Assembly: GCA_964421625.1 (NCBI GenBank)
Contig: CAYQXR010000001.1
Location: 40,756 to 104,755, forward strand
DNA from: an uncultured Gemmatimonadaceae bacterium
GTDB lineage: Bacteria; Gemmatimonadota; Gemmatimonadetes; Gemmatimonadales; GWC2-71-9
Reading direction: 5' to 3'
Length of the DNA: 64,000 nt
Below are positions 1-64,000 of this stretch, one piece after another. The notes beneath the pieces are model-generated. The model made no database searches. It worked only from the letters and a program-made list of their open reading frames with translations, and was not told where the DNA came from. The position numbers were made by a program, and so were the translations under genes. How positions within the stretch are numbered: position 1 is the first letter of the stretch; each line of letters begins with the position of its first letter.

Positions 1-1
1 G

Positions 2-1297
2 ATCGCCTTCACGCCGAGCACTGATCGGCTGGAACTGGGTGAAACGGGTGGTACGCTCACCATGCGGGGCAGCACCAGCGGGTACACCATCGACCTGACC
101 TGGACCTTCTACCCCGACGACTACCACTACCTCGTCAGCGGCCAGGTGACCGGGTTCGGCTCCATCGGGGCCACCCTCCTGCTCGATCTCGGCAACGGCT
201 TCCGCGACACCGAGGCGAACGTCGCGGAGAACCACCGCGAGAGCGGCATCGTCACCAAGTTCACCAAGTCGGAGCTGCGGCGCTTCAGCAGCTTCACGCC
301 GCTCGAAACCGAGCAGCTCGCCGGGCCCTTCGAGTGGGTGGCGGTCAAGTCCAAGTACTTCGTGGCGGGTCTCTTCGCCTCCGATTCGACGGCCCTCGAA
401 GGTGCGCGCGGCCGCATCGCCTCGGTGCGGGTGCGCCCGGCCGACACGCTGCCCGACAAGCCGATCCGCGCCGAAGCCGTGGCCTCGCTGAATGTGCCGG
501 CGCAGGGCGGCTTCGCCTACCAGGTCTATCTCGGCCCGATGGAGTACGACCGGCTGACAGCCATGGGCTACTCCTTCGACGACGTGAACCCCTACGGCTT
601 CGCCTGGATCCGCGGTATCGTCCGGCCCTTCGCCGTGGCCATCCGCGGCGTCTTCCTCGGCATGAAGAACACGCTCGGCATCGGCTTCGGTGCGGTCATC
701 ATTCTGTTCGGTGTGATGGTCCGGCTGCTGCTCTGGCCCCTGAACCAGAAGGCGATGCGGTCGATGACCGCGATGCAGGCCATCCAGCCGCAGTTGCAGG
801 CCCTGCAGGAGCGCTACAAGCAGGATCCGCAGCGGCTGCAGCAGGAGATGTTCAAGATCTACCGGGAGCACAAGGTCAACCCGCTCGGTGGGTGCTGGCC
901 GATGCTGCTGCCCTATCCGTTCCTGGTGGCGGTGTTCTTCGTGCTGCAGAACACCATCGAGCTGCGTGGCGAGTCCTTCCTCTGGATGCCCGATCTCTCG
1001 CGCATGGATCCGACCTTCATCATCCCCATCCTGATGGCCGTCTCGATGTTCGGGATGTCGTGGGTGGCGCAGCGCGGCATGGCGCCGAACCAACAGGCGA
1101 AGATGATGATGTATCTGATGCCGGCGATCTTCCTGGCAATGTTCTGGAGCTTCGCGTCGGGGCTGAATCTGTACTACCTGACCCAGAACCTGGCCTCGAT
1201 TCCCCAGCAGCTCCTGATCAACCGCGAGCGGCGGGCACTGATGGAGGCGCAGCAGGGCGGCGGCGGTCGCAAGGTCGAAGTCCGCACCAAGGCCTGA
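2..1297 (+). CDS. yidC: membrane protein insertase YidC (5' end cut by window edge)
   Basis: The frame is open back to base 2, so the ATG at 62 is internal. The C-terminal insertase core reads WPLNQKAMRSMTAMQAIQPQLQALQERYKQDPQRLQQEMFKIYREHKVNPLGGCWPMLLPYPF and is followed by multiple TM segments. mnmE follows directly, as in the conserved yidC-mnmE neighbourhood. Confidence 0.95.
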   Translation: MAFTPSTDRLELGETGGTLTMRGSTSGYTIDLTWTFYPDDYHYLVSGQVTGFGSIGATLLLDLGNGFRDTEANVAENHRESGIVTKFTKSELRRFSSFTPLETEQLAGPFEWVAVKSKYFVAGLFASDSTALEGARGRIASVRVRPADTLPDKPIRAEAVASLNVPAQGGFAYQVYLGPMEYDRLTAMGYSFDDVNPYGFAWIRGIVRPFAVAIRGVFLGMKNTLGIGFGAVIILFGVMVRLLLWPLNQKAMRSMTAMQAIQPQLQALQERYKQDPQRLQQEMFKIYREHKVNPLGGCWPMLLPYPFLVAVFFVLQNTIELRGESFLWMPDLSRMDPTFIIPILMAVSMFGMSWVAQRGMAPNQQAKMMMYLMPAIFLAMFWSFASGLNLYYLTQNLASIPQQLLINRERRALMEAQQGGGGRKVEVRTKA

Positions 1298-1299
1298 CC

Positions 1300-2625
1300 G
1301 TGCTGGCGGATACCATCGTGGCCATCGCCACCCCCCCGGGTTCGGGGGCGGTGGCGATGGTGCGTTTGGCCGGTCCCGCCGCCTTCCACATCGCCGCCCG
1401 GGTCACGCCGGGGTTCGATCCGCTGCGCGCGCGCGAGGCCCGGCTGCTGTCCCCCTGCGACGCCAACGGACGGGTGCTCGATCGGGCGCTGGTGACCGCC
1501 TTTCCCGCGCCGCACTCCTTTACGGGCGAGGACACCGTCGAGTGGTCGACCCACGGAGGGGCGCTGGTGCCGGCCCAGGTGCTCAATGCCTGCCTCGCTG
1601 CCGGGGCGCGCCTGGCGCTGCCGGGCGAGTTCACCGCCCGCGCCGTGCGGCACGGCAAGGTGGATCTGCTGCAGGCCGAGGCCATTGGCGACCTGATTGC
1701 GGCAACGGCCCCGCGTCAGGCAGAGCAGGCGCTGCACCAGCTCGATGGCGGACTGTCGCGCCGGGTCGGTGCGCTGCGCGAGGCGCTGCTCGACGCGGAA
1801 GCTTTGCTGGCCTATGCCATCGACTTTCCCGACGAGGACGATGGCCCCATCGATCCGGTGCGACCGAGCGCCGCCCTCGCGGCCATCGAGGCTCTGCTGG
1901 CCGGGCTGCTGGCCACGGCGCCTGACGGGGAGCGGGTCCGGCGTGGGGCGCTGGTAGTACTGGCTGGTCCGCCGAATGCCGGGAAGTCGTCGCTGTTCAA
2001 CGCGCTGCTCGGGCGCGAGCGGGCCCTGGTGACGGAAGTGGCCGGCACCACCCGCGATGCCATCGAGGCCGATACCACCATCGCCGGGTGGCCGCTGCGC
2101 CTGGTCGATACGGCCGGTCTGCGCACCGCTTCCGATCGGCTTGAACAGATGGGAATCGAAGTCTCGCGCCGCTATCTGGCGCAGGCGGATCTGGTGCTTT
2201 TCTGCCGGAGCGATGAAGCGCCGGTGCCTGAGGACCTCTTTGATCGACCGGTACTCCAGGTGTGGACCAAGGCCGACCTGCTGCCCGATGTCGCGGCGGG
2301 AACGCCTGACGGCGCCATCCGGGTCTCGATCCAGGATGGGACCGGGCTGGCCCGGCTCCGGGACGCGCTGATCGCCCAGCTCTTCGCCACGCCGCGCCGT
2401 TCCCAGGGCGACGAGGCCCTGGTCACCTCGGAGCGGCAGCGCCTCGGACTCAACGCCGCGCTGGCCGCTGTGCAGGCCGCGCAACCCCAGCTTGTTTCCG
2501 GCGAGGTCGTGCTGGCCGCCCACGAACTGCGGCAGGCGACCGCCGCGCTCGATATGCTGATTGGATTGGTGGATCGTGAGGAAGTCTTCGCCCGCGTCTT
2601 CGCAGGATTCTGTGTCGGGAAGTAA
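1300..2625 (+). CDS. mnmE: tRNA uridine-5-carboxymethylaminomethyl modification GTPase MnmE
   Basis: GTG at 1300, 3 nt after the yidC stop; the 334 start in the track is an off-gene extension. N-terminus is DTIVAIATPPGSGAVAMVRL. G-domain motifs are GPPNAGKSSLFN, DTAGLR and TKADL. The C-terminus FCVGK is the MnmE CxGK motif. Confidence 0.95.
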   Translation: MLADTIVAIATPPGSGAVAMVRLAGPAAFHIAARVTPGFDPLRAREARLLSPCDANGRVLDRALVTAFPAPHSFTGEDTVEWSTHGGALVPAQVLNACLAAGARLALPGEFTARAVRHGKVDLLQAEAIGDLIAATAPRQAEQALHQLDGGLSRRVGALREALLDAEALLAYAIDFPDEDDGPIDPVRPSAALAAIEALLAGLLATAPDGERVRRGALVVLAGPPNAGKSSLFNALLGRERALVTEVAGTTRDAIEADTTIAGWPLRLVDTAGLRTASDRLEQMGIEVSRRYLAQADLVLFCRSDEAPVPEDLFDRPVLQVWTKADLLPDVAAGTPDGAIRVSIQDGTGLARLRDALIAQLFATPRRSQGDEALVTSERQRLGLNAALAAVQAAQPQLVSGEVVLAAHELRQATAALDMLIGLVDREEVFARVFAGFCVGK

Positions 2626-3823
2626 CCCTGCGCCGGTCGGGCCGATCGCCCGGGTGCGTCGCTCCACGGTGCGCCGCATCGTGCTGTGGTGCTCTGCCTT
2701 GGTGGGCGGACTCGCCGCGCTGGTCGTGGCCAGCGCCTGGCAGGCGCTGGGGCGGCTGCCCTCCACCGAAGACCGAGCCCGGTTCGCCGCATCACCGCAG
2801 TATCTGGACGGACGCTTCGTCAATCCGCTGCCCCGCACCATGCCCACCATGCTGCCGCTGCTGCGGCGCTGGTTCTTCGAGAAGACGCCGAATGCTGCGC
2901 CGTCGGCCTTGCCACCGGTTGAGCGTCGCACCGCCGTGGACTTCGCCACTGAGGCCACGGCGGGTCGGGTGACGTGGTTGGGTCATTCCACGCTCCTGAT
3001 CGAAATCGAACAGCAGCGGGTGTTGATCGATCCCGTGTGGGGCGAACGTGCCTCGCCCAGCCCGGCCTTCGGTGTGGGCCGCTTCTACGCGCCGCCGCTG
3101 GCCTGGGAGGATCTCCCGGCGCTGGATGCCGTGGTCATCTCCCACGATCACTACGACCACCTGGACTACCCGACCATCCGGCGGTTCGCCGAGCAGGCCA
3201 GTCTGCCGCGCTTTATCGTCCCGCTGGGCGTGGGCGCGCGGTTGCAGGGCTGGGGCATTCCAGTCGACCGGATCACCGAACTTGACTGGTGGGACGAAAC
3301 CGCCCTCGGTGCCCTCCGGATCGTGGCGACACCCTCGCGCCATTTCTCCGGTCGGACACCGTGGGACGAGGACCGCACACTCTGGGCGGGCTATGCCTTC
3401 ATCGGGACCGAGCAGCGGCTGTTCTACAGCGGCGACACCGCCATGTCACCGCATTTCACTGCCATCGGTGAGCGGCTCGGGCCCTTCGACCTCACCATGA
3501 TCGAGATCGGCGCCTACGATCAGGCCTGGCCCGACGTGCATCTCGGGCCGGAACAGGCCGTCGAAGCGCATCAGATGGTCCGCGGTGCCGTGCTGCTGCC
3601 GGTGCATTGGGGCCTCTTCTCGCTGGCCTTCCACGGCTGGACCGAACCGATCGAGCGGACGCTGGCCGCCGCCACTGCCGTGGGAGTGACCCTGGTGACA
3701 CCGCAGCCCGGCGGGTCGGTCAGTCTGGCGGATCTGTCGACATCACACCAGGCCCGCTGGTGGCCAACCCTCCCCTGGCGTACCAGCCAGGAGCAGCCGA
3801 TCCGCTCCACCGGGCTCGACTGA
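2612..3823 (+). CDS. MBL-fold metallo-hydrolase (NAPE-PLD-like), N-terminal membrane anchor
   Basis: Contains the HDHYDHLD metallo-beta-lactamase motif (VVISHDHYDHLDYPTI) and an N-terminal TM segment (IVLWCSALVGGLAALVVASAW). The start is ambiguous: ATG 2561, GTG 2612 (preceded by AGGA) or GTG 2654. Confidence 0.8.
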   Translation: MSGSNPAPVGPIARVRRSTVRRIVLWCSALVGGLAALVVASAWQALGRLPSTEDRARFAASPQYLDGRFVNPLPRTMPTMLPLLRRWFFEKTPNAAPSALPPVERRTAVDFATEATAGRVTWLGHSTLLIEIEQQRVLIDPVWGERASPSPAFGVGRFYAPPLAWEDLPALDAVVISHDHYDHLDYPTIRRFAEQASLPRFIVPLGVGARLQGWGIPVDRITELDWWDETALGALRIVATPSRHFSGRTPWDEDRTLWAGYAFIGTEQRLFYSGDTAMSPHFTAIGERLGPFDLTMIEIGAYDQAWPDVHLGPEQAVEAHQMVRGAVLLPVHWGLFSLAFHGWTEPIERTLAAATAVGVTLVTPQPGGSVSLADLSTSHQARWWPTLPWRTSQEQPIRSTGLD

Positions 3824-3843
3824 CAGCCGGGGCCGCGCAGGCC

Positions 3844-4434
3844 TCAGGTCGCGGGTGAGGTCGTGTCGGTGCCGCGCCAGGGCTGCGGCAGGTCCTGCAT
3901 CTGCCAGCGCCGGACGGCGCGCTGGAAGAACAGCGAGTTCGGCACCTGGAGCACGCTGCCGGTCAACTGCCCGGCGCCGTCGATCTCCTCCAGCGTGGTG
4001 AAGATCAAATTGATGTCGCGCACGCGGCCCTTCATTGTCGGCTTGTCGCTGCTCTCCATCAGCTCGATGTAGTCGAGCAGCCGGAACAGTCGCGTGGCGA
4101 AGATCAGCATGCTGCAGAAGATGTTGGACAGGACGCTCCAGGCGGCGAAGAACGCCACGGCCGCCACGGCCGCGAAGCCGGTGAAGGCGGTCCACAGCAC
4201 GCTGCCCGACACGCCGAGCTGCTCCAGAATCACCAGCGTCGCTGCCATGTAGATCAGGAACGCCGACACCCGGCGTGCGCCGACCAGCAGGGCCTGGTGG
4301 AGGGCGTAGCCTTGCCCCACCCGCTGAATGAGCCGCCAGGACAGGCGCTGGAGAATCAGGGCCACTCCGATGGTGGCGAGCGGAACCAATACGTCGACCC
4401 ACTGCCGGGGCCAGGAGGGAAGGGGGGTATCCAT
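3844..4434 (-). CDS. small mechanosensitive ion channel (MscS family) protein
   Basis: Three N-terminal TM segments are followed by an MscS beta-domain signature (DYIELMESSDKPTMKGRVRDINLIFTTLEE...VLQVPNSLFF). Confidence 0.75.
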   Translation of the reverse strand: MDTPLPSWPRQWVDVLVPLATIGVALILQRLSWRLIQRVGQGYALHQALLVGARRVSAFLIYMAATLVILEQLGVSGSVLWTAFTGFAAVAAVAFFAAWSVLSNIFCSMLIFATRLFRLLDYIELMESSDKPTMKGRVRDINLIFTTLEEIDGAGQLTGSVLQVPNSLFFQRAVRRWQMQDLPQPWRGTDTTSPAT

Positions 4435-4474
4435 GGGCGCGAAAGGTACCCCGATCCCGCAGCTTGCCAGAAGA

Positions 4475-4490
4475 TTTAGTCCCGTCTAAA
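4475..4490. promoter_or_regulatory. AT-rich inverted repeat TTTAG-N6-CTAAA, candidate metalloregulator operator
   Basis: gaTTTAGtcccgtCTAAAc lies 10 nt upstream of the ATG (4500) of the metal ABC importer. It is a conspicuously AT-rich palindrome in a GC-rich intergenic region. Confidence 0.35.
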
Positions 4491-4499
4491 CTTCCTGCC

Positions 4500-5465
4500 A
4501 TGAGCAACCTGATCCGGCCCCGGTGGTGGGGCGTGCTGGTCGTGGCGGTGGCCCTGGCGGGCTGTGGCCGCGGCAATGCCCGGGAGGGTGTGGTTGAGGC
4601 CGTCCAGATCTCGGACCGGCCCGTGCGGGTGGTCACCACCACCAACTTCGTCACCGATCTGGTGCGGGAGGTCGGCGGTGATCGGGTCGAGGTTTACGGC
4701 CTCATGGGTGCCGGGGTGGATCCGCATCTCTACAAGGCCAGCGCGGGCGATGTCGGTCGCCTTGAGGCCGCCGATCTGATCGTCCAGGTGGGGCTCCATC
4801 TGGAGGCCCGGCTGGGCGAGGTGCTGCATCGGCTTGGCGCGTCGCGCACCGTGGTGGCTGTCGGGGATTCGCTCGACAGCACCCGTCTGATCCGACTCAC
4901 GGCGGAGGAGCGCGGCGGTGGCGCCGAGTACGATCCGCACATCTGGTTCGACACCGACCTGTGGGCCGGAACGCCGACCGTGGTGGCAGAAGCGCTGGGC
5001 CGGCTCGATACGCTGCACGCCGAAGCGTACCGCGCCCGCGCCCGCGCATACGCCGACCGGATCCGGGCGGCGGGAGTGGCCGCAGCGGAGCAGTTGGCGG
5101 CCATCCCGCAGGAGCGCCGAGTACTGGTCACCTCGCATGACGCCTTCCGCTACTTCAGCCGGCGGTTTGCTGTCGACGTGGAACCGATTCAGGGCATCAG
5201 CACCGTGGCCGAGGCCACCACGGCCGATGTCGATCGGGTGGCGGCGCTGATTGCTGCGCGGGGGGTCCGGGCCGTCTTCATCGAGTCGAGTGTGCCGCGT
5301 CAGACCATCGATGCCGTGATGGCGGCCGCGCGCCGCCGGGGGGCCACGGTGGCCCTGGGTGGCGAACTCTTCGGCGATGCGGCCGGCGATGCCGGGACAC
5401 CCAGCGGCACCTATCTCGGCATGCTGGCGCACAATGTCATGGTGATTGCGCAGGGGCTGCGCTGA
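4500..5465 (+). CDS. metal (Mn/Fe/Zn) ABC transporter substrate-binding lipoprotein, TroA/SitA/MntC family
   Basis: Lipoprotein signal MSNLIRPRWWGVLVVAVALAGCG. Cluster-9 SBP features include DPHLY, DPHIWFD and SHDAFRYF. The TTG at 4464 in the track is an upstream extension. Confidence 0.9.
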   Translation: MSNLIRPRWWGVLVVAVALAGCGRGNAREGVVEAVQISDRPVRVVTTTNFVTDLVREVGGDRVEVYGLMGAGVDPHLYKASAGDVGRLEAADLIVQVGLHLEARLGEVLHRLGASRTVVAVGDSLDSTRLIRLTAEERGGGAEYDPHIWFDTDLWAGTPTVVAEALGRLDTLHAEAYRARARAYADRIRAAGVAAAEQLAAIPQERRVLVTSHDAFRYFSRRFAVDVEPIQGISTVAEATTADVDRVAALIAARGVRAVFIESSVPRQTIDAVMAAARRRGATVALGGELFGDAAGDAGTPSGTYLGMLAHNVMVIAQGLR

Positions 5466-6206
5466 ATGCACCCGGCCGTCACCATCCGTGATCTCACCGC
5501 GGGATACGGCCGCCACATCGCCATCCGCGACATCACGGTAGACATTCCGGCCGGGCGCCTGGTGGGCCTGGTGGGGCCCAACGGCAGCGGGAAGTCCACT
5601 TTGCTCAAGTGCATCGTGGGAACCCACCGGCCCATGCGCGGGACCATCGAGGTGCTGGGCGAGTCGCAGCGGGCGGCGCGACGCCTCATCGCCTACGTCC
5701 CCCAGCGCAATGAAGTCGAACGCGACTTTCCCATCACCGTGCGCGAAGTGGTGGCCCTGGGGCGTCACGGCGAACGCGGTTGGTTCCGCCGTCTGACTGC
5801 CGACGATCAGCGGATGATCGAGGCCGCGCTCAGGCGCACCGGCCTCGAGGACCTGGCCGACCGCGCCATCGATGCACTGTCGGGCGGACAGTTGCAGCGC
5901 ACCTTCGTGGCACGGGCCCTGGCGCAGGACCGGCCGATCTTCGTGCTGGACGAGCCGTTCGTGGGCATCGACGTTGCCACCGAGGCGGCGCTGTTCGATC
6001 TCCTCGCCGAACTGCGTGACAGCGGTCGTTCGATTCTGGTGGTCCACCACGATCTCGCCGATGTGCGGGAACGTTTCGACCACTGTCTGCTGCTCGACGG
6101 GCGTCTGCTGGATCAGGGCCCGCCCGCCACGGTGCTGGCGCCCGACCAGGTCTTCCGGATCTTTTCGGGACATCGCCACCGCGACGAACCCGACACCGAG
6201 CCATGA
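5466..6206 (+). CDS. metal ABC transporter ATP-binding protein
   Basis: Walker A GPNGSGKST, signature LSGGQLQR and Walker B IFVLDEP. It starts 1 nt after the SBP stop. Confidence 0.93.
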   Translation: MHPAVTIRDLTAGYGRHIAIRDITVDIPAGRLVGLVGPNGSGKSTLLKCIVGTHRPMRGTIEVLGESQRAARRLIAYVPQRNEVERDFPITVREVVALGRHGERGWFRRLTADDQRMIEAALRRTGLEDLADRAIDALSGGQLQRTFVARALAQDRPIFVLDEPFVGIDVATEAALFDLLAELRDSGRSILVVHHDLADVRERFDHCLLLDGRLLDQGPPATVLAPDQVFRIFSGHRHRDEPDTEP

Positions 6207-7093
6207 TCGCCAGGCTCCTCGATCTGCTCCCGCTGGGATACAGTGAAGCGGTCGTGGTGCTCGGCGCGGCGACCATCGGATTCCTGGCCGGGCTGGTCGG
6301 CTGTCTCGCCGTGCTGCGGCGCCGAGCCATGGTCGGCGATGCCATGGCGCACGCGGCGCTGCCCGGTGTCTGTCTGGCCTTTCTCCTGACGGGGGGCAGC
6401 AAGGCTCCGGCTGCGTTGCTGGGCGGTGCTCTGGTTGCGGGTCTCGTCGCGGCCACGCTGGTGGTGCTGCTGGAACGGCGCCGGCTGCTGCCCGCCGACG
6501 CCGCCATCGGCGTGGTGCTGAGTGTCGCGTTCTCGCTGGGGATTGTGCTGCTGACCCTGATCGCGCGCCGCCCCGGCGCCGACCAGGCGGGTCTTGAGCG
6601 CTACCTCTTCGGGCAGGCCGCCGGTCTGCTCGAGCGCGACATCGTCACCATGCTGCTGATGCTGGGCGTGGCGCTGGCGCTGCTGGTGCTGCTGCGACAT
6701 CCGCTGCGGGCCGTGCTCTTCGATCGCGGGTTCGCGGCGAGCACGGGCCTGGCCGTGACGGCCGTCGATCTGGCGGCGACGGTGCTGCTGGTGATCGCCA
6801 CGGTGACTGGCTTGCAGGTGGTCGGCGCCATTCTGATGGTGGCGCTGCTGGTTGCTCCCGCCATCGCGGCGCGCCAGTGGGTCCGCACCCTCCGCGCCAT
6901 GCTGCCGCTGGCCGGCGCACTCGGCGCGCTGATTGGCGCAAGCGGCGCGCTCATTGCCTCGCGCCTGGGTGTGCCCACCGGCCCGGTGATCGTGCTGGTG
7001 GCAGCACTCGTGGCGGCGGTGTCGCTGCTGGTGGCGCCGCAGCGCGGTGTGCTGGCGCAACTGCGTCTGCGCCGCCGACTGGCGGACCGATGA
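6203..7093 (+). CDS. metal ABC transporter permease (SitC/MntC-like)
   Basis: Polytopic ABC-3 family permease with a 4-nt overlap with the ATPase gene. Confidence 0.9.
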   Translation: MIARLLDLLPLGYSEAVVVLGAATIGFLAGLVGCLAVLRRRAMVGDAMAHAALPGVCLAFLLTGGSKAPAALLGGALVAGLVAATLVVLLERRRLLPADAAIGVVLSVAFSLGIVLLTLIARRPGADQAGLERYLFGQAAGLLERDIVTMLLMLGVALALLVLLRHPLRAVLFDRGFAASTGLAVTAVDLAATVLLVIATVTGLQVVGAILMVALLVAPAIAARQWVRTLRAMLPLAGALGALIGASGALIASRLGVPTGPVIVLVAALVAAVSLLVAPQRGVLAQLRLRRRLADR

Positions 7094-7929
7094 CGCACGG
7101 TGCCTGGATCACCCTCGTTGCCGGCCTGGTCGCGACCGGTTGCGCGCTGCTGGGGGCCCTGCTGGTGGTGCGGCGGCAGGCGCTCCTGACCGATGCCGTC
7201 AGTCACGCCGTGCTCCCGGGGATTGTCGTGGCCTGGCTGGTGACGGGGTCGCGGCATCCGGTCGGCATGGTGCTCGGCGCCGGGGCTTTCGCGGTGCTCT
7301 GCGTGCTGCTGGTCGAGCTGCTCGAACGCACCCATCTGGTCCGCTCCGACGGTGCCATCGGCCTGGTCTTCCCCACCCTCTTTTCGCTCGGTGTGCTCGG
7401 ACTCACCCGCTGGGCCGACAACATCCATCTCGATCTGGACGCGACCATCTACGGTGAGATCGCCTTCATCACTTTCGATCGCGTGACCGTGGCCGGTCTC
7501 GATGTGCCGCGGGCGGCCATCGTGGCTGCGGTGGTGGCGCTGGCGGATCTGCTGCTGGTCGGCATCGGCTGGCGGGTGGTGCGGGCAGCCTCGTTCGATG
7601 CGGGATTTGCCGCATCAGTGGGCGTGCCGGTGCGGCTGGTCGGGCGCCTGCTGCTGGTGGCCACCGCGATCACGGCGGTGGTGGCCTTCGAGGCCGTCGG
7701 CGCCATTCTGGTCATCACCCTGTTCATGGTCCCGGCCGCGACGGGGCTGCTGATCGGGCGTCGGCTGATCCATGTGGTGGGCATTGCCGTGCTGACCGGC
7801 TGGCTCGCCGCGATCGGCGGGTGGCAGGCGGCGGTGCGCTGGGATGTCTCGATCGCCGGCGCCATGGGCGTGACGGCGGGTGTGCTGTGCGTGCTGGGCG
7901 TGGGATGGCGGGTGGGGAGTCGGGGGTGA
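7090..7929 (+). CDS. metal ABC transporter permease (SitD/MntD-like)
   Basis: ATG at 7090 overlaps the upstream stop (ATGA). It is paralogous to the preceding permease (LTDAVSHAVLPG motif). The track start at 6877 is an out-of-gene extension. Confidence 0.9.
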   Translation: MTHGAWITLVAGLVATGCALLGALLVVRRQALLTDAVSHAVLPGIVVAWLVTGSRHPVGMVLGAGAFAVLCVLLVELLERTHLVRSDGAIGLVFPTLFSLGVLGLTRWADNIHLDLDATIYGEIAFITFDRVTVAGLDVPRAAIVAAVVALADLLLVGIGWRVVRAASFDAGFAASVGVPVRLVGRLLLVATAITAVVAFEAVGAILVITLFMVPAATGLLIGRRLIHVVGIAVLTGWLAAIGGWQAAVRWDVSIAGAMGVTAGVLCVLGVGWRVGSRG

Positions 7930-7979
7930 GGGTGTGGGTCAGGTAGAATCGCGTCACGCCATTGTGATCGACCCACAGC

Positions 7980-8109
7980 GTAGGGGCGACCGGCGGTCGC
8001 CCGTCTCACACCCTCTCACGCGCTCGCGGCTGACGTAGGGGCGACCGGCTGGTCGCCCGTCTCGCGCAAAACGTAGGGGCGTAGGGGCGACCGGCTGGTC
8101 GCCCGGTCC
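7980..8109 (+). repeat. REP-like palindromic element cluster (3 copies of GTAGGGGCGACCGG[C/CT]GGTCGCCC)
   Basis: Copies start at 7980, 8035 and 8081. Each core is a GGGCGACC/GGTCGCCC hairpin. The segment 8035..8109 recurs at 9179..9252. Confidence 0.85.
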
Positions 8110-8110
8110 C

Positions 8111-8881
8111 TCACCGACCCCCGCGCCCGAGGGTGTCCCCAACCCGCTTCACCGGGGCGATTCTGGCGCAAACGGCGGCCGGCTGGTACCAGCCTTCCAG
8201 GCAGGCCGCCCGGCTCAGTTGCAACCCCGCCGAGTAGGTCAGGTGTCCCCCCTGGGGCGTCTGCGGCCAGGTGCCCTCCCAGATCCGCTTCAGCCCGGCC
8301 CGCACCAGGTCCAGTTCCGCCGCCGTCGTCGGGCGCTGGTTGATCATGCCAGGCTCCCAGGCCTGGTACAGCGCCAGGGTTGCATTGCCCGCAGTCACCG
8401 TATCGGGCTGGAGGGCCTTCCGCACCAAGTAGTCGATTGCTGAAGGGAGTGGCCCAACGCCGAGGAGTTGCCGCATCACCGACCGGGCGATGCGGGGCTC
8501 GTCAGTTTGCTCGACAATCCGGATCAGCTGCGCCTGCGCCCCGGCGTAGGGCACCCCTCCCTCCTCGGGCCGCCCACTGAACACGAGGGATTCGATGGGG
8601 TACAGCGCGGCGATAAACCGATCATTGGCCGACGTGGCGACCGGACGGAGCACGCGCTGCACCAGGGAATCGGCGATGGCATCCAGCACAGTGGCGGGGA
8701 GAGGGCCCCGAACCTGCCGCAGAGCTGCGTTCGATCCGAGTCCCCGCATCACAGCCGCCGCCGAGGAGTCCTCCCAGCGGGCCAGCCAAGAGCGGGCGTC
8801 CTGGGCAGAGGCCGAACTGACCAGGGTGGTTGCCCAGGCGAGCACCAGCGCGAGTCGACCAACGAAACGCGCGGCGGGCAT
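8111..8881 (-). CDS. hypothetical secreted protein
   Basis: Signal peptide MPAARFVGRLALVLAWATTLVSSASAQ starting from the ATG at 8881. Coding-like composition. No motif I can name. Confidence 0.55.
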   Translation of the reverse strand: MPAARFVGRLALVLAWATTLVSSASAQDARSWLARWEDSSAAAVMRGLGSNAALRQVRGPLPATVLDAIADSLVQRVLRPVATSANDRFIAALYPIESLVFSGRPEEGGVPYAGAQAQLIRIVEQTDEPRIARSVMRQLLGVGPLPSAIDYLVRKALQPDTVTAGNATLALYQAWEPGMINQRPTTAAELDLVRAGLKRIWEGTWPQTPQGGHLTYSAGLQLSRAACLEGWYQPAAVCARIAPVKRVGDTLGRGGR

Positions 8882-9178
8882 GTGGACTTCCTGGCGGTCA
8901 GACGGCATGACGAAGGGTACCGCCAGGCGTGCTGGCAGGCAACGGACCGCGGGCTCCGTCTCGAGAACGAGTGACTCAGCCCAGTCGGCAGCCTACTGGT
9001 GCTTCCGCCCTCCACCCCAGTTGTTGGCGCGGGCATATCCTTCGAGTTGTACCCGGGTGTCGCCGTTCGGAATTACCCGAGAGGGGAACCCGAACTCATA
9101 TATGACCCTTGGGTTTGTCGGCTGAAGCCCCGATCAATCGTCTGGCGAGATCGTACCACCGCAATCGAACCGGCTGGC

Positions 9179-9252
9179 GTAGGGGCGACCGGCTGGTCGC
9201 CCGTCTCGCGCAAAACGTAGGGGCGTAGGGGCGACCGGCGGTTGCCCGGTCC
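9179..9252 (+). repeat. REP-like palindromic element pair (direct repeat of 8035..8109)
   Basis: The first 61 nt are identical to 8035..8095. The last palindrome is degenerate (ggcggttgccc). Confidence 0.85.
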
Positions 9253-9284
9253 TATCGGAATACCCCGCAGCAAACGCAAACCCC

Positions 9285-10556
9285 CTACCGCCCCCCAACC
9301 ACTCCCGCCAGCGTGGCCACCAGCAGCAGGCTCCACTGGGTGCCGATTTCGCTGCCGGTGTGATCCCACTGTTCATCCAGTGAATGCCCGCCGCGGCCGC
9401 GACCGCCGCCGCCGATGGTCACCGACGGGATCCCGCGCGACATCGGCAGATTGGCGTCGGTGCTCGACGCCGAGAAGTAGGGCGTGAAGCCGAGCACCTT
9501 GGCGGTGGCTGCTGTGGCCTGGATCAGCGGGAGCGACTCGGGCTGGGTGCCAGCGGGCCGGTCGCCCCAGCGGTCGAAGGTGACGGCCAGCCGGATCTGG
9601 CTCTCGGGCCAGCGGGCATGTTCCTCGTCCAGCGCCTGCTGCACCACCTCGCGGAAGCGGGCGTCGAGGCGGTTGAGTTCCGCCAGATTCTCCGAGCGCA
9701 TGTCGATCTGGAAGACCGCATTCGACGGGATCGAGTTGACCGTGGTTCCGCCCGAGAGAATGCCGACGCTGTAGGTGGTGCGCGGCACCCGGGGCACCTG
9801 GAGATCGGCGATCTTCGCGATGGCGCGCCCCAGCGCGTGCATCGGGTTGGGCTGCCCGAAGGCCCCGAACGAGTGCCCGCCCGGGCCGGTGAAGGTGACT
9901 GTGGTGCGGTAGCTGCCCACGGCGTCCTTGACGGCGTTGAGGGCGTCGGCATCGACGGAGATGAAGGCGCCGACGCGCCGGTCGCGCAGTTCCTGCTCGA
10001 ACAGATGCCGCACGCCGCGCAGGTTGCCCGGACCCTCCTCGCCCACCGTTGCCACGAACCAGATCGGCGCGCGGGTGGCCACCTGCGCCGAATCGAGCGC
10101 ACGGGCCACGGTCAGGAGCACCGCCAATCCGCGGCAGTTGTCCTCGATCCCGGGGCCCTTGAGGATGGTGCCCTCTCGGCGGACCGTCACATCGGTGCCT
10201 TCGGGGAAGACGGTGTCGAGATGCCCCGAGATCACGATGGCCGGGAGATCGTCCTGCCCCGGGCGCTCCGCGATCACGTTGCCGACGGCATCAATGCGCA
10301 CATTCCGGAGTCCCAGGGCGGCGAGTCTGGCCCGATAGGCTTCGGCGCGGGCCGTCTCCTTGAAGGGCGGCGCGGGAATCTGGCAGATGCCGATCTGTGT
10401 CTCGATCGTCGCGGGCTCCCACTGGCGTACCAGCGCCAGCGCGCGCTGCACCGCCGGGTGCTGGTCCGGTACCGGTGTCTGCGCCGTCGCCTGTCCGGCA
10501 CCCAGCAGCGCGACGGCACCGACACCGACGCACCACCACGCGCGGGAACCGCTCAC
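9285..10556 (-). CDS. M20 family metallopeptidase (ArgE/DapE/CPG2-like), secreted
   Basis: Motifs ISGHLDTVFPEG and ATVGEEGPGNLRG. GTG at 10556 overlaps the upstream stop (GTGA) and gives a signal-peptide N-terminus (SGSRAWWCVGVGAVALLGAGQATA). Confidence 0.85.
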   Translation of the reverse strand: MSGSRAWWCVGVGAVALLGAGQATAQTPVPDQHPAVQRALALVRQWEPATIETQIGICQIPAPPFKETARAEAYRARLAALGLRNVRIDAVGNVIAERPGQDDLPAIVISGHLDTVFPEGTDVTVRREGTILKGPGIEDNCRGLAVLLTVARALDSAQVATRAPIWFVATVGEEGPGNLRGVRHLFEQELRDRRVGAFISVDADALNAVKDAVGSYRTTVTFTGPGGHSFGAFGQPNPMHALGRAIAKIADLQVPRVPRTTYSVGILSGGTTVNSIPSNAVFQIDMRSENLAELNRLDARFREVVQQALDEEHARWPESQIRLAVTFDRWGDRPAGTQPESLPLIQATAATAKVLGFTPYFSASSTDANLPMSRGIPSVTIGGGGRGRGGHSLDEQWDHTGSEIGTQWSLLLVATLAGVVGGR

Positions 10557-11782
10557 TTGCGGATCCTCACGTTGGTCAACTGCGCCACGCCCGACAGCGT
10601 GGTCTGGGCCGCATTGAGCCCGAGGCGGAAATCCTTGTCGGAGAAGGTCGTCCACACATCGCTGGGCTGATGCCAGGTGGGATTCCAGCCGTCACGCGTC
10701 TGCGGCACCCGCTCGTTCTCCCGCAGCGAGATGGCGGCGGTGTAGTCCGCGAACGACTGCGAGTCGGTGTTGCTCATCCGGTAGCCGACCGCCGCGGGGT
10801 AGTCCGTCGCATAGCGCTCGTTGGCGGACCGGAAGATCCAGGCGAGCCGCTGCGCGTCATCGGCGAAGCGCGAGATCCACGAGAACTCGATGTTCACATC
10901 CGCCTCGCGTCGCTGCTCGGGTGAGACCTGCCCGCTCGAATCGGGAGCGCCATGATCCCAGAGCATCATGTCGTGCTGGATCATGCCCAGCCACTTGGGT
11001 TCCGGGTAGCGCCCCGATCCCGCCGGCGATTCGACCCCTTGCAGCGCGTGGCGCTGGGCCACGTAGGCCCTGCTGCCATCCAGCCCCGTCTCCTCGTTGT
11101 TCCAGAGCACGAAGCGGATCGACTGGTCGGTCTCGACGCCCGGCATCGAGAAGACCCGCGCCAGTTCCATGACCAGGGCGGTACCCGAGGCGTTGTCGTT
11201 CACCGCCTCGTTGTAGCCGTGGCCGTCCATGTGGGCCCCGATGATGTACATCTCCTGCGGCCGAGTGGTGCCGATCTTGGTGCAGAAGACCTGCTCACGC
11301 GGCCCCGGCACCGGGATCTCCGCGTTCAGGGTCCGCAGGCGGGCCTCGGCCTGACGCAGGGAGTCGCGGTTGACGCCGGTCGGCACCCGGGGCACGTAGC
11401 GGGTCGGCGGGGTGGGGATCACGTTGCCGCGGCCCTGATGCGCTTCACCGGGAGCCGGGGCCTGGATGCCGCCGCGTCCGCCCGGCGCATACACATACTG
11501 CATCCGTTCGGTGGTGCAGCCGTACTCCTTGAGGCGCGCCTCGATCCAGTCGATCGCGTCACGGTTGCGCTGGGTGCCCTCGCGCCGATCGCCGAACTGG
11601 GTCAGTCCCTTGATGGTGGCCTTATAGCGGTCGAGCGTGAGTTCGCCGACCAACGTGCGGATCGGATCGTCCGGCGCAGGACCACCGCGTCCACGCCCCT
11701 GCCCCTGGGCGGTGAGCAGCGTGGTGGGCACCAGCAGGGCCAGCAGCAGGGGACCGGCAGATGAAAAGAGGGGACGTCGCAT
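10553..11782 (-). CDS. M28 family aminopeptidase, secreted
   Basis: Signal peptide is followed by GAHMDGHGYNEAVNDNASGTALVMELARVF, which matches the M28 zinc-ligand region. Confidence 0.88.
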   Translation of the reverse strand: MRRPLFSSAGPLLLALLVPTTLLTAQGQGRGRGGPAPDDPIRTLVGELTLDRYKATIKGLTQFGDRREGTQRNRDAIDWIEARLKEYGCTTERMQYVYAPGGRGGIQAPAPGEAHQGRGNVIPTPPTRYVPRVPTGVNRDSLRQAEARLRTLNAEIPVPGPREQVFCTKIGTTRPQEMYIIGAHMDGHGYNEAVNDNASGTALVMELARVFSMPGVETDQSIRFVLWNNEETGLDGSRAYVAQRHALQGVESPAGSGRYPEPKWLGMIQHDMMLWDHGAPDSSGQVSPEQRREADVNIEFSWISRFADDAQRLAWIFRSANERYATDYPAAVGYRMSNTDSQSFADYTAAISLRENERVPQTRDGWNPTWHQPSDVWTTFSDKDFRLGLNAAQTTLSGVAQLTNVRIRK

Positions 11783-11887
11783 GGGCGGCTCCAGCAGAAT
11801 CGGGGGGAATCCGGAAGAGGGTACCGGAAAGAATCTACCCCGACAGCCGCCGGAGAGCGTGCCCGACGCTCCCCGGCAGCGAAGCGT

Positions 11888-12271
11888 TCAGTCCCGCCGG
11901 ATGGCGAAGGCCCCCGGCCCAGCAGCCGCGAAGAACAGGAAGATGAAGCAGAAGAGCACTGCCGGTTCCCCGCCGTTGAGCATCGGGAACAGGGCGTTCT
12001 GGGAGGCGTGCGCCGTGAAGTACGCCACCGCCATCTGTCCGGCCAGCAGGAAGGCCACCGGCCGGGTGAACAGTCCGAGCAGCACCATGAGACCGCCGAC
12101 TACCTCGATTACCCCACCGATCCACGGCAGCGAGCCCATGGCTGGCGACCACTCGGTCGGCGGGAAGCCGAAGATCTTCATCGAGCCGTGCAGGATGAAG
12201 AGATAGGACGCGACGATGCGTAACGCGCCGTGGAGCATGCTCTGCCAGGCAGCCGGAATGGGACCATTCAT
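11888..12271 (-). CDS. DoxX family membrane protein
   Basis: A 127-aa, 4-TM protein. LRIVASYLFILHGSMKIFGFP is typical of DoxX. Confidence 0.8.
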   Translation of the reverse strand: MNGPIPAAWQSMLHGALRIVASYLFILHGSMKIFGFPPTEWSPAMGSLPWIGGVIEVVGGLMVLLGLFTRPVAFLLAGQMAVAYFTAHASQNALFPMLNGGEPAVLFCFIFLFFAAAGPGAFAIRRD

Positions 12272-12373
12272 TGTGAGACCCTCAGGGGATGAACGTGAAA
12301 GCCGGTCCCGGGACCGGCCACTTGCGTCAGGTACACTGGATGCCGGGCAGAAGTTCCCGCCCTGGGTGCCGCT

Positions 12374-12943
12374 TCACCCGCCGCGGGGTGCCGGGTGGAG
12401 TGACCGCACTACCCGGGCTGTGGTGACGATCTGGCCGGTGTGGCGGGCCGCATGCTCGCCGACATGCACCAGCAGTCCCAGGACGGTGGTCGGGAGCTGG
12501 GCCCGACCCACGCCGCGCGGATCGAGCAGGGTGTCCTCCGGGGTCTCCCGGAACTGAAGCAGGGCCGTGTCCACGGCCCGATGCCAGTCGACCACCAGGT
12601 GGTCGAGCGATGGGCAGGATTCACACAGCAGGCGCTCCGCCGTCAGCGTCGCCATCTGGAGCGTGCTGAGTGCCTCCCCGCGCGCGTAGGTCAGCAGCCG
12701 GTCGGTGCTGCCGGTCAGGTGGCCCAGATGGTACCCGATCGAGGCGGCACCGCCCGGCATGGCCCAGAGCTGCTCTGTCGTGAGTCCCTCAATGGCGCGG
12801 TCGATGTCCTCGCGCGCCAGCAGCAGGGCATGGGCCGCGGGCATCAGCAGGGGCGGGATGCCGGGCACGGGACCGCGCAGCCAGGGTTCGGGGAGTGCAG
12901 CAGTCATCCGGTCGAGGTCCTGTCGTCGAGGGTGAGTTGGCAT
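12374..12943 (-). CDS. DinB family protein
   Basis: Four-helix-bundle His triad pattern (GYHLGHLTGSTDRLL ... LLVHVGEHAARHTGQI). An alternative start is the ATG at 12907. Confidence 0.75.
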   Translation of the reverse strand: MPTHPRRQDLDRMTAALPEPWLRGPVPGIPPLLMPAAHALLLAREDIDRAIEGLTTEQLWAMPGGAASIGYHLGHLTGSTDRLLTYARGEALSTLQMATLTAERLLCESCPSLDHLVVDWHRAVDTALLQFRETPEDTLLDPRGVGRAQLPTTVLGLLVHVGEHAARHTGQIVTTARVVRSLHPAPRGG

Positions 12944-13028
12944 CCAGCGCCGCAGCCGAAATTTACCCCGGGTTGAGAAACACCCGGCATGCCTCTACTT
13001 CTTCAGTTCCCCTCACCCTGGTGTCTGC

Positions 13029-13634
13029 ATGTCCATCGCCCGCTCCGCCCTCCTGCTGCTCGTTGCGGCGACCGCTGCACCACTGGCCGCACAGGACTCG
13101 CTGCCCCGCACACCGGTCGGCGTCACGGTGCTGATCCAGACCATCTACGGCGAGATCGAAGCCGTCATCGACACCGTCCATGCGCCGATCACCGGCCGGA
13201 ACTTCCTCCGCTACGTCGACGACAGTCTCTTCCGCAATTCGCGGTTTCACCGCACGGTCACCAAGGCCTCGCCGCGGAACACCCCAATCCCCATCGAGGT
13301 CATTCAGGGATCGCGGGATCCGCAGGCCCGGGGTGGCTTCCCGGCCATCCCGCTGGAGCGGACCCGGGAGACCGGGCTGCGTCATCTGGACGGCACTCTG
13401 TCCATGGCGCGCAGCGGCCCCGACACCGGCACGTCGCAGTATTTCATCTGCATCGGTCCGCAGCCCGAACTCGACTTCGGGGGCAAGCGCCAGGCCGACG
13501 GCCAGGGCTTCGCCGCGTTCGGTCAGGTGGTCCGGGGCATGGAGGTGGTCCGCAAGATTCACCAGCTTCCGGCCGACGCCCAGGAGAACCTGACCCCGGC
13601 CGTGGTGGTGACCAACATCATCCGGAAGCGCTGA
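13029..13634 (+). CDS. peptidyl-prolyl cis-trans isomerase (cyclophilin type), secreted
   Basis: Signal peptide plus TGRNFLRYV, FHR and GTLSMARSGPDTGTSQYFI cyclophilin motifs. Confidence 0.9.
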   Translation: MSIARSALLLLVAATAAPLAAQDSLPRTPVGVTVLIQTIYGEIEAVIDTVHAPITGRNFLRYVDDSLFRNSRFHRTVTKASPRNTPIPIEVIQGSRDPQARGGFPAIPLERTRETGLRHLDGTLSMARSGPDTGTSQYFICIGPQPELDFGGKRQADGQGFAAFGQVVRGMEVVRKIHQLPADAQENLTPAVVVTNIIRKR

Positions 13635-13668
13635 CCGGGGCAGCATCGCCCCGGTCGGCTGCCAGCCA

Positions 13669-15363
13669 TCAGCGGCGCTGCGGCGTCACCCACCAGAGGG
13701 TATGGGGGATGATCCCGTCCCATCGGGGCGTGATGGGGTCATCAGCCGCGAGCCACAGGGCGCCATAGGAGAGCCTGGACACGTTGGCGATCTTGGTGAT
13801 GTCGAGCAATCCCGGCTCGTCGGTCGCCCGATGGTATTCCGGCGTGGTCCCGTTGAAGAACTGGAGGATGGGGATGCCGCGCTCCAGGTAGGGGCCGGCA
13901 TCCGTGCGCGGGTAGTAGAACTCGCTCCGGACGTCTTCGTACTGCCGGTCCAGATGGATGAACGGAAATTCCTTCGCCGCCTTCTGGAGGTTCGCCTCGG
14001 TCATGCTGCTCAGCAGCTTCGGACCGGTCACATAGATGGTGTCGGACGCCGACAGGTTCTGGATCGGCGCGCTGTTGGGCGCCCGGCTGCGGCCGATCAT
14101 GTCGTTGCTGACGTGGAGCACCAGGTTCTTCGACCAGGGCCCGTAGGCGATGGTCCTCGTGCCCCAGAGCCCGACCTCCTCGCCGGAATCCCAGATCAGC
14201 AGGATCGAACGCTTGGGCCGCGGCCCTGTCATCAGCGCCCGGACGATCGCCATGTTCCCCGCGCTGCCGCTGGCGTTGTCGTCGGCCGCATTGTACTGGT
14301 CGGCGAGCGTATTGCCCGGCTGACTGGCCGGTGCGGGGACGGCGCCATCCAGATGGGCGGCCAGCGAGATCCACTCGTTCTTGAGGACCGGGTCGGAGCC
14401 TTCTACGAAGCCCACAACGTTGTACGGGCGGGCGTCGAGCGTGGTGGCGGCGAAGGTCACCGAGAACTGCACCCCGAGATCCACCGACGACGGGAACTGC
14501 TGGAGTGAATCGGCGTGCAGCAGGGCATCCGCCGAGAGCGACGTGCCTGCCAGCAGGGTCCGGAGCGCCTCAACCGACAGGAGGATGCGCGGCGTCGGGA
14601 TGACAGCGTAGGCGACACCCACCGACGGGTTGAGATCCTGCCCCGTGGTGGCCCGGCGGTTCCATCCGTTGAGATGCGCTGCGGTCGGCACCACAATGAT
14701 GCCGGCGGCACCACCATGTCTCGCGATTTCTTCCAGCCTGATGTAGTCGATGCCGACCTGCCCCGTCGGGCCTGCGCCGCCACCTCCGCGCCCGCCCCGG
14801 CCACCTCGTCCCCCAAAGGACGACGCATTCACCAGGAGCCACTTGCCGCGGAACTCCGCGAAGGGATCCACGCCGGGCTGTACCGGGAAGGTTCCATTCC
14901 CGATATACCGGACCGTGCCCTCACGCACGCCCGGCACCAGGTACTGCATCACGTTGAAGTCATCGCCCCACCGCAGGGTCCTGGTCCCCACCCGCGCGGA
15001 GGTCCGGAGGGTATCGAGCGTCGACTGGGTCACGGTGTAGTGCTGGAAGTAGGTCCCGTTGTCGCCCATGGGGGTGACACCCAGACGCTGAAGATCCCGC
15101 GCGATGTAGGCCGCCGCCGAGTCGTAGCCCGGCGACCCAAGCCCCGGGAAATGGGTGCGCCGTCCCATGTTGGCATCGGAGGCGAGATAGTCGACATCGC
15201 GGCGGATGTCGGCCTCGCGGATCTCGGCGACGGCCCGCTTGACCGCCGCCAGGCGGGCATCCTGGGCCGACGCGGCAGCGGGCCACGCCACAGTGAGCAC
15301 AAAGGCGGCAGCGCCCCAGGACCAGCGGGGGCTCAGGCGGCACAGCAACGAGCGGGATGTCAT
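13669..15363 (-). CDS. M28 family peptidase with PA domain, secreted
   Basis: Signal peptide, YNAADDNASGSAGNMAIVRAL, and a Gly/Arg low-complexity insert (GGRGGRGGRGGGG). Confidence 0.85.
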   Translation of the reverse strand: MTSRSLLCRLSPRWSWGAAAFVLTVAWPAAASAQDARLAAVKRAVAEIREADIRRDVDYLASDANMGRRTHFPGLGSPGYDSAAAYIARDLQRLGVTPMGDNGTYFQHYTVTQSTLDTLRTSARVGTRTLRWGDDFNVMQYLVPGVREGTVRYIGNGTFPVQPGVDPFAEFRGKWLLVNASSFGGRGGRGGRGGGGAGPTGQVGIDYIRLEEIARHGGAAGIIVVPTAAHLNGWNRRATTGQDLNPSVGVAYAVIPTPRILLSVEALRTLLAGTSLSADALLHADSLQQFPSSVDLGVQFSVTFAATTLDARPYNVVGFVEGSDPVLKNEWISLAAHLDGAVPAPASQPGNTLADQYNAADDNASGSAGNMAIVRALMTGPRPKRSILLIWDSGEEVGLWGTRTIAYGPWSKNLVLHVSNDMIGRSRAPNSAPIQNLSASDTIYVTGPKLLSSMTEANLQKAAKEFPFIHLDRQYEDVRSEFYYPRTDAGPYLERGIPILQFFNGTTPEYHRATDEPGLLDITKIANVSRLSYGALWLAADDPITPRWDGIIPHTLWWVTPQRR

Positions 15364-15433
15364 GATGGACCTCGGCAGCGGGGGTAGACCTCAAGTCTAC
15401 CCAGGCCACCAACCTGAGGCGAGCGGTTGCCCC

Positions 15434-15805
15434 TCAGCGTGTTTCGTCGTGGTACGCCTCTTCGATCACCACGGCGGTCCCGTAGCAGAGCACTTCGGAG
15501 ACGCCCCGCATCAGTTCGGTCGATTCGTAGCGCACCCCGATCACCGCGTTGGCGCCGAGATTCTGGGCGTGGGCCAGCATGATGTCGAAGGCGTCGGCAC
15601 GGGCCTTCTCGCAGAGCGAGGTAAAGAACGAGATGTTGCCGCCGAAGATGGTCTCGACCGATGCGGCGAAGGTCCCGAAGACCGACCGCGACCGGACGAT
15701 GATGCCGCGGACAATCCCCCGCGACTCCACGATGTGATACCCGGGGAGATCGAAGGTGGTGCTGGTGTGCTCGTGACGGATGACGCCGACCCCCCGACGG
15801 CTCAT
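15434..15805 (-). CDS. YbjQ (UPF0145) family protein
   Basis: IVRSRSVFGTFAASVETIFGGNISFFTSLCEKARADAFDIMLAHAQNLGANAVIGVRYE. The ATG at 15805 overlaps the upstream stop (ATGA). Confidence 0.8.
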   Translation of the reverse strand: MSRRGVGVIRHEHTSTTFDLPGYHIVESRGIVRGIIVRSRSVFGTFAASVETIFGGNISFFTSLCEKARADAFDIMLAHAQNLGANAVIGVRYESTELMRGVSEVLCYGTAVVIEEAYHDETR

Positions 15806-17049
15806 GGTACCCATGTGCCCCTCGCGACCGCCGGCACGAAGCTGTCCAAGCCCCTGGGCGGGAAGGCCAGCGTCTTCCCCTGTTCGGCGCTCATGTAGGC
15901 TGCCATTAGAATCTTCATGACCTCCAGGCCATCCTCGAAGGTGAGCAGTGGTTCTTCCTTGCCCAGGAACACCCGCACAAAGTGCCGGTCTTCGTTGACA
16001 TACCCGTAGGCTGCCGCCTCGTCCGCGACCACCGGCATCAGTCCCATCTCGGCGTTCTGCTTCTCGACCAGATCCTCACCGACAGAGCCCATCACGTCGC
16101 GGGAGAAGAAGCAGGCCAGCTCGCTGTTGAGCGTGTTCCAGTTCATCGAGTATTCGGGCCCGAGCAGCTCCGACGACAGCCGGAGCCCCGCCCCCACGAA
16201 GGACCACGAGGTGCTCGCCTCGCCGATGACCCGTTCGCCGCCATCGGCCTCGTAGGTGATGGTGACGGAGGCGAAGTCCTCACTCGGACGCTTGCGGTAG
16301 TCGACCTCCCGCCCGTAGCGCGCCTTGAGCTGCTTGGCGTAGGCCGGACGGCTCCACTTGAGCGACGCGATGCGGCCATCGATCGCCACCGGACGCAGCG
16401 AGCTGCGCGGCTTCCCGGGCTCGGTCAGGAGGAACCGGACCAGCTCCGCCGAGTGGCACATCATGTCGTTGAGCACGCCGCCGCCCTGCTTGTCGCCCTG
16501 CCAGAACCAGGCGGCATGCGGTCCGGAATGCTCTTCGGCCGCCCGGGCCAGATAGGGCCGTCCGCTCACCCGGGCCCCGCGGGCCCAGATCAACTCGCGG
16601 CCACGCACGATAGCCGGGGCAAAGAGCTGGTTCTCCAGATAGCCGTGCCGCAGGCCCGCTGCCTGCACCATCTTCAGCACGGCCTTGGCTTCGCCCACCG
16701 TCCGGGCCAGCGGCTTTTCGCAGGCAATCCCGAGCAGCGAGCCAGCGCCGCTGCGCACCGCGTCGCAGATCTCGCGGACATTCTCGAGCCGCGCCTGGTT
16801 CGGGCCGCAGAGCCAGATGGCATGAATCGCCGGGTCGGCGACCATCTCGGTGATGCTGCCGTATGCCTTGGCCGGGCCCACGTCGAGGGCATTGGCCAAT
16901 GTGGCCGCCGCCGCGGCATTCTTCCGGTTGGGGCTCCAGATGCCGCGCACGTCGGCATCGCGGACGCCCTGCCAGGCCTGAATGTGGAAGCGGGTGTTGA
17001 AGCCGGACCCGACGAAGCCGACGCCGAGTCGGGCAGGGAAATCAGTCAT
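15802..17049 (-). CDS. Gfo/Idh/MocA family oxidoreductase
   Basis: N-terminal Rossmann fold (LGVGFVGSGFNTRFHIQAW) and a typical C-terminal alpha/beta domain. Confidence 0.85.
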   Translation of the reverse strand: MTDFPARLGVGFVGSGFNTRFHIQAWQGVRDADVRGIWSPNRKNAAAAATLANALDVGPAKAYGSITEMVADPAIHAIWLCGPNQARLENVREICDAVRSGAGSLLGIACEKPLARTVGEAKAVLKMVQAAGLRHGYLENQLFAPAIVRGRELIWARGARVSGRPYLARAAEEHSGPHAAWFWQGDKQGGGVLNDMMCHSAELVRFLLTEPGKPRSSLRPVAIDGRIASLKWSRPAYAKQLKARYGREVDYRKRPSEDFASVTITYEADGGERVIGEASTSWSFVGAGLRLSSELLGPEYSMNWNTLNSELACFFSRDVMGSVGEDLVEKQNAEMGLMPVVADEAAAYGYVNEDRHFVRVFLGKEEPLLTFEDGLEVMKILMAAYMSAEQGKTLAFPPRGLDSFVPAVARGTWVP

Positions 17050-17104
17050 GCAGCCCCCAGGGGGTGTTGCCAGCGATGAGTGGGGAACAGCGGGCGCGGC
17101 CGGA

Positions 17105-17734
17105 TCATTCCGGGCGGCTCACGCCGAGCCGACGGTAGTTCTCTGCCGGGCAGCCGTCCCAATCGGCATGCGGCAGGTTGCCCTGGTAGCCGAGGTCGGC
17201 CACGCCGGCTTCGGAACTCCAGTAGGCCGTGGCGGCGAAGTCCCGCAGTGAGGTGAACCAGGTGGTGCCGACCGCGAAGGCCGGAGTGGCGCGGCGCGGC
17301 CAGGCAATGTCGTCGAGCACCTGGCGGCGCTCGGCGTCGGTGCAGGCGATGAAGGCCTTGCCGTCGAAGCGTCGGCCGCACTCGTGATCGAGCCAGGCCA
17401 GTCCGCCCCGGTGATTGGTCTGCATGGCCGGATCGATATCGAGCATGACATCCATCCATTCGGGCGCACCCGCCTCACTGGCGGCAGGCCCCTTGGCATC
17501 CTTCGGGAAGAGGTAGTCGACCAGCATCCGCACCGTGGCGAATTCGTGTTCGGTATACACCTTGAGCGCCCGCGGTACCGGGGCGGCGCGCTCCATCTGC
17601 CGGACAATGGTGGCTTCCGCCGCGGCGGCTTCGCGCAGCGGCAGCATGACGGCAGCAGTGGTGGCGGTGAAGGCCGCCAGCAGTTCCCGGCGGGTTACGC
17701 CGGTGGTGGGGGTCGAGTCGTCGGGGCGGGTCAT
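17105..17734 (-). CDS. gluconate 2-dehydrogenase subunit 3-like protein (Tat signal)
   Basis: Twin-arginine-type N-terminus (VTRRELLAAFTATTAAVM). It is translationally coupled (ATGA) to the GMC flavoprotein gene. Confidence 0.75.
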   Translation of the reverse strand: MTRPDDSTPTTGVTRRELLAAFTATTAAVMLPLREAAAAEATIVRQMERAAPVPRALKVYTEHEFATVRMLVDYLFPKDAKGPAASEAGAPEWMDVMLDIDPAMQTNHRGGLAWLDHECGRRFDGKAFIACTDAERRQVLDDIAWPRRATPAFAVGTTWFTSLRDFAATAYWSSEAGVADLGYQGNLPHADWDGCPAENYRRLGVSRPE

Positions 17735-19437
17735 CAGATCTTCCCTTCCTTCCGCTGCTCCACGATGTAGCGCGAGGTGCGCATGGCCAGGGCGAGAATG
17801 GTCCAGGTGGGGTTCTTATCGGCCTGAGAGACGAACGGGCCGCCGTCGGTGACGAACAGATTGCGGCAGTCCCAGGCCTGGCACTGCGCGTTGAGCACGC
17901 TGGTCGACGGGTTGTTCCCCATCCGCACCGTGCCCAGCTCGTGGATGATTGAGCCGCCGGTGGAGAGGCCGTAGCCCTGCTCGCGCGTGGGCATGGTCGA
18001 CCGGACCACGGCGCCCATCTCGGCCAGCAGGGCTCGGAAGGTCTCCTGCATGTGCCGCGCCTGGCGGTACTCGTGTTCACTCCACTCCCAGTGGAAGCGG
18101 AGCACCGGAATGCCCCACTGATCCAGCGCGCCGGCCGGATCGAGTTCGATGTAGGACTTGTCGTTGGCCACCATCTCGCCGCGACCGGCAAAGTGGACTG
18201 AGGCGCCCCAGTAGCGACGGTACTCCTCTTTGAGCCCCGGTCCGTAGCCGCCGCCGGCGCTGTCGGGCTGGTTCTGGATCCCGCCCATGAACCCATAGCC
18301 CGGCTGGCCCATGCCGCCGCCGATCTCGATGTGGTAGCCCCGCGGGAAGTCCAGCTTGGCGTTGTCCAGCCACCAGGGCATGTACAGGTGCGCCCCGCCG
18401 ATCCCGTCGCAGTTGTGCCGCGGCTGATCCATGAGTGTGGGCACGAAGCCCGAGACCCCGACCCCGGTGGAGTCGGTCAGGTACTTGCCCAGCGTCCCGC
18501 TGGCCGACCCCAGACCGTCGGGGAAGCGGGACGACTTGGAGTTGAACATGATCCGCGTCGACTCGCAGGAGGAAGCCGCCAGCACCACCACCCGCGCTTC
18601 GGCGCGTTCCTCACGGCGGGTCAGCTTGTCGATGAAGATCACTCCGGTGGCCAGCCCGGCCTGGTTGACCGTCACCTCGCGGACCATGGCATCGGTCCGG
18701 ATGGTCAGCCGCCCGGTCTGGGCCGCCGGGTGGATGAAGACATTGGTGGAGGAGAAGTTGGCGTTGACCGAACAGCCCCGGTTGCACTGGCCGCAGTAGT
18801 GGCAGGCGGGGCGTCCGTTCAGCGGGCGGGTCAGCACCGACATGCGCGAGGGGATGCAGAGCACGCCCAGACGGTCGGAGGCCCGCTTGATGGCCATCTC
18901 GTAGCAGCGGGGCTTGGGCGGCGGCTGGAAGAAGCCATCCGGGTGATTGCGCAGCCCTTCATTGGTGCCGAAGATGCCGACCAGTTGGTCCACTTCGTCG
19001 TAGTAGGGCTTGATGTCGTCGTAGGAGATCGGCCAGTCGTCGCCGAGGCCGTCGATGCTGCGGCGCTTGAAGTCGTCGGGGCCGAAGCGGAGCGAGATGC
19101 GGCCCCAGTGATTGGTCCGCCCGCCGAGCATCCGGGCCCGCCACCACTGGAAGCGGGTGCCGGGGGCCTGGGTGAAGGGCTCGCCGGGGATCGTCCAGCC
19201 GCCGATGCAGGCGTCGTGCTCACCGAAGGGGCGATCCGGAGTGGCCCGGCCGCGGCGGTCGGTCTCCCAGGGCTGGACCAGCATGCTGGAGTCGGTGGCG
19301 TTGTCCCAGGTGCCGCCGGCCTCCAGCATGAGCACATTGGCCCCGGCCTTGGTCAGCTCGTGGGCGACCATGCCGCCCCCGGCTCCGGACCCAACGATTA
19401 CGGCATCGTATACGACACGGCGCGCGAGTGGCGACAT
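17734..19437 (-). CDS. GMC family FAD-dependent oxidoreductase
   Basis: N-terminal FAD fold YDAVIVGSGAGGGMVAHEL and a C-terminal GMC signature (HELGTVRMG...FVTDGGPFVS). Confidence 0.9.
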   Translation of the reverse strand: MSPLARRVVYDAVIVGSGAGGGMVAHELTKAGANVLMLEAGGTWDNATDSSMLVQPWETDRRGRATPDRPFGEHDACIGGWTIPGEPFTQAPGTRFQWWRARMLGGRTNHWGRISLRFGPDDFKRRSIDGLGDDWPISYDDIKPYYDEVDQLVGIFGTNEGLRNHPDGFFQPPPKPRCYEMAIKRASDRLGVLCIPSRMSVLTRPLNGRPACHYCGQCNRGCSVNANFSSTNVFIHPAAQTGRLTIRTDAMVREVTVNQAGLATGVIFIDKLTRREERAEARVVVLAASSCESTRIMFNSKSSRFPDGLGSASGTLGKYLTDSTGVGVSGFVPTLMDQPRHNCDGIGGAHLYMPWWLDNAKLDFPRGYHIEIGGGMGQPGYGFMGGIQNQPDSAGGGYGPGLKEEYRRYWGASVHFAGRGEMVANDKSYIELDPAGALDQWGIPVLRFHWEWSEHEYRQARHMQETFRALLAEMGAVVRSTMPTREQGYGLSTGGSIIHELGTVRMGNNPSTSVLNAQCQAWDCRNLFVTDGGPFVSQADKNPTWTILALAMRTSRYIVEQRKEGKI

Positions 19438-19647
19438 GGGCAGTCCCGCTGTTGAAGATCCCGAAATATACGGGGGGAGGGCCGGGTCCGCTGGAGCCTC
19501 CCCGAGCCGCCCGGCTCCCCCACCCTATTGCCCTTGGGGCCTCCACTGCTCACTCTTCTACCGGGTTCGTCTGCCGCGACCGCCGCCAGTCCGGCACTCC
19601 CAGCGCCTATGATCGCGACTTTCTTCCTCCTGACTCCCGGAGCCTGC

Positions 19648-22161
19648 ATGCACGCTCATCGTCTGCCCATGGCCTTTCTCGGCCTCCTCCTCCTCGCGCC
19701 CGCGCTGACTGCCCAGCGGGCCCGACCGTCGGCGTCGCCGGTGGTCGAGAACCGCGCCAACTGGGCCATGGCGGAACGCTTCTCGACCGACGGGATGCGC
19801 AACCTGCTCGGCAGCACCAGCGTGACGCCCCGCTGGCTTGGTGAGAGCGACTCGCTCTGGTACACCTGGCGCGACGGTAAGGGCACCATGTTCTACCTGG
19901 TCGCGCCGGTGCCCGGCAAGCGCGGGACCTTCCAGAAGACTCCCCTGTTCGATCATCAGCGGCTGGCCGAGGAGTTGTCCCGGCTCCACCGGAAGCCCTA
20001 CGTGGCGGAACAACTCCCCTTCACCACCATGGTCTTCACCAAGGACCACCAGAAGTTCCGGTTCCTGGTCGACACCATGCGCTACGAGTGGTCGCTGACC
20101 GCGCAGACGCTGACCCGCATCCCCCGGCTGTCCCGCGATTCGGTCGCCCGTGACGAAGAAGGTGCTGCGACGACGCCGGCGTCGGCGCCGCCCGAGTGGC
20201 GCAACTGGTCGCCCGACTCCACTGCCTTCGCCTTTGCCCGCGGGCATAACCTCTACGTGTACGACAAGACGCGGGGCGACACCATCCAGCTCACGCGCAA
20301 CGGCGAGGCCAACTACTCCTTCGGCAACCGCGACACATCCACCACCGGCCAGACGGATTCGATCCAGGGTGGCGGCGGGCGCGGGGGCGCCGGTGCGGCC
20401 AACTCGCGCGAGCAGCGCGTGCGGGCCAACGTGACCTGGTCGCCGGACTCGCGCTGGTTCACGGTGTCGCGCTCGGATTCGCGCCGGGTCAAGGAACTGT
20501 ACCTGGTCAACAATGTGGCCAACCCGCGCCCGACGCTGTCCTCCTACCGGTACAGCATGCCGGGCGAGAGCGAAGTGTCCAAGACCGAGCACTGGCTCTA
20601 CCAGCGCGGCGACACCGCGCTCAAGGTTTCGCCGGTGGCCAAGTGGCGCGACCAGCAGGTCAGCAACATGCACTGGCCGCTCGAGAACTCGTCGATCCTC
20701 CGCTTTGTCCGGCGCGACCGGCTCCAGCGGAATCTCGAACTGGTCGAGATCGAAACCGCCACGCTGAACACCCGGGTGCTGCTCAGCGAATCGGTCGAAA
20801 GTGCGCGACTCGAGATCCAGAGTGTCCGCTACATCCGCAAGGGCGGCGACTTTCTCTGGTGGTCGGAGCGGTCGGGCTGGGGACACTACTACCTGTATGC
20901 CTTCGACGGGACGCTCAAGCGGGCGGTGACCAGCGGCGCCTGGCGCGCCGAGAACATCGTGGCACAGGACTCCGTGACCGGGGCGTTCTTCGTGACCGGG
21001 GTGGGCCGGGAGGACGGCCCCTCGCCCTACCTGCGTCATGTCTACCGGGTGAACGGGGACGGGACCGGCTTCGCGCGGCTTACCCAGGATTCGCTCGACC
21101 ACGCGATGGCCATTTCGCCCAACCGCAAGTATGCCGTCGACAACGCCTCGCGCGCCGATATGCTTCCGCGCGCCGTGCTGCGGGACGCCACCACCGGCCG
21201 GATCCTGCTCGACCTGGAGACCACCGACGATTCCCGACTGGTGGAGATCGGCTGGAAGCCGCCGGAGCCGTTCGTCGTCAAGGCCGCCGATGGCATCACC
21301 GACATCTACGGCAATCTGCGCAAGCCGATCGACTTCGACTCGACCCGCAAGTACCCGCTGATCGCCTACGTCTACCCCGGCCCGCAGACCGAACAGGTCA
21401 CTTCCGGCTTCTCGGTGGGCGGCATGATGCAGCAGTTGGCGCAGCTCGGCTTCATCGTGATCGAGATCGGCAATCGCGGCGGGACGCCCCAGCGCTCCAA
21501 CGCCTACCACTCCTTCGGCTACAGCGACCTGCGGGACTACGCGCTGGCCGACAAGAAGGTCGGCATCGAACAGCTCGCGGCGCGATACGACTGGATCGAT
21601 CTGGACCGGGTCGGTCTCTACGGTCACTCCGGCGGCGGGTTCCTGACCGCCGCGGCGATGATGCTGCCGCCCTACAACGACTTCTTCAAGGTGGGGGTCG
21701 CCTCGGCCGGCAACCACGACAACAACATCTACAACCTGAACTGGAGCGAGTCGAACCACGGGCTGCGGGTCATCACCACGCGCGCGGACACCACGCGCCG
21801 CACCCAGCTCGACACGCTGAACACCGTGGTCCGCAACGGGGTGCGTGTGGTCCAGGTCGATGACTCCACCCGCTGGGAGATCCGGGTCGCGACCAACATC
21901 GAACTGGCCAACAACCTGAAGGGGAAGCTGCTGCTGACCCACGGCGACATGGACAACAACGTCCATCCGGCCAACACCATCCGCCTGGTCGATGCGCTGA
22001 TCAAGGCCAACAAGCGCTTCGACTTCATGCTGATGCCGGGACAGGCTCACGGCTTCGGCACCATGCAGCCGTACTTCAACCGGATGCTGATGGAGTACTT
22101 CGCGGAGCACCTGCTGGGCGACTACTACCGCGGGACGGCGGAGATCACCTACCGACCGTAG
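19648..22161 (+). CDS. S9 family peptidase, dipeptidyl-peptidase IV-like, secreted
   Basis: Signal peptide MHAHRLPMAFLGLLLLAPALTAQ from the ATG at 19648. It has a DPP-IV N-terminal propeller, the catalytic GLYGHSGGGF motif and HGDMDNNV...GQAHGF. Confidence 0.9.
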   Translation: MHAHRLPMAFLGLLLLAPALTAQRARPSASPVVENRANWAMAERFSTDGMRNLLGSTSVTPRWLGESDSLWYTWRDGKGTMFYLVAPVPGKRGTFQKTPLFDHQRLAEELSRLHRKPYVAEQLPFTTMVFTKDHQKFRFLVDTMRYEWSLTAQTLTRIPRLSRDSVARDEEGAATTPASAPPEWRNWSPDSTAFAFARGHNLYVYDKTRGDTIQLTRNGEANYSFGNRDTSTTGQTDSIQGGGGRGGAGAANSREQRVRANVTWSPDSRWFTVSRSDSRRVKELYLVNNVANPRPTLSSYRYSMPGESEVSKTEHWLYQRGDTALKVSPVAKWRDQQVSNMHWPLENSSILRFVRRDRLQRNLELVEIETATLNTRVLLSESVESARLEIQSVRYIRKGGDFLWWSERSGWGHYYLYAFDGTLKRAVTSGAWRAENIVAQDSVTGAFFVTGVGREDGPSPYLRHVYRVNGDGTGFARLTQDSLDHAMAISPNRKYAVDNASRADMLPRAVLRDATTGRILLDLETTDDSRLVEIGWKPPEPFVVKAADGITDIYGNLRKPIDFDSTRKYPLIAYVYPGPQTEQVTSGFSVGGMMQQLAQLGFIVIEIGNRGGTPQRSNAYHSFGYSDLRDYALADKKVGIEQLAARYDWIDLDRVGLYGHSGGGFLTAAAMMLPPYNDFFKVGVASAGNHDNNIYNLNWSESNHGLRVITTRADTTRRTQLDTLNTVVRNGVRVVQVDDSTRWEIRVATNIELANNLKGKLLLTHGDMDNNVHPANTIRLVDALIKANKRFDFMLMPGQAHGFGTMQPYFNRMLMEYFAEHLLGDYYRGTAEITYRP

Positions 22162-22178
22162 CCGCGGCATCCCATGAC

Positions 22179-22223
22179 AGAGGTCCGGTCGACGTGAGCA
22201 GTATGCCCGTCGGCCGGACCTCT
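22179..22223. terminator. bidirectional hairpin between convergent genes
   Basis: agaggtccggtcgacg ... cgtcggccggacctct forms a 16-bp stem (15/16 paired) with a 13-nt loop. Confidence 0.55.
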
Positions 22224-22236
22224 CGTCGTACGGGGG

Positions 22237-22758
22237 TCAGCAGTCCTGGGCGTCCTTGGCCCCGTACCGCCCCCGGCTCATCGGCGTCGGTGCGCCCGGC
22301 ACGATGGTGAATACATGGGAGTAGGCCGCATCGCAGAGTTCGGGCAGCCGCGGTCCGCCCAGTGCTTCGAGAATCGCGGGCACGGTGTTGCTGTGGGAGA
22401 CGATCAGGACCACGCCGCGCTGCGCCCGCGCGGAGTCGGCGACCTGCGCGGCGTAGCTGGCGAGATTGGCAGGGTTCAGCGCCACGGGGGTGACCCGGTG
22501 TCGGGCGGCCACCAGACTGGCCGTTTCGGAGGTCCGACGGTACGGCGTCACGTAGATGGCTGTGACCGTATCGGTGGCGAGCAGTGAATCGAGTGCCGCC
22601 GCCCGCGCGCGACCCGCCGCACTCAGGACAGGATCCCGTTCGGTCTCCGAGGCCTTTTCGGCGTGGCGCACGACAATCACGCGGGTTGGCGGCAGGGTGG
22701 TGTCCGGCGGGGTGGGCCCCGCGCCGAGCAGACAGAGTCCCAGCAACAGGACACGCAT
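22237..22758 (-). CDS. histidine phosphatase family protein (SixA/PGAM-like), secreted
   Basis: The RHAEK catalytic motif (VIVVRHAEKA) and the downstream SHSNT motif. Confidence 0.8.
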   Translation of the reverse strand: MRVLLLGLCLLGAGPTPPDTTLPPTRVIVVRHAEKASETERDPVLSAAGRARAAALDSLLATDTVTAIYVTPYRRTSETASLVAARHRVTPVALNPANLASYAAQVADSARAQRGVVLIVSHSNTVPAILEALGGPRLPELCDAAYSHVFTIVPGAPTPMSRGRYGAKDAQDC

Positions 22759-22796
22759 GGTCGATCCTTTCCGGTGCGGCGGGCGCCGGGGCGCCG

Positions 22797-23648
22797 TCAG
22801 TACTTCAGCGTCTTGAGATAGGTGATGGACGCACCGACGTCGGCCAGGGGGTTGGCGGGCTGGTCGTGCTCGACGATGATGTGCTTCAGGCCGGCCTTCT
22901 TGTACTGCCCCAGGAGTTCGGTCCAGCGGATAGTGCCTTCACCTACATTGCGCATCCGCCCCTCGGGCATCGGGCCGATGTCCTTGGCGTGAATCAGCGG
23001 GAAGCGCCCCGGCCACTTGGCGAAGTACTCCAGTGGATCGGCCCCGCCCTTGTAGGCCCAGTACACGTCCAGCTCCATGACCACCCGCTTGGGGTCGGTC
23101 TCTTCCAGCAGCACGTCGTAGATCCGGCGTCCATCGATCTCGCGGAACTCCTCTGCGTGATTGTGGAAGCCGACGGTGATCTTGTACTTGGCGGCCTCCT
23201 GGCCGGCCTTGTTGAGGGTCTCGGCGGTCCGCTTGACGGCATCGAGCGTGTTCCGATCGGCGGTCGGCAGCGAGGGCACAATCAAGTACTTGTGCCCGAT
23301 CTCGGCGGCCTCGTCGAGCGCCAGGAGCCAGCGGTTGCGCAGGGTGCCCATGTCGGTGTGCGCCGCAACGGCTGCCAGCTTGTTGCGATCGAGCAACTGG
23401 CGCAGCGACCGCGGCGGGCGGTTGAAGTACCCGGCAAACTCGACTTCGCGATAGCCCAGTTCCGCCACCGAGGCCAGCGTCTTCTCGACGCTCTGGGCCA
23501 TCAGCCCCCGCAGCGAGTAGAGCTGGAGTCCGAAACGGTCGATGGCGGCGGGGGTCGGCGATGGCGGCATGGCCGACAGCAGACGGTCCGGACGGACCAG
23601 TCCGAGGGTGGTGGCGGCAAGGGCGCCGAGCAGTGTGCGACGATCCAT
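22797..23648 (-). CDS. sugar phosphate isomerase/epimerase (xylose-isomerase-like TIM barrel), Tat signal
   Basis: MDRRTLLGALAATTLGL N-terminus, plus GYREVEF, GFHNHAEEF and ELDVYW motifs. Confidence 0.85.
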   Translation of the reverse strand: MDRRTLLGALAATTLGLVRPDRLLSAMPPSPTPAAIDRFGLQLYSLRGLMAQSVEKTLASVAELGYREVEFAGYFNRPPRSLRQLLDRNKLAAVAAHTDMGTLRNRWLLALDEAAEIGHKYLIVPSLPTADRNTLDAVKRTAETLNKAGQEAAKYKITVGFHNHAEEFREIDGRRIYDVLLEETDPKRVVMELDVYWAYKGGADPLEYFAKWPGRFPLIHAKDIGPMPEGRMRNVGEGTIRWTELLGQYKKAGLKHIIVEHDQPANPLADVGASITYLKTLKY

Positions 23649-23670
23649 CGAGGAGTCTCCGTTCGCGGAT

Positions 23671-24009
23671 TCAGTGCGGCGTGCGCAGCCGCGGATCGAC
23701 CATGTGGTCGATCCGCTCGGCCAGCAGCCGGGAGAGAAAGTCGTGTGACTCCCCCAGGCGGTCCATGCGCTCTTCGAGGGCCTCCACGTCGTTCTCCAGC
23801 AGCTCGAACCGCTGGGCTTCGCTCAGGTGTGCTTCCGCGAACGTGGCGCCGCGGGCGGTCGGTCCCGGTCTGGTGATGGCCTCGAACAGGGTCCGCGACT
23901 CCTGACGACGCAGCTTGCGCTCCGACCGGACCCAGAGCAGCGTCGGGATCACGCTGCCGATCATCGCAGCGAGGAGGAACTGCAGGTCGATCTCCAACGA
24001 CATGGTCAC
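23671..24009 (-). CDS. hypothetical small membrane-anchored coiled-coil protein
   Basis: 112 aa with one N-terminal TM (FLLAAMIGSVIPTLLWV) and a charged helical tail. No recognisable motif. Confidence 0.45.
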   Translation of the reverse strand: MTMSLEIDLQFLLAAMIGSVIPTLLWVRSERKLRRQESRTLFEAITRPGPTARGATFAEAHLSEAQRFELLENDVEALEERMDRLGESHDFLSRLLAERIDHMVDPRLRTPH

Positions 24010-24100
24010 CTCCCGGAAGGGACAGGGTCAGCACGGCGGTCAGGGACAATCGTTCCGGCCCCCGGGGTGGCGCAAGGGGGCGGCTGGCTGCCCACCCGCC

Positions 24101-25273
24101 TCAGGGTTCGGCGGCGACCAGTCGGGCCAGGTCCAGATGGACCTGCCCCTGGGCATCGGTCCCGCGCACCAGCACCAGGTCGCCGTCGGCCGCAATGACC
24201 CGCTGAGAGGCGGGCAGCGCCACCCGGCGCAGCAGTTCGCCCGTCTCCGCGAACACCACATACTGCCGCTCGGCTGCCCCACGGACCACGTAGGAACCAA
24301 CCCAGAGCGAGCCATCACGGGACTCCAGCAGGTCGTCGTAGGCCGGGAGCGAATCGGCGAAGACCGTCCGGTCGAGGGCAGCCAATGCCTCGGCCATGCC
24401 CTCGGGGTCGTCCTCTGCCAGCGTCTGCAGGGTCTGCCGCTGACCGGCCAGGGCCGCATCGCGCATTGCCGCCGTCACGGCCACCGCTGGTTCGCGGATG
24501 GTCACGACTCGCCGAAGGGCCCCGGTGGTGTCGCGTACGGCAAAGGACCACCCCGTCCGGCTGGTGACGATCGACCCGCCCCACGGACGGGCCAGCACCG
24601 GCTGACTGAACTCTGCCGCCGCCGTGCCCGGCCAGGTGGCCAGGGTGTCGACGCCCGATCGGCTCAGCCGCAGCAACTGCTGGGTGGCGCTGCCGCCGGC
24701 GGTGGAGTTCTCGACCGCAATGGCAATACCCGGCGCGAGTTGTTGCAGCACGGTGGCGACCACCGGTTCCGATGGTCCGACCTGGCTCTCCCGGAGGACC
24801 TGGAGGTCGCTGGCGCCGAGCTGGATCACCCGGGCCGGAAAGTCGACCAACTGGACCACGCCACCAGACAGGGCGCGGAGGGTGCTGGGCGCATTCAGTG
24901 CGCCGGGCCCGCTGCCGCGACGTCCGAAGGTGCCGTGGACCGCGCCGGTGGAATCGTAGAGAATCACCCGACTGACCCGGGAGTCGAGCGCAACGAAGTG
25001 CCCGCCGCCCACCAGCGCCGCCGTCCGGATCATTGCAGCGGGGTGCAGGGAGTCGGTGTCGGCCATCCGGTAGATGGGCGCGTCCAGCCGGAACCGGGGT
25101 GCGGTGGCCAATGCTGCGGCCTCGTGCTCGACCAGGGCCACGCCGGCCGAGTCGCGGACGACCATGGTCCCGGCACGTCCCGATTCACCGCCGCATCCCA
25201 GCAGTCCGATTGTCAGGGCTCCAGCGCCCCACCACAGTCCTCGCATCACGACTCCCTCATCCCGTTGGGTCAC
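24101..25273 (-). CDS. hypothetical lipoprotein, probable beta-propeller
   Basis: Lipobox LTIGLLGCGG; a likelier start is the ATG at 25246. The repeat-like strand pattern contains GRRGSGPGALN. It resembles the proteins at 34550..35602 and 43088..44212. Confidence 0.5.
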   Translation of the reverse strand: MTQRDEGVVMRGLWWGAGALTIGLLGCGGESGRAGTMVVRDSAGVALVEHEAAALATAPRFRLDAPIYRMADTDSLHPAAMIRTAALVGGGHFVALDSRVSRVILYDSTGAVHGTFGRRGSGPGALNAPSTLRALSGGVVQLVDFPARVIQLGASDLQVLRESQVGPSEPVVATVLQQLAPGIAIAVENSTAGGSATQQLLRLSRSGVDTLATWPGTAAAEFSQPVLARPWGGSIVTSRTGWSFAVRDTTGALRRVVTIREPAVAVTAAMRDAALAGQRQTLQTLAEDDPEGMAEALAALDRTVFADSLPAYDDLLESRDGSLWVGSYVVRGAAERQYVVFAETGELLRRVALPASQRVIAADGDLVLVRGTDAQGQVHLDLARLVAAEP

Positions 25274-25444
25274 CCGCTCCCCGACCGGTGATGTGGGGAG
25301 GCAACCCTGTAATGAAACGGAAGTCGCCGGTCGGCGCCATCGATGTTCCAGAAATGACCACCACCACCGACCCGGGGGGTAGTGTGGTGACCGATTACCC
25401 GGCCTCCGACACCTGGTCGATGGTGGTGGGTGCTGCGGTGAGAC

Positions 25445-25894
25445 CTACTTGACGATCACATACCCGACCATCCCCAGGGCCGCATGCGGGTCACAGTGGT
25501 AGTACAGTCGTTTGCCGCTGGCCGATGGGACGGTGAAGTCCCAGGTCTGTCCGGGGAGCTGGAGCATCTCACCTGCTTCGGGGAGGCCGGCCACGCCCGG
25601 GTTGCTGTCCGAAACGAAATGGACGTTATGGACCCCGGTCGCGAGGACGAAGCGCACCACGTCTCCCGGCTCGGCTTCCACTTCCTTGGGCGCGTAGTAG
25701 CTGCCGTGCTCATCAGTCTGCATGTCGACGGTGATGATCTTCCCGGTCGGGGCCGGCGCGGCCGTGGCCGACGAGCCACCTCCTCCCGAGGGCTGACCGG
25801 CGGGGGCGGGCGCATCGCCGCCGCCACAGGCGATGAGGAGGGCGGCAGGGAGAAGCATCAGGGTGGACGACAGGCGTGACATGAAGAGCCTCAT
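25445..25894 (-). CDS. plastocyanin/azurin-family type-1 copper lipoprotein (cupredoxin)
   Basis: Lipobox LLIACGGG, a Gly/Ala/Pro linker, and type-1 Cu ligands in VHNVHF ... YYHCDPHAALGMVG. The real start is the ATG at 25894 or 25882. The 459-aa track ORF is an Arg/Pro-rich extension that overlaps nosY. Confidence 0.88.
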   Translation of the reverse strand: MRLFMSRLSSTLMLLPAALLIACGGGDAPAPAGQPSGGGGSSATAAPAPTGKIITVDMQTDEHGSYYAPKEVEAEPGDVVRFVLATGVHNVHFVSDSNPGVAGLPEAGEMLQLPGQTWDFTVPSASGKRLYYHCDPHAALGMVGYVIVK

Positions 25895-25968
25895 GGAATG
25901 GGGCGTGCCGGAAAGCGGAGCGGGGCCGGATGCGGCACGGGACAGGCGGCCGGAAGAGCACGGAGACA

Positions 25969-26760
25969 TCAGAAGTCCTTGCGCTGCAGGGCGCGGCGCG
26001 CGAACAGGATGGGACCGACGGTCCAGACGAGCAGGAGCGTTCCGACGCCGGCCTGACCGACGCGGGTTCCCAGCACGTCCTGGACGACGGCACCGGTGTA
26101 GCCGAGCATGATGGAGGCCTCGGATCCCAGCAGGAGGAGCACGCGCCCGAGATCGAAGGGGTTTGCCGCCAGCAGGGCGAGCAGGGCGCTCTCGATCGGC
26201 CGGGGCCCAGCCAGCATCGCGCCGAGCAGGAGCAGGCCGTCCCAGAGCACGCTGCCGACCAGCCAGACCACCAGGGCGGTGGTCAGCGCCCGGACTCGGT
26301 CGTCGACCCGCAGGGCAATCAGGAAGGCCAGGGCCAGCGAGGTCATGGTGAGCACCACCGTCATGCCGACCAGTCCCAGCAGTCGGCCCAGCATCGGGCC
26401 GACGAGCATGCCGTGCCAGGCGAAGGGTGCCAGGATCCCGACCACCAGGGCAGTGGCAAGCGGCAGCACGGCTCCGACATACTGGGCCACGAAGAGCTGG
26501 CTGCGGGCAATGGGCTGGGCCAGGAGCAGTTCGGTCATCTCCCGCCCGTGGTGTACCTGGAGCGTGCCGACCACCAGTCCCGCCAGCGGGGTCACGATCA
26601 GCGCCACATCGAGGAGCGAGACCAGAGTGGTCGGCCCGCCGCCGCCGAAGCGGAGCAGCAGTTCGCCGCCGACGGCCAGTCCCGCCGCCAGCAGCAGCAG
26701 CCAGCGGGAGCGCCAGGCGTCCCGCAGCGACATGCCCAGGAGTACGCGCAGGGTGGTCAT
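25969..26760 (-). CDS. nosY: nitrous-oxide reductase maturation ABC permease NosY
   Basis: Six-TM ABC-2 type permease. It is coupled (4-nt overlap) to nosF within the nos cluster. Confidence 0.85.
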   Translation of the reverse strand: MTTLRVLLGMSLRDAWRSRWLLLLAAGLAVGGELLLRFGGGGPTTLVSLLDVALIVTPLAGLVVGTLQVHHGREMTELLLAQPIARSQLFVAQYVGAVLPLATALVVGILAPFAWHGMLVGPMLGRLLGLVGMTVVLTMTSLALAFLIALRVDDRVRALTTALVVWLVGSVLWDGLLLLGAMLAGPRPIESALLALLAANPFDLGRVLLLLGSEASIMLGYTGAVVQDVLGTRVGQAGVGTLLLVWTVGPILFARRALQRKDF

Positions 26761-27476
26761 GCGACCGCCCGACGGATGCCACCGCCCAGCAACTGGACCA
26801 GGGCCCGCTCCAGCGTGGGTTCACCGGTGCGGGCGCGCAGAGCGGTCAGCTCGCCGGACCAGGCTGCCACGCCCTGCGAGAGAAACAGGACCTCATCGGC
26901 CAGTTCCTCCAGCTCGGGCAGGATATGCGAGGTGATCAGGATGGTCGTCCCCCGGCGCCGTTCGGCGTGCAGTCGGTCCTTGAGCACCCGGGCCGCCACC
27001 GGATCGAGCCCAGCCGTCGGCTCGTCGAGCAGCAGGAGCTTGGGCCTGAAGGCCAGGGCGAGCACGGCGTTGACCTTCTGTCGGGTGCCGCCGGACAGCG
27101 TACCGAAAGGGCGATCAAAGGCCTCGCCCAGATCGAAGGCCTCAGCCAGGGAGAGATCGGGTGTGGCACCGCCGCGCAGCCGGGTCAGCACGCCGAGCAG
27201 GTCGCGCCCGCTCAGATGCGGCGGGAAGTGCGCGATCTGCGACATGTACCCGATGGTCATCCGGCAATCCGACCGCTCCTGCGGCGAGACCCCGTCGATG
27301 GTGATCCGCCCTTGGTCGGGACGCGCCAGATCCAGCAGCAGCTTGATCAGCGTGGTCTTGCCGGCGCCATTCGGACCCACCAGGGCGGTGATCCGCCCGC
27401 CGGACAGCTTGGCGTCGAAGCCGGTGAGCACCGCGAGACGGCCGAAGCGCTTGTGGACCCCGTGAAAGTGGATCAT
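26757..27476 (-). CDS. nosF: nitrous-oxide reductase maturation ABC ATPase NosF
   Basis: Walker A GPNGAGKTT, signature LSGGTRQK and Walker B LLLLDEP. It overlaps both nosD and nosY. Confidence 0.88.
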   Translation of the reverse strand: MIHFHGVHKRFGRLAVLTGFDAKLSGGRITALVGPNGAGKTTLIKLLLDLARPDQGRITIDGVSPQERSDCRMTIGYMSQIAHFPPHLSGRDLLGVLTRLRGGATPDLSLAEAFDLGEAFDRPFGTLSGGTRQKVNAVLALAFRPKLLLLDEPTAGLDPVAARVLKDRLHAERRRGTTILITSHILPELEELADEVLFLSQGVAAWSGELTALRARTGEPTLERALVQLLGGGIRRAVA

Positions 27477-28720
27477 GGCATCAGTCCGGTCGGCGGCCGC
27501 AGCAGCGGCGTGGCATCGATGACGGCTGTCGGCGTCAGCACGGGGAGCACCCGTTCCGCCGCGTCGAGCAGCCGGACGAACAGGGTGCGGTGCAGCAGGA
27601 GGATGGCGGGCACCCGTTCCCCCAGCACCGCGAAGAGCCGGATCGGCCGGTGCGGCACGTCGCCCAGGCCATCGTGGTTGAGGTCCCAGCCGCGGTAGCT
27701 ATCCCACCAGTTGGCTTCGAAGTGCGGCGCGCCGATCCGGCCGTTGACGGCGACATCGAAGACATTGGCCTGGAAGACATTGCCCCGGAAGTCGGCATCG
27801 CTGGTGCTGGCCAGCACCCGCACCGCCCAGCCGTTGCTGACGAACTGGTTGTCGCGCACCTGCAACCGGTCGGCGCCGTCCGCCAGCAGGGCCGTGGTGT
27901 TGCTGGCGAAGCGGTTGCCGGTGAGGCGCACATCGGCGATGTCCTTGAGCAGCAGGCCGTGCGCCGTGGTGCCGCGGTTCTCCTCGAAGCGGTTGCCCCG
28001 CATGAGCACCTGCCGCGAGTACATCACGGCCACGCCGCTGCCGTTGGCCCGGAAGACATTGGCCTCGTAGTCGGAGGAGTCGGCATACATGAAGTGCAGG
28101 CCGTAGCGGATGTTCCGTTCGCTGTGGTTGTCGCGGACGGTCGCGTGCCGGGTGAACTCGAGGTAGATGCCGTCGCGGTGCCCGGTGATCCGGTTGCCGT
28201 CGATCGCCAGATGGCGTGAACCCCAGGCGTGAATCGCATTGCCGGTGCCCGACTCGATGCCGGGCGTTCCGGCGATGGTGTTGCGCCGCACGGCGCAGTC
28301 GACCACATCCGTCAGGTAGATGGCGAAGAAGGTGTCGTCGAACCGGTTGTCGGCCACGGTGCAGCGGGTGGCGCCGTCGAGGTGCAGCGCAGCGCGATCC
28401 TGATGATGCGACCGACCGGTGTGGCGGAAGGTGAGGCCCTGGATGGTGACGTCGGATGCGGTCACCCGGAGCAGTTCCCGCTGTCCCTCGCCGTCGAGGA
28501 TGGCCCCCGGCGCCCCGACGAGCACCAGCGATCGATCGATCACCACCACGGGGCCGCGGTGGACGCCGGCGGGCACCACCACGGTGTCCCCGGCGCGGGC
28601 AGCCGCCACAGCGGTGGCCAGATCGAACGGCGCGCCCTGGGGGACTGCGGCCAGGCTCAGCGCGGCGTGGGCCATCACCAGGAACAGCATCTCAGGACCC
28701 TCCGCCCCGGCTGAAGGCAT
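27473..28720 (-). CDS. nosD: nitrous-oxide reductase maturation protein NosD (parallel beta-helix)
   Basis: Periodic beta-helix repeats (NRFDDTFFAIYL, NTIAGTPG...GNAIH, NRITGHRDGIYLE, NHSERNIRYGLHFMY, NVFRANGSGVAVMY, NRFEENRG...). An alternative start is the ATG at 28690. Confidence 0.9.
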   Translation of the reverse strand: MPSAGAEGPEMLFLVMAHAALSLAAVPQGAPFDLATAVAAARAGDTVVVPAGVHRGPVVVIDRSLVLVGAPGAILDGEGQRELLRVTASDVTIQGLTFRHTGRSHHQDRAALHLDGATRCTVADNRFDDTFFAIYLTDVVDCAVRRNTIAGTPGIESGTGNAIHAWGSRHLAIDGNRITGHRDGIYLEFTRHATVRDNHSERNIRYGLHFMYADSSDYEANVFRANGSGVAVMYSRQVLMRGNRFEENRGTTAHGLLLKDIADVRLTGNRFASNTTALLADGADRLQVRDNQFVSNGWAVRVLASTSDADFRGNVFQANVFDVAVNGRIGAPHFEANWWDSYRGWDLNHDGLGDVPHRPIRLFAVLGERVPAILLLHRTLFVRLLDAAERVLPVLTPTAVIDATPLLRPPTGLMP

Positions 28721-29147
28721 CCCGTGCCTTCACGGCTGCCACCACGTCATCCCAGGTCAGGACCTGGCCGTCCCAGGCGGTGGTGGCGTGCGACGCAGCT
28801 ACCGCGATGATGCCCAGGCCCATGGGTGAGGTGCCCTCGGTCATCTGGTGGAAGCGGAGATCCGCCAGCGGCAGCAGGGTGCCGGGGGCCACGGCATCGG
28901 TGCCCCAGAGCGAGCGGGGGGGCTCCTGGGTTGCCAGCCAGGCGGCCAGACATTCCAGCGAGTCGAACCGCACGGTCCGCCCGGCCGACGTAATGGCCGC
29001 CGCCCCGAACCGGCGGTCGGAGAGCGTCATGCGGCAGTGCTCGCAGGCGTCGCGGTCCCAGGTGATCGACGGGGTCCCGTCGGCACAGCCGGTCAGGTGG
29101 ACCACCGCCACGCCCCCGAGCAGGAGCAGCAGTTCGCGACGGTTCAC
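28692..29147 (-). CDS. nosL: copper chaperone lipoprotein NosL
   Basis: GTG at 29147 overlaps the upstream stop (GTGA). Lipobox HLTGC, and the NosL motif DACEHCRMTLSDRRFGAAAI. Confidence 0.8.
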   Translation of the reverse strand: MNRRELLLLLGGVAVVHLTGCADGTPSITWDRDACEHCRMTLSDRRFGAAAITSAGRTVRFDSLECLAAWLATQEPPRSLWGTDAVAPGTLLPLADLRFHQMTEGTSPMGLGIIAVAASHATTAWDGQVLTWDDVVAAVKARDAFSRGGGS

Positions 29148-29728
29148 GCCGCCACTCCCCGCGGGCGGCTGACGTACCACGCGGCCGCTGCCAGGCCGAA
29201 GGCCAGTCCCAGGGCCAGCGCACCGAGGCCCGGCCAGGCCATGGCCACGAAGTTGAGCAACTGCTTGCTGCCGATCAGCGGCGGTTGATAGGTCATCCCC
29301 GGCACGATGATGATCGCGTTCTCCATGTCGAGGTTGTGGCCGTAGTCGTACTCCCAGCGCCAGAAGTCCACCAGGCCGACCACGCCCAGCAGGGCGAAGC
29401 CGACCAGCCAGCCGGTGAGCATCCGCCGGGTGCCCCGCCAGGCAATGGCGAAGGCGGCGAGCGAGAGGGCGCCGATCACCCACGGCATGATCCGCAGTTC
29501 GGGAATCGCGTCGGGGGTGATCGGCTTCATCCCGATGTAGTGGTTGAGGCCGTTGATGTTCTGCAGGTCATTCGGCTTGATGCCGGTGACCTTGGAGGCC
29601 CAGATCTGGAGTCCGAGCCCCTCAGGGTACTGTGGTGCACCCAGGCGCACCTCCCACAGCGGGAACAGGAGTGCCGGCAGGACCAGCACCGCAGCGACTG
29701 CGAGCAGGAAGCGCGCCCTGGTGGTCAT
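29144..29728 (-). CDS. nos-cluster integral membrane protein (NosB-like, clade II)
   Basis: 194 aa with about 4 TM segments. It lies immediately downstream of nosZ (2-nt gap), the position occupied by nosB in clade-II clusters. Assignment is by context only. Confidence 0.5.
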   Translation of the reverse strand: MTTRARFLLAVAAVLVLPALLFPLWEVRLGAPQYPEGLGLQIWASKVTGIKPNDLQNINGLNHYIGMKPITPDAIPELRIMPWVIGALSLAAFAIAWRGTRRMLTGWLVGFALLGVVGLVDFWRWEYDYGHNLDMENAIIIVPGMTYQPPLIGSKQLLNFVAMAWPGLGALALGLAFGLAAAAWYVSRPRGVAA

Positions 29729-29729
29729 C

Positions 29730-31766
29730 TCAGCGCTCCCCGTCCTTGCCGTGCTGGTGCACGGCCGGGGCCGCCGACGGATTCACGTACTTGCCAGCCC
29801 GGTCCTGCTGGGTGGCCGCGCGGTCACTGACTGCGAAGGTGATCGGCGTGTTGCTGCCGCGCGCCCCGACCCGGACATACCCCTGCATCTCCTGGTGCAG
29901 CGCGCTGCAGAAGTCGGTGCAGTAGAACGGGTACACGCCGGGCTGGGTCGGCACCCAGGTGATGGTCCGGGTCTCGCCGGGCTGCAGGATCAACTCGGCG
30001 GTGTTCATGCCGAGCACCGCGAAGCCATGGAGAATGTCCCAGTCCTGTTCGACGTTGGTGACATGCCAGTAGACGGTGTCGCCCACTTCGATGCCGTTGA
30101 TCACGTCGGGCGCGAAGTGCGAGCGGATGGCCATCATCTTCACGTGGACGTTCTTGCCGCGCCGTTCCACGCCCGCTTCGGCCGCCGCCCGCACCACCCA
30201 CGGATGCTTGTTGTCGGCCAGCGAGAAGAACTTGATCTGCTTGTCCTTGATCAGACTGGCCGGCAGGGCCTGGGCGTAGTGCGGCTCTCCCATGGTCGGG
30301 AAGTCGAGCAGGAGCTGCATCTTCTCGCCGCTGATGTCGATCAACTGCGCCGCGTGGGCCAGCTCACCGCCGGTGGGGAGGTAGCGGTCCTTGGTGATCT
30401 TGTTCATGGCCACCAGGTACTTGCCCCAGGGCTTCACGCCGTCGCCGCCGGGGATCATCAGGTGACCCACCGAGTAGTAGACCGGGATCCGGTCGACGAT
30501 CTCCCAGGTGCCCAGCTTCCACTTCACCACTTCGGACGAGATGAACATGGTGGTGTAGGCGTTGCCCTTGCCGTCGAACTCGGTGTGCAGCGGGCCCAGG
30601 CCCGGCTTGTCGACTTCCCCTGCAATGGTGGACTCGTACTTCAGGATCGGCGAGCCGTCGAGTTCCCCGTCGAAGTCCTTGGCTTCGATGGCCTTGATCA
30701 TCTTCGAGAACGAATGCACCGGGATCAGCGAGGCGAGCTTGCCGCCGCCGACGATGTATTCGCCGCTGGGATCCACGTCGACGCCATGCGGCGACTTGGG
30801 GGTCGGCAGGAAGTACAGCATGCCCGGGCAGTCCTTCGGGACCAGCATCTTCACGGAGGTCCGCATCTCGCTGCGGGCGGTCCGGGTGGCCGGGTCCACA
30901 TGGTTGTGGGCATAGCGGGCCGGGGCGGTCTTCGCCTTGCCGTCCGCCACGCACTTCTCGGCCAGCTTCCAGTTGATCGCCGCGATGTAGTCCTTGTCGT
31001 TCTTCGAGGCGTTCAGTTCCAGCTTGGTATAGGCCAGCTCGGAGTTGTAGCTGGTGAAGAAGAACCAGCCTTCCGACACGGCCTTGCCGGCCCGGCCGAG
31101 GTCGTAGTTGTACCCGGGCATCAGAACCTGGAAGGCGACCTCCATCTTGCCGGGTTCATTCGCCTTCACGAACGACACCGAGCCCTTGAAGTTGCTGGCG
31201 TAGGTCTCGATCGGTACGTCAGCGTTGGGGATCGGCACCGAGAAGCGCACCGCCGAGACCACGTACTCCGAGTTCGGAGTGACGAAGGGCGAGGCGTGCC
31301 CGCCGGCCGAATGCGGGATCTCGATGATCTCGTCGGTCTCGAAGGTGGTCAGGTCGATCCGGGCAATCCGCGGCGTGTTGTTGCCGTTGATGAAGAGCCA
31401 GCGCCCGTCCGGCATGCCGGCCGTCTGCGAGAGCTGCGGATGATGGGTGTCGTCCCACGGCACGAAGCCGTAGGAGGTCTCCAGCATCGGCTTGGTCTCC
31501 TCGTTGTAGCCCCAGCCGTTCTCGGGGTGCTGCGAGAAGACGGGCACCGTCTTGATGAGCCGGCCCGACGGCAGCCCGTACACGGTGATCTGGCCGCTGA
31601 AGCCGCCCGACTTGAAGGAGTAGAACTCGTCGTGCTCGCCCGGTGCGACGTAGACCCGCTGGGCGGCGTCGCCGCTCAGGAGCTGCTGGGGCGACCCCGA
31701 GTTGCACCCGCTCAGCGCCGCCGCAGCGACAAGGAGCGGAAGGGTGATGAACGGTCGATGACGCAT
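29730..31766 (-). CDS. nosZ: nitrous-oxide reductase NosZ, Sec/lipoprotein-type (clade II)
   Basis: The N-terminus MRHRPFITLPLLVAAAALSGC has a lipobox and no twin-arginine. CuZ-region motif WDDTHHP. The C-terminal CuA site is FYCTDFCSALHQEMQGY, followed by a ~45-aa tail without CxxCH. Confidence 0.95.
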   Translation of the reverse strand: MRHRPFITLPLLVAAAALSGCNSGSPQQLLSGDAAQRVYVAPGEHDEFYSFKSGGFSGQITVYGLPSGRLIKTVPVFSQHPENGWGYNEETKPMLETSYGFVPWDDTHHPQLSQTAGMPDGRWLFINGNNTPRIARIDLTTFETDEIIEIPHSAGGHASPFVTPNSEYVVSAVRFSVPIPNADVPIETYASNFKGSVSFVKANEPGKMEVAFQVLMPGYNYDLGRAGKAVSEGWFFFTSYNSELAYTKLELNASKNDKDYIAAINWKLAEKCVADGKAKTAPARYAHNHVDPATRTARSEMRTSVKMLVPKDCPGMLYFLPTPKSPHGVDVDPSGEYIVGGGKLASLIPVHSFSKMIKAIEAKDFDGELDGSPILKYESTIAGEVDKPGLGPLHTEFDGKGNAYTTMFISSEVVKWKLGTWEIVDRIPVYYSVGHLMIPGGDGVKPWGKYLVAMNKITKDRYLPTGGELAHAAQLIDISGEKMQLLLDFPTMGEPHYAQALPASLIKDKQIKFFSLADNKHPWVVRAAAEAGVERRGKNVHVKMMAIRSHFAPDVINGIEVGDTVYWHVTNVEQDWDILHGFAVLGMNTAELILQPGETRTITWVPTQPGVYPFYCTDFCSALHQEMQGYVRVGARGSNTPITFAVSDRAATQQDRAGKYVNPSAAPAVHQHGKDGER

Positions 31767-31861
31767 GCCTGCCTCTTCCGATGGGGTCCCGAGGGACCGG
31801 TCTCTGCCAACCGCAGTTACGGTGGCACAGAGGAAGAGTCGTGCAGATGGCGGGGGGGCGC

Positions 31862-31877
31862 CGTGACGGTTGTCACA
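31862..31877. promoter_or_regulatory. Crp/Fnr-type box CGTGAC-GGTT-GTCACA upstream of nosZ
   Basis: It matches 11/12 arm positions of the perfect palindrome at 33195..33210. Its centre lies about 103 nt upstream of the nosZ ATG. Confidence 0.55.
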
Positions 31878-31918
31878 CGGGGGTTTTGAGGTGCTGCGGG
31901 GCGGCTGGACCGGTGGTG

Positions 31919-32356
31919 CTACTGCCGATTCCCGGCGCCGGCCGCACGGATTCGGGGGCGCAGTGCCAACACGCCAGCCAGCAGGCCCAGCACCTGGAGC
32001 AGGCCACCGGTCACGGTGGCGAGGCGCCAGCCCAGCGCGGGGTGCGTGGCGGTGACGATCTCACCGACCCCCCGGAGCGTGGTGCCTGCCGACAGGCACC
32101 ACCAGGCCATCTCGCCGTGCCAGGCGCGGACCCGGGGGTCGTCGGCCCGCGGCCGTGGGAACAGCCAGATGGCCGTGCCGAGGATGACGTGGAGCACGCT
32201 GCCAGCCAGCAGCAGGTGTGCATGGGCGCTGATGAGATGCGGGGCCGGCCACTGGTGGAGCAGGTCACGACGGACCAGCATCCAGAGACCGAGCCCCAGA
32301 CCCCAGACGAGAAAGACGAGTGCCGCAGCGAAAAAGCGTCGGGAGAGCGCCGACAC
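31919..32356 (-). CDS. 4-TM membrane protein resembling heme-copper oxidase subunit I helices X-XII (paralogue B)
   Basis: The GTG start abuts the stop of the upstream paralogue. HAHLLLAGSVLHVILGTAIWLFPR aligns with HIHMLTLGFVTMMIAGVAYHVFPR of the neighbouring gene. Confidence 0.6.
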   Translation of the reverse strand: MSALSRRFFAAALVFLVWGLGLGLWMLVRRDLLHQWPAPHLISAHAHLLLAGSVLHVILGTAIWLFPRPRADDPRVRAWHGEMAWWCLSAGTTLRGVGEIVTATHPALGWRLATVTGGLLQVLGLLAGVLALRPRIRAAGAGNRQ

Positions 32357-32815
32357 TCAGCGCCCGCCCGGCTCCACGGTCGGCATCGGACGCAGCGGCG
32401 GCAGCCGGTTCGGCAGCACTGCGGCCTTGTCCAGCGTCCGCCAGAGGTTCCAGGCCAGGCAGTAAGCCCCCGCCACGGAGCAGAGCGCCCCGGCGGCCAG
32501 CAGGGCTCTCGTGGCGCTGCCGCCGTTGGCCCGCACCGCGAACCCGGTTGCCAGCAGCGCCAACCCCACGTTGGCCAGCACCAGATGAATCCGGGCCAGG
32601 TTGCGCGAGTGCAGCGGCGTGGCGGCGAACCGCGGGAACACATGGTACGCCACCCCCGCAATCATCATGGTGACGAAGCCGAGCGTCAGCATGTGGATGT
32701 GGACGGTGCGGTAGATGATGAAGGCGGGGAAGGTCGCCATCGTGAGCCCGAGCGTCACCCCGGCTACCAGCCAGCAGAGCGAGGCCCGCAGAAAGCCCAG
32801 GACGTGCGTTTCCAC
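32357..32815 (-). CDS. 4-TM membrane protein resembling heme-copper oxidase subunit I helices X-XII (paralogue A)
   Basis: VHIHMLTLGFVTMMIAGVAYHVFPRF...LARIHLVLANVGLA is compared with COX1 [26 protein letters not shown]...WAKIHFAIMFVGVN (recalled from memory). There are four predicted TM helices. Confidence 0.6.
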   Translation of the reverse strand: METHVLGFLRASLCWLVAGVTLGLTMATFPAFIIYRTVHIHMLTLGFVTMMIAGVAYHVFPRFAATPLHSRNLARIHLVLANVGLALLATGFAVRANGGSATRALLAAGALCSVAGAYCLAWNLWRTLDKAAVLPNRLPPLRPMPTVEPGGR

Positions 32816-32816
32816 C

Positions 32817-33137
32817 TCAGCACCCGGCGCAGCAGGCGTTGACCAGCGACACCTCGATCACCAGACCGAGGTCGCCCGCACTCACCGCATGCGGTGCGTC
32901 CGGTTCGAGCTGCACGAAATCGCCTTCGACCAGCGGGCGCTCCTCGTCGCCGCAGGTGAGGCGTCCGGCGCCCTGACGGACCCGGATCGAGACGCGCGAG
33001 GGGTTGCGGTGGGTGGGGAGGGACTGGCCCGGCAGGAAGGTCAGAATCGAGACGCGCCCGGCGATGGGATCCTCGGTCACCTGGACGGAGGGACGCTCGG
33101 GGCGCGGCATGGCGCAGGCGGGGGCTTCAGTAGACAT
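32817..33137 (-). CDS. cupin domain protein with C-terminal Cys-rich tail
   Basis: 106 aa with a cupin-like core (LPGQSLPTHRNPSRVSIRVRQGAGRL...GDFVQLEPDAPHAV). It ends in NACCAGC. It lies 1 nt upstream of the first 4-TM gene. Confidence 0.65.
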   Translation of the reverse strand: MSTEAPACAMPRPERPSVQVTEDPIAGRVSILTFLPGQSLPTHRNPSRVSIRVRQGAGRLTCGDEERPLVEGDFVQLEPDAPHAVSAGDLGLVIEVSLVNACCAGC

Positions 33138-33194
33138 GCGGAGAGACTCCGGTTCAAGGAGCTGAAGAGATCACCTCCCGGCCACCGCCGCGTC

Positions 33195-33210
33195 TGTGAC
33201 GCTTGTCACA
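33195..33210. promoter_or_regulatory. perfect Crp-type palindrome TGTGAC-GCTT-GTCACA
   Basis: It sits in the divergent region between the cupin operon (ATG 33137) and the Crp/Fnr gene, and overlaps that gene's first candidate start codon (GTG 33196). Confidence 0.65.
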
Positions 33211-33936
33211 CTCCCCGACGGGCCCGATATTGGGGGCGTGTCCTCCCTGGTCCCGATCCTCCGCGGCCTGCCGTTCTTTGCCGGTGTGCGCGACGCCACG
33301 CTCGAGCGCCTCGCGGCCCGCTGCATTCCCCGTGAAGTGGGTGAAGGCTTCCCGCTGTTCCGCGCGGGCGACCCCTGCGGCGGTCTGTACCTGGTGCTGC
33401 ATGGCCGGGTGCGCATCTACCGCACCGCCCCCGACGGACGGGAACAGACGCTGGCCGTCGAGGGCCCCGGTCGTCCGGTGGCCGAGCTGCCGCTGTTCGA
33501 CGGCGGTCCCTATCCGGCCTCGGCGGTGACCGTCATCCCCTCACGCCTGGCCTTCCTGCCGCGCGCCGAGTTCACTCACGCCTTCCGGACCGAACCCGAG
33601 GTCGCCATGGCCGTGGTCACCGCCCTCGGCGCGCGCCTGCGGCACCTGGTGCAACTGATCGAGACGGTGGCCTTCCGCGATGTCGCGGCCCGGCTCGCCA
33701 TGCACCTGGCGGAGTATGCCGAGCAGCACGGCACCGTGCAGGGCGATGTGGTGGTGCTGGAACTCGATCGGACCCAGGATCAGCTCGCCACCGAGATCGG
33801 CACGGCCCGGGAATCGGTCTCGCGGGCGCTCAAACAGTTGCGGGCCGCCGGCCTGATCCGGGCCCGCAGTGGGCATCGGCTGACCGTGGCCCCCCCGGCG
33901 TACCTCCGGGCCTGGGCCCGCGGTGAACCTCACTGA
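33196..33936 (+). CDS. Crp/Fnr family transcriptional regulator
   Basis: cNMP-binding-like domain (ILRGLPFFAGV...GGLYLVLHGRVRIY) and a C-terminal HTH (QDQLATEIGTARESVSRALKQLRAAGLI). There is no N-terminal Cys cluster. An alternative start is GTG 33238. Confidence 0.88.
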   Translation: MTLVTLPDGPDIGGVSSLVPILRGLPFFAGVRDATLERLAARCIPREVGEGFPLFRAGDPCGGLYLVLHGRVRIYRTAPDGREQTLAVEGPGRPVAELPLFDGGPYPASAVTVIPSRLAFLPRAEFTHAFRTEPEVAMAVVTALGARLRHLVQLIETVAFRDVAARLAMHLAEYAEQHGTVQGDVVVLELDRTQDQLATEIGTARESVSRALKQLRAAGLIRARSGHRLTVAPPAYLRAWARGEPH

Positions 33937-33949
33937 GACTTGCGTCACA
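33934..33949. promoter_or_regulatory. Crp/Fnr-type box TGAGAC-TTGC-GTCACA upstream of DUF2249 gene
   Basis: 11/12 arm positions match the palindrome. It overlaps the crp stop codon. Its centre is about 74 nt upstream of ATG 34016. Confidence 0.5.
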
Positions 33950-34015
33950 GTGGCGCGGTCAGGTCGGTGCGATCTTGAGGCCATGGCCGTCTCGCCCTGC
34001 CACCACGGATTCCCG

Positions 34016-34516
34016 ATGCACCCCTCTTTTGATCCCAACACGATTGTCGATCTCGATGTCCGCGCCACGCTGCGGGCCGGCCAGGAGCCGCTCCCGCAGA
34101 TCCTGGCCGCGGTGCGGGACCTGCCGCCCGATGGCGTGCTCCACCTGCGGACCTCGTTCATTCCGGCACCCCTGCTGACCCTGCTCGCGCAGCAGGGCTT
34201 CCAGCACCATACCGAGGCCTTCGCCGACAGCGACTGCTCAACCTGGTTCTGGCGCGGCGCCACACCGGACCGGCCGCCACCACCGGCCGAACCGGGCATC
34301 CCGGTGGTGGAGGACGTCACCGACCTCCGCCTGCTGCCGCCGCCCCAACCCATGCTCTGGATCGTGGAGCGACTGGAACAGGGCATCGACGCGCTGGAGG
34401 TGTATCTGCCCTTCTACCCCGAACCGCTCCTGCCGGTCCTGGCGCGATACAACTACGGTCTGGAACTGGTGCAGCAGGGGAGCGACGGGGTCCACGTGCG
34501 GATCGCGCGGCGCTGA
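34016..34516 (+). CDS. tandem DUF2249 domain protein
   Basis: Two DUF2249-like modules: LDVRATLRAGQEPLPQILAAVRDLPPDGVLHLRTSFIPAPLL, and DLRLLPPPQPMLWIVERLEQGIDALEVYLPFYPEPLLPVL. Alternative starts are 33983 and 33923. Confidence 0.65.
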   Translation: MHPSFDPNTIVDLDVRATLRAGQEPLPQILAAVRDLPPDGVLHLRTSFIPAPLLTLLAQQGFQHHTEAFADSDCSTWFWRGATPDRPPPPAEPGIPVVEDVTDLRLLPPPQPMLWIVERLEQGIDALEVYLPFYPEPLLPVLARYNYGLELVQQGSDGVHVRIARR

Positions 34517-34549
34517 GGCGCCGCGCTCCCGGCCGTCACGGGTGGGTCG

Positions 34550-35602
34550 TCAGCGCCGTCCGACGGTGTCGAGGGAGGCGCGCATCAGCTCCACCTGCTG
34601 GACGCCCTGACCCCGGGCCACCATGCGGCCGATGACGCCCGGCTCCAGCACCATGGTGAAGGATGGGTCGAGGCGGGTCGCAGCCAGGACCGCGCCCGTC
34701 GCCGGGTCGATGACCTCGAGCATGGTGTCGTAGAGCCGATCGGGGTCGGCAATGATGACGGCCGGGGCCCCGTCGCCGATACCACCCGGGAGCAGTCCGT
34801 CGCGCCAGTTGGGGTCGGCCATCTTGCCCATGATCCAGAGGCGCCCGGCCTCGTCCTCCCAGCCATCGACCAGGGTCGGCAGTGGCGCGGCGTCGAGCTG
34901 CGGCCCGCGGTACTGCTGATAGACCGGGTACCACTCGGGCGAGCGATCAATGGCGCGGACAAACGCTCCAGCGGTGTCCCACTGTTCCACTCGCCATTGG
35001 CGCTGCATCAGCACCGCCCAGATCCGGCCATCCCGCCCCGGAATGAGCTGGCGCAGCCCCGGATCGACCCGGTTGCCCGCCCGGAACGCCCGGCGCAGCC
35101 GCCCCTCGGGATCCAGGTGCCGCAGCGCCACGGAATCGCCGGAGCTGGCGGTGCTCACCAGCACGGACCCGTCGGGGAGAATGACGGCATCCCAGGGATT
35201 GGCCGAGAGCGTGAACGACCGGACGTACTGGCCTTCAGTGTCGAAGATCAGCACCCGGCGGTTGGCATCGAAGATCCAGATGGAATCGCCCGGCCCGAAC
35301 CGCGCGAACAGCGGGCGATCAAACCCCTCCGCCCGCCGCCCCCAGCTTCCCAGGTCGTTGAGGTGCCGCCCCTGGGCATCAAAGCGGGCCGGCAGCGCCT
35401 GCATGCCCCCCAGTTGCGGGATGACCACGCGAAAACCGGCCGGGTGCAGATCGCTGACCCGTGCGGCGCTGCGGAAGGCCATGGCACCGGCCGTATCGCC
35501 GATGGTGCCGATGGGATCGAGACGGATCGGCGCCAGTTCGCGACCGGAACCGCCGCAGGCAACAGTGGCCAGCGCGAGGCAGGCAAGACAGAGACGGATC
35601 AT
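34550..35602 (-). CDS. hypothetical lipoprotein, probable beta-propeller
   Basis: ATG at 35602 gives MIRLCLACLALATVACGG (lipobox). It has a repeated strand pattern. The longer track ORF would overlap rocD. Confidence 0.5.
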   Translation of the reverse strand: MIRLCLACLALATVACGGSGRELAPIRLDPIGTIGDTAGAMAFRSAARVSDLHPAGFRVVIPQLGGMQALPARFDAQGRHLNDLGSWGRRAEGFDRPLFARFGPGDSIWIFDANRRVLIFDTEGQYVRSFTLSANPWDAVILPDGSVLVSTASSGDSVALRHLDPEGRLRRAFRAGNRVDPGLRQLIPGRDGRIWAVLMQRQWRVEQWDTAGAFVRAIDRSPEWYPVYQQYRGPQLDAAPLPTLVDGWEDEAGRLWIMGKMADPNWRDGLLPGGIGDGAPAVIIADPDRLYDTMLEVIDPATGAVLAATRLDPSFTMVLEPGVIGRMVARGQGVQQVELMRASLDTVGRR

Positions 35603-35661
35603 GGCGGAATATACCGGCCCCGCCCGGCAGGGCGTTGGTCCTGCCCCCGCCCCGTCCCGGC

Positions 35662-36879
35662 TCAGGCGCTGGTCAGCACCTCGATCACCTGATCGGCCAT
35701 CCACGCCAGGTCGGCCTCGGCGATCACCAGCGGCGGCGCCAGCCGGATGACGACCTCATGCGTCTCCTTGCAGAGTACGCCGCGCTCGGCCAGCCGTTCA
35801 CAGAAGGACCGGGCGGGCACGGTCAGCTCGATGCCGATCAGCAGGCCCCGGCCCCGGATTTCGCGCACCATCGGCGAGGACACGGCCCGCAGGCGCGCCA
35901 ACAGGGCCGCGCCCAATCGGGCCGCGCGCTCCGCCAGTGCCTCGTCCTCCAGAATGGCCAGCGCGGTCCGGGCCACGGCGCACCCCAGCGGATTGCCCCC
36001 GTAGGTGCTGCCGTGGCTGCCCGGCTCAAACAGCCCCAGTACGTCGCGCCGCCCGACCACGGCTGAGACCGGATAGGCCCCGCCCGACAGGGCCTTGCCG
36101 AGAATGAGCAGGTCGGGTTGTACCCCTTCGTGGTCGCAGGCGAAGCGCGCGCCCGTGCGCCCGAGGCCGGTCTGGATCTCATCGGCCATCAGCAGCACGC
36201 CCGCGTCGCGACAGATCGCCGCCACCTCGCGCAGGTAGCCGTCGGGTGGGATCAGGATGCCGGCTTCACACTGGATCGGTTCGAGCAGCACACCACAGGT
36301 GCGCGGCGTGATGGCGGCGCGGATGGCGGCCGCATCGCCGAAGGGCACGGTCACGAATCCGGGTGTGAACGGGCCGAAGTCCCGACGGTACGCCTCCTCC
36401 GACGAGAAGCTGACGATGGTGGTGGTGCGGCCGTGGAAGTTGTTGGCGCAGACGATGATCTCCGCCTGGTCCGCCGCGATGCCGCGCGCGCGATAGCCCC
36501 AGCGCCGCGCCGCCTTGATCGCCGTCTCGACCGCTTCGGCGCCGGTGTTCATGGGGAGGACCATGTCGAGTCCGGAGAGCGCCGACAGGTCGCGGCAGAA
36601 AAGCGGCAACTGATCGTTGCGGAAGGCCCGCGAGGTGAGCGTGACCCGCTCGGCCTGTTCGATCAGCGTGCGGGTGAGCCGCGGATGCGCGTGCCCCAAA
36701 TTGACGGCGGAGTACGAACTGAGGCAGTCCAGGTACCGGCGCCCACCGACATCTTCGAGCCACGCCCCCTCGGCGCGCGCGACCACGATGTCCAGCGGAT
36801 GGTAGTTGTGGGCGCCGTGCTGTTCCTCGAGGGCGATCAGGTCAGCGGCGGTCAGCGATGGGGCAGGTGCAGTCGACAC
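35662..36879 (-). CDS. rocD: ornithine--oxo-acid aminotransferase
   Basis: HGAHNYHPLDIVVARAEGAWLEDVGGRRYLDCLSSYSAVNLGHAHP, and the class-III PLP aminotransferase region LLMADEIQTGLGRTG...LILGKALSGG. Confidence 0.88.
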   Translation of the reverse strand: MSTAPAPSLTAADLIALEEQHGAHNYHPLDIVVARAEGAWLEDVGGRRYLDCLSSYSAVNLGHAHPRLTRTLIEQAERVTLTSRAFRNDQLPLFCRDLSALSGLDMVLPMNTGAEAVETAIKAARRWGYRARGIAADQAEIIVCANNFHGRTTTIVSFSSEEAYRRDFGPFTPGFVTVPFGDAAAIRAAITPRTCGVLLEPIQCEAGILIPPDGYLREVAAICRDAGVLLMADEIQTGLGRTGARFACDHEGVQPDLLILGKALSGGAYPVSAVVGRRDVLGLFEPGSHGSTYGGNPLGCAVARTALAILEDEALAERAARLGAALLARLRAVSSPMVREIRGRGLLIGIELTVPARSFCERLAERGVLCKETHEVVIRLAPPLVIAEADLAWMADQVIEVLTSA

Positions 36880-36933
36880 GGGATTCTCCCGAACAGGTAT
36901 CTCCCCAATATGGCCCGGGGCGCTGCCCGATGC

Positions 36934-37734
36934 TCAGAGGCCCGTGGGGTGGTCGTGAAAACTCCAGGGCAGATCGTAGCGCTCGCCCACGAGTTCGGCG
37001 AGGGCCCGCACGCCGACGGTCTCGGTGGCGTAGTGCCCGGCGTAGTAGACATTGACGCCGTACTCGAGCGCGTCGAATGTGGTGTGGTGCGCTCCCTCGC
37101 CGGTGATGAAGGTGTCGAGCCCTGCGGCGGCTGCCGCGGCGATGCGGTCGCCTGCGCTGCCGGTGATGATGCCCACGCGGGTGACGGTCTCCGGGCCACC
37201 GGGAATGAGATGCACGCTGCCACCGAGCAATTCGGTGAGACGATTCGCCAGCGCATCGCGCGACATGATCAGATGGCCGGCTGCGCCGAACGGAATGCCC
37301 TGCCACTGATCGAAGGGCGCCGGGTCGAGCAGCCCGAGCATCCGGGCCAGCACGACATTGTTGCCGACCTCCGGGTGGACATCAAGCGGAATGTGCGCCG
37401 AGTAGACTGCGATGTCGTGACGGAGGAGGGCATGGAGCCGCCGGTAGCGGCGGTCCGTGACGGGACGATTGCCGTCCCAGAACAGACCGTGATGCACCAG
37501 CAGGAGCGTGCCGGGCGGCGAGGTTTCGATCACCCGATCGATGGTGCGCTGCGAGGCGTCGACCGCCCCAACGATGGCAGTGACCGGCAGGCGATGTTCG
37601 ACCTGCAAGCCGTTCACCGCATTGGGTGCGTCGGGGAGTTCGCGGATCTGCAGGTAGTCGTCGAGCCAGGTGGTGATTTCGAGCAGGCTCGGGCCCGACA
37701 TGTCGACCATGAGATCGTCGTGCACGTGATCCAT
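36934..37734 (-). CDS. Nif3-like dinuclear metal centre protein (YbgI/GTP cyclohydrolase 1 type 2 family)
   Basis: ATG at 37734 overlaps the parB stop (ATGA). Motifs NGLQVE, LLLVHHGLFW and FITGEGAHHT. Confidence 0.85.
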   Translation of the reverse strand: MDHVHDDLMVDMSGPSLLEITTWLDDYLQIRELPDAPNAVNGLQVEHRLPVTAIVGAVDASQRTIDRVIETSPPGTLLLVHHGLFWDGNRPVTDRRYRRLHALLRHDIAVYSAHIPLDVHPEVGNNVVLARMLGLLDPAPFDQWQGIPFGAAGHLIMSRDALANRLTELLGGSVHLIPGGPETVTRVGIITGSAGDRIAAAAAAGLDTFITGEGAHHTTFDALEYGVNVYYAGHYATETVGVRALAELVGERYDLPWSFHDHPTGL

Positions 37735-38639
37735 CAGCCGTCGAAGGGGTGGCCGAGCAGGATTTCCAGCAGACGGGCCAGATCGTCGGAGGAGTAGTAG
37801 GCCAGCGCGAGCGTGCCGCGGCCACGGCGCTTGGCCGTCAGGCGGACGTCGGTGCCGAGCCGCTGGCGGAGCACTTCCTCGATGCGGCGCGCGTCGGCGG
37901 TCACCTGGCGCGGCGCGGCCTTCTTCATCATCGATCCGCGCGGCTTGGCGGCGTCGTCGCCGCGAACGCGTGCCTCGGTTTCGCGTACCGACCATCCCTC
38001 GGCTACCGCGGTGGTGGCCATCCGGGTGATGGCGGCCGGATGCGGCAGCGCCAGCAGCGCGCGGGCATGGCCACCGGACAGCGAGCCGGCCTGCATCATC
38101 ACCTGCACCTCGGCGGGCAACTTCAGCAGCCGCAACATGTTGGCGACGGTTGACCGATCTTTGCCCACCAGCCGCGCCACCTCGGCGGGCGAGAGCTGGA
38201 ACTCGTCCTGCATGCGCTGATACCCGGCGGCCTCATCCAGCGGCGTGAGGTCGTCGCGCTGCAGGTTCTCGATCATTGCGAGGGTGAGCGCGGTGCGGTC
38301 ATCGAACTCGCGGACCACGGCAGTCACGGTGGCCCAGCCGAGACGCTGCACGGCGCGCCAGCGGCGTTCGCCGGCCACCAGTTGCCAGCGACCCTCGTCC
38401 ATCGGTCGGACCACGATGGGCTGCAACAGGCCCGAGGCCTCGATCGAGGCGGTGAGTTCGGTCAGCGCGTCGTCGTCGAAGACACGGCGGGGCTGCCAGG
38501 GATTGGCGGTGATGGCGCTGAGGGGAATTTCGCGCAGCGCCTCGCCGGGCTCGGCTGTCGGCTCGCGGGAGATGGGCCCGAGCAGCGCCTCCAGGCCGCG
38601 CCCCAGCCCGCGTCGGGACGTCGACTTGGACTGCGTCAT
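37734..38639 (-). CDS. parB: chromosome partitioning protein ParB
   Basis: ATG at 38639 overlaps the parA stop. Motifs [30 protein letters not shown], and the [27 protein letters not shown]. Confidence 0.95.
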
Positions 38640-39430
38640 CGGGCCCCCGGGTCGGCAGCGAGCGCCGCGGTCCGCTTCATCAGTTCCTGCGCCACGGCCA
38701 GATAGCTCTTGGCGCCCACCGACTGGAGGTCGTAGAGCAGAATCGGCTCGCCGAAGGAGGGGGCCTCGGCGAGGCGGATGTTCCTGGGGATCACGGTGCG
38801 GAACACCTTGGCCCCGAAGTAGTCGCGGGCCTCGGAGGCCACCTCGCGGGCGAGATTCAGCCGGGCATCGTACATGGTGAGCAGGACGCCATCGAGCTGG
38901 AAGTCGGGATTGAAGTTCTGCTGAACGAGCCGTATCGTGTTGATTAGCTGAGAGATACCCTCCAATGCATAGTATTCGCATTGAATGGGAATGATCACGG
39001 CATCGGCGCCGGCGAGGACGTTCAGGGTCACCATGCCCAGGGACGGTGGGCAGTCCACCAATACGTATTCATAGGATGACCGGACGGCATCGAGGGCGCG
39101 GCGGAGGACCGTCTCGCGGCGCTCCTTGCCGATCAGCTCGATCTCGGCGCCGACCAGATCCTGATTGGCGGGGACCACGTGCAGGTAGGGGAGCCGTTCG
39201 TGCTGGTGCACCACATCGGCCACTGGCACGCCGTCGACCAGGACGTCGTAGAGCGACCGGGGGGCGGTGTTCTTGTCGACGCCGACGCCGGAGGTGGCGT
39301 TGCCCTGCGGGTCCGCGTCGACCAGGAGCGTGCGCCGCTCCGCGATCGCCAGGGAGGCTGCGAGATTGACGGCGGTGGTCGTCTTGCCCACGCCGCCCTT
39401 CTGATTTGCGATCGCGATGATTCTGGCCAT
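38636..39430 (-). CDS. parA: chromosome partitioning ATPase ParA/Soj
   Basis: Deviant Walker [19 protein letters not shown], plus [11 protein letters not shown] and [10 protein letters not shown]. Confidence 0.95.
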
Positions 39431-39496
39431 GGCGGAAAGATACCGTGGGCCGGATGAGGACGGAAGGCGTCGGGGGTTGTGGTGGAGTTGTCGCCC

Positions 39497-39512
39497 TGTT
39501 CCACGTGAAACA
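39497..39512. promoter_or_regulatory. parS site (TGTTCCACGTGAAACA)
   Basis: 15/16 match to the parS consensus TGTTTCACGTGAAACA, in the parA-mnmG intergenic region. Confidence 0.85.
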
Positions 39513-39543
39513 AGCAGGGGTGTCGCCTGGGCCGCCGGTTGGC

Positions 39544-39559
39544 CGTTTCACGTGAAACA
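39544..39559. promoter_or_regulatory. parS site (CGTTTCACGTGAAACA)
   Basis: 15/16 match to the parS consensus, 47 nt from the first site. Confidence 0.85.
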
Positions 39560-39579
39560 GCCTGGCGCCGACCGGGGAG

Positions 39580-41433
39580 CTACTTCCTGGACCCCTGCGT
39601 CAGCAGCACCAGCAGGTCGGCCGGGGACACGCCGGGAATCCGCCCGGCCTGTCCCAGCGTTCCGGGGCGGATCCGACTGAGCTTCTCGCGCGACTCCCAG
39701 GAGAGCGCCGTCATTTCCTGGTAGGGGAGGTCGTCCGGCAGTCGCATCGCCTCCTGTTCCGCCATCCGCGCCGCCTGCTCCCGCTCCCGCGCGAGATATC
39801 CGGCGTACTGCAGTTCTATGCCGGCCCACTCCGCGTCCTCCGATGCCACCGTAATCCCTGCCGCCTCGAATAGATCGTTCAGCGCCAATCCCGGACGCTT
39901 GACGACTTCGCTGATGCGGGTCGGCTCGGGCAGTGGCGTGCTCCCGGCCCGCTCCAGCAGGGCCGCCGCCTGTTCCGGCGACACCACGGCGGCGCGAGCC
40001 AGGTCGAGCGCGGCGTCTTCCCGGGCCAGTTGGGCCTCGGACGCGGCGCGCTCCTCCTCGCTCCAGAGGCCGAGCCGGAGGGCCAGCGGGGCCAGGCGGC
40101 GCAGCGCGTTCTCCTGCCGCAGCAGCAACCGGAACTCGGCGCGGGAGGTGAACAAACGGTACGGTTCGTCGACGCCGCGGGTGACCAGATCGTCGACCAG
40201 TACCCCGATGTAGCCCTCGTCGCGGGCAATGGTGACCGGTTCCAGCTCCAGCGCCAGCGCGGCGGCGTTCAGGCCGGCCAGTGCTCCCTGCCCCGCCGCC
40301 TCCTCGTAGCCGGTGGTCCCGTTGATCTGTCCCGCCGTGAACAGGCCGGGCACGCCCCGCACTGCCAGATGGGCGTCGAGCTGCGTGGGCGGGAGATAGT
40401 CGTACTCGATGGCGTACCCGGGACGGGTCATGGCCACCTGCTCCAGGCCCGGCACCAGCCGCAGCATCTCTTCCTGGATGGCCGGGGGCAGCGAGGTCGA
40501 GAGCCCCGCCACGTACAGCTCCTCGGTGTCCAGCCCCTCGGGTTCCAGAAATACCTGGTGCCTGGGCGCGTCGGGGAACTTGACGATCTTGTCTTCCACC
40601 GAGGGGCAGTAGCGCGGCCCGCGGCCAGCGATTGCCCCGCCGTACAGGGCGCTCTCCGCCAGGTGCTCCCGGATGAAGGCCTTCACCGGTTCGCCGGCCC
40701 AGGTCAGCCAGCACGAGCGCTGGTCGGGTCGGGCCGCCCGGACATGGTTGGAGAACCAGTAGGGGCCCGGGTCGCTGTCCTGGGGTTCCATGCCCAGTCG
40801 GTCGACCGTCCGCCCGTCGACCCTCGGCGGCGTGCCCGTCTTGAAGCGTTCGACGGTAAGTCCAAGATCTGCAAGGTGTTGCGACAGCTCGACGGAGGGT
40901 GGTTCACCGGCTCGGCCCGCCGCAATGGTGGTCGAGGTGCCGACGTGGATCGCGCCCCGCAGGAAGGTCCCCGTGGTCACCACCACGGCGCGGGCAGCGA
41001 TCCGGCGGCCATCGGTGGTGATCACCCCCGTCACTCGATCGCCGGTCAGCAGAAAGCGCGCGGCCGATCCCTGCACCAGGCGGATCGGGTGGCGCACCGG
41101 GAGGGTGTCGAGCAGGTGGCGCACGGCGGTGCGGTACAGCGTGCGGTCGCACTGGGCCCGAGGGGAGGCTACCGCCGGTCCCTTGCTCGCGTTGAGCATG
41201 CGGAACTGGATCATCGCCCGGTCGGTGGCTCGGCCCATGATCCCCCCGAGGGCATCGACCTCGCGGACCACGGTGCCCTTGGCGATGCCGCCGATCGCCG
41301 GATTGCACGACATCATCCCGATGGTGTCGAGCTGCTGGGTCAGCAGCGTCACGCGCGCGCCGCGCCGCGCCGCCAGGGCCGCGGCCTCGACGCCGGCGTG
41401 GCCGCCACCCAGGATGAGCACGTCGGTCTGCAT
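39580..41433 (-). CDS. mnmG: tRNA uridine 5-carboxymethylaminomethyl modification enzyme MnmG (GidA)
   Basis: DVLILGGGHAGVEAA FAD fold, plus MSCNPAIGGIAKG, TGTFL, GPRYCPSIE-like GPRYCPSVEDK and GQINGTTGYEEAA. Confidence 0.96.
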   Translation of the reverse strand: MQTDVLILGGGHAGVEAAALAARRGARVTLLTQQLDTIGMMSCNPAIGGIAKGTVVREVDALGGIMGRATDRAMIQFRMLNASKGPAVASPRAQCDRTLYRTAVRHLLDTLPVRHPIRLVQGSAARFLLTGDRVTGVITTDGRRIAARAVVVTTGTFLRGAIHVGTSTTIAAGRAGEPPSVELSQHLADLGLTVERFKTGTPPRVDGRTVDRLGMEPQDSDPGPYWFSNHVRAARPDQRSCWLTWAGEPVKAFIREHLAESALYGGAIAGRGPRYCPSVEDKIVKFPDAPRHQVFLEPEGLDTEELYVAGLSTSLPPAIQEEMLRLVPGLEQVAMTRPGYAIEYDYLPPTQLDAHLAVRGVPGLFTAGQINGTTGYEEAAGQGALAGLNAAALALELEPVTIARDEGYIGVLVDDLVTRGVDEPYRLFTSRAEFRLLLRQENALRRLAPLALRLGLWSEEERAASEAQLAREDAALDLARAAVVSPEQAAALLERAGSTPLPEPTRISEVVKRPGLALNDLFEAAGITVASEDAEWAGIELQYAGYLAREREQAARMAEQEAMRLPDDLPYQEMTALSWESREKLSRIRPGTLGQAGRIPGVSPADLLVLLTQGSRK

Positions 41434-41471
41434 GGGGGGAATCTAGGGGTGGTGGAGCGGGGGGGCCTCGA

Positions 41472-42973
41472 CGTGTTGAGCACCAGTGATAATGTCCCCT
41501 CGGGACACCATTAGAACTGTCCCCTAGCTTCGGGCCTCCTTGAGCGGAGGCCCGGGTGGATCGGACAGCGATGAGTACTCGAGAGGTGGGCCGCGCTGCG
41601 GTGCTGCAGCGCGTGGTGGCGGGGGACCTGTCCTTGACGGCGGCGGTGCCGCTGTTGGCGGTGAGCTATCGGCAGGCCAAGCGGCTGCTCCAGCGGTTCC
41701 GGGGCGGGGGGGCGCGAGCGCTGGTGCATCGGAGTGTGGGGCAGGCCTCGAATCGGGCGCGCCCGTCGGGGCAGCGGGCGGCGGTGCTGGCGCTGGTGCG
41801 CGCGCACTACAGCGGCCCGGCCGAGCGGGGCCCGGGGCAGCGGTTCGGCCCGACGCTGACGGCCGAGCATCTGCGAGCGGACCATGGGGTGGGGGTGTCG
41901 GTGACGACGCTGACGCGGTGGATGCGAGCCGAGGGCCTGTGGGGGCGTCGGCGGCGGGGCAGCCCGCGCCCCCAGCGGCGGGTGCGCAAGCCGCATTTCG
42001 GCGAGCTGGTGCAGCTCGACGGGAGCTTCCACGACTGGTTCGAGGGGCGAGGGCCCCGGGCGTGCATGATGACGATGGTGGATGACGCGACCGGACAGAC
42101 CCTGCTGCGGGTCGGGGCCGAAGAGACGACCTGGGCGGCGGCAGACATCCTGCAAGCGTGGATCGCGGCCTACGGCGTGCCGTTGGCCCTCTACGTGGAC
42201 CGGAAGAGCGTCTACCTGCGGGCCCCCACGGCGCACGAGGCGGCGTGCGGGGTGGCACCGGTGACGCAGTTTGGTCGGATGTGCCAGAAGCTGGGGATCC
42301 AGGTGATCGGGGCGGGGAGTCCCCAAGCGAAGGGGCGGGTGGAGCGCGGCCACGGGACCCATCAGGACCGGTTGATCAAGAAGCTCCGGCTGCAGGGCAT
42401 CGCCGACGTGGCCACGGCGAACGCCTACCTGGCCGAGACCTACCTGCCGGCCCACAACGCCCGCTTCGCGGTGCCGCCCGCGGCGCCCGCGGACTATCAC
42501 CGGCCCCGGGAGCCGGCATGGGCGGATGCGGACGTCTTCTGCCTGGAGACGCCGCGGGTGGTCGGGGCGGACTTCGTGGTGCAATACCATCGGCAGGGCT
42601 TGCAGTTGGACCGGAGCAGTCGGGGGCGGGTCCCGGCGAAGAGTCGGGTCGTGGTGCGTGAGCTCCAGGATGGGACGCTGCGGCTCATCCACCAGCCGGT
42701 CGGGGGCCGGGAGCGGGTGGTGGGATGGACCCCCGCCGCCCCGCGCCTCCCCAAGCCCGCAGCGCCCGCCCCGCCGCCCCCCGAGCGCCCGGTGGCGCGT
42801 CCAAGCCCCGAGCACCCGTGGCGCCACCAACATCGCCGCTGGCAGGCCGAGGCCTGCGCGGCACGGGACCGTCGGACCGTCGCGGGATGAGCCCGGATCG
42901 GTCTGCACCCGCACCCCAAGGGGACAGTTCTACTGGTGGAACACAGGGGACATTTCTATTGGTGGTTGACACG
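41472..42973 (+). mobile_element. complete ISNCY-family insertion sequence (1502 bp)
   Basis: Imperfect ~55-bp terminal inverted repeats at 41472..41527 and 42918..42973, each carrying two TGTCCCCT motifs. They are flanked by the 12-bp direct repeat GGGGGGCCTCGA (41460..41471 and 42974..42985). The element holds a single transposase ORF. Confidence 0.85.
41556..42890 (+). CDS. ISNCY family transposase (HTH + DDE/integrase core)
   Basis: The N-terminal HTH (REVGRAAVLQRVVAGDLSLTAAVPLLAVSYRQAKRLLQRFRGGGARALVHRSVGQASNRA) is typical of ISNCY transposases. The catalytic core includes VQLDGSFHDWF...YVDRKSVY...QAKGRVER. Confidence 0.85.
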   Translation: MDRTAMSTREVGRAAVLQRVVAGDLSLTAAVPLLAVSYRQAKRLLQRFRGGGARALVHRSVGQASNRARPSGQRAAVLALVRAHYSGPAERGPGQRFGPTLTAEHLRADHGVGVSVTTLTRWMRAEGLWGRRRRGSPRPQRRVRKPHFGELVQLDGSFHDWFEGRGPRACMMTMVDDATGQTLLRVGAEETTWAAADILQAWIAAYGVPLALYVDRKSVYLRAPTAHEAACGVAPVTQFGRMCQKLGIQVIGAGSPQAKGRVERGHGTHQDRLIKKLRLQGIADVATANAYLAETYLPAHNARFAVPPAAPADYHRPREPAWADADVFCLETPRVVGADFVVQYHRQGLQLDRSSRGRVPAKSRVVVRELQDGTLRLIHQPVGGRERVVGWTPAAPRLPKPAAPAPPPPERPVARPSPEHPWRHQHRRWQAEACAARDRRTVAG

Positions 42974-43087
42974 GGGGGGCCTCGACGCTGGCGCCAGCCG
43001 CCGACCCCGGGTACCATTCGGCACGTGGACAATCCGGGCCGAGCCGCTGCGCTCGGCACTTCCCCGATCGGCGCTGCCCGAGGCCGC

Positions 43088-44212
43088 ATGATCAACCGTC
43101 CGTGGTTCCGCATCCAGCACATCCGGTGGGCACTCGTATCGGTGCTCGGCGTCCTGGGGTGCGCGGAGGCTCCCTCGCCTTCGCCGACGGCACTCACGCC
43201 TGAAGCCGTTCTGGCCTCGGACGACTCCGTGTTCTCCCATGACGGGTGGTCCCTGGACACGCTGACGCCGACGCCGTTCGGGCCGTATGACCGGATCGGC
43301 GTGGCGAGCTGGATCTCCTATGCAGACGGCACTGTTTGGCTGACTGATGGATCGGGCGATCCCTTTCTCCATCTCATTGCGGCGGGGTCCGGGGCGTACC
43401 TGCGCTCGGCGGGACGCATGGGGGATGGCCCCGGCGATTTCTCCAGCGCTTGGCATGCTGCCATTCGTCCCGGGCACCCGTCGGAAGGGTGGGTGCTGGA
43501 TGTCGGGCTTCAGCGTCTGACTGCGGTGTTCCGTGATCCGGAGACCCCACCCCGGGTGATCCGGCAGGCGGTGCTTGGACTCACGGAGATCGCCTGGCTC
43601 GATTCGACCCGTCTGCTCGTGCTGACGCGGAGGGACACCGCCCACCTGTCGGTAGTGGATACCGTGGGACAGGTCCTTCAGATGAGTCCTGGGGTTCTCC
43701 TCGGACCAGACTCCGTACCACGCCCCTTGAGAGTTCAGCAATCTGCCTTGGCAAAGGTCTGTGTCCGGCCTGATGGCGACCGATTTGCCCTGGCTTACCG
43801 GCGGGCTGGTCGACTGGCAATTCATGATGCCACCCTCCGGCTCATTCGGACTGCCGAGGTCCCCTTTCCCTCGGAAGGACAGTTTGGTGTCTCGAAGCGG
43901 ATGGGAGAGTGGGGCGAGCGGAGTCGCCGCCTGTTCTACATCGCGTGCACTGCCTCCCAGGATCACCTGTACGCCCTCTTCTCCGGGCGCTTGCAGGACA
44001 GCACCACCACCCCGATTTACGGGACGGGGAAGACCAGCGGCACCTTCGTGCATGTGTTCAATTGGGAGGGTGCCCTGGAGCGGATCTTCTATCTGACACA
44101 CGAAGTGATCTCGATCGTGCAGGTCGGGGACTCGGTGCTGTACGGCAGCAACCCCATGACGGATACGCTCTTCACCTTCCGCATTCCGCCCGCGCAGGGA
44201 GGGGTGCGTTGA
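43088..44212 (+). CDS. hypothetical lipoprotein, probable beta-propeller
   Basis: ATG at 43088 gives MINRPWFRIQHIRWALVSVLGVLGCAE (lipobox). It contains the GRMGDGPGDF motif seen in 6-bladed propeller families. The track start at 42725 lies inside the IS element. Confidence 0.55.
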   Translation: MINRPWFRIQHIRWALVSVLGVLGCAEAPSPSPTALTPEAVLASDDSVFSHDGWSLDTLTPTPFGPYDRIGVASWISYADGTVWLTDGSGDPFLHLIAAGSGAYLRSAGRMGDGPGDFSSAWHAAIRPGHPSEGWVLDVGLQRLTAVFRDPETPPRVIRQAVLGLTEIAWLDSTRLLVLTRRDTAHLSVVDTVGQVLQMSPGVLLGPDSVPRPLRVQQSALAKVCVRPDGDRFALAYRRAGRLAIHDATLRLIRTAEVPFPSEGQFGVSKRMGEWGERSRRLFYIACTASQDHLYALFSGRLQDSTTTPIYGTGKTSGTFVHVFNWEGALERIFYLTHEVISIVQVGDSVLYGSNPMTDTLFTFRIPPAQGGVR

Positions 44213-45867
44213 GCAGGTCACGGCTGCTCGGCATCTCACTGGCCCTGACGCTCCTCCTGGGGCCACTGGCCGGGCAAGCGCCCATGCAAAGGTCGGTCTC
44301 CGACTCGGCGCTGCTGTTGCTGCTGAGCACGGGGAATGAACCCCGGACTTCAGAGTCCTGGGCGATCCGTCCCTTCTGCCGCAAACAGCGTGGCGAGGCG
44401 CGGACGGCGTGCGAGGCACTGGCCAATGTCCGGGCCGGGAGCCCGGCCAGAGTCCCCTCTCGGCGGGTCGATCCGACCGGGCGAATCCCTGGGTCCGAGT
44501 TCATGGTCAACCAGCCGGACATGGGTGTCGTCGATTTGTTGATTGATCTGAATCTCGGTTTCCCCGAATACAAGGCGGAGGGAGAGATGAGTCGGGGTCG
44601 GCGTACCCTGACATCGCTTGTTGCGAAGTATCCCTCGTGGGGGCCCGGATGGTACGGCCTCGCATCAGCCGTGCTCGATATGGATGATCAACCGGACAGC
44701 GCATTGGCCCTGCTGGCGCGGGCACGGGCGAGCGGCGATGTCCCGGATGTTCTCGTCCGGTTCCTCACCGAGCGCGCCCAACTCCGGCTGGGACGCTCCG
44801 ATGCCAGAGACTCGCTGTATGCCCTGTTGACGGGTTCAGATGCCAATCTGTTCAGGGTCTGGATCGATCGCGTGTATTGCCCAGCCTCCAACTGCCCGAT
44901 GGGTGCCCTCACGCGCCAAGCCGTCGAGATGGTGGTGGAACCGCTTTCCCTGCCACCGTGGGCCTATCCCATCCTGGTGCGCAGTCGGATCTGGCCGGTG
45001 CTGCGATCCGACGGGAATCACCTGCAGGTGGGGATCTCGGTGCTGCGACAAAACCTGGCCTTCCGGGAGGTCACCTCTCCGCAGGGGACACGGTTCGTGT
45101 ACCCGCTGCGCGTCCGGATCGTTGCGGTCCGGTCGGACGGACTTCGGATTGTCCAGGATTCAGTCCGCCAGCTTGCGACCGCGATCCCGCTCAATCGGCG
45201 GAGGCAGGAGGACCGGGGCCAGATCGAGCTGCGGTCGGAACTCGTGCTGCCCCCCGGCGAGTATGAAGTTGGTCTCTACCTGTTCGATGAGAAGGGTGGC
45301 GGAGCAGCTCACCGCCATTCTGTCAGTGTCCCCACTCTTCCGGGGCCAGCCCAGATCCTCACGTTCAGCGCCGGTGCTCCCGGGCGAGGTCCCAAGGCCC
45401 CGACCGACGATGGGGACATCTGGCTGGCCCCCGGCAGCGAATGGCTGACCTCCGACAGTGTGGCCCTCTTCGCCCAGTTCGCTGGCCTGCGGCACGGTAC
45501 GGACTATCGAGTGAGTCTCTCCTTCCTGCCCATCCGCCAGACCACTGTCAGCCTCTTCGGACCCACGCTGCGCCCGGATCCGGCCGTCACGATTACTGCC
45601 ACGCTCACGGCCGAAGCAGAGGTGCAAGCCTGGCATCGAATGCTGGCACCGGCCAGCCTGAGGAGCGGCGCCTGGTGTGCGAGCCTGGAACTCCGCGAGG
45701 GCGACTCGGTTGTCTCGGAGCGAACCGTGCCGATGCTGGTCGAGCTCGATTACCAGTCGTGGCCGGACTATCTCTTCGTCAATTACGTAATGCCTGTCAA
45801 GCAGGAGTGTGCGGCCACCACCGTGTTCCGGCTCGGCAAGGAAGTGGGTAGGCCGAGGTTGCGGTAG
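44209..45867 (+). CDS. hypothetical secreted protein
   Basis: TTG at 44209 overlaps the upstream stop (TTGA) and gives a signal-like SRSRLLGISLALTLLLGPLAGQA. It has a helical N-terminal half and a beta-rich C-terminal half. No named motif. Start uncertain. Confidence 0.45.
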   Translation: MSRSRLLGISLALTLLLGPLAGQAPMQRSVSDSALLLLLSTGNEPRTSESWAIRPFCRKQRGEARTACEALANVRAGSPARVPSRRVDPTGRIPGSEFMVNQPDMGVVDLLIDLNLGFPEYKAEGEMSRGRRTLTSLVAKYPSWGPGWYGLASAVLDMDDQPDSALALLARARASGDVPDVLVRFLTERAQLRLGRSDARDSLYALLTGSDANLFRVWIDRVYCPASNCPMGALTRQAVEMVVEPLSLPPWAYPILVRSRIWPVLRSDGNHLQVGISVLRQNLAFREVTSPQGTRFVYPLRVRIVAVRSDGLRIVQDSVRQLATAIPLNRRRQEDRGQIELRSELVLPPGEYEVGLYLFDEKGGGAAHRHSVSVPTLPGPAQILTFSAGAPGRGPKAPTDDGDIWLAPGSEWLTSDSVALFAQFAGLRHGTDYRVSLSFLPIRQTTVSLFGPTLRPDPAVTITATLTAEAEVQAWHRMLAPASLRSGAWCASLELREGDSVVSERTVPMLVELDYQSWPDYLFVNYVMPVKQECAATTVFRLGKEVGRPRLR

Positions 45868-45967
45868 GAGCCCCAAACGGCCCTGGAGGTGGTGGATTCA
45901 AGCTGTCAACGCAACAGGCTCGCCATGCGTTCGGCCGGAGTGTCGAAGTTCAGCGTCTTGCGTGGCC

Positions 45968-46108
45968 GGGCGACCAGCCGGTCGCCCCTACGGTTTCGTC
46001 AGTCGGACGATCCCAGCCGGTCGCCCCTACGGTCTCGTCAGTCGGACGATCACAGCCGGTCGCCCCTACGGTCTCGTCAGTCGGACGATCCCAGCCGGTC
46101 GCCCCTAC
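45968..46108 (-). repeat. REP-like element array (one perfect 24-nt core plus three 39-bp tandem units)
   Basis: GGGCGACCAGCCGGTCGCCCCTAC is the exact reverse complement of the core at 8035 and 9179. It is followed by three copies of ggtYtcgtcagtcggacgatcMcagccggtcgcccctac. The array lies 100 nt upstream of the S9 peptidase start. Confidence 0.85.
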
Positions 46109-46207
46109 AAAGATTCTGGCCCCTCGCCCCCCGCCCCGCCCCCGCCGAGCCGTATAGATTGCAGCATCCACCACGTCCCGCTCACGCCCTCCTGCCAGGG
46201 AGTTCCC

Positions 46208-48097
46208 GTGCACCCCCTCCATCGACGGTTGGCCCTCATGATCCTCGCCGGTGTGGCCGGTAGCGGCTGCAGCTCTGCGGTCCCAGAGATTCCGGTTCGC
46301 GATTTCTTCCGCAATCCGGAGCAGTCCACCTTCCGCGTCTCGCCCGACGGCCAGTACCTCGCCTCGCTGCAGCCGTACGAGCGACGCATGAACATCCACG
46401 TGCGGCACCGCGACTCGACCACCTGGCGGCGTCTGACCGGCGAGACCGACCGCGACATCGCGGCCTTCTTCTGGAAGGGCGACAGCCGTCTGATGTACCT
46501 GCGGGACTTCGGCGGCGATGAGAACTTCCACCTCTTCACCGTCGACGTGGACGGGAACAACTTCACCGACCTGACCCCCTTCGACGGGGTCCGCGTCGAG
46601 CTGATCGATCAACTGGTCGATCATCCCACCGACCTGGTGCTCGGTCTCAACCGGCGCAATCCCGAGGTCTTCGACGCCTGGCGGCTGAACACCGCCACCG
46701 GCGACCTGACCATGATCGCCGAGAATCCGGGCAACATCACCGGGTGGGTGACCGATCACGACGGCCGGATCCGCGTCGCGACCACCACCGACGGCGTGAA
46801 CACCACGCTCCTCTACCGGGCCACGCCGTCGGAACGATTCCGTCCCGTGATCACCACCAGCTTCCGGGAGACGCTCTCACCCGTCTTCTTCACCTTCGAC
46901 AACCGGAACCTCTACGCGCTCTCCAACCTCGGGCGCGACCGCACGGCGGTGGTCGAGTTTGACCCGGTCACCGGCACGGAGGTGCGGGTGCTCTTCGAGC
47001 ATCCGGAGGTCGACGTGAGCGGCGTCGACTACTCTCACGAGCGGAAGGTGCTGACGGAGTTCGTCTATGTTACCGACAAGCCGACGCGTGAGGTGCTCGA
47101 TCCGCTCATGGCCGCCGTGTACGATTCGCTCGCCGCTCGGCTGCCGGGGTATCAGATCGATCTGCAGAGCACCGATCGGAAGGAGGAGGTATTCGTCGTC
47201 GCGGCCCACAACGACCGGACCCTGGGCACGCGCTATCTCTACAACCGGGTGACTCACGATCTGACCAAGCTGGCCGATCTCGCGCCCTGGCTCGACGAGG
47301 CCCATCTGGCCGAGATGCGGCCGATCCACTACACCTCGCGCGACGGCCTGAGCATCCATGGCTACCTGACGCTGCCGCAGGGTGTGGCGCCCAAGGGGTT
47401 GCCGGTGGTCGTCAACCCGCACGGCGGGCCGTGGGTGCGGGACATCTGGGGCTACAACCCGGAGGTGCAGCTCCTCGCCAACCGCGGCTATGCCGTTCTG
47501 CAGATGAACTACCGCGGCTCGACCGGCTACGGGCGGGCGTTCTGGGAGGCCTCGTTCGGCGAATGGGGCCTGAAGATGAACGACGACATCAGCGACGGCG
47601 TCCAGTGGCTGATCCGCGAGGGCATTGCCGATTCGAGTCGCGTCTGCATCTACGGTGGCAGCTACGGCGGCTACGCCACGCTCGCCGGGCTCGCGTTCTC
47701 GCCCGAGCTGTACGCCTGCGGGGTCGACTATGTCGGGGTGTCGAACCTGTTCACCTTCATGGAGACCATTCCACCGTACTGGAAGCCGTTCCTGGCCATG
47801 ATCCACGAGATGGTCGGCGATCCGGTGAAGGACAAGGACCGGATGACCGCCACCTCACCGGTGTTCCACACCGACCGGATCCGGGCGCCACTCTTCGTGG
47901 CCCAGGGCGCCAAGGACCCGCGGGTCAACATCGAGGAGTCGAACCAGATCGTGGCCGCGCTGCGGGCGCGCGGCATCGAGGTGCCCTACCTCGTGAAGGA
48001 AGACGAGGGGCACGGCTTCCAGAACGAGGAGAACCGCTTCGAGTTCTACGAGCAGATGACGGCGTTTCTGGCGCAGCATCTGCGCAAGGGGAACTAG
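46208..48097 (+). CDS. S9 family prolyl oligopeptidase-type serine peptidase, lipoprotein
   Basis: GTG at 46208 gives VHPLHRRLALMILAGVAGSGC. Catalytic GGSYGGYAT, plus the Asp/His region (GAKDPRVN...DEGHGF). Confidence 0.9.
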   Translation: MHPLHRRLALMILAGVAGSGCSSAVPEIPVRDFFRNPEQSTFRVSPDGQYLASLQPYERRMNIHVRHRDSTTWRRLTGETDRDIAAFFWKGDSRLMYLRDFGGDENFHLFTVDVDGNNFTDLTPFDGVRVELIDQLVDHPTDLVLGLNRRNPEVFDAWRLNTATGDLTMIAENPGNITGWVTDHDGRIRVATTTDGVNTTLLYRATPSERFRPVITTSFRETLSPVFFTFDNRNLYALSNLGRDRTAVVEFDPVTGTEVRVLFEHPEVDVSGVDYSHERKVLTEFVYVTDKPTREVLDPLMAAVYDSLAARLPGYQIDLQSTDRKEEVFVVAAHNDRTLGTRYLYNRVTHDLTKLADLAPWLDEAHLAEMRPIHYTSRDGLSIHGYLTLPQGVAPKGLPVVVNPHGGPWVRDIWGYNPEVQLLANRGYAVLQMNYRGSTGYGRAFWEASFGEWGLKMNDDISDGVQWLIREGIADSSRVCIYGGSYGGYATLAGLAFSPELYACGVDYVGVSNLFTFMETIPPYWKPFLAMIHEMVGDPVKDKDRMTATSPVFHTDRIRAPLFVAQGAKDPRVNIEESNQIVAALRARGIEVPYLVKEDEGHGFQNEENRFEFYEQMTAFLAQHLRKGN

Positions 48098-48176
48098 GGG
48101 TGGGATCTGGAGGATCACGGGATCACCAATGACCGACCCCTGACTGTCGCAGTGTGCAACGTTCTGGGGTCGGTGC

Positions 48177-48202
48177 GGTAATTTGGTGGGGGGTTGTCCG
48201 TC
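48177..48202 (+). promoter_or_regulatory. candidate ECF-type promoter GGTAAT-N16-CGTC (copy 1)
   Basis: An AT-containing -35-like element and a CGTC -10-like element at ECF spacing. It is conserved base for base with 50996..51021 and lies upstream of the HExxH lipoprotein gene. Confidence 0.4.
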
Positions 48203-48273
48203 ATATATGGGTGTAGAGCATGCAGTCCGGGTGCGACTCACCTTCTTGGGGCCATCTCTGGCCGACGGAGATC

Positions 48274-48790
48274 ATGAGGTCGAAGGGGCAACACCCTCCC
48301 ATTCCGGAGGTGGGGTCGCAGGGTCGCCTTCCTGGCCGCAGTCCTCTCGACGTCAGGGTGCTGGGGCCAGCTCCCCAGCGGAGCCTCTCCTCGCGACACG
48401 GACCACGTCAACCGGCAGGCCGCTGAGCTTGACTATCTGTATGTCGCCATCAACACAATCAGGGGGCGTTGCCCAGACTTCGGCTCATTCCTTTTCAACA
48501 AGTACGGGAATGGCGAGATAACTTGGGGGTCCGTGCACAGATACGGGGAGTCGGACCAAGGCTTCGATGGCAACATCCGGATGGATATGCCCGAGTACGA
48601 CATGAGCAACATCGAGATGCTGGTCGCGGACATCTACCATGAGGGCGGTCATGCCTTCCGCAACGAGCCTGAGTCAGGCCTCTCCCCTCCTTGGGCAGAT
48701 CCTTGGGGTCGCGAGGACTTGGACTACACGTCGATGGATGACGACTATCACAATGGGGTCTGCCCGGCGGGCCAATGGGACCAGCAATGA
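48274..48790 (+). pseudogene. HExxH lipoprotein, copy 1, frameshifted at the 5' end
   Basis: The body (frame 2, from ~48278) encodes RRWGRRVAFLAAVLSTSGC...IYHEGGHAFRNEPE...GVCPAGQWDQQ, homologous to 51098..51610. The only ATG (48274) is 31 nt, not a multiple of 3, upstream of the shared cgg agg codons. An in-frame TGA sits at 48275, and no ATG/GTG/TTG follows before 48533. Confidence 0.6.
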
Positions 48791-48833
48791 GCCGATGCAC
48801 GCAGAGCCCTCTCGACTTCTCCTGGAGGACCAC

Positions 48834-49409
48834 ATGACGCGATCACTCTGGATGGCCCTGGCCCTGACCGTGGCCTTTGGCGGTCCCCTCTCGGCCCAAA
48901 CCACCGATCGGCAGGCGGTCGAGGCCGTCACCATGCGGGTGGTGGCGAGCCTGCTTGCCGATACCAGCACCTCGTACCACCGCCGCGAGCGCATTTTTGA
49001 GTCGGCGGTCTATGGCTTCCGGACCGACGGTAAGGATGTTCTGCCCACGACACGGGAGCCTCGGACTCCGGAGGAAGCGGCGGCCCTCGCGCGCCTGATC
49101 GGGGCGCGGATCGCTGCGCCGGAGGACGAGATCCGTTGCCGCGCGCTGGAGTGTACCGGCACCCGGGGGGTGCTGGTTGCGTTGGGTGCCCCGCAGATCG
49201 TGGGGGACAGCGCGGTCATCTTCTACGGAATTGATTTTCGTTCGAACAACGAGGCCGGGCTGCCGGCCCGGCAGACGCGGTTCGCACTGATCCTGAAGAA
49301 GGTCGCCGGGCAGTGGTGTGTGACCAACCCGCTCCTCGCGGGGTTGATCACCTTCACCACCGAATCGGTCGACCGGCGGGTGAAGGTCGCCCTGTGCGGC
49401 AAGGATTGA
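48834..49409 (+). CDS. secreted ~191-aa Cys-containing protein, array member B1 (alpha subtype)
   Basis: Signal peptide MTRSLWMALALTVAFGGPLSAQ. Conserved DRQAVEAVTMRVVA, IRCRALECTGTRG, GQWCV and the C-terminus RRVKVALCGKD. Confidence 0.8.
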   Translation: MTRSLWMALALTVAFGGPLSAQTTDRQAVEAVTMRVVASLLADTSTSYHRRERIFESAVYGFRTDGKDVLPTTREPRTPEEAAALARLIGARIAAPEDEIRCRALECTGTRGVLVALGAPQIVGDSAVIFYGIDFRSNNEAGLPARQTRFALILKKVAGQWCVTNPLLAGLITFTTESVDRRVKVALCGKD

Positions 49410-49466
49410 GGGAGCTGGGATCGTGCGTCGGTTGCGCCAGAGTCGGCTCCTCCGCATGAGGACCAC

Positions 49467-50042
49467 ATGAAGCGATCACTCTGGATGGCCCTGGCCCTGA
49501 CCGTGGCCTTCGGCGGCACGCTGTCGGCCCAGACCAGCGACCGGCAGGCCGTCGAGGCCGTCACCATGCGGGTCGTGGCGGGCCTGTTGGCCGATACGAA
49601 CAACTGGTATCACCGCCGCGAGCGTCTCTTCGAGTCGGCGGTCTATGGCTTCCAGACCGACGGCAAGAAGGTGATAGCTGTCGCACGCGAGCCGCGGACT
49701 CCGGAGGCGGCGGCGGCCCTCGCGCGCTTGATCGGGGCACGGATGGCTACTCCGGAGGACCGGATTGTCTGTAACGGGGCCAAATGCTCCGGCACGCGAG
49801 GGGCGGTGGTCGCACTGGGCGCCCCACAGATCGTTGGCGACAGTGCGGTCATCTTCTATGGGATCGGCCTTCGATCTGACAACGAAGCAGGACTGCCTGC
49901 CCGTAACACACGGTTCGCGCTGATCCTGAAGAAGGTCGCCGGGCAGTGGTGCGTGGCCCACCCGCTCCTCGCCGGTACCATCAGTCTCACCACGCGATCG
50001 GTCGATCCACGGGTGAAGGTCGCCCTGTGCGGCAAGGACTGA
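49467..50042 (+). CDS. secreted ~191-aa Cys-containing protein, array member B2 (beta subtype)
   Basis: MKRSLWMALALTVAFGGTLSAQ. Same architecture as B1, with IVCNGAKCSGTRG in place of IRCRALECTGTRG. Confidence 0.8.
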   Translation: MKRSLWMALALTVAFGGTLSAQTSDRQAVEAVTMRVVAGLLADTNNWYHRRERLFESAVYGFQTDGKKVIAVAREPRTPEAAAALARLIGARMATPEDRIVCNGAKCSGTRGAVVALGAPQIVGDSAVIFYGIGLRSDNEAGLPARNTRFALILKKVAGQWCVAHPLLAGTISLTTRSVDPRVKVALCGKD

Positions 50043-50056
50043 GGGAGGGGGTTGCT

Positions 50057-50087
50057 GCCCCGTCGGTTGTGAATGGACCGACGGGGC
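50057..50087 (+). terminator. hairpin after B2
   Basis: gccccgtcgg-ttgtgaatgga-ccgacggggc forms a perfect 10-bp stem with an 11-nt loop, 15 nt after the B2 stop. Confidence 0.55.
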
Positions 50088-50178
50088 GGTACTGTTCGGG
50101 AGGCCCGCTGGCGGGCCCGCGCTGATTCGGAACGACGCGGTCACGTGCCTCCCCCCCCTTGCCCAGGGGCTGTCGACG

Positions 50179-50955
50179 ATGGACATGGAGTGGTTGCAGT
50201 TGCTCTTCGGTCCCCATGCTGAGCAGGGGTGGCAGTTCTTCGTTGCGCAGGCGGATGGACTGATCATGCAGGTGCTCCAGCGGATGGCGGGTGATGCCGA
50301 GGTTGCCGCCGGGTGGTATGGCCACATCATTGACGCCTTGGAGGAGGACCGGTACGCCCGGCTCCGCCAGTACGACCCCGACACGGATGGGGTGTTCGAG
50401 GCCTGGCTGACCGTGGTGGTGGGGCACATGGCCACCGACGAACACCGCCGGACGCAGGGTCGCCCGCGCCATCGGGCGCCCGCTGGGCTCTCCGCGGTGG
50501 GGCTGCTGATCTGGCGGTACGTCATACTCGCGCACCGCTCGCAGATCGAGGGCTATGAGATCATCGTGGCCCAACCCGAGCATCGCGACCTTACCTGGCA
50601 TGCCTATTGTCTGGAACTCCAGGCACTGTACCGGTCGCTGGACGATCATGGGCGGACCGGCCTGCTCGCGGCCTCCGGGAAAACGTACTTGCCGCCGCAG
50701 GCGATTCCGGACGAATTCCCGATCGATGCCCTGGAGCAGATGGTCGAGGAGGAACGTGAGGCGGCGCTTCACAGCGCCCTCGCGCAGCTCGATTCTATCA
50801 CTGCACGCGCCGTGTGGCTCCATGTCGAGGGGAAGACGGCCCCAGAGATCGCTGCCGCCGTGGGCTGGACCCCGCGCCAGGTCTACCGGTGGGTTCCCCA
50901 AGCACTGGCCCGGCTCAAGAGGGATCTGGAGGATCACGGGATCACCGAGGACTGA
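50179..50955 (+). CDS. sigma-70 family (ECF-like) RNA polymerase sigma factor with long sigma2-sigma4 linker
   Basis: Sigma2-like FEAWLTVVVGHMATDEHRR and sigma4-like LDSITARAVWLHVEGKTAPEIAAAVGWTPRQVYRWVPQALARLKRDL. About 100 aa separate them. Confidence 0.7.
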   Translation: MDMEWLQLLFGPHAEQGWQFFVAQADGLIMQVLQRMAGDAEVAAGWYGHIIDALEEDRYARLRQYDPDTDGVFEAWLTVVVGHMATDEHRRTQGRPRHRAPAGLSAVGLLIWRYVILAHRSQIEGYEIIVAQPEHRDLTWHAYCLELQALYRSLDDHGRTGLLAASGKTYLPPQAIPDEFPIDALEQMVEEEREAALHSALAQLDSITARAVWLHVEGKTAPEIAAAVGWTPRQVYRWVPQALARLKRDLEDHGITED

Positions 50956-50995
50956 CCCCTGGCTGTCGCAGCGTGCGACCTTCCGGGATCGGTGC

Positions 50996-51021
50996 GGTAA
51001 TTTGGTGGGGGGTTGTCCGTC
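50996..51021 (+). promoter_or_regulatory. candidate ECF-type promoter GGTAAT-N16-CGTC (copy 2)
   Basis: Identical to 48177..48202. It lies 41 nt after the sigma gene stop and 77 nt before the ATG of the HExxH lipoprotein gene. Confidence 0.4.
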
Positions 51022-51097
51022 ATGTAAGGGTGTACGGCACGCAGTCCGGGTGCGACTCACCTTCTTGGGGTCATCTCTGGCCGACGGAGAACACGAT

Positions 51098-51610
51098 ATG
51101 GCGCAAGCGCGAAGAGTCCCGTTTCGGAGGTGGGGGCGCAGGGTCGCCTTCCTGGCCGCAGTCCTCTCGACGTCAGGGTGCTGGGGCCAGCTCCCCAGCG
51201 GAGCCTCTCCTCGCGACACGGACCACGTCAACCGGGAGGCCGCTGAGCTTGACTACCTGTATGTTGCGGTTATGGAGATTCAGGATCGATGCCCTGACTT
51301 CGGCTCGTTTCTTTTCTATCGGTACACGAGCGGCAAGCTCACTTGGGGCTCGGTCGAGCTGTATGGGGAAGCTGATCAGGGCTACGATGGTAACATCCGG
51401 ATGGACATGCCCTCGTACGACATGAGCAACATTGAGATGCTGATCGCAGACATCTATCACGAAGTCGGCCACGCCTTCCGCAACGAGCCCGAATCCGGTT
51501 ATTCGCCACCCTGGCCTGACCCATGGAACCGAACAGGCCTGGACTACACGTCGACGGATGACGATTATCACAACGGGGTCTGTCCTACGGGCCAATGGGA
51601 CCAGCAATGA
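51098..51610 (+). CDS. small lipoprotein with zincin HExxH motif, copy 2 (intact)
   Basis: MAQARRVPFRRWGRRVAFLAAVLSTSGC (lipobox). IEMLIADIYHEVGHAFRNEPE carries the HExxH. The C-terminus is DDDYHNGVCPTGQWDQQ. Confidence 0.75.
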   Translation: MAQARRVPFRRWGRRVAFLAAVLSTSGCWGQLPSGASPRDTDHVNREAAELDYLYVAVMEIQDRCPDFGSFLFYRYTSGKLTWGSVELYGEADQGYDGNIRMDMPSYDMSNIEMLIADIYHEVGHAFRNEPESGYSPPWPDPWNRTGLDYTSTDDDYHNGVCPTGQWDQQ

Positions 51611-51653
51611 GCCGATGCACCCAGAGCCCTCTCAACTTCTGCTGGAGGACCAC

Positions 51654-52229
51654 ATGACGCGATCACTCTGGATGGTCCTGGCCCTGACAGTGGCCTTCGG
51701 CGGCACGCTGTCGGCCCAGACCACTGACCGACAAGCGGTCGAAGCCGTCACCATGCGGGTGGTGGCGGGCCTGTTGGCCGATACGAACAACTGGTACCAC
51801 CGCCGCGAGCGCCTCTTCGAATCAGGGACCTATGGCATCCGGACCGACGGCAAGCAGGTGATCCCCATCGCGAGCGAGCCGCGGAGCCCGGAGGCGGCGA
51901 CGGCTCTCGCCCGCATGATTGGGGCGCGGATTGCCGCCCCGGAGGACGAGATCCGCTGCCGCGCGATGGAGTGTACCGGCACGCGGGGGGCGCTGGTCGC
52001 GCTGGGGGTACCGCAGATCGTGGGGGACAGCGCAGTCGTCTTTTATCGCATTCTCTTCCGGTCAGACAACGAAGTGGGGTTGCCGGCCCGGCAGACGCGG
52101 TTCGCGCTGATCCTGAAGAAGGTCGCCGGGCAGTGGTGCGTGGCCCACGCGTCCCTGGCCGGCAACATCACCTTCAACACCGAATCGCCCGACCGGCGGG
52201 TGAAGGTCGCCCTGTGCAGCAAGGATTGA
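51654..52229 (+). CDS. secreted ~191-aa Cys-containing protein, array member B3 (alpha subtype)
   Basis: MTRSLWMVLALTVAFGGTLSAQ, IRCRAMECTGTRG, and the C-terminus RRVKVALCSKD. Confidence 0.8.
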   Translation: MTRSLWMVLALTVAFGGTLSAQTTDRQAVEAVTMRVVAGLLADTNNWYHRRERLFESGTYGIRTDGKQVIPIASEPRSPEAATALARMIGARIAAPEDEIRCRAMECTGTRGALVALGVPQIVGDSAVVFYRILFRSDNEVGLPARQTRFALILKKVAGQWCVAHASLAGNITFNTESPDRRVKVALCSKD

Positions 52230-52286
52230 GGGAGCTGGGATCGTGCGTCGGTTGCGCCAGAGTCGGCTCCTCCGCATGAGGACCAC

Positions 52287-52865
52287 ATGAAGCGAACACT
52301 CTGGATGACCCTGGCCCTGACAGTGGCCTTCGGCGGCACGGTGTCGGCCCAGACCACTGACCGACAAGCGGTCGAAGCCGTCACCATGCGGGTGGTGGCG
52401 AGCCTGCTTGCCGATACCAGCAGCTCGTACCACCGCCGCGAACGCCTCTTCGAATCAGGGACCTACGGCTTCCGGACCGACGGCAAGAAGGTGATATCCG
52501 TCGCGAGCGAGCCGCGGAGCCCGGAGGCGGCGACGGCTCTCGCCCGCATGATCGAGGCGCGGATCGCCGCACCGGAGGACGAGATCCGCTGCAATGGAGG
52601 AATTAATTGCTCCGGCACACGGGGAGTACTGGTCGCGCTGGGGGCCCCGCAGATCGTGGGGGACAGCGCAGTCATCTTCTACCGGATCCACCTCCGGGCG
52701 GACAATGAAGTCGGACTGCCTGCCCGTAACACACGGTTCGCGCTGATCCTGAAGAAGGTCGCCGGGCAGTGGTGCGTGGCCCACCCGCTCCTCGCGGGGC
52801 TGATCACCTTCGATACGGGATCGCCCGACCGGCGGGTGAAGGTCGCCCTGTGCGGCAAGGATTGA
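52287..52865 (+). CDS. secreted ~192-aa Cys-containing protein, array member B4 (beta subtype)
   Basis: MKRTLWMTLALTVAFGGTVSAQ, IRCNGGINCSGTRG, and the C-terminus RRVKVALCGKD. Confidence 0.8.
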   Translation: MKRTLWMTLALTVAFGGTVSAQTTDRQAVEAVTMRVVASLLADTSSSYHRRERLFESGTYGFRTDGKKVISVASEPRSPEAATALARMIEARIAAPEDEIRCNGGINCSGTRGVLVALGAPQIVGDSAVIFYRIHLRADNEVGLPARNTRFALILKKVAGQWCVAHPLLAGLITFDTGSPDRRVKVALCGKD

Positions 52866-52922
52866 GGGAGCTGGGATCGTGCGTCGGTTGCGCCAGAGTC
52901 GGCTCCTCCGCATGAGGACCAC

Positions 52923-53198
52923 ATGAAGCGAACACTCTGGATGACCCTGGCCCTGACAGTGGCCTTCGGCGGTCCCCTCTCGGCCCAGACCAGCGACCGG
53001 CAGGCCGTCGAGGCCGTCACCATGCGGGTGGTGGCGAGCCTGCTTGCCGATACGAACAATTCGTACCACCGCCGCGAGCGTCTCTTCGAGTCGGCGGTCT
53101 ACGGCTTCCGGACCGACGGCAAGAAGGTGATAGCCATCACCTTCAACACCGAATCACCCGACCGGCGGGTGAAGGTTGCCCTGTGCGGCAAGGATTGA
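52923..53198 (+). CDS. array member B5, internal-deletion chimera (91 aa, possibly a pseudogene)
   Basis: The N-terminal 70 aa match the family up to DGKKVIA. The sequence then jumps in frame to ITFNTESPDRRVKVALCGKD, the C-terminal 20 aa (B3-like). The central ~100 aa, including the Cys pair, are missing. Confidence 0.6.
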   Translation: MKRTLWMTLALTVAFGGPLSAQTSDRQAVEAVTMRVVASLLADTNNSYHRRERLFESAVYGFRTDGKKVIAITFNTESPDRRVKVALCGKD

Positions 53199-53218
53199 GC
53201 GGGCGACACCGCCCGCTC
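53197..53218. terminator. bidirectional hairpin between convergent genes
   Basis: gagcgggcg-acac-cgcccgctc forms a perfect 9-bp stem that spans both stop codons. Confidence 0.55.
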
Positions 53219-54530
53219 AACGCCGGACCCACCGCAGGACCTCCCGCAGCCCGGGCCGCTTGCCGTACATCAGAATGCCGGTCCGGTAGATCCGGCCCGC
53301 CAGCCAGGCGGCACAGAGGATTGCGGCCACCGTGAGCGCCAGCGAGAGCGCCAGTTCCAGGGGCGGGACCGCCACCAGGGAGTAGCGCACCGGCATCACC
53401 AGCGGCGCGAAGAACGGAATCAGCGACATCACCCGCCCCAGTCCACCGCTGGGATCGCTCAGCAGCGCGAACACCGCAAAGAAGCCCACCATGATCAGCA
53501 TCATCACCGGCATCGAGGACTGTTGCACCTCCTGCACGGTGTTGCAGAGCGCCCCGATGCCGGCGTACAGCGCGCCGTAGAGGAGGAAGCCGAGCAGGAA
53601 GTAGCCCAGGAAAATGACCAGCAGGTCCGGCGCCATGACCGGGATCGGCAGGGTCTGGATCGCGGCGGGATCCACCCCGAACAGACCGGCGAGGGCGACG
53701 CGCTGCTGCGTCAGCAGGAAGGCGGTCCCACCCCAGATGCCCATCTGGAGCAAGCCCGTCAGGCCGACGCCGAGCACCTTGCCGAGCAGCATCTGGAACG
53801 GCGTCAGCGAGGACGCAAGAATCTCCATGATCCGCGAGTTCTTCTCCTCGACCACCGAGGTCGCCGTCTGCTGGCCGTAGAGCATCACGCCCAGATACAG
53901 CAGGAACCCCATGACGTAGGCGAGAATGAAGGAGTCGGCGCCGGAGGCACCGGTCACCTTGCCGTCGGTCACCTTGGTGGTGCGGAGTTTCACCGCCGAC
54001 ATGGCGCCCGCCACCACAGCCGGATCGATGCCGGCCTTCTGCAGTCGCGCGACCATCAGCACCTGGCGCAGGGCGCCCTCGAGTCGACCCATGGCCTCGA
54101 ACGAGCCGACATTGTCGCCCAGGTATTCCATCTGCCCGGTGAGCAGCGCGCTGTCCGTGACCACCAGTACGCCATCGAAGCTCTCGCGCCCCGCCGCCCG
54201 CGCGAGTCCGGTGCTCTGCACCAGCGAGTCGCGCAGTGCCTCGACCGATGTTACCACCGGAAGGCGAAGCACTGCGTAGCGCGGGATCGCGGCGCTGTCG
54301 GTGCCGATGCGCTGCTGCCGGAGCGCCTCCTCGATGCGCGGCCCGAAGTCGCCGGTGGTCCCGTCGACCAGTGCAAGCTGCATGGTGCGGTCGCTCCCCT
54401 GCATCATCAGCGCAGGGAGGACCAGCATGGCGGCCATCAGCAGCGGGAGCAGGAGGGTGGTCAGCACGAAGGCGCGGGTGCGGACCCGCGAGACGATTTC
54501 GCGCTCAATGACCGCGAACACCTTGCTCAT
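53217..54530 (-). CDS. ABC-2 type transporter permease (NatB-like)
   Basis: One N-terminal TM, a large periplasmic loop and five C-terminal TMs. It is coupled to the upstream ATPase gene. Confidence 0.8.
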   Translation of the reverse strand: MSKVFAVIEREIVSRVRTRAFVLTTLLLPLLMAAMLVLPALMMQGSDRTMQLALVDGTTGDFGPRIEEALRQQRIGTDSAAIPRYAVLRLPVVTSVEALRDSLVQSTGLARAAGRESFDGVLVVTDSALLTGQMEYLGDNVGSFEAMGRLEGALRQVLMVARLQKAGIDPAVVAGAMSAVKLRTTKVTDGKVTGASGADSFILAYVMGFLLYLGVMLYGQQTATSVVEEKNSRIMEILASSLTPFQMLLGKVLGVGLTGLLQMGIWGGTAFLLTQQRVALAGLFGVDPAAIQTLPIPVMAPDLLVIFLGYFLLGFLLYGALYAGIGALCNTVQEVQQSSMPVMMLIMVGFFAVFALLSDPSGGLGRVMSLIPFFAPLVMPVRYSLVAVPPLELALSLALTVAAILCAAWLAGRIYRTGILMYGKRPGLREVLRWVRR

Positions 54531-55471
54531 GACGCCTCCGGTGTGGCGACCGCAGTGGCCGCATCGCCGACCGTGGCGATGAAGATCGACTGCAGCGAGG
54601 GTTCGATGACCTCGAAGCGCGAGAGCCCCACGCCCGCGCGCACCAGCGCGAGCAGCAGCGCCTCGGGGTTGGCATGCTCGGCCATGGCGACATCGGCACT
54701 CTGACCGTAGTCGTCGACCCGAGCCACCAGGTAGCGATCGGCGAACACCGCCTCGGCGCGCTCACGGTCTCGGGTGAAGGTCAGGCCGACGTGGCGTCCG
54801 CCGAACGACGCCTTGACCTCGGCCAGCGGGCCGTCGACGACCTTCTCCCCGCGCGCGATGATGACCACCCGGTCGCACAGCCGCTCGGCCTGCTCCATGA
54901 TGTGTGTCGAAAAGAGGATGGTGCGCCCCTCGCGGGCCAGCTCGACCACCACGTCCTTCATCACCTGGGAGTTGACCGGATCGAGGCCCGAGAAGGGTTC
55001 GTCCAGGACAATCAGCTCGGGGTCGTGCAGCAGCGCACCGGCAAACTGGACCTTCTGCTGCATGCCCTTGGAGAGGTCTTCGACCTTCTTGCGGGTCCAC
55101 GCCGCGATGCCGAGCCGCTCCAGCCAGGCGGTGGCGCGGCGTTTGGCGTCGGCGGCCGGAATGCCCTTCACTCGGCCGAAAAAGACCAGGTGATCGAGCA
55201 CGGCCATCTTGCGGTAGAGACCACGTTCCTCCGGGAGGTAGCCCAGTCGGGCCGACAGATCGCGCGAGGACCGGGCGGTGCCGAACAGGGTGATGGTGCC
55301 CTCGTCGGGGGCGATGATGTCCATCAGCATCCGGATGGTGGTCGACTTGCCCGCCCCGTTCGGCCCCAGCAGGCCGAAGATGCCGCCGCGCGGCACGGTC
55401 AAGGAAAGGTCCCGCACCGCCACATGACCGGCGAACCGCTTGGTCACCCGGTCGATCTGCACTGCCGTCAT
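54527..55471 (-). CDS. ABC transporter ATP-binding protein (NatA-like)
   Basis: Walker A GPNGAGKST, signature LSKGMQQK and Walker B LIVLDEP. Confidence 0.9.
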   Translation of the reverse strand: MTAVQIDRVTKRFAGHVAVRDLSLTVPRGGIFGLLGPNGAGKSTTIRMLMDIIAPDEGTITLFGTARSSRDLSARLGYLPEERGLYRKMAVLDHLVFFGRVKGIPAADAKRRATAWLERLGIAAWTRKKVEDLSKGMQQKVQFAGALLHDPELIVLDEPFSGLDPVNSQVMKDVVVELAREGRTILFSTHIMEQAERLCDRVVIIARGEKVVDGPLAEVKASFGGRHVGLTFTRDRERAEAVFADRYLVARVDDYGQSADVAMAEHANPEALLLALVRAGVGLSRFEVIEPSLQSIFIATVGDAATAVATPEAS

Positions 55472-55502
55472 GCCCTGCTCCCCCCACCCGACTCTGCGGG
55501 CA

Positions 55503-56114
55503 TCAGTCGAAGAACTCCACCTCGCCGGTCGCCAGCGAGTACTCGGCGCCGACCACCAGGAGTCCCTGGTGCCGGATCATCGATTCCAGTACCTCAGAGC
55601 CGTGCCGCAGGTGATCGACCGAGGCGCGGATGTTGGCCCGCACCGCCTGACGCAGCAGCGCCTCCGGGTCGTCGCGCAGCGAGGTCTCCATCAGACCAGC
55701 CACGGAGGGACGGACGCGATCGACGATCGAACGCAGATGGCGGGAGCGTCCCTCCGTCGGCTGGCGCAGCTCCTCGATGGTGGCGATCACCGCGCCGCAA
55801 CTGGTGTGGCCCAGTACCACCACCAGCCGGGTCTTGAACACATCGGCGGCAAACTCCACCGAACCCACCTGGGACGGAGCGACGATGTTGCCGGCTACCC
55901 GGACGACGAAGAGATCGCCGAGCCCCTGATCGAACACCAGTTCGGCGGGGACGCGGGCGTCGGAGCAGCCGAGGATGACGGCGAATGGCGGGGCGCTGGT
56001 GACCAGGTCGGTCCGGCGCATCGGGCCATGGAGTTCGTCGGCGTTGTGGATCGAGGCGGTGAAGCGGCGATTGCCCTCTCGCAGACGTTCGAGCGCTTCG
56101 GGTGCGGGAATCAT
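55503..56114 (-). CDS. beta-class carbonic anhydrase
   Basis: ATG at 56114. Motifs ILGCSDARVP, VVRVAGN and GHTSCGAV (Zn ligands C, H, C). Confidence 0.9.
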   Translation of the reverse strand: MIPAPEALERLREGNRRFTASIHNADELHGPMRRTDLVTSAPPFAVILGCSDARVPAELVFDQGLGDLFVVRVAGNIVAPSQVGSVEFAADVFKTRLVVVLGHTSCGAVIATIEELRQPTEGRSRHLRSIVDRVRPSVAGLMETSLRDDPEALLRQAVRANIRASVDHLRHGSEVLESMIRHQGLLVVGAEYSLATGEVEFFD

Positions 56115-56160
56115 GGCACCTCGGGGAAAGGAAGAGTATGGAAGCGGGGGCGCCACCCCG

Positions 56161-56616
56161 TCACTCGGGGCATACCTCGATGGGCGTCCGGACCGAGTTG
56201 GCGAGAAAGCAGACCTCGTGGGCGGCGTGATGCAGGGCCAGTACCGTGTCGGGCGACGGAGTAGTACTACTGGCAAATACTACATGCGGGCGCAGTGTGA
56301 TGCGGGTCATGGCCTGGCGGCCGTCGGCATCGGGGCCGAGTTCACCGTCGGCCGCGTCGTCGTACTGTTCGACGATCAGGCCCTGCTGGGCCGCGAGGCC
56401 AAGAAACCAGAGCATGTGACAGCTTGCGATCGCCGCCACGAAGGCTTCTTCGGGGTCGACGCCCGCGGGGTCGGCACACCCTGCGGGCACCAGGTCGGGC
56501 GAGGCGGAGGCCGGGACTGCGGCGCCGCCATCGAAGTGCCAGGTGTGGGCGCGGGAGTAGCGGGTCATCGGGATGCCGTCGCGGGTCCAGCGAACGGCCG
56601 CCTGGAATCGACTCAC
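56161..56616 (-). CDS. OsmC family peroxiredoxin-like protein
   Basis: OsmC-type Cys pair (AAIASCHMLWF ... AHEVCFLANS). Confidence 0.8.
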   Translation of the reverse strand: MSRFQAAVRWTRDGIPMTRYSRAHTWHFDGGAAVPASASPDLVPAGCADPAGVDPEEAFVAAIASCHMLWFLGLAAQQGLIVEQYDDAADGELGPDADGRQAMTRITLRPHVVFASSTTPSPDTVLALHHAAHEVCFLANSVRTPIEVCPE

Positions 56617-57275
56617 CGGCTCACTCCCAGGTGGCGCGCGACGGCGGCCTGCACGGCCTCGGCGACGGCATCGGCTGCCGGGGAGGCGTCGATGGTCGCG
56701 ATCGGTCCCAACGCGGGCAGTTCCCGATCGACCAGTTCCCGGTAGCGGGTCCGCGTGGCGCGGAGGATGTCCGGTTCTTCGAAGAGTTCGCGCGTCCAGC
56801 GGCTCTCCATCCGGCCCGTGGCCCGGTCGACATCGAGGTCGAGATAGAGGCAGAGGTCGGGCGGTGGCGCGTGCCGGTTGATGGCCAGGAGCCAGTCCTC
56901 ACCGAGGGTGACGCCCTGATAGGCCAGGGTCGAGAGCAGGTACCGGTCGCAGACCACGTGGCGGCCGGCCGCCAGATTCGGCAGCACCTCGGTGGCCAGG
57001 TGATCCATCCGGTCGGCGGCGTAGAGCAGCGCCAGCGTGTGCGGATCAAGGGCAGGCTGCTCCTGAGCAGCGGCAGCGCCGTGGGTGGCGCCATCGGCCC
57101 CGCGCAGGCGGCGGCTCAGGGCCAGCCGCAGCAGCAGACCGGCCGGACCCTGGCTCGGCTCGCGGGTCCGGTGTACGGCGTGGCCGCGGTCCCGCAGCCA
57201 GGCGCAGAGGCGGTCGCCCTGGGTGGTCGAGCCGCTCCCGTCGATCCCCTCCAGCACAATGAACGATCCGGCCAT
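56613..57275 (-). CDS. tmk: dTMP kinase
   Basis: FIVLEGIDGSGSTTQ P-loop, REPS, and DRYLLSTLAYQG. Confidence 0.9.
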   Translation of the reverse strand: MAGSFIVLEGIDGSGSTTQGDRLCAWLRDRGHAVHRTREPSQGPAGLLLRLALSRRLRGADGATHGAAAAQEQPALDPHTLALLYAADRMDHLATEVLPNLAAGRHVVCDRYLLSTLAYQGVTLGEDWLLAINRHAPPPDLCLYLDLDVDRATGRMESRWTRELFEEPDILRATRTRYRELVDRELPALGPIATIDASPAADAVAEAVQAAVARHLGVSR

Positions 57276-58261
57276 CAGTCGGAGCCCGCGGCGGTCAGCA
57301 GGGCCAGCTCATCGGCGGTGAGCGCCAGGCGGGTCGAGGCGATCAGGGTCTCGACCTGGGCCACACTGGTTGCACTGGCAATCGGCGCGGTCACGCCCCG
57401 CTGCGCCGCGACCCAGGCCAGCGCCACGGCGGCCGGTGCCACGGCATGGGCCGCAGCCACCTGGTCGAGCGCCGCGAGAATCCGGTTGCCGCGCGGCGTC
57501 AGGTAGGCGGCCACGCCGCCCCCTCGGGGGCTCTGCCCCAGGTCGGCTTCGCTGCGGTATTTCCCGGTCAGAAACCCCTTGGCCAGCGCGTAGTAGCTGA
57601 TCACGCCGATCTCCTCGCGCACGCAGAGGTCGGCGAGTGGTCCCTCGAAGGTCGACCGGTCGGCCAGGTTGTACTCCGGCTGCAGCACGTCGTAGCGGGG
57701 GAGTCCCTGGGCCAGGGCCACGTTCAGTGAGGCCTGGAGCTGGGTGGCGTCGAGGTTCGAGGCACCGATTGCGCGGACCTTGCCGCTCTCCAGCAGCAAC
57801 TGGTAGGCGCGCAGTGTCTCGTCCCAGGGCGTGGCGGGGTCGGGCCAGTGCGAGAGGTAGAGATCGAGATAGTCGGTGCGCAGTCGCCGGAGTGAGTCCT
57901 CTGCGGCCGAGGCGATGTAGCGCGCGGCGAGACCGGCGCGGTCGGGGCCCATCCGTGAGCCGACCTTGGTGATCACCACCGTCTGATGGCGCCGGGACCG
58001 GCTGGCCATCCAGTCGCCGAGCATGGTTTCCGACTCGCCGCCCTGATGTCCGGGGACCCAGGTGGAGTAGGAGTCTGCGGTATCGACCGCGTTGAGTCCG
58101 GCGTCGGTGAAGCGGTCGAGGATGGCGAAGGCCGTGTTCTGGTCGGCCGTCCAGCCGAAGACATTGCCCCCCAGCACCAGCGGGGCAATGTGCAGATCGG
58201 TCCGGCCGAGGGGACGGCGCCCCCCGGCGGAGCGATCGGTCGGCTGGGGGCCGGTGGTCAT
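57275..58261 (-). CDS. aldo/keto reductase
   Basis: LGRTDLHIAPLVLGGNVFGW, DTADSY, KVRAIGASN, and a C-terminal AKR pattern. Confidence 0.9.
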   Translation of the reverse strand: MTTGPQPTDRSAGGRRPLGRTDLHIAPLVLGGNVFGWTADQNTAFAILDRFTDAGLNAVDTADSYSTWVPGHQGGESETMLGDWMASRSRRHQTVVITKVGSRMGPDRAGLAARYIASAAEDSLRRLRTDYLDLYLSHWPDPATPWDETLRAYQLLLESGKVRAIGASNLDATQLQASLNVALAQGLPRYDVLQPEYNLADRSTFEGPLADLCVREEIGVISYYALAKGFLTGKYRSEADLGQSPRGGGVAAYLTPRGNRILAALDQVAAAHAVAPAAVALAWVAAQRGVTAPIASATSVAQVETLIASTRLALTADELALLTAAGSD

Positions 58262-58265
58262 CGGG

Positions 58266-60254
58266 TCAGCGTCCCTGGCTGGCGAGCTGGTTCACCGTGT
58301 CGAGCAGGGACTGCACCCGGGCCTTGTCGCGGGCGCCACCCAGCGCTCGGCGCAGTTCCGCCGCCACGCCCTGCAAGAGGGCCTGCTGTGCGGCACCGCC
58401 CGCCTGTTCGGCCGAGGCCAGCCCGGTGCGGGCGCCGGCAATCTGGCTGGCACCGAGGCCGCTGTTCCGCTCGAGCTGGTCCAGCCAGGCGCCGGCCAGG
58501 GCGTACGACGGGGGCCAGACGAAGCGGGGCTGTCCCTGCGGATTCAGGTGGTCGAGCACCACGGTTTTGGCGGCCTCGATCTCGTTGCGGGTCAGCAGCG
58601 CGTTGGGGGTCAGCTCCAGGATGTCGAGGCCGCGCTCGATCTCGGAGCTGACGATCACGCCGTTATACCAGTAGGCCGACCAGCTCCCGCCCATGGCCAT
58701 CTCGTTGGCGTTGACCGGGCCGCGGTCGAAGAAGGCGATCTCGACCGGTCGGTCGGCCTCCGTCCAGTCGAAGACCGAGAGACCGCCCTGATACCAGGCC
58801 TGGACCATCACGTCGCGTCCGGGAATGGGGATCAGCGAGCCGTTGTGGGCCACGCAGTTCTCCACCTCGGTCTGGGCGGCCGGCATCTTGTAGTAGCTGC
58901 GGAAGCGCATCTTGCCCTTGTCGAGGCTGAAGATGGCGTTGGCGCCCCAGGCGAGCGGATCGCTGGCGCGGCACTTGGGTCCGCCACCGCCGCCCCACTC
59001 GTCGCTGAACAGCACCCGGGTGCCGTCGTTGTTGAAGGTGGCCGAGTGCCAGTAGGAGAAGTTCGAGTCGGCCACCGCGTCGATCCGCACCGGATTGGCC
59101 GGGTTGCGGATGTCGAGCAGCAGGCCGTAGCCCTCGCAGGCGCCGCCGGCCAGGCCGATCGCCGGGTAGACGGTGATGTCGTGGCACTGGTTCGGGCCGG
59201 GCTTGGGGCCATGATCGTGGCCGCCCTCGGGCATGCCGAGGAGCCGGTTGATCAGGATCTGGAGATCGTCGCGCAGCTTGGTGCTGTCGGCACCGGTCGG
59301 CGCGCCGGTACCGCCGCGCAGCCGGACCAGCGAGTCGAGCTGGGCTGCCACGAACGGGGGTGGGAGCATGAGGGGGTCGCCGCCGACCATGGCGATGAAG
59401 TGGCCGGCCCGGCGCAGCGAATCGATCTGGGCCTGCTCACTGGGCGTGGGGCCATGCACCGGTGCCTCGACCAGCCCCTCGAAGATCCGCGGCGAGGCAA
59501 CGATGGCCGCAGCACCCGGGTTGGCCAGCGGCACCTTGATGACTTCGATGCGGAACAGCGCGGTGTTGCGGTCCTCGCCCGGCGCGGCACCCGAGCAGCC
59601 GGCCAGTTCGTCGGCGGGGCGGACCGGCGCCGAGCCGGAGATGTAGACATAGACGTTGTCCGGGTCCTTGGGATCGACCAGCACGGTGTGGGTATGCGAC
59701 CCGCGACAGGTCTGGACATTGCCGACATTGCGCGGATTGCGGATATCGGAAATGTCGAAGATCCGCAGCCCGCGGAGGCGGTCCTTGCTCACGGCCTGGT
59801 TGACGCCCTCGCCGCCGCAGTCGAGCCGGCCCGTCAGGCCCTCACCCGAGATGAACAACAGGTTCCGGTACACCGACACGTCGCTCTGCGAGGCCGGGCA
59901 GAAGTAGGCTGTGGCCAGCTTGGGAGCGGTGGGCGTGCTGATGTCCCAGATCTGCCAGCCGTTGTAGTTCCCCTGGATGGCGTAGGGGCCCAGGAAGGCC
60001 AGATCGGAGTTGGTCACTCCGGCGAAGCGCTCCGGCGACGGCGTCGCGGAGAGCAGCTTCATGTTCCAGAAGGCCTCGGCTGCGTCGGTGCGACCGGCCT
60101 TGAGTCCGACCCGCGGGTCGGGCGAGGGCGCGGATGGCCGCAGGCCGGTCGGTGCGGTCGAGACGGACCCGCCGCGACCGGCACAACCAGCCACCAGCAG
60201 TGCTGCCATCAGGGAGAGGGCCGCGGCGCGACCGGCGGGAAGGGACAGCAGCAT
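58266..60254 (-). CDS. LVIVD-repeat type beta-propeller lipoprotein
   Basis: Lipobox LLVAGCAG. It has recurrent GL-x-I/L-x-D-I/W-x-x-P-x-x-P motifs (GLRIFDISDIRNPRNV, GLLLDIRNPANPVRI, GLSVFDWTEADRPVEI) and a helical C-terminal ~130 aa. Confidence 0.55.
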   Translation of the reverse strand: MLLSLPAGRAAALSLMAALLVAGCAGRGGSVSTAPTGLRPSAPSPDPRVGLKAGRTDAAEAFWNMKLLSATPSPERFAGVTNSDLAFLGPYAIQGNYNGWQIWDISTPTAPKLATAYFCPASQSDVSVYRNLLFISGEGLTGRLDCGGEGVNQAVSKDRLRGLRIFDISDIRNPRNVGNVQTCRGSHTHTVLVDPKDPDNVYVYISGSAPVRPADELAGCSGAAPGEDRNTALFRIEVIKVPLANPGAAAIVASPRIFEGLVEAPVHGPTPSEQAQIDSLRRAGHFIAMVGGDPLMLPPPFVAAQLDSLVRLRGGTGAPTGADSTKLRDDLQILINRLLGMPEGGHDHGPKPGPNQCHDITVYPAIGLAGGACEGYGLLLDIRNPANPVRIDAVADSNFSYWHSATFNNDGTRVLFSDEWGGGGGPKCRASDPLAWGANAIFSLDKGKMRFRSYYKMPAAQTEVENCVAHNGSLIPIPGRDVMVQAWYQGGLSVFDWTEADRPVEIAFFDRGPVNANEMAMGGSWSAYWYNGVIVSSEIERGLDILELTPNALLTRNEIEAAKTVVLDHLNPQGQPRFVWPPSYALAGAWLDQLERNSGLGASQIAGARTGLASAEQAGGAAQQALLQGVAAELRRALGGARDKARVQSLLDTVNQLASQGR

Positions 60255-60307
60255 GGGACAGCTCCTCGACCGAGGGGGTGAGAGTACCGGGCAGCTCGCG
60301 CGCCCGG

Positions 60308-61033
60308 TCAGCGCGGCGAGCCAATCAGCAGGGTAACCAGCATCCGTTCCATCCGGGCCACTTCGGTGCGCTGATCGACCTGGACATCGTTGGAGAACTT
60401 GAAGACCAGTTCGTCCTGGGCAGCGCCGTCGGTGGCCAGGAGGTCCTGGACCATGGTTACGGCGCCCCGATGATGCTGGATCATAAAGCGGAGGAAGAGC
60501 TGATCGAAGGCCCCCCCCCGCGCGGCGTCGAGTTCGGTGAGCTGGGCGGCGGTGAGCATGCCGGTCATGGCGGCGTGATCCTGGGCGCCGTGACCGGCAT
60601 GGGGGTCCTGGCGGGGGTCCACGTAGTCGGGCGCGGGCACCGGGAGTTCGCGGCTGGCCAGCCAGCGGCGCATCAGGGTGATCTCGTCCTGCTGGGCGTT
60701 GATGATCCGGGCGGCGAGCCGCTGGATCTCAGGATTGGCGCCGTGGGTCGGGGCCCAGCGGGCAATCTGGATGGCCTGGGCATGGTGGCCGATCATGCCG
60801 GTCATGAAGGCGGCGTCGGCGGGAGTCCAGGGGTAGCGGGTCGAGTCCGCCCGGGCCCGGGCAATGGCTTCAGGGGTGGTGAGCGGGATGGTGCTGGCGG
60901 CGGCGGTCGGCACCGGGGTCGGGGGGGAGCCAACCGGCGCGCCGACCCGACCGGCGGCGCAGGCCTGGGCCGTCAGCAGGAGCAGGGGAACGAGCGCGAA
61001 CCGTTGCCGCGTGTGGTGGTGTGCCGGTCGCAT
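60308..61033 (-). CDS. DUF305 domain protein, secreted
   Basis: Two DUF305 repeats with the HH motif (FMTGMIGHHAQAIQIA and FLRFMIQHHRGAVTMV). Confidence 0.85.
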   Translation of the reverse strand: MRPAHHHTRQRFALVPLLLLTAQACAAGRVGAPVGSPPTPVPTAAASTIPLTTPEAIARARADSTRYPWTPADAAFMTGMIGHHAQAIQIARWAPTHGANPEIQRLAARIINAQQDEITLMRRWLASRELPVPAPDYVDPRQDPHAGHGAQDHAAMTGMLTAAQLTELDAARGGAFDQLFLRFMIQHHRGAVTMVQDLLATDGAAQDELVFKFSNDVQVDQRTEVARMERMLVTLLIGSPR

Positions 61034-61168
61034 GCGCCCTCCCTTCGTGTCGCGGTTGTCCCCGGGAAATGCACCCGGGCGGATGCAGGTAAGCTAGACC
61101 GGTCGGGGGCGGGGTGCGATGGTTCCCCTCTGAGTCCCGTTGCGTACCTTCGTGGATCTGTCCGTGCC

Positions 61169-61210
61169 AGGGGACCGCGAAGGGACGCGAAGGGACGCGA
61201 AGGGACGCGA
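61169..61210. repeat. 10-bp tandem repeat AGGGACGCGA x3 plus one degenerate unit
   Basis: aggggaccgcga agggacgcga agggacgcga agggacgcga, in the intergenic region 136..177 nt upstream of the DUF305 gene start. Confidence 0.8.
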
Positions 61211-61279
61211 ATGTGTGGCCGGGCGTCGGGGTCGGCGGAGTGGAGGGGCCTATCTGGGCAGGCGGGCGCGGTCTGCTGC

Positions 61280-61894
61280 TCACCGATCGGCTGGCGGCGT
61301 CCAGCAGCGGGCGACGGCCTGCTTGTAGGTGAGAGTGATATCCGTCGCCACCGTTGTCAGACAGGTCATGGTCCACTTGCCATCCTGTCGGGTAAAGAAG
61401 GCGCTGTACACGGCCCCGGCTCGTCCCGCCGCGATCTCGTTGCGCCCGATGGTTTCGATCGGCCGGCGATTGACGACGATGGTCGCGGAATCACCGAGCT
61501 GCCTCGGCTCGCCGATCGCAACGAGGAACCCCGGCGGATCGAGTCGTTGACCTTTGACATTGCAGATCCACGGCGTCTGACGCTCGGGGCAGGTGACCTC
61601 CGTCGGCAGCACCACGTCGGCGCCGAGGGCCTTTGCCAGGGTGGTCACCTCGGTCGAGTCGCGGGGAGGGCGCGGGACCGGCTGCCGGATGCGCAGCACG
61701 GTGTCGTACCCGGCACTGACGACGGTTGGATCAAACAGCCACGTCTTGGCAGGGCCGAGCAACAGATCCGTCCACTGGCGGTACTTGGTCAGCGCAGTGA
61801 CTTTGAACCAGAGTGAGTCGGCCGCATTGATCTGCTGCGCCGATGCGGTTGCGGGAACGGTGCAGAGCAGCAGCGGAGCGACACGGCGCAGCAT
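61280..61894 (-). CDS. hypothetical secreted protein
   Basis: ATG at 61894 gives the signal peptide MLRRVAPLLLCTVPATASAQ. It has four Cys. Its C-terminal GDSATIVV...RQDGKWTM pattern is loosely reminiscent of the B-array proteins. Confidence 0.5.
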   Translation of the reverse strand: MLRRVAPLLLCTVPATASAQQINAADSLWFKVTALTKYRQWTDLLLGPAKTWLFDPTVVSAGYDTVLRIRQPVPRPPRDSTEVTTLAKALGADVVLPTEVTCPERQTPWICNVKGQRLDPPGFLVAIGEPRQLGDSATIVVNRRPIETIGRNEIAAGRAGAVYSAFFTRQDGKWTMTCLTTVATDITLTYKQAVARCWTPPADR

Positions 61895-62063
61895 GATGGG
61901 ACTCCCGTGAAAGGGTACGTCGACTCCGTATATAGTAGCTGGTCCGGCGACCCGGCTACTCAGTCGCTCCCGCCCGCCGCGTCGATCAGGGCCATCGCCC
62001 GGGGGTTCACGAAGATCGGGGCGTGGAAGGTCCGACCCCATGGCAACGGAGAGTGACAATCCA

Positions 62064-62276
62064 TCATTCCGCAAGCGGATCCGGATCGGGGATCCCTGCG
62101 GCACTGAAGGCCATCGCCCGGTAGATCCGCTGTGGGCTCCAGTCAGGGTGCCGGTGCTGCCACCCGGCGAAGGCCAACTGGTGCGCCAGGTCGCTCATCT
62201 CGCAGGCGAGCTTGAGCCGGTCGCCGGGTGACATCCGGCGGATGATCTCGCGCTGCATCTCCTCGACCTTGTCCAT
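62064..62276 (-). CDS. hypothetical small protein (70 aa)
   Basis: Coding-like composition and a plausible helical protein. No recognisable motif. Confidence 0.35.
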   Translation of the reverse strand: MDKVEEMQREIIRRMSPGDRLKLACEMSDLAHQLAFAGWQHRHPDWSPQRIYRAMAFSAAGIPDPDPLAE

Positions 62277-62374
62277 GGGGGAACGCTACACCGCTCAGCC
62301 GTACCTCGCCATGCAGGATCGGGGAGATGCCGCGATGGGTCGTCAGCGCACGGATCATGCTGGCGGAATGAATC

Positions 62375-63124
62375 CTACTCCACTGCGCTCCCGTCGGTTT
62401 GAGTGGTCACCACGGCGTCCTGCTGCAGTTCGTTCCCCGGCACTGGATGGGGCCAGATCCTGCCCATGACAATCCAGGCGGCCACGGTCGCAGCGGCAGC
62501 GATTATCGCCGGGCGACCAGATGCGCCCGACCCGGTGAGCAGGATCATCAGCGCATGCATGGCGGCGGGTACCAGCCAGGACCCGGTGATCTTCGCGGCA
62601 TGATTCAGCACGGCTGAACTGACGATGATGATGACAAGAAACCAGGTCAGGTCGAAGCCCGAGCTGAAGCGCAGGTGCCAGAACCACCAGAGCAGGCCGG
62701 TGAACACCACCAGCAGCGGTTGCGCCAGTGGTGTCAGGGCATCGCGGAGGACACCACGCCAGCCGACCTCCTCGCCGACGGCATAGAGGATGGCCACCAG
62801 GGCCAGCAGGGCCGACTCGGCGCCCAGGAAGGCAAATGCCACCACGGGCACCGCCGCCGTGGCGAGGCTGCGTCGCACCGAAGTGCCGAAGAAGGAGGTT
62901 CGCCGCGATCCGGGGGGGAGCAGGCGGCTGGCCAGCGCTGCCCCCAGTGCGGGACCCAGGGCCGCTGGCAGAAAGGGCCAGATGGCCAGCGGCGTACCGG
63001 GCAAGTGGTCCGCGAACCACGGGGCGAACCATCCCAGATTGAAGGGCAGGGCGATGAGCAGTGCGACCGGGTAGTAGCACAGGACGGCACGCCATGCCAC
63101 ACCACGATTCGCAGCAGTGCTCAC
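62375..63124 (-). CDS. CPBP family intramembrane glutamic endopeptidase
   Basis: GTG at 63124 overlaps the upstream stop (GTGA). Motifs AVGEEVGWRGVL (EExxxR), FWHL and NHAAK, with multiple TMs. Confidence 0.75.
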   Translation of the reverse strand: MSTAANRGVAWRAVLCYYPVALLIALPFNLGWFAPWFADHLPGTPLAIWPFLPAALGPALGAALASRLLPPGSRRTSFFGTSVRRSLATAAVPVVAFAFLGAESALLALVAILYAVGEEVGWRGVLRDALTPLAQPLLVVFTGLLWWFWHLRFSSGFDLTWFLVIIIVSSAVLNHAAKITGSWLVPAAMHALMILLTGSGASGRPAIIAAAATVAAWIVMGRIWPHPVPGNELQQDAVVTTQTDGSAVE

Positions 63125-64000
63125 GTGGTGACCAGCTCCCGCACCCGCGGCATCACCCTGCCACCATACAGCGCGATGCACCGCATCAACTGGTCGTGGG
63201 AGAGTGCCCCTGCACTGTACTTGAGGTCGAAGCGCGAGACCCCCAGCGCGGAGACCGCCGCGGCGATCCGTCGGGCCACGGTGTCCGGCGAACCGACGTA
63301 GAGCGAGCCGTGCTCCACCTCCATGTCGAACTGCGCCCGGCTCATCGGCGGCCATCCCCGCTCGGCGCCGATCCGCGCCATCATGGCCCGGTACGGCGGC
63401 CAGAACTCTTCGCGGGCCTGTTCGTCCGTGTCGGCGATGTAGCCGGGCGAGTGCATTCCCACCGGCTGCGGCGCATGACCGTGTTCGGCCAGTGAGCGGT
63501 GATAGAGATCGATGTAGGGTGCAAACCGGCGCGGGTCGCCGCCGATGACCGCCAGCATCAGACCCAGGCCGTGTCGAGCCGCCCGCCCGACCGACTGGGG
63601 TGAGCCACCGACGCCGACCCAGGCGGGCAGTCGCCCGGAGGCCACCGGTGGGTACACCGTCTGGTTGTGCAGCGGAGCCCGGGTGGTGCCCTGCCAGGTG
63701 ACCGGCTGCTGCGCCAGCAGCTTCACCAGGAGATCAAGTCGCTCCTCGAAGAGCAACTCATAGTCGTCCATCGGAAAGCCGAACAGGGGGAATGATTCCG
63801 TGAACGACCCCCGTCCGACGATGATCTCGGCGCGACCGTTCGACGCGGCGTCGAGTGTGGCGAAGCGCTGAAAGACGCGCACCGGGTCGTCGGATGACAG
63901 GACGGTCACGGCACTGCCGAGTCGGATCTGAGAGGTCCGGCCGGCCATGGCGGCGAGAAGGACCTCGGGTGCCGAGATCGCAAAATCAGGCCGGTGGTGC
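63121..64000 (-). CDS. LLM-class flavin-dependent oxidoreductase (5' end beyond window)
   Basis: The frame stays open upstream of ATG 63948 to the window end (HHRPDFAISAPEVLLAAMAGRTSQIRLGSAV), which is a typical luciferase-like monooxygenase region. Confidence 0.8.
   Translation of the reverse strand, partial: HHRPDFAISAPEVLLAAMAGRTSQIRLGSAVTVLSSDDPVRVFQRFATLDAASNGRAEIIVGRGSFTESFPLFGFPMDDYELLFEERLDLLVKLLAQQPVTWQGTTRAPLHNQTVYPPVASGRLPAWVGVGGSPQSVGRAARHGLGLMLAVIGGDPRRFAPYIDLYHRSLAEHGHAPQPVGMHSPGYIADTDEQAREEFWPPYRAMMARIGAERGWPPMSRAQFDMEVEHGSLYVGSPDTVARRIAAAVSALGVSRFDLKYSAGALSHDQLMRCIALYGGRVMPRVRELVTT

Follow-up and report, generated by a model that had tools for sequence, protein, structure and literature searches.

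Which protein delivers electrons to nitrous-oxide reductase (NosZ) when its gene cluster encodes no cytochrome c? The question is raised by a 64-kb stretch of a Gemmatimonadaceae chromosome (hereafter the window), where the seven genes of a nos block, nosZ, nosB, nosL, nosD, nosF, nosY and a cupredoxin gene, occupy positions 25445-31766 of the minus strand (Table 1). This arrangement is typical of soil Gemmatimonadaceae and is no oddity of the window; it is also present in a MAG assigned to Gemmatimonas aurantiaca (L035).

Table 1. Features of the nos locus and its upstream flank, in window coordinates.
Feature	Position	Strand	Description
cupredoxin	25445..25894	minus	lipoprotein type-1 copper protein, lipobox IACG; PF00127; NCBI start 25882
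nosY	25969..26760	minus	NosDFY ABC-2 type permease; PF12679 35.7 bits, cut-off 27.2; position conserved
nosF	26757..27476	minus	NosDFY ABC ATPase; PF00005 92.3 bits; position conserved
nosD	27473..28720	minus	periplasmic beta-helix maturation protein; alternative ATG 28690; TIGR04247, PF05048
nosL	28692..29147	minus	copper chaperone, a lipoprotein (lipobox LTGC) starting with GTG; PF05573
nosB	29144..29728	minus	membrane protein with four TM segments, characteristic of clade II nos clusters; NosB motifs
nosZ	29730..31766	minus	clade II (Sec-type) nitrous-oxide reductase, 678 aa, predicted lipoprotein; TIGR04246, PF18764
palindrome 1	31863..31876	.	perfect GTGACGGTTGTCAC (TGTGAC-N4-GTCAC, Crp-family-type box), ~95 nt 5' of nosZ ATG
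CoxB-like	31919..32356	minus	4-TM, CoxA-like paralogue, invariant HxH; weak PF00115 match, 16.5 bits
CoxA-like	32357..32815	minus	4-TM, one four-helix module, homologue of haem-copper oxidase subunit I; PF00115
cupin-domain protein	32817..33137	minus	first gene of cupin-coxA-coxB operon; C-terminal CCAGC motif; PF07883 36.8 bits
palindrome 2	33196..33209	.	perfect GTGACGCTTGTCAC, in divergent crp/cupin-operon control region
Crp/Fnr-family regulator	33196..33936	plus	divergent from cupin operon; PF00027 78.3 bits, PF13545 56 bits
DUF2249 protein	33923..34516	plus	PF10006 67 bits; next to crp in related loci too

The nos operon and its products

All seven genes were found where an earlier sequence-only reading had placed them, and in the same order. 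The junctions, which it gave as mostly 1-4 nt, measure as follows: a gap of 1 nt between nosZ and nosB, overlaps of 4 nt at nosB/nosL, nosD/nosF and nosF/nosY, an overlap of 29 nt at nosL/nosD (or a gap of 1 nt if nosD starts at the alternative ATG, 28690) and a gap of 74 nt between nosY and the cupredoxin gene (86 nt with the NCBI start). This last gap is the sole loose junction of the operon, and it is down to 10 nt in the related locus L082. Consensus scans revealed neither a terminator-like site 3' of the cupredoxin gene nor a promoter-like site on the operon strand. The cupredoxin gene is presumably co-transcribed with the nos operon.

NosZ had been assigned to clade II from its lipoprotein/Sec signal, and the family models agree: the protein scores 932.9 bits against TIGR04246, the model of Sec-dependent NosZ (cut-off 625), and 364.5 against the Tat-type model TIGR04244, under its cut-off of 625. 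The lipobox LSGC stands in the N-terminus, MRHRPFITLPLLVAAAALSGC, which has no twin-arginine motif. The nos_propeller domain (PF18764) is matched, and alignment to the NosZ of P. stutzeri (6rkz) showed conservation of both the CuA motif, C-x3-C-x3-H-x2-M, and all seven histidines of CuZ. NosZ carries no C-terminal cytochrome domain; as the sequence-only reading had proposed, it ends in a tail, 45 residues beyond the end of the TIGR04246 match, which is of low complexity and variable among relatives.

The NosB-like protein matches no family in Pfam or NCBIfam; it contains LNHYIGM and YGHN, given as NosB motifs in PMC9697520, its homologue lies directly 3' of nosZ in nearly all of 80 related loci, and its invariant residues, His and Met among them, are grouped in two predicted periplasmic loops. 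The nosL product scores 19 bits against PF05573, under the 24-bit cut-off; the slot between nosB and nosD is kept in related loci, and precomputed PF05573 matches exist for the nosL homologues of L081, L082 and L084. NosD is well supported (TIGR04247, 404.8, cut-off 300; PF05048, 126.7 bits).

The cupredoxin is 145-149 aa long, depending on the choice of start, and scores 44 bits against PF00127 (cut-off 21.2). A tether of ~30 aa rich in Gly, Pro and Ala precedes a plastocyanin-like domain. Plastocyanins align with it over their full length, the ligands His, Cys, His and Met fall in register, and its type-1 site is complete, with the plastocyanin spacing C-x2-H-x4-M. Ligands, lipobox and low-complexity tether are kept in 31 orthologues. 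It stays under the cut-offs of the pseudoazurin model (26.7 bits vs 109.85) and of CopI (18 bits, E = 0.0018, vs 280 bits).

CxxCH motifs are missing from every coding frame of the 18-42 kb region and from all 58 predicted genes of the window, which extends the earlier claim made for the cluster products. No Rieske or multi-FeS protein and no NosG-, NosH- or NosR-like gene is encoded within the 64 kb, so the proposed lack of NosR, NosG/H and cytochrome c is borne out across the window, where no alternative complex III (ACIII) genes were seen either.

Cupredoxin and cytochrome c in related nos loci

We compared 43 related nos loci that are readable on both flanks. The cupredoxin gene directly follows nosY, with no cytochrome c, in 26 of them. 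A CxxCH ORF without cupredoxin occurs in 11, one of which (L059) is spurious, and a lipoprotein monohaem cytochrome c without cupredoxin in 10/43; in six loci neither donor gene is close by, implying that a donor can be encoded elsewhere. The two were never found together (0/43). Fisher's test gives p ~1e-5 to 2e-6 for this exclusivity, computed without phylogenetic correction; in a neighbour-joining tree of NosZ about 2-3 independent switches suffice to explain the pattern, so that its statistical weight is far below what the test suggests. In L046, a cytochrome c sits exactly after nosY, in the slot otherwise held by the cupredoxin. The nos-linked cytochromes c are lipoproteins as well, on tethers similar to that of the cupredoxin, and NosZ has a Cys-containing lipoprotein-type signal in 52/59 relatives, which suggests that donor and acceptor are both membrane-tethered. 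None of the NosZ residues near CuA separates cupredoxin-type from cytochrome-type loci.

In most Gemmatimonadaceae loci the conserved part of the nos block ends with the cupredoxin gene. Conserved synteny stops directly 3' of it: not one of the window's flanking genes turns up again in a related locus, and when loci are entered from the cupredoxin side, the following gene is different every time and on the opposite strand. At all six places found from that side, the cupredoxin gene lies directly after nosY. The cupredoxin has more than 1000 homologues, the context of which was looked at in part.

An adjoining operon and a shared regulatory box

Directly upstream of nosZ, on the same strand, lies an operon (31919-33137) overlooked by the sequence-only reading, which codes for a cupin and for two small 4-helix membrane proteins related to haem-copper oxidase (HCO) subunit I. 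The statement that the locus has no cytochrome-b-like gene holds within 25445-31766, with these HCO relatives just outside it; nor is the cluster quite as minimal as described, since this co-regulated operon and a Crp/DUF2249 gene pair adjoin it. The cupin gene abuts the start of the coxA-like gene and is kept in L001, L002, L006, L041, L043, L082 and L084. The CoxA-like protein scores 36 bits against PF00115 (cut-off 34.8), and the best PDB matches of its AF2 model (pLDDT 90) are CcoN subunits of cbb3 oxidases (TM-score 0.72-0.77). Its residues H39, H41, H58 and H77 are invariant, and its gene is tied to nos clusters in four arrangements, including an insertion between nosF and nosY in Ignavibacteria. 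CoxB-like is 37% identical to CoxA-like over the HxH...FPR region, and its H45 and H47 do not vary among 15 homologues. In some related loci the HCO-like proteins adjoin an Rrf2 regulator gene upstream of nosZ; many cupredoxin-type loci have no adjacent CoxA.

The GTGAC-N4-GTCAC box has only two exact matches in the window (0.09 expected), in front of nosZ and of the cupin operon. The same box lies 110-142 nt 5' of nosZ in L001, L002, L006, L007, L009, L026, L041 and L043, and nearly all box-bearing loci have the adjacent crp/cupin/HCO-like module where the upstream flank is readable. A second copy occupies the crp/cupin control region in L001, L002, L006, L007, L026 and L041, and is found farther upstream of the cupin gene in L043. 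Both boxes of the window are presumably targets of the adjacent Crp-family regulator, which lacks an FNR-type N-terminal Cys cluster and the true start of which is probably downstream of 33209. The DUF2249 family has been linked to denitrification sensing, e.g. DrpA/DrpB in Thermus (PMC11218638).

The probable electron route to NosZ

The explanation that we consider fairly probable is that of a Gemmatimonadaceae nos operon in which a tethered cupredoxin has replaced cytochrome c as the NosZ donor. Transcription would start, in this sub-lineage, at a promoter upstream of nosZ that carries the GTGAC-N4-GTCAC box. NosZ would be exported by the Sec route, lipid-anchored, and matured by NosL and NosDFY, probably with NosB. 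The lipid-anchored cupredoxin, on its flexible ~30-residue tether, would take the place of the lipid-anchored monohaem 'NosC-like' cytochrome c of sister lineages and would most likely ferry electrons, one at a time, over the outer surface of the cytoplasmic membrane to CuA of NosZ. Its own reductant would presumably be a quinol-oxidising complex whose genes lie elsewhere in the genome, and not NosGH or NosR. The sequence-only reading had named the cupredoxin as candidate direct donor to CuA and had called for a comparison of related clusters; the position at the end of the nos block, the exclusivity with cytochrome c and the slot swap in L046 support this role, and the cupredoxin is probably the donor as judged from gene content and order.

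PF00127-family cupredoxins are promiscuous carriers, and this one could be a general carrier of the periplasmic face, serving for example a terminal oxidase or NirK and parked at the end of the nos block. The real donor would then be a remote cytochrome c, and this genome may have one at another site: the six loci without a nos-side donor gene indicate that remote donors exist, and the contexts of the >1000 homologues are known in part. We regard this as unlikely, since close homologues follow nosY directly in 6/6 places reached from the protein side, synteny breaks directly 3' of the gene, and the cupredoxin never accompanies a nos-linked cytochrome c, a pattern that service to another enzyme would not predict. 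A role as copper store or chaperone for CuA in NosZ maturation, without electron transfer, would suit a gene that is grouped with nosL and nosDFY, which act in copper maturation, and some cupredoxin-fold proteins, e.g. CopI, act in copper resistance. However, the match to CopI is weak (18 bits at E = 0.0018, far under the 280-bit cut-off), the complete, conserved His-Cys-His-Met site with C-x2-H-x4-M is typical of electron carriers, and sister lineages substitute a haem c protein, unable to carry copper; such a role seems improbable to us.

It is equally doubtful that electrons pass from the quinol pool to NosZ directly, NosB and/or the two HCO-like HxH proteins forming a small, putatively haem-containing quinol dehydrogenase and the cupredoxin being a final shuttle or dispensable. 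NosB is essential in Wolinella, according to Hein et al. 2017 as cited in PMC9697520; the CoxA/CoxB-like proteins keep HxH, the motif that binds both haems in oxidase subunit I; they are tied to nos clusters in the four arrangements given above, and their operon has the regulatory box of nosZ in common. Moreover, bc1 is annotated in 23% and ACIII in <10% of Gemmatimonadota genomes (PMC9426454). On the other hand, the invariant His and Met of the periplasmic NosB loops and the NosB-NosL fusion of some Bacteroidota (PMC9697520) suggest copper handling, the Rrf2 neighbours elsewhere and DUF2249 here fit NO/O2 sensing or protection, and an adjacent CoxA is missing from many cupredoxin-type loci.

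A tethered cupredoxin as donor has parallels. In Paracoccus and Achromobacter, clade I NosZ can receive electrons from either pseudoazurin or cytochrome c550, which are interchangeable as donors. There too a cupredoxin exchangeable with a cytochrome c reduces CuA, but these carriers are soluble, encoded outside the nos operon and reduced by cytochrome bc1, and they serve a Tat-exported clade I NosZ. A NosC lipoprotein gene precedes nosZ in Bacillus and has been described for Bacillus azotoformans and Geobacillus (PMC3475470), and NosC-type lipoprotein monohaem cytochromes c are found beside clade II nosZ in Ignavibacteria, Latescibacteria and some Gemmatimonadota loci. Like the window cupredoxin, NosC-type cytochromes are small, nos-linked proteins with a lipobox and low-complexity tether, mutually exclusive with it and, in L046, in the same slot; unlike it, they carry haem c (CxxCH) and not type-1 copper, have an unrelated fold and are usually encoded upstream of nosZ. 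In Haloferax mediterranei, the plastocyanin/azurin-like 'pcy' gene lies immediately upstream of nosZ and a 'plastocyanin' co-enriches with Nos (PMC7754194). This nos-adjacent small blue copper protein, with DUF2249 genes and an HCO-type-domain protein nearby, is likewise a proposed donor; it differs in being archaeal and in its position, before nosZ and not last in the operon. Membrane tethering of a type-1 copper shuttle is reported for auracyanin (Chloroflexus/Roseiflexus), the acceptor of ACIII, and, with a lipid anchor, for halocyanin (as cited in PMC7754194), which act in photosynthetic or aerobic chains and not with NosZ; ACIII is a candidate reductant of the window cupredoxin. The Wolinella clade II cluster, as Hein et al. 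2017 is cited in PMC9697520, also has a Sec-type NosZ followed by NosB and NosD/F/Y/L, but includes NosG, NosH, NosC1 and NosC2, whereas the window has neither NosG/H FeS proteins, nor cytochromes c, nor a NosZ haem domain. NosZ destroys the greenhouse gas N2O, and in these bacteria it is probably this cupredoxin that hands it the electrons.

Gene content of the nos cluster

With coding frames told from third-position G+C (the G+C content of the window is ~68%), we found seven minus-strand genes between 25445 and 31766, which bears out both the gene set and the junctions proposed in the sequence-only reading. The nosZ and nosB-like genes are separated by 1 nt; nosB-like/nosL, nosD/nosF and nosF/nosY overlap by 4 nt each; nosL and nosD overlap by 29 nt or leave a 1-nt gap, according to the nosD start chosen; the cupredoxin gene follows nosY after 74 nt (86 nt if the start called by NCBI, P0121, is taken). 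The assignment of NosZ to clade II in the same reading holds as well: the protein scores above the cut-off of the Sec-dependent model and reaches 364.5 with the Tat-type model TIGR04244, below the cut-off of 625, and its N-terminus, MRHRPFITLPLLVAAAALSGC, displays a lipobox without a twin arginine. Alignment with the NosZ of P. stutzeri (6rkz) established that the CuA ligands (His, C-x3-C-x3-H-x2-M) and the seven CuZ histidines are conserved. The 45-residue C-terminal tail is, among relatives, a variable low-complexity extension and not a domain. Of 59 relatives, 52 (Ignavibacteria and Latescibacteria among them) have a Cys-containing signal of the lipoprotein type ahead of mature NosZ; judged from these N-termini, lipid anchoring seems general for this clade II branch, irrespective of donor type. 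In one related locus on an ENA contig (L081), the nosZ region (2689-3854) is called as short ORFs of 224, 164 and 209 aa, while the stretch nosL-D-F-Y-cupredoxin is intact; this split nosZ could be a frameshifted pseudogene or reflect assembly errors.

The four-TM protein encoded directly after nosZ found no curated HMM for its family in Pfam and NCBIfam profile searches. It carries both LNHYIGM and YGHN, the conserved motifs published for NosB (PMC9697520). Both motifs are invariant in 64 NosB orthologues, and the invariant residues are located in two predicted periplasmic loops. NosL matches PF05573 with only 19 bits, under the 24-bit cut-off; its lipobox and its slot between nosB and nosD are consistent with the NosL copper chaperone, and its homologues in three related loci (L081, L082 and L084) do have PF05573 matches. 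The ABC-type maturation system NosD/NosF/NosY is complete. The cluster belongs to the clade II nos family, and within it to the NosGH-free type found in Bacteroidota, Ignavibacteria and Gemmatimonadota.

The other genes of the window are housekeeping genes (yidC, parA, parB, mnmG, peptidases, oxidoreductases, ABC transporters); hence the nos island is chromosomal and close to genes that usually neighbour the replication origin. Rfam and tRNA scans of the whole window were empty. Two lipoproteins of ~385 aa without Pfam match flank the nos/regulator island; a comparison to see whether they are paralogues showed no more than weak similarity (E = 0.003), and both are absent from all related loci.

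Features of the nos island and its surroundings in the window
Feature	Coordinates	Strand	Description
yidC	2-1297	+	
Flanking lipoprotein	24101-25273	-	~385 aa
cupredoxin	25445-25894	-	PF00127 44 bits (cut-off 21.2)
nosY	25969-26760	-	ABC-2 permease, PF12679 35.7 (cut-off 27.2)
nosF	26757-27476	-	ABC ATPase, PF00005 92.3
nosD	27473-28720	-	TIGR04247 404.8 (cut-off 300)
nosL	28692-29147	-	starts with GTG; lipobox; PF05573 19 bits (cut-off 24)
nosB-like	29144-29728	-	four-TM protein, no curated family
nosZ	29730-31766	-	Sec-dependent NosZ, TIGR04246 932.9 bits (cut-off 625)
GTGAC-N4-GTCAC, copy 1	31863-31876		~95 nt upstream of nosZ ATG
CoxB-like gene	31919-32356	-	4-TM, paralogue of CoxA-like, PF00115 16.5
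CoxA-like gene	32357-32815	-	4-TM, PF00115 marginal, 36 (cut-off 34.8)
cupin gene	32817-33137	-	
GTGAC-N4-GTCAC, copy 2	33196-33209		crp/cupin divergent control region
Flanking lipoprotein	34550-35704	-	~385 aa
parB	37734-38633	-	
parA	38636-39430	-	
mnmG/gidA	39580-41433	-	

The cupredoxin and the cytochromes c of related loci

The protein encoded after nosY has all the ligands of a type-1 copper site (His, Cys, His, Met), and its domain aligns by sequence over the whole length with plastocyanins, the four ligands being in register. Since it falls below the curated cut-offs for plastocyanin (TIGR02656, 49.8 versus 87.85), pseudoazurin (TIGR02375, 26.7 versus 109.85) and halocyanin (TIGR03102, 24.1 versus 93.8), it is none of these proper and represents a separate cupredoxin lineage. 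The lipobox, a Gly/Pro/Ala/Ser-rich tether, the His ligand in GVHNV and the ligand loop C-D-P-H-x-x-L-G-M are conserved in 31 orthologues. Orientation, spacing and synteny point to a probable co-transcription of nosY and the cupredoxin gene. Scans for sigma-70 promoters and intrinsic terminators over 24.8-34 kb gave nothing useful, and the predicted fold of the region downstream of the cupredoxin gene is no more stable than those of shuffled sequences (z = -1.4).

To place this arrangement among its relatives, NosZ was used to scan one genome per species, yielding 80 loci, nearly all from Gemmatimonadaceae or Gemmatimonadales MAGs. The top NosZ match is 92% identical, that of a MAG classified as Gemmatimonas aurantiaca 69%, and those of Ignavibacteria, Latescibacteria and others ~65%. 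Mapping the window proteins onto these loci revealed the order nosZ-nosB-(nosL)-nosD-nosF-nosY throughout; in most loci of Gemmatimonadaceae, a cupredoxin homologue immediately follows nosY. Approached from the other side, three cupredoxin homologues picked from a protein search led to six places, in every one of which the cupredoxin gene comes immediately after nosY (in one of them after a gap of just 10 nt) and is itself followed by a gene that differs from place to place and lies on the opposite strand. The genes flanking the nos island of the window recur in no related locus, implying that the conserved nos block ends at the cupredoxin.

We then classified the putative donors in the 43 loci with a readable flank of 700 nt or more before nosZ and of 600 nt or more after nosY. 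A cupredoxin without a nearby CxxCH ORF was found in 26, a CxxCH ORF without cupredoxin in 11 (including L059, where the ORF is spurious) and neither in six; the two never occurred together (0/43). A closer search of the loci with neither uncovered no cupredoxin or cytochrome c that had been overlooked. The nos-linked cytochromes c are monohaem lipoproteins with a low-complexity tether like that of the cupredoxin, and are mostly encoded just upstream of nosZ. At one locus (L046), a lipoprotein monohaem cytochrome c (12830-13291, plus strand) stands directly after nosY and is a positional replacement of the cupredoxin of sister loci. The window itself has no CxxCH in real reading frames between 18 and 42 kb and neither CxxCH nor a Rieske motif in its 58 predicted genes, so that the absence of both from the cluster, claimed in the sequence-only reading, extends to the predicted genes of the whole 64 kb. 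A motif scan of the same 58 genes, ~40 of which were also run against Pfam, found no NosGH, NosC1C2, NosR or NosX module, and the sole CxxCxxCxxxC motif of the window is in a GMC oxidoreductase.

How much weight the exclusivity can bear depends on the number of events behind it. In a neighbour-joining tree of NosZ, the outgroup loci all have the cytochrome and Gemmatimonadaceae have the cupredoxin, one nested subclade having reverted to the cytochrome or to neither. Because only about two or three independent events thus underlie the pattern, the Fisher p-values overstate the exclusivity. We also asked which NosZ columns tell cupredoxin-type loci apart from cytochrome-type ones in each of the two independent groups: only three qualified, all of them away from CuA, and hence NosZ carries no convergent donor-type signature. 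Taken with these limits, the comparison supports a functional swap in which a tethered cupredoxin would stand in for a tethered cytochrome c as the partner of NosZ. Its position after nosY in 26 of the 43 loci, never with a cytochrome c, strengthens the earlier proposal that the cupredoxin may be the direct donor to CuA, a case argued here from comparative genomics.

Such an interchange would be plausible rather than startling, the arrangement being lineage-typical and the principle of cupredoxin/cytochrome c interchange classical. Pseudoazurin works with clade I NosZ, and the window cupredoxin may work in the same way. Its mode can likewise be compared with that of the lipoprotein NosC cytochromes of Bacillus nos clusters (PMC3475470). 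Among nos-encoded cupredoxins, 'pcy' of Haloferax mediterranei comes closest as a precedent: it adjoins nosZ, and for it, as in the window, a donor role is proposed (PMC7754194). Halocyanin and auracyanin, both tethered blue-copper carriers, offer mechanistic analogues. Our literature searches returned no paper on a nos-linked cupredoxin in Gemmatimonadota or clade II bacteria, nor on exclusivity between cupredoxin and NosC-like cytochromes, though earlier mentions of either may exist.

The upstream cupin/HCO-like operon and its control

The sequence-only reading had overlooked three closely spaced genes that directly precede nosZ on its strand: a cupin gene and two paralogous genes, CoxA-like and CoxB-like. 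The CoxA-like family comprises proteins of ~150 residues annotated 'cbb3-type cytochrome c oxidase subunit I', in which H39, H41, H58 and H77 are invariant. The AlphaFold model of the CoxA-like protein (pLDDT 90) fits onto a single module of four helices in CcoN and in other subunits I of oxidases, with TM-scores of 0.72-0.77 and CcoN as the best PDB matches. The HxH pair corresponds to the haem-ligating pair of helix X; it is also kept, and invariant, in the CoxB-like paralogue. With four helices each instead of twelve TM helices with CuB histidines and two haem sites, neither protein is a subunit I: they are relatives of the haem-copper oxidase (HCO) family, not oxidases. HCO-like genes accompany nos clusters in four arrangements, one of them between nosF and nosY in Ignavibacteria, and are also present at the related loci L014, L020, L021, L025, L029, L036, L046, L047, L053, L057, L071, L074 and L077. 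At the C-terminus of the cupin protein is NACCAGC, a motif rich in cysteine that hints at a metal site or a redox-sensing one.

A Crp-family regulator without the FNR cysteine cluster and a DUF2249 protein are encoded divergently from the cupin operon; in Thermus and Haloferax, the sensing of denitrification has been connected with the DUF2249 family (PMC11218638). No match to the classical FNR box TTGAT-N4-ATCAA turned up in the control regions of nos and of the cupin operon. Reading the nosZ leader, we found the perfect palindrome GTGAC-N4-GTCAC, of which the 64-kb window contains exactly two copies against 0.09 expected. The nosZ-proximal box is conserved in eight loci (L001, L002, L006, L007, L009, L026, L041 and L043), nearly all of which, wherever their flank can be read, have a crp/cupin/HCO-like module alongside; six of the eight have a second copy in the crp/cupin control region. 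This sharing of conserved boxes speaks for a regulated promoter belonging to nosZ itself and for probable co-regulation of nosZ with the cupin/HCO-like operon. In the cupredoxin-less subclade (L046, L047, L053, L057 and L071), an Rrf2-family (NsrR-like) regulator is found upstream of nosZ, adjoining a divergent CoxA-like gene, as read directly in L046 and L057; this takes the place of the Crp/cupin module and suggests another regulatory input to the same gene set.

As to what the HCO-like proteins do, a conservative guess is NO or O2 sensing or protection, and a bold one a small haem-containing electron-entry module. The bold guess can be extended to a cytochrome-c-free, all-copper tethered N2O branch in which quinol would be oxidised not by bc1, ACIII or NosGH but by a nos-linked membrane module new to science, the HCO-like pair, possibly with NosB, and electrons would then pass from the lipoprotein cupredoxin to the lipoprotein NosZ in Gemmatimonadaceae. 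In a genomic survey of Gemmatimonadota, just 23% of the genomes had an annotated bc1 and <10% an annotated ACIII (PMC9426454); we nevertheless regard this extended scheme as a long shot.

Electron supply to NosZ in Gemmatimonadota

Gemmatimonadota, which possess nosZ of clade II, are under discussion as sinks for N2O in agricultural soils (PMC9530729). A tethered blue-copper protein in place of a tethered cytochrome c would give a concrete and testable answer to how NosZ is supplied with electrons in this lineage. It would also imply that N2O reduction depends on copper for the donor and the enzyme alike, which bears on the copper limitation of N2O sinks. The cupredoxin arrangement is also present in L035, the MAG assigned to Gemmatimonas aurantiaca; strain T-27 of this species can be cultured and is an N2O reducer. 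If a cultured G. aurantiaca strain carries the arrangement, the donor hypothesis would be testable both genetically and biochemically, and the putatively co-regulated HCO-like proteins offer a further lead to an accessory function. The comparison thereby turns electron supply to the clade II NosZ of a major N2O-reducing phylum of soils into a question for direct experiment.

Follow-up and report, generated by a model that had tools for sequence, protein, structure and literature searches.

Three palindromic boxes, all intergenic and all inside 2.1 kb of the window (the whole 64-kb stretch of DNA analysed here), are probably (with a probability of about 0.78) class II activator sites of the adjacent DnrT/DNR-like Crp/Fnr regulator, which would recognize them through a CRP-type helix. 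The boxes and the regulator gene are located as follows:

Box 1, 31862-31877, minus strand: CGTGACGGTTGTCACA (nosZ-strand reading TGTGACAACCGTCACG), centre 31869.5; predicted activator site of the nosZ promoter.
Box 2, 33195-33210, minus strand: TGTGACGCTTGTCACA (cupin-strand reading TGTGACAAGCGTCACA), centre 33202.5; perfect palindrome, predicted activator site of the cupin operon.
Box 3, 33934-33949, plus strand: TGAGACTTGCGTCACA, centre 33941.5; predicted activator site of the DUF2249 promoter.
Regulator gene, 33238-33936, plus strand: Crp/Fnr-family protein of 232 residues with PF00027 and PF13545 domains, DnrT/DNR-like.

Upon re-reading of the window sequence, all three boxes were found with the sequences and at the coordinates given in the first-pass annotation, which had described them as forms of TGTGAC-N4-GTCACA that should be rare by chance. 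With at most one mismatch, this motif occurred three times in the 64-kb window, at boxes 1-3 and nowhere else, as compared to 0.14 matches expected from shuffled sequence, and three matches were reached in only one of 100 shuffles. We also scanned the window with a weight matrix (PWM) built from orthologous sites; at a threshold of at least 12 bits it returned boxes 1-3 only (0.37 matches for random sequence), with scores of 29.5 bits for box 1 (the top of the range), 28.2 bits for box 2 and 21.9 bits for box 3. Box 1 had been placed about 103 nt upstream of nosZ, and its centre is indeed 103.5 nt from the ATG (31766). Box 2, a perfect palindrome as claimed, lies between the cupin operon, with its four-TM protein genes, and the divergent regulator gene, and box 3 lies upstream of the DUF2249 gene, 41.5 nt from centre to ATG (33983), with the TGA stop codon of the regulator as its first three bases. 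The proposed overlap of box 2 with the regulator start had to be revised: the box does overlap a GTG at 33196, but the orthologs (231-232 residues) align from GTG 33238, the real start, and box 2 is therefore 28 nt upstream of the regulator coding sequence. The assignment of the boxes to the CRP type and not the FNR type held, as the conserved base at the discriminating position is G, not T, and no FNR-type TTGAT-N4-ATCAA match with up to two mismatches was present within the three intergenic regions. Matches with two mismatches elsewhere in the window (3685, and 48737-53126 with the TGTGA-N6-TCACA pattern) showed no enrichment; those at 48-53 kb are copies of a duplicated coding array.

For comparison we used 80 orthologous Gemmatimonadales loci (about 1 Mb), which are phylogenetically related, so that independent events are fewer than the counts suggest. 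A box was found beside the regulator gene in all 80 loci, and this adjacency was kept while the neighbouring genes differed between Gemmatimonadales and Gemmatimonadaceae. The same three places recurred, namely upstream of clade II nosZ, in the gap between the cupin operon and the regulator, and just downstream of the regulator gene, and a correctly oriented box preceded nosZ in 20 of 23 cases, the cupin gene in 18 of 20 and DUF2249 genes or operons in 52 of 52. Sites with at most one mismatch numbered 108 in the approximately 1 Mb of orthologous loci and PWM matches 163, and only one box in 111 fell inside a gene. All boxes upstream of the regulator gene pointed away from it (69/69), as did those located within 250 nt after its stop codon, which were present in 57 of the 80 loci and pointed downstream without exception (57/57); thus 126 of 126 regulator-flanking boxes were directed away from the regulator gene. 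Further members of the predicted regulon in Gemmatimonadaceae are ApbC/Mrp, a SufT-like protein, a nitronate-monooxygenase-like protein (NMO) and a 12-TM membrane protein, as well as nirK in some loci. The term "local regulon" used in the first-pass annotation is appropriate for this window, but not for Gemmatimonadaceae, where more genes are included. Its central proposal, that the boxes are operators of the regulon of the adjacent Crp/Fnr protein, gained strong support from the comparison, by the adjacency in 80/80 loci, the oriented boxes at the predicted targets and the invariance of the recognition helix described below.

Read in the direction of transcription, the box has the form TGTGAC-AAsC-GTCACr, which is directional and not a simple palindrome, with an asymmetric spacer (A7 and A8). 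In 110 unique oriented sites, G4, A5, C6, T12, C13, A14 and C15 were each invariant (110/110), the box flanks had zero information content, and beyond the box only an A at position 39 (98/110) and a T at position 43 (105/110) were conserved. The latter two form a -10 element, gAnnnT, at a fixed distance from the box, in which A corresponds to -11 and T to -7 and the first consensus base is G rather than T. Since the conserved T is placed at -7, the box centre falls at -41.5. No -35 hexamer stands 16-18 nt from the conserved -10 element in the target promoters, and the proximal half-site stops 21 nt short of that element; a site centred near -41.5 and replacing the -35 element is the arrangement of class II activation, with the transcription start sites (TSS) in our case inferred from conservation. 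Independent support for the -41.5 position came from the start codons: in many orthologous DUF2249, ApbC, NMO and TM450 promoters the ATG was 40.5-42.5 nt from the box centre, and where this distance was 56-64 nt, a GGAGG stood in between. An ATG exactly 41.5 nt from the box centre, as in many loci, implies leaderless mRNAs, and these data suggest that such mRNAs are common in Gemmatimonadota. The sites, their conservation, orientation and fixed distance to -10 elements and start codons can be read directly from the compared loci. As judged from their sequence context, the boxes are thus not symmetric operators but elements of class II promoters, directional and centred at -41.5, which refines the original view of them as regulatory sites.

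The promoter and genes predicted to be served by box 1 are:

31835-31840, minus strand: GACTCT, predicted -10 element of the nosZ promoter at the fixed distance from the box; predicted TSS near 31828.
31767-31828, minus strand: predicted nosZ 5ʹ UTR (about 62 nt) that includes a GAGG Shine-Dalgarno sequence and two conserved hairpins.
29730-31766, minus strand: nosZ, clade II (Sec-dependent) nitrous-oxide reductase (TIGR04246, 932.9 bits, cutoff 625; nos_propeller domain).
29144-29728, minus strand: g194, an ORF of 194 residues 3ʹ of nosZ.
27473-28720, minus strand: nosD (Pfam NosD).
26757-27476, minus strand: nosF (Pfam ABC_tran).
25969-26760, minus strand: nosY (Pfam ABC2_membrane).

nosZ is the first gene of the nos cluster, and the gene order was the same in the orthologous loci; g194, nosD, nosF and nosY (25969-29728) are probably co-transcribed with it. 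The distance from the oriented box to the nosZ ATG was 103.5-136.5 nt in the 20 loci of 23 that carried one. The alignment of the nosZ leader revealed compensatory changes in six of the 14 predicted pairs, and a search against Rfam gave no family match.

Box 2 is predicted to serve the cupin operon (31919-33137, minus strand):

33168-33173, minus strand: TGATCT, predicted -10 element of the cupin operon promoter at the fixed distance from the box; TSS near 33161.
32817-33137, minus strand: cupin gene (Cupin_2 at 3.2e-9).
32357-32815, minus strand: TM152, membrane protein of 152 residues (COX1 at 3.8e-9, just above the cutoff).
31919-32356, minus strand: TM145, membrane protein of 145 residues (COX1 at 0.0039, below the cutoff).

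The predicted cupin leader is about 24 nt long, with a GGAG Shine-Dalgarno sequence at 33147-33150, and the promoter has G instead of A at -11, as one of 12 exceptions among the 110 sites. In 18 of 20 loci the centre of the corresponding box was 51.5-78.5 nt, and mostly 61.5-65.5 nt, from the cupin ATG.

Downstream of the regulator gene, box 3 is followed by:

33971-33976, plus strand: GATCTT, predicted -10 element of the DUF2249 promoter at the fixed distance; the predicted +1 is the A of ATG 33983, giving a leaderless mRNA.
33983-34516, plus strand: DUF2249 protein of 177 residues with two DUF2249 stretches (PF10006 at 1.3e-18).

This protein is related to Thermus DrpB (tblastn against the drpB region of Thermus JL-18, E 2.4e-12). 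The TGAGAC variant of box 3 was conserved in orthologs even where it does not form the regulator stop codon.

The regulator gene appears to have a promoter of a different kind:

33203-33231, plus strand: predicted sigma-70-type promoter of the regulator, with -35 TTGTCA (33203-33208) inside box 2, a 17-nt spacer and -10 GATATT (33226-33231).

It was the only promoter-like match in 31700-34100 (expected 0.0), and its predicted +1 coincides with the GTG start at 33238, so that this mRNA would also be leaderless. Because the -35 hexamer sits inside box 2, autorepression of the regulator through this box is likely. In the lineage of the window the box centre was 34.5-37.5 nt from the regulator start codon; outside this window the geometry is less secure, and in several orthologs the -10-like hexamer is TTGATT or TTCATT, without A at position 2.

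The regulator contains a cNMP-binding-type beta-barrel (PF00027, 4.3e-22, 78.3 bits, cutoff 27.5), joined by a long helix to a C-terminal Crp-type HTH (PF13545, 3.9e-15; PF00325, 5e-5), and aligns continuously with residues 7-210 of M. tuberculosis CRP and 19-209 of E. coli CRP; its two domains place it in the Crp/Fnr superfamily. The recognition helix had been read correctly as R-E-S-V-S-R (R191-E192-S-V-S-R196), and A-R-E-S-V-S-R was invariant in 79 of 79 readable loci. R191, E192 and R196 align with R180, E181 and R185, the DNA contacts of CRP, in keeping with sites of the form GTGAC-N4-GTCAC, and in a published rule Arg180 and Glu181 correlate with G3 and A6 of the site (PMC1274295). The helix had been described as a combination of the CRP R-E and FNR S-R pairs; the residues are correct, but for the protein the description as a DnrT/DNR-like regulator with Arg at CRP-180 fits better than that as a CRP/FNR hybrid. 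The cAMP-contact residues of E. coli CRP (R82, S83, T127 and S128) are not kept and are P93, A94, L137 and V138 in the regulator, whose orthologs share a conserved ..GG.YPASA motif; a protein of this sequence cannot be expected to bind cAMP as CRP does. It is not CRP proper, with 70.5 bits against the NCBIfam CRP equivalog (cutoff 266), and the NCBIfam Fnr model gave 16.8 bits (cutoff 228). Consistent with the earlier observation that the N-terminal Cys cluster of FNR is missing, the N-terminus, MSSLVPILRGLPFF, has no Cys; of the cysteines present, C29 alone is invariant, conservation being absent at C48.

The closest characterised relative that we found was Thermus DnrT, which was the best match in a plasmid collection (JL-18 DnrT: 36% identity over 94% of the regulator, pairwise E 4e-32). 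In T. thermophilus DnrT is the CRP-like master activator of NCE, the element for nitrate respiration. The two proteins have in common the sensor motif EGPGR...YPASA, which replaces the cAMP phosphate-binding Arg-Ser of CRP, and the absence of the FNR cysteines. Their recognition helices differ, P-E-A-V-S-R in DnrT having Pro at the R180 position of R-E-S-V-S-R, and so do the half-sites, TTGAC in Thermus and GTGAC here, around the common core TGAC-N4-GTCA; the change of Pro to Arg matches that of T to G in the half-site. Thermus boxes of the form TTGACC-N2-GGTCAT lie upstream of drpA, nrc and the gene of a 383-residue membrane protein (41.5 nt from its start). The Thermus element encodes homologs of four regulon members, including TM152/TM145, TM450 and the SufT-like protein, and the TM152/TM145 homolog adjoins drpAB. 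Thermus dnrT is co-transcribed with the gene of the GAF protein DnrS, whereas the regulator in the window has no such neighbour, and the DnrT regulon is centred on nar and nrc, as compared to clade II nosZ here. Expression of Thermus DrpA and DrpB (DUF2249) depends on DnrT (PMC6282519), and in vitro this activator recruits RNA polymerase (PMC5748679). At the Thermus nic promoters the same palindrome was attributed to NsrR and an EMSA with DnrT failed (PMC5748679), and binding of DnrT to its box is for this reason anchored by the footprint on one promoter. The DnrT/DNR subgroup is marked by a TTGA half-site and a residue other than Arg at CRP-180, while the regulator has Arg and GTGAC; its place in the subgroup comes from pairwise similarity, because the libraries used had no curated subgroup model.

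Similar relations were seen with DNR, NNR and NnrR, NO-responsive Crp/Fnr activators of nir, nor and nos, which also lack the FNR cluster and activate denitrification genes including nosZ, as is predicted for the regulator here; P. aeruginosa DNR (3dkw) matched over residues 15-212 (E 4e-16). These proteins belong to Proteobacteria, and both the host phylum and the nosZ clade differ. The regulons of DNR and NnrR are of similar composition, with N-oxide reductases and Fe-S repair functions, but their boxes are of the FNR type, TTGAT-N4-ATCAA (PMC1274295), in contrast to Arg at CRP-180 and the GTGAC box in our case. An earlier case of N-oxide regulation through a CRP-type box is Desulfovibrio HcpR, a Crp/Fnr regulator of N-oxide-related (nitrosative-stress) genes with Arg at position 180 and the site wTGTGAnnnnnnTCACAw (PMC1274295). 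Its regulon (hcp, frdX) is unlike the nosZ regulon; the likeness lies in site type and Arg180, and the invariant C at position 6 (GTGAC) and the directional spacer set the box described here apart from the HcpR site. The solved structures closest by sequence were of the actinobacterial CRP/GlxR group (M. tuberculosis Rv3676 CRP, 3d0s, E 7.9e-31; 4byy, 3e-25), from hosts (M. tuberculosis, C. glutamicum) that are GC-rich, as here. Actinobacterial CRP/GlxR proteins recognize CRP-type TGTGA-N6-TCACA sites. They are cAMP-binding global regulators, whereas the regulator here has the cAMP phosphate-binding residues replaced, and its regulon, as far as visible, is small and dedicated to N-oxide metabolism.

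The boxes might be real but bound by another Crp/Fnr paralog encoded elsewhere, for instance a global regulator, the adjacent gene being merely a target or a neighbour. With 3299 proteins at E<=1e-10 the family is a large one, paralogs with similar helices share motifs (PMC8510549), and our site scans covered the 64-kb window and about 1 Mb of orthologous loci. We nevertheless regard this explanation as improbable, given that box and gene stay together in 80/80 loci despite changing neighbours, that the recognition helix is invariant, and that helix and half-site co-vary in the comparison with Thermus DnrT (Pro-TTGAC and Arg-GTGAC). Still less probable, in our view, is an arrangement in which the regulator does bind the boxes and represses at every one, with a signal relieving repression in the manner of NsrR. 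The overlap of box 2 with the -35 element of the regulator's own promoter would agree with this, as would the assignment of the related Thermus palindrome to NsrR, repressor of PnirS (PMC5748679). However, class II activation is typified by just such a -41.5 centre and strict orientation, and a repressor site needs no direction; the target promoters also lack a -35 element at 16-18 nt, their proximal half-sites ending 21 nt before the -10 element, and DnrT is an activator recruiting RNA polymerase (PMC5748679).

A structural or chance origin, with the palindromes being terminator hairpins at the 3ʹ ends of TM145 and the regulator gene or repeat elements, is effectively refuted by the comparison and seemed very improbable to us. 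Boxes 1 and 3 do lie just past the 3ʹ ends of upstream genes, and a 6-bp palindrome with a 4-nt loop could fold as a small hairpin, but we detected no terminator-like sites in 31700-34100 and no T-run after the boxes, box 2 is away from any 3ʹ end, and the conservation is at the level of bases (seven positions invariant in 110/110 sites) and not of compensatory changes. The -10 element at a fixed distance after the box and the chance expectation of only 0.14 point in the same direction.

Returning to class II activation, we infer that the adjacent regulator binds the boxes and that binding activates transcription. A regulator dimer would bind GTGAC-N4-GTCAC at -41.5, where the -35 element is absent, and RNA polymerase would be recruited to the weak gAnnnT -10 element. 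Three targets would be turned on by the regulator in this way: nosZ with the nos genes that follow, through the structured 62-nt leader; the operon of the cupin and two membrane proteins; and the leaderless DUF2249 gene. Its own leaderless mRNA would come from the ordinary sigma-70-type promoter with the -35 element inside box 2, and the occupancy of box 2, together with polymerase at the back-to-back cupin promoter, would damp its synthesis. As the regulon comprises N2O reductase and proteins of Fe-S assembly or repair, together with nirK in some relatives, our guess is that the signal is related to nitrogen oxides or oxygen limitation. The regulator may sense through a cofactor such as the haem of DNR; alternatively, like Thermus DnrT, it may itself be blind to signals, with the co-regulated DUF2249 and membrane proteins modulating it.

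Organisms with clade II nosZ, Gemmatimonadota among them, are regarded as important sinks of the greenhouse gas N2O. The control of nosZ transcription in such organisms is essentially undescribed, and in the literature library that we searched no paper was found that connects a transcriptional regulator with nosZ and with Gemmatimonadota or Gemmatimonadetes. The circuit proposed here is concrete: the regulator gene is named, the critical bases of the 16-bp site are defined and transcription starts are predicted, and in the regulon N2O reductase is joined with DUF2249, cupin, membrane and Fe-S assembly proteins. The boxes and the regulator add a fresh case to a familiar class of gene switch; because a Crp/Fnr activator at -41.5 on denitrification genes is a textbook principle, their value lies in annotation and experimental design and not in a new mechanism. 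The Pro-TTGAC pair of Thermus and the Arg-GTGAC pair here also make a clean natural example of helix and half-site co-evolution.

A broader and rather doubtful idea is that the regulator, the DUF2249 protein and the small membrane proteins belong together in a single ancient module for signalling in N-oxide respiration, shared by Deinococcota (DnrT, DrpA/DrpB) and Gemmatimonadota, in which the Crp/Fnr protein is signal-blind, and DUF2249 and heme-copper-oxidase-like membrane proteins sense nitrate, NO or N2O and control its activity or level. Such a module would explain why the regulator gene is always sandwiched between cupin/membrane-protein and DUF2249 promoters, why the nucleotide contacts in its cNMP pocket were lost, and why its own site occludes its promoter; if the idea is true, the long-sought circuit that controls clade II N2O reductase would be identified in a major N2O-sink phylum of soils. 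The occurrence of DUF2249 genes in haloarchaeal denitrification clusters hints that the module may extend further.

All three 16-mers reported in the first-pass annotation were found exactly where it had placed them, at 31862-31877 (nosZ side), 33195-33210 (between the cupin and regulator genes) and 33934-33949 (DUF2249 side), and at up to one mismatch to TGTGAC-N4-GTCACA they are the sole matches in the 64-kb window. The window has a GC content of 68%, and the expectation that such 16-mers are rare by chance was borne out, with three found against 0.14 expected from dinucleotide shuffles. The weight-matrix scan of the window that had been proposed, carried out with a matrix from orthologous sites, recovered these three sites alone, and relaxation of the consensus to two mismatches gave background matches only.

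Genes around the three boxes
29730-31766, minus: nosZ, clade II (TIGR04246, 932.9 bits)
minus: 194-aa ORF, nosD, nosF and nosY, further genes of the clade II nos cluster
32817-33137, minus: cupin gene, first of a three-gene unit upstream of the nos cluster
minus, cupin unit: TM152, a 152-aa membrane protein weakly similar to a fragment of heme-copper oxidase subunit I, barely over the Pfam cutoff
minus, cupin unit: TM145, a 145-aa membrane protein with a heme-copper oxidase subunit I match under the cutoff
33238, plus: GTG start of the regulator gene (Crp/Fnr)
33983, plus: ATG start of the DUF2249 gene

The central box had been described as overlapping the first candidate start codon of the regulator gene. 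It does overlap GTG 33196, but this codon was ruled out as the start by ortholog lengths and alignment: the homologs, from Gemmatimonadales and Gemmatimonadetes MAGs, are 231-232 aa long, and their alignment begins at GTG 33238. Directly beside the nos-regulator cluster lie NIF3, ParB, ParA and MnmG/GidA genes (36934-41433), a gene set typical of the neighbourhood of the chromosomal replication origin. The matches of a 444-aa ORF (41556-42890) were limited to HTH_28, HTH_32 and HTH_29, transposase-like helix-turn-helix domains, and this ORF may be an insertion-sequence transposase at the border of the conserved region.

In a survey with one genome per species, we collected 80 Gemmatimonadota loci with regulator orthologs of 56-80% identity. 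These loci (~1 Mb) hold 108 boxes at up to one mismatch, and in one case only was a box located inside a gene. Since the 14 seemingly box-less loci have two-mismatch variants beside the regulator gene (e.g. CGTGAC-N4-GTCACG), a box is present in every one of the 80 loci. The three box positions of the window recur in these loci, and an oriented box was found upstream of nosZ in 20 of 23 cases, of cupin in 18 of 20, and of DUF2249 genes or operons in 52 of 52. Further box targets in Gemmatimonadaceae are an ApbC/Mrp-type Fe-S carrier operon whose last gene encodes a DUF1858-DUF2249 protein, a SufT-like Fe-S assembly protein of 102 aa, a nitronate-monooxygenase-like protein (NMO), and a multi-pass membrane protein of ~450 aa with 12 TM segments (TM450). 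In one ortholog locus (L020), the gene immediately downstream of the box-driven DUF2249 gene encodes a nirK-like multicopper protein with a Tat signal. In L063, the ortholog locus of G. aurantiaca, the sequence is CGTGACAACAGTCACG. A metagenome scan for TGTGACAANCGTCACG returned at least 120 loci; among the matches listed, most were chance occurrences in unrelated low-GC organisms, about seven were Gemmatimonadota-like (NMO, SufT-like, nosZ plus cupin), and nothing was gained for the regulon.

On the strand of the gene that they precede, the nosZ, cupin, SufT-like and NMO boxes follow TGTGAC-AAsC-GTCACG, and the DUF2249, ApbC and TM450 boxes follow TGAGAC-AwCC-GTCACA. We aligned 110 unique box sites in this orientation. 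The box flanks carried zero information, and outside the box only A39 (98/110) and T43 (105/110) were conserved, forming a gAnnnT -10 hexamer. With T43 as -7, transcription would begin at position 50 (+1) and the box would be centred at -41.5, the position classically taken by class II activators. A -35 hexamer at a workable distance from the conserved -10 was not found in the 110 oriented sites, in which the -10 comes 21 nt after the end of the proximal half-site. All boxes located up to 200 nt upstream (69/69) or up to 250 nt downstream (57/57) of the regulator gene were oriented away from it. Judged from sequence, the boxes are predicted directional promoter elements. They were also considered as hairpins or terminators, or as chance occurrences, and these readings were rejected on the lack of any terminator-like site near the boxes (none in 31700-34100), the base conservation in the 110 sites and the expectation of 0.14.

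The distance from the box centre to the first base of the ATG is 40.5-42.5 nt in many DUF2249, ApbC, NMO and TM450 promoters, so these mRNAs are probably leaderless; promoters with a gap of 56-64 nt between box centre and ATG have GGAGG in between. The box-to--10 geometry of the 110 oriented sites allowed three promoters to be predicted in the window, and a consensus scan of 31700-34100 detected a single sigma-70-type promoter, that of the regulator.

Predicted promoter elements in the window
31840-31835, minus: nosZ -10 GACTCT, +1 at ~31828
33173-33168, minus: cupin -10 TGATCT, +1 at ~33161
33971-33976, plus: DUF2249 -10 GATCTT, +1 at 33983, leaderless ATG
33203-33208, plus: regulator -35 TTGTCA, within the central box
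33226-33231, plus: regulator -10 GATATT, 17-nt spacer from the -35

The recognition helix, noted in the first-pass annotation as R-E-S-V-S-R, stands unchanged as A-R-E-S-V-S-R in all 79 readable loci, and its residues R191, E192 and R196 align with R180, E181 and R185 of E. coli CRP. Across the Crp/Fnr family, R180 and E181 correlate with G3 and A6 of the site, and a change of R180 to Ser or Pro turns the CRP-like TGTGA site into an FNR-like TTGAC (Rodionov et al., PMC1274295). The earlier assignment of the boxes to the CRP type rather than the FNR type agrees with this rule and with the absence of FNR-type TTGAT-N4-ATCAA matches (up to two mismatches) from the three promoter regions studied.

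The best match of the regulator in the plasmid collection was a Crp/Fnr gene on pTTJL1801 of Thermus thermophilus JL-18, which follows a GAF-domain gene and is transcribed divergently from narCGH; by its position it is dnrT (PMC5748679), encoding the Crp-like activator of the Thermus nitrate-respiration element. DnrT is 36% identical to the regulator and has the sensor motif EGPGR...YPASA in common with it, whereas its helix reads P-E-A-V-S-R. In Thermus, the palindrome TTGACC-N2-GGTCAT is present upstream of drpA, upstream of the gene for a 383-aa membrane protein, and in Pnrc, a promoter on which a DnrT footprint was obtained (PMC5748679); the Thermus literature attributes the palindrome mainly to NsrR. 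One copy, ATGACCCAGGTCAT (5069-5082 of the pTTJL1801 region L202), lies exactly 41.5 nt before the annotated start of the 383-aa hypothetical membrane protein (5117), a leaderless class II geometry like that in Gemmatimonadota. The Thermus and Gemmatimonadota sites share the core TGAC-N4-GTCA, and the base that differs is one expected to be read by the Arg/Pro position, so the correlation of Rodionov et al. would extend to the regulator family and DnrT.

The boxes would be bound by the adjacent regulator, acting as an activator; the best experimental support for this comes, by homology, from the Thermus data on DnrT and the Drp proteins given below. That another Crp/Fnr paralog binds them is disfavoured by the universal adjacency of box and regulator gene in the 80 loci and by the co-variation of helix and site. 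The missing -35 at the target promoters, the box centre at -41.5 and the strict orientation likewise speak against repression at all sites.

The regulator's own promoter has a different layout. GTG 33238 is at the expected +1 position, which predicts a leaderless transcript, and the regulator start codon is 34.5-37.5 nt from the box centre in the lineage of the window, so that bound protein would cover the -35. Polymerase at the back-to-back cupin promoter, with starts ~77 bp apart, would in addition clash with the regulator promoter. Negative autoregulation is likely; this is weaker for orthologs with poorer -10-like hexamers and for Gemmatimonadaceae with varying box distance.

The Thermus element downstream of nar encodes DrpA (DUF2249), DrpB (DUF1858 and two DUF2249), a 144-aa protein, a protoglobin, the 383-aa protein and a metal-sulfur cluster assembly factor; relatives of TM152/TM145 and TM450 stand beside drpAB (L202 3790-4224 and 5117-6268). 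A dnrT mutant is without DrpA and DrpB, and DnrT is described as a concentration-dependent activator insensitive to oxygen and nitrate (PMC6282519). By tblastn, four proteins of the element matched Gemmatimonadales regulon members: DrpB the window DUF2249 protein (E 2e-12), the 144-aa protein TM152/TM145 (E 2e-7), the 383-aa protein TM450 (E 4e-21), and the assembly factor the SufT-like protein (E ~2e-18). The relatives beside drpAB suggest that the cupin-unit membrane proteins and TM450 are a conserved accessory set for N-oxide respiration.

A true cAMP-CRP was ruled out by contact residues and model scores: in the alignment, CRP R82, S83, T127 and S128 are replaced by P93, A94, L137 and V138, and the regulator fails both the curated CRP and Fnr models. 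The reported lack of an FNR N-terminal Cys cluster was seen again in the sequence and the ortholog alignment. The regulator is, on these features, neither a cAMP receptor nor an FNR-type sensor. The closest solved structures were M. tuberculosis CRP (7.9e-31) and GlxR, with DNR at 4e-16. The regulon includes N2O reductase, in some genomes also nirK, and Fe-S carriers and assembly proteins, as well as a ScdA-like DUF1858 domain. This content suggests respiration of nitrogen oxides or nitrosative stress as the theme, possibly combined with oxygen limitation. The regulator could be a cofactor-based sensor like DNR; or it could itself be signal-blind, its activating function being modulated by the co-regulated DUF2249 and membrane proteins, a model put forward for DnrT/DrpAB.

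A Crp/Fnr activator at -41.5 over denitrification genes is a textbook arrangement, and Desulfovibrio HcpR is a precedent for a CRP-type box of an N-oxide regulator (PMC1274295). Our literature search found no publication on the regulator, site, promoter or regulon of clade II nosZ in Gemmatimonadota. New here are the putative regulator, site, promoter architecture and regulon assigned to these genes, and the link of this regulon to the Thermus DnrT/Drp system; the assignment is useful and well supported, and the mechanism is without surprise.

The predicted nosZ 5ʹ UTR (31767-31828, minus) has two predicted hairpins kept across Gemmatimonadales (leaders of ortholog loci L002-L026), the second ~10 nt ahead of the GAGG Shine-Dalgarno. 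Compensatory changes (GGTCCCTCGGGACC in the window vs. GGCCCCTCGGGGCC elsewhere) are present, with 6 of 14 predicted pairs covarying. Rfam gave no match at gathering score for the window and this leader, and one chance-level PhotoRC-I fragment. A role of the hairpins in mRNA stability or in translational control of N2O reductase is possible.

Across the window, TTGAT-N4-ATCAA (up to two mismatches) had 19 matches vs. 5.95 expected, a roughly threefold excess reached in none of 100 shuffles and possibly due to codon or GATC-related composition. The loose TGTGA-N6-TCACA pattern, also at up to two mismatches, was not enriched (12 matches vs. 16 expected), and its matches at 48.7-53.1 kb (48737, 49670, 51557 and 53126) are copies of a duplicated coding array. 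This tandem array (within 48100-53210) has five copies of ~633-nt units, 79-87% identical, encoding paralogous proteins of ~190-220 aa without Pfam match; it lies within a 2.82-kb segmental duplication and adjoins a gene for a sigma-70 region 4/HTH protein (50179-50955).
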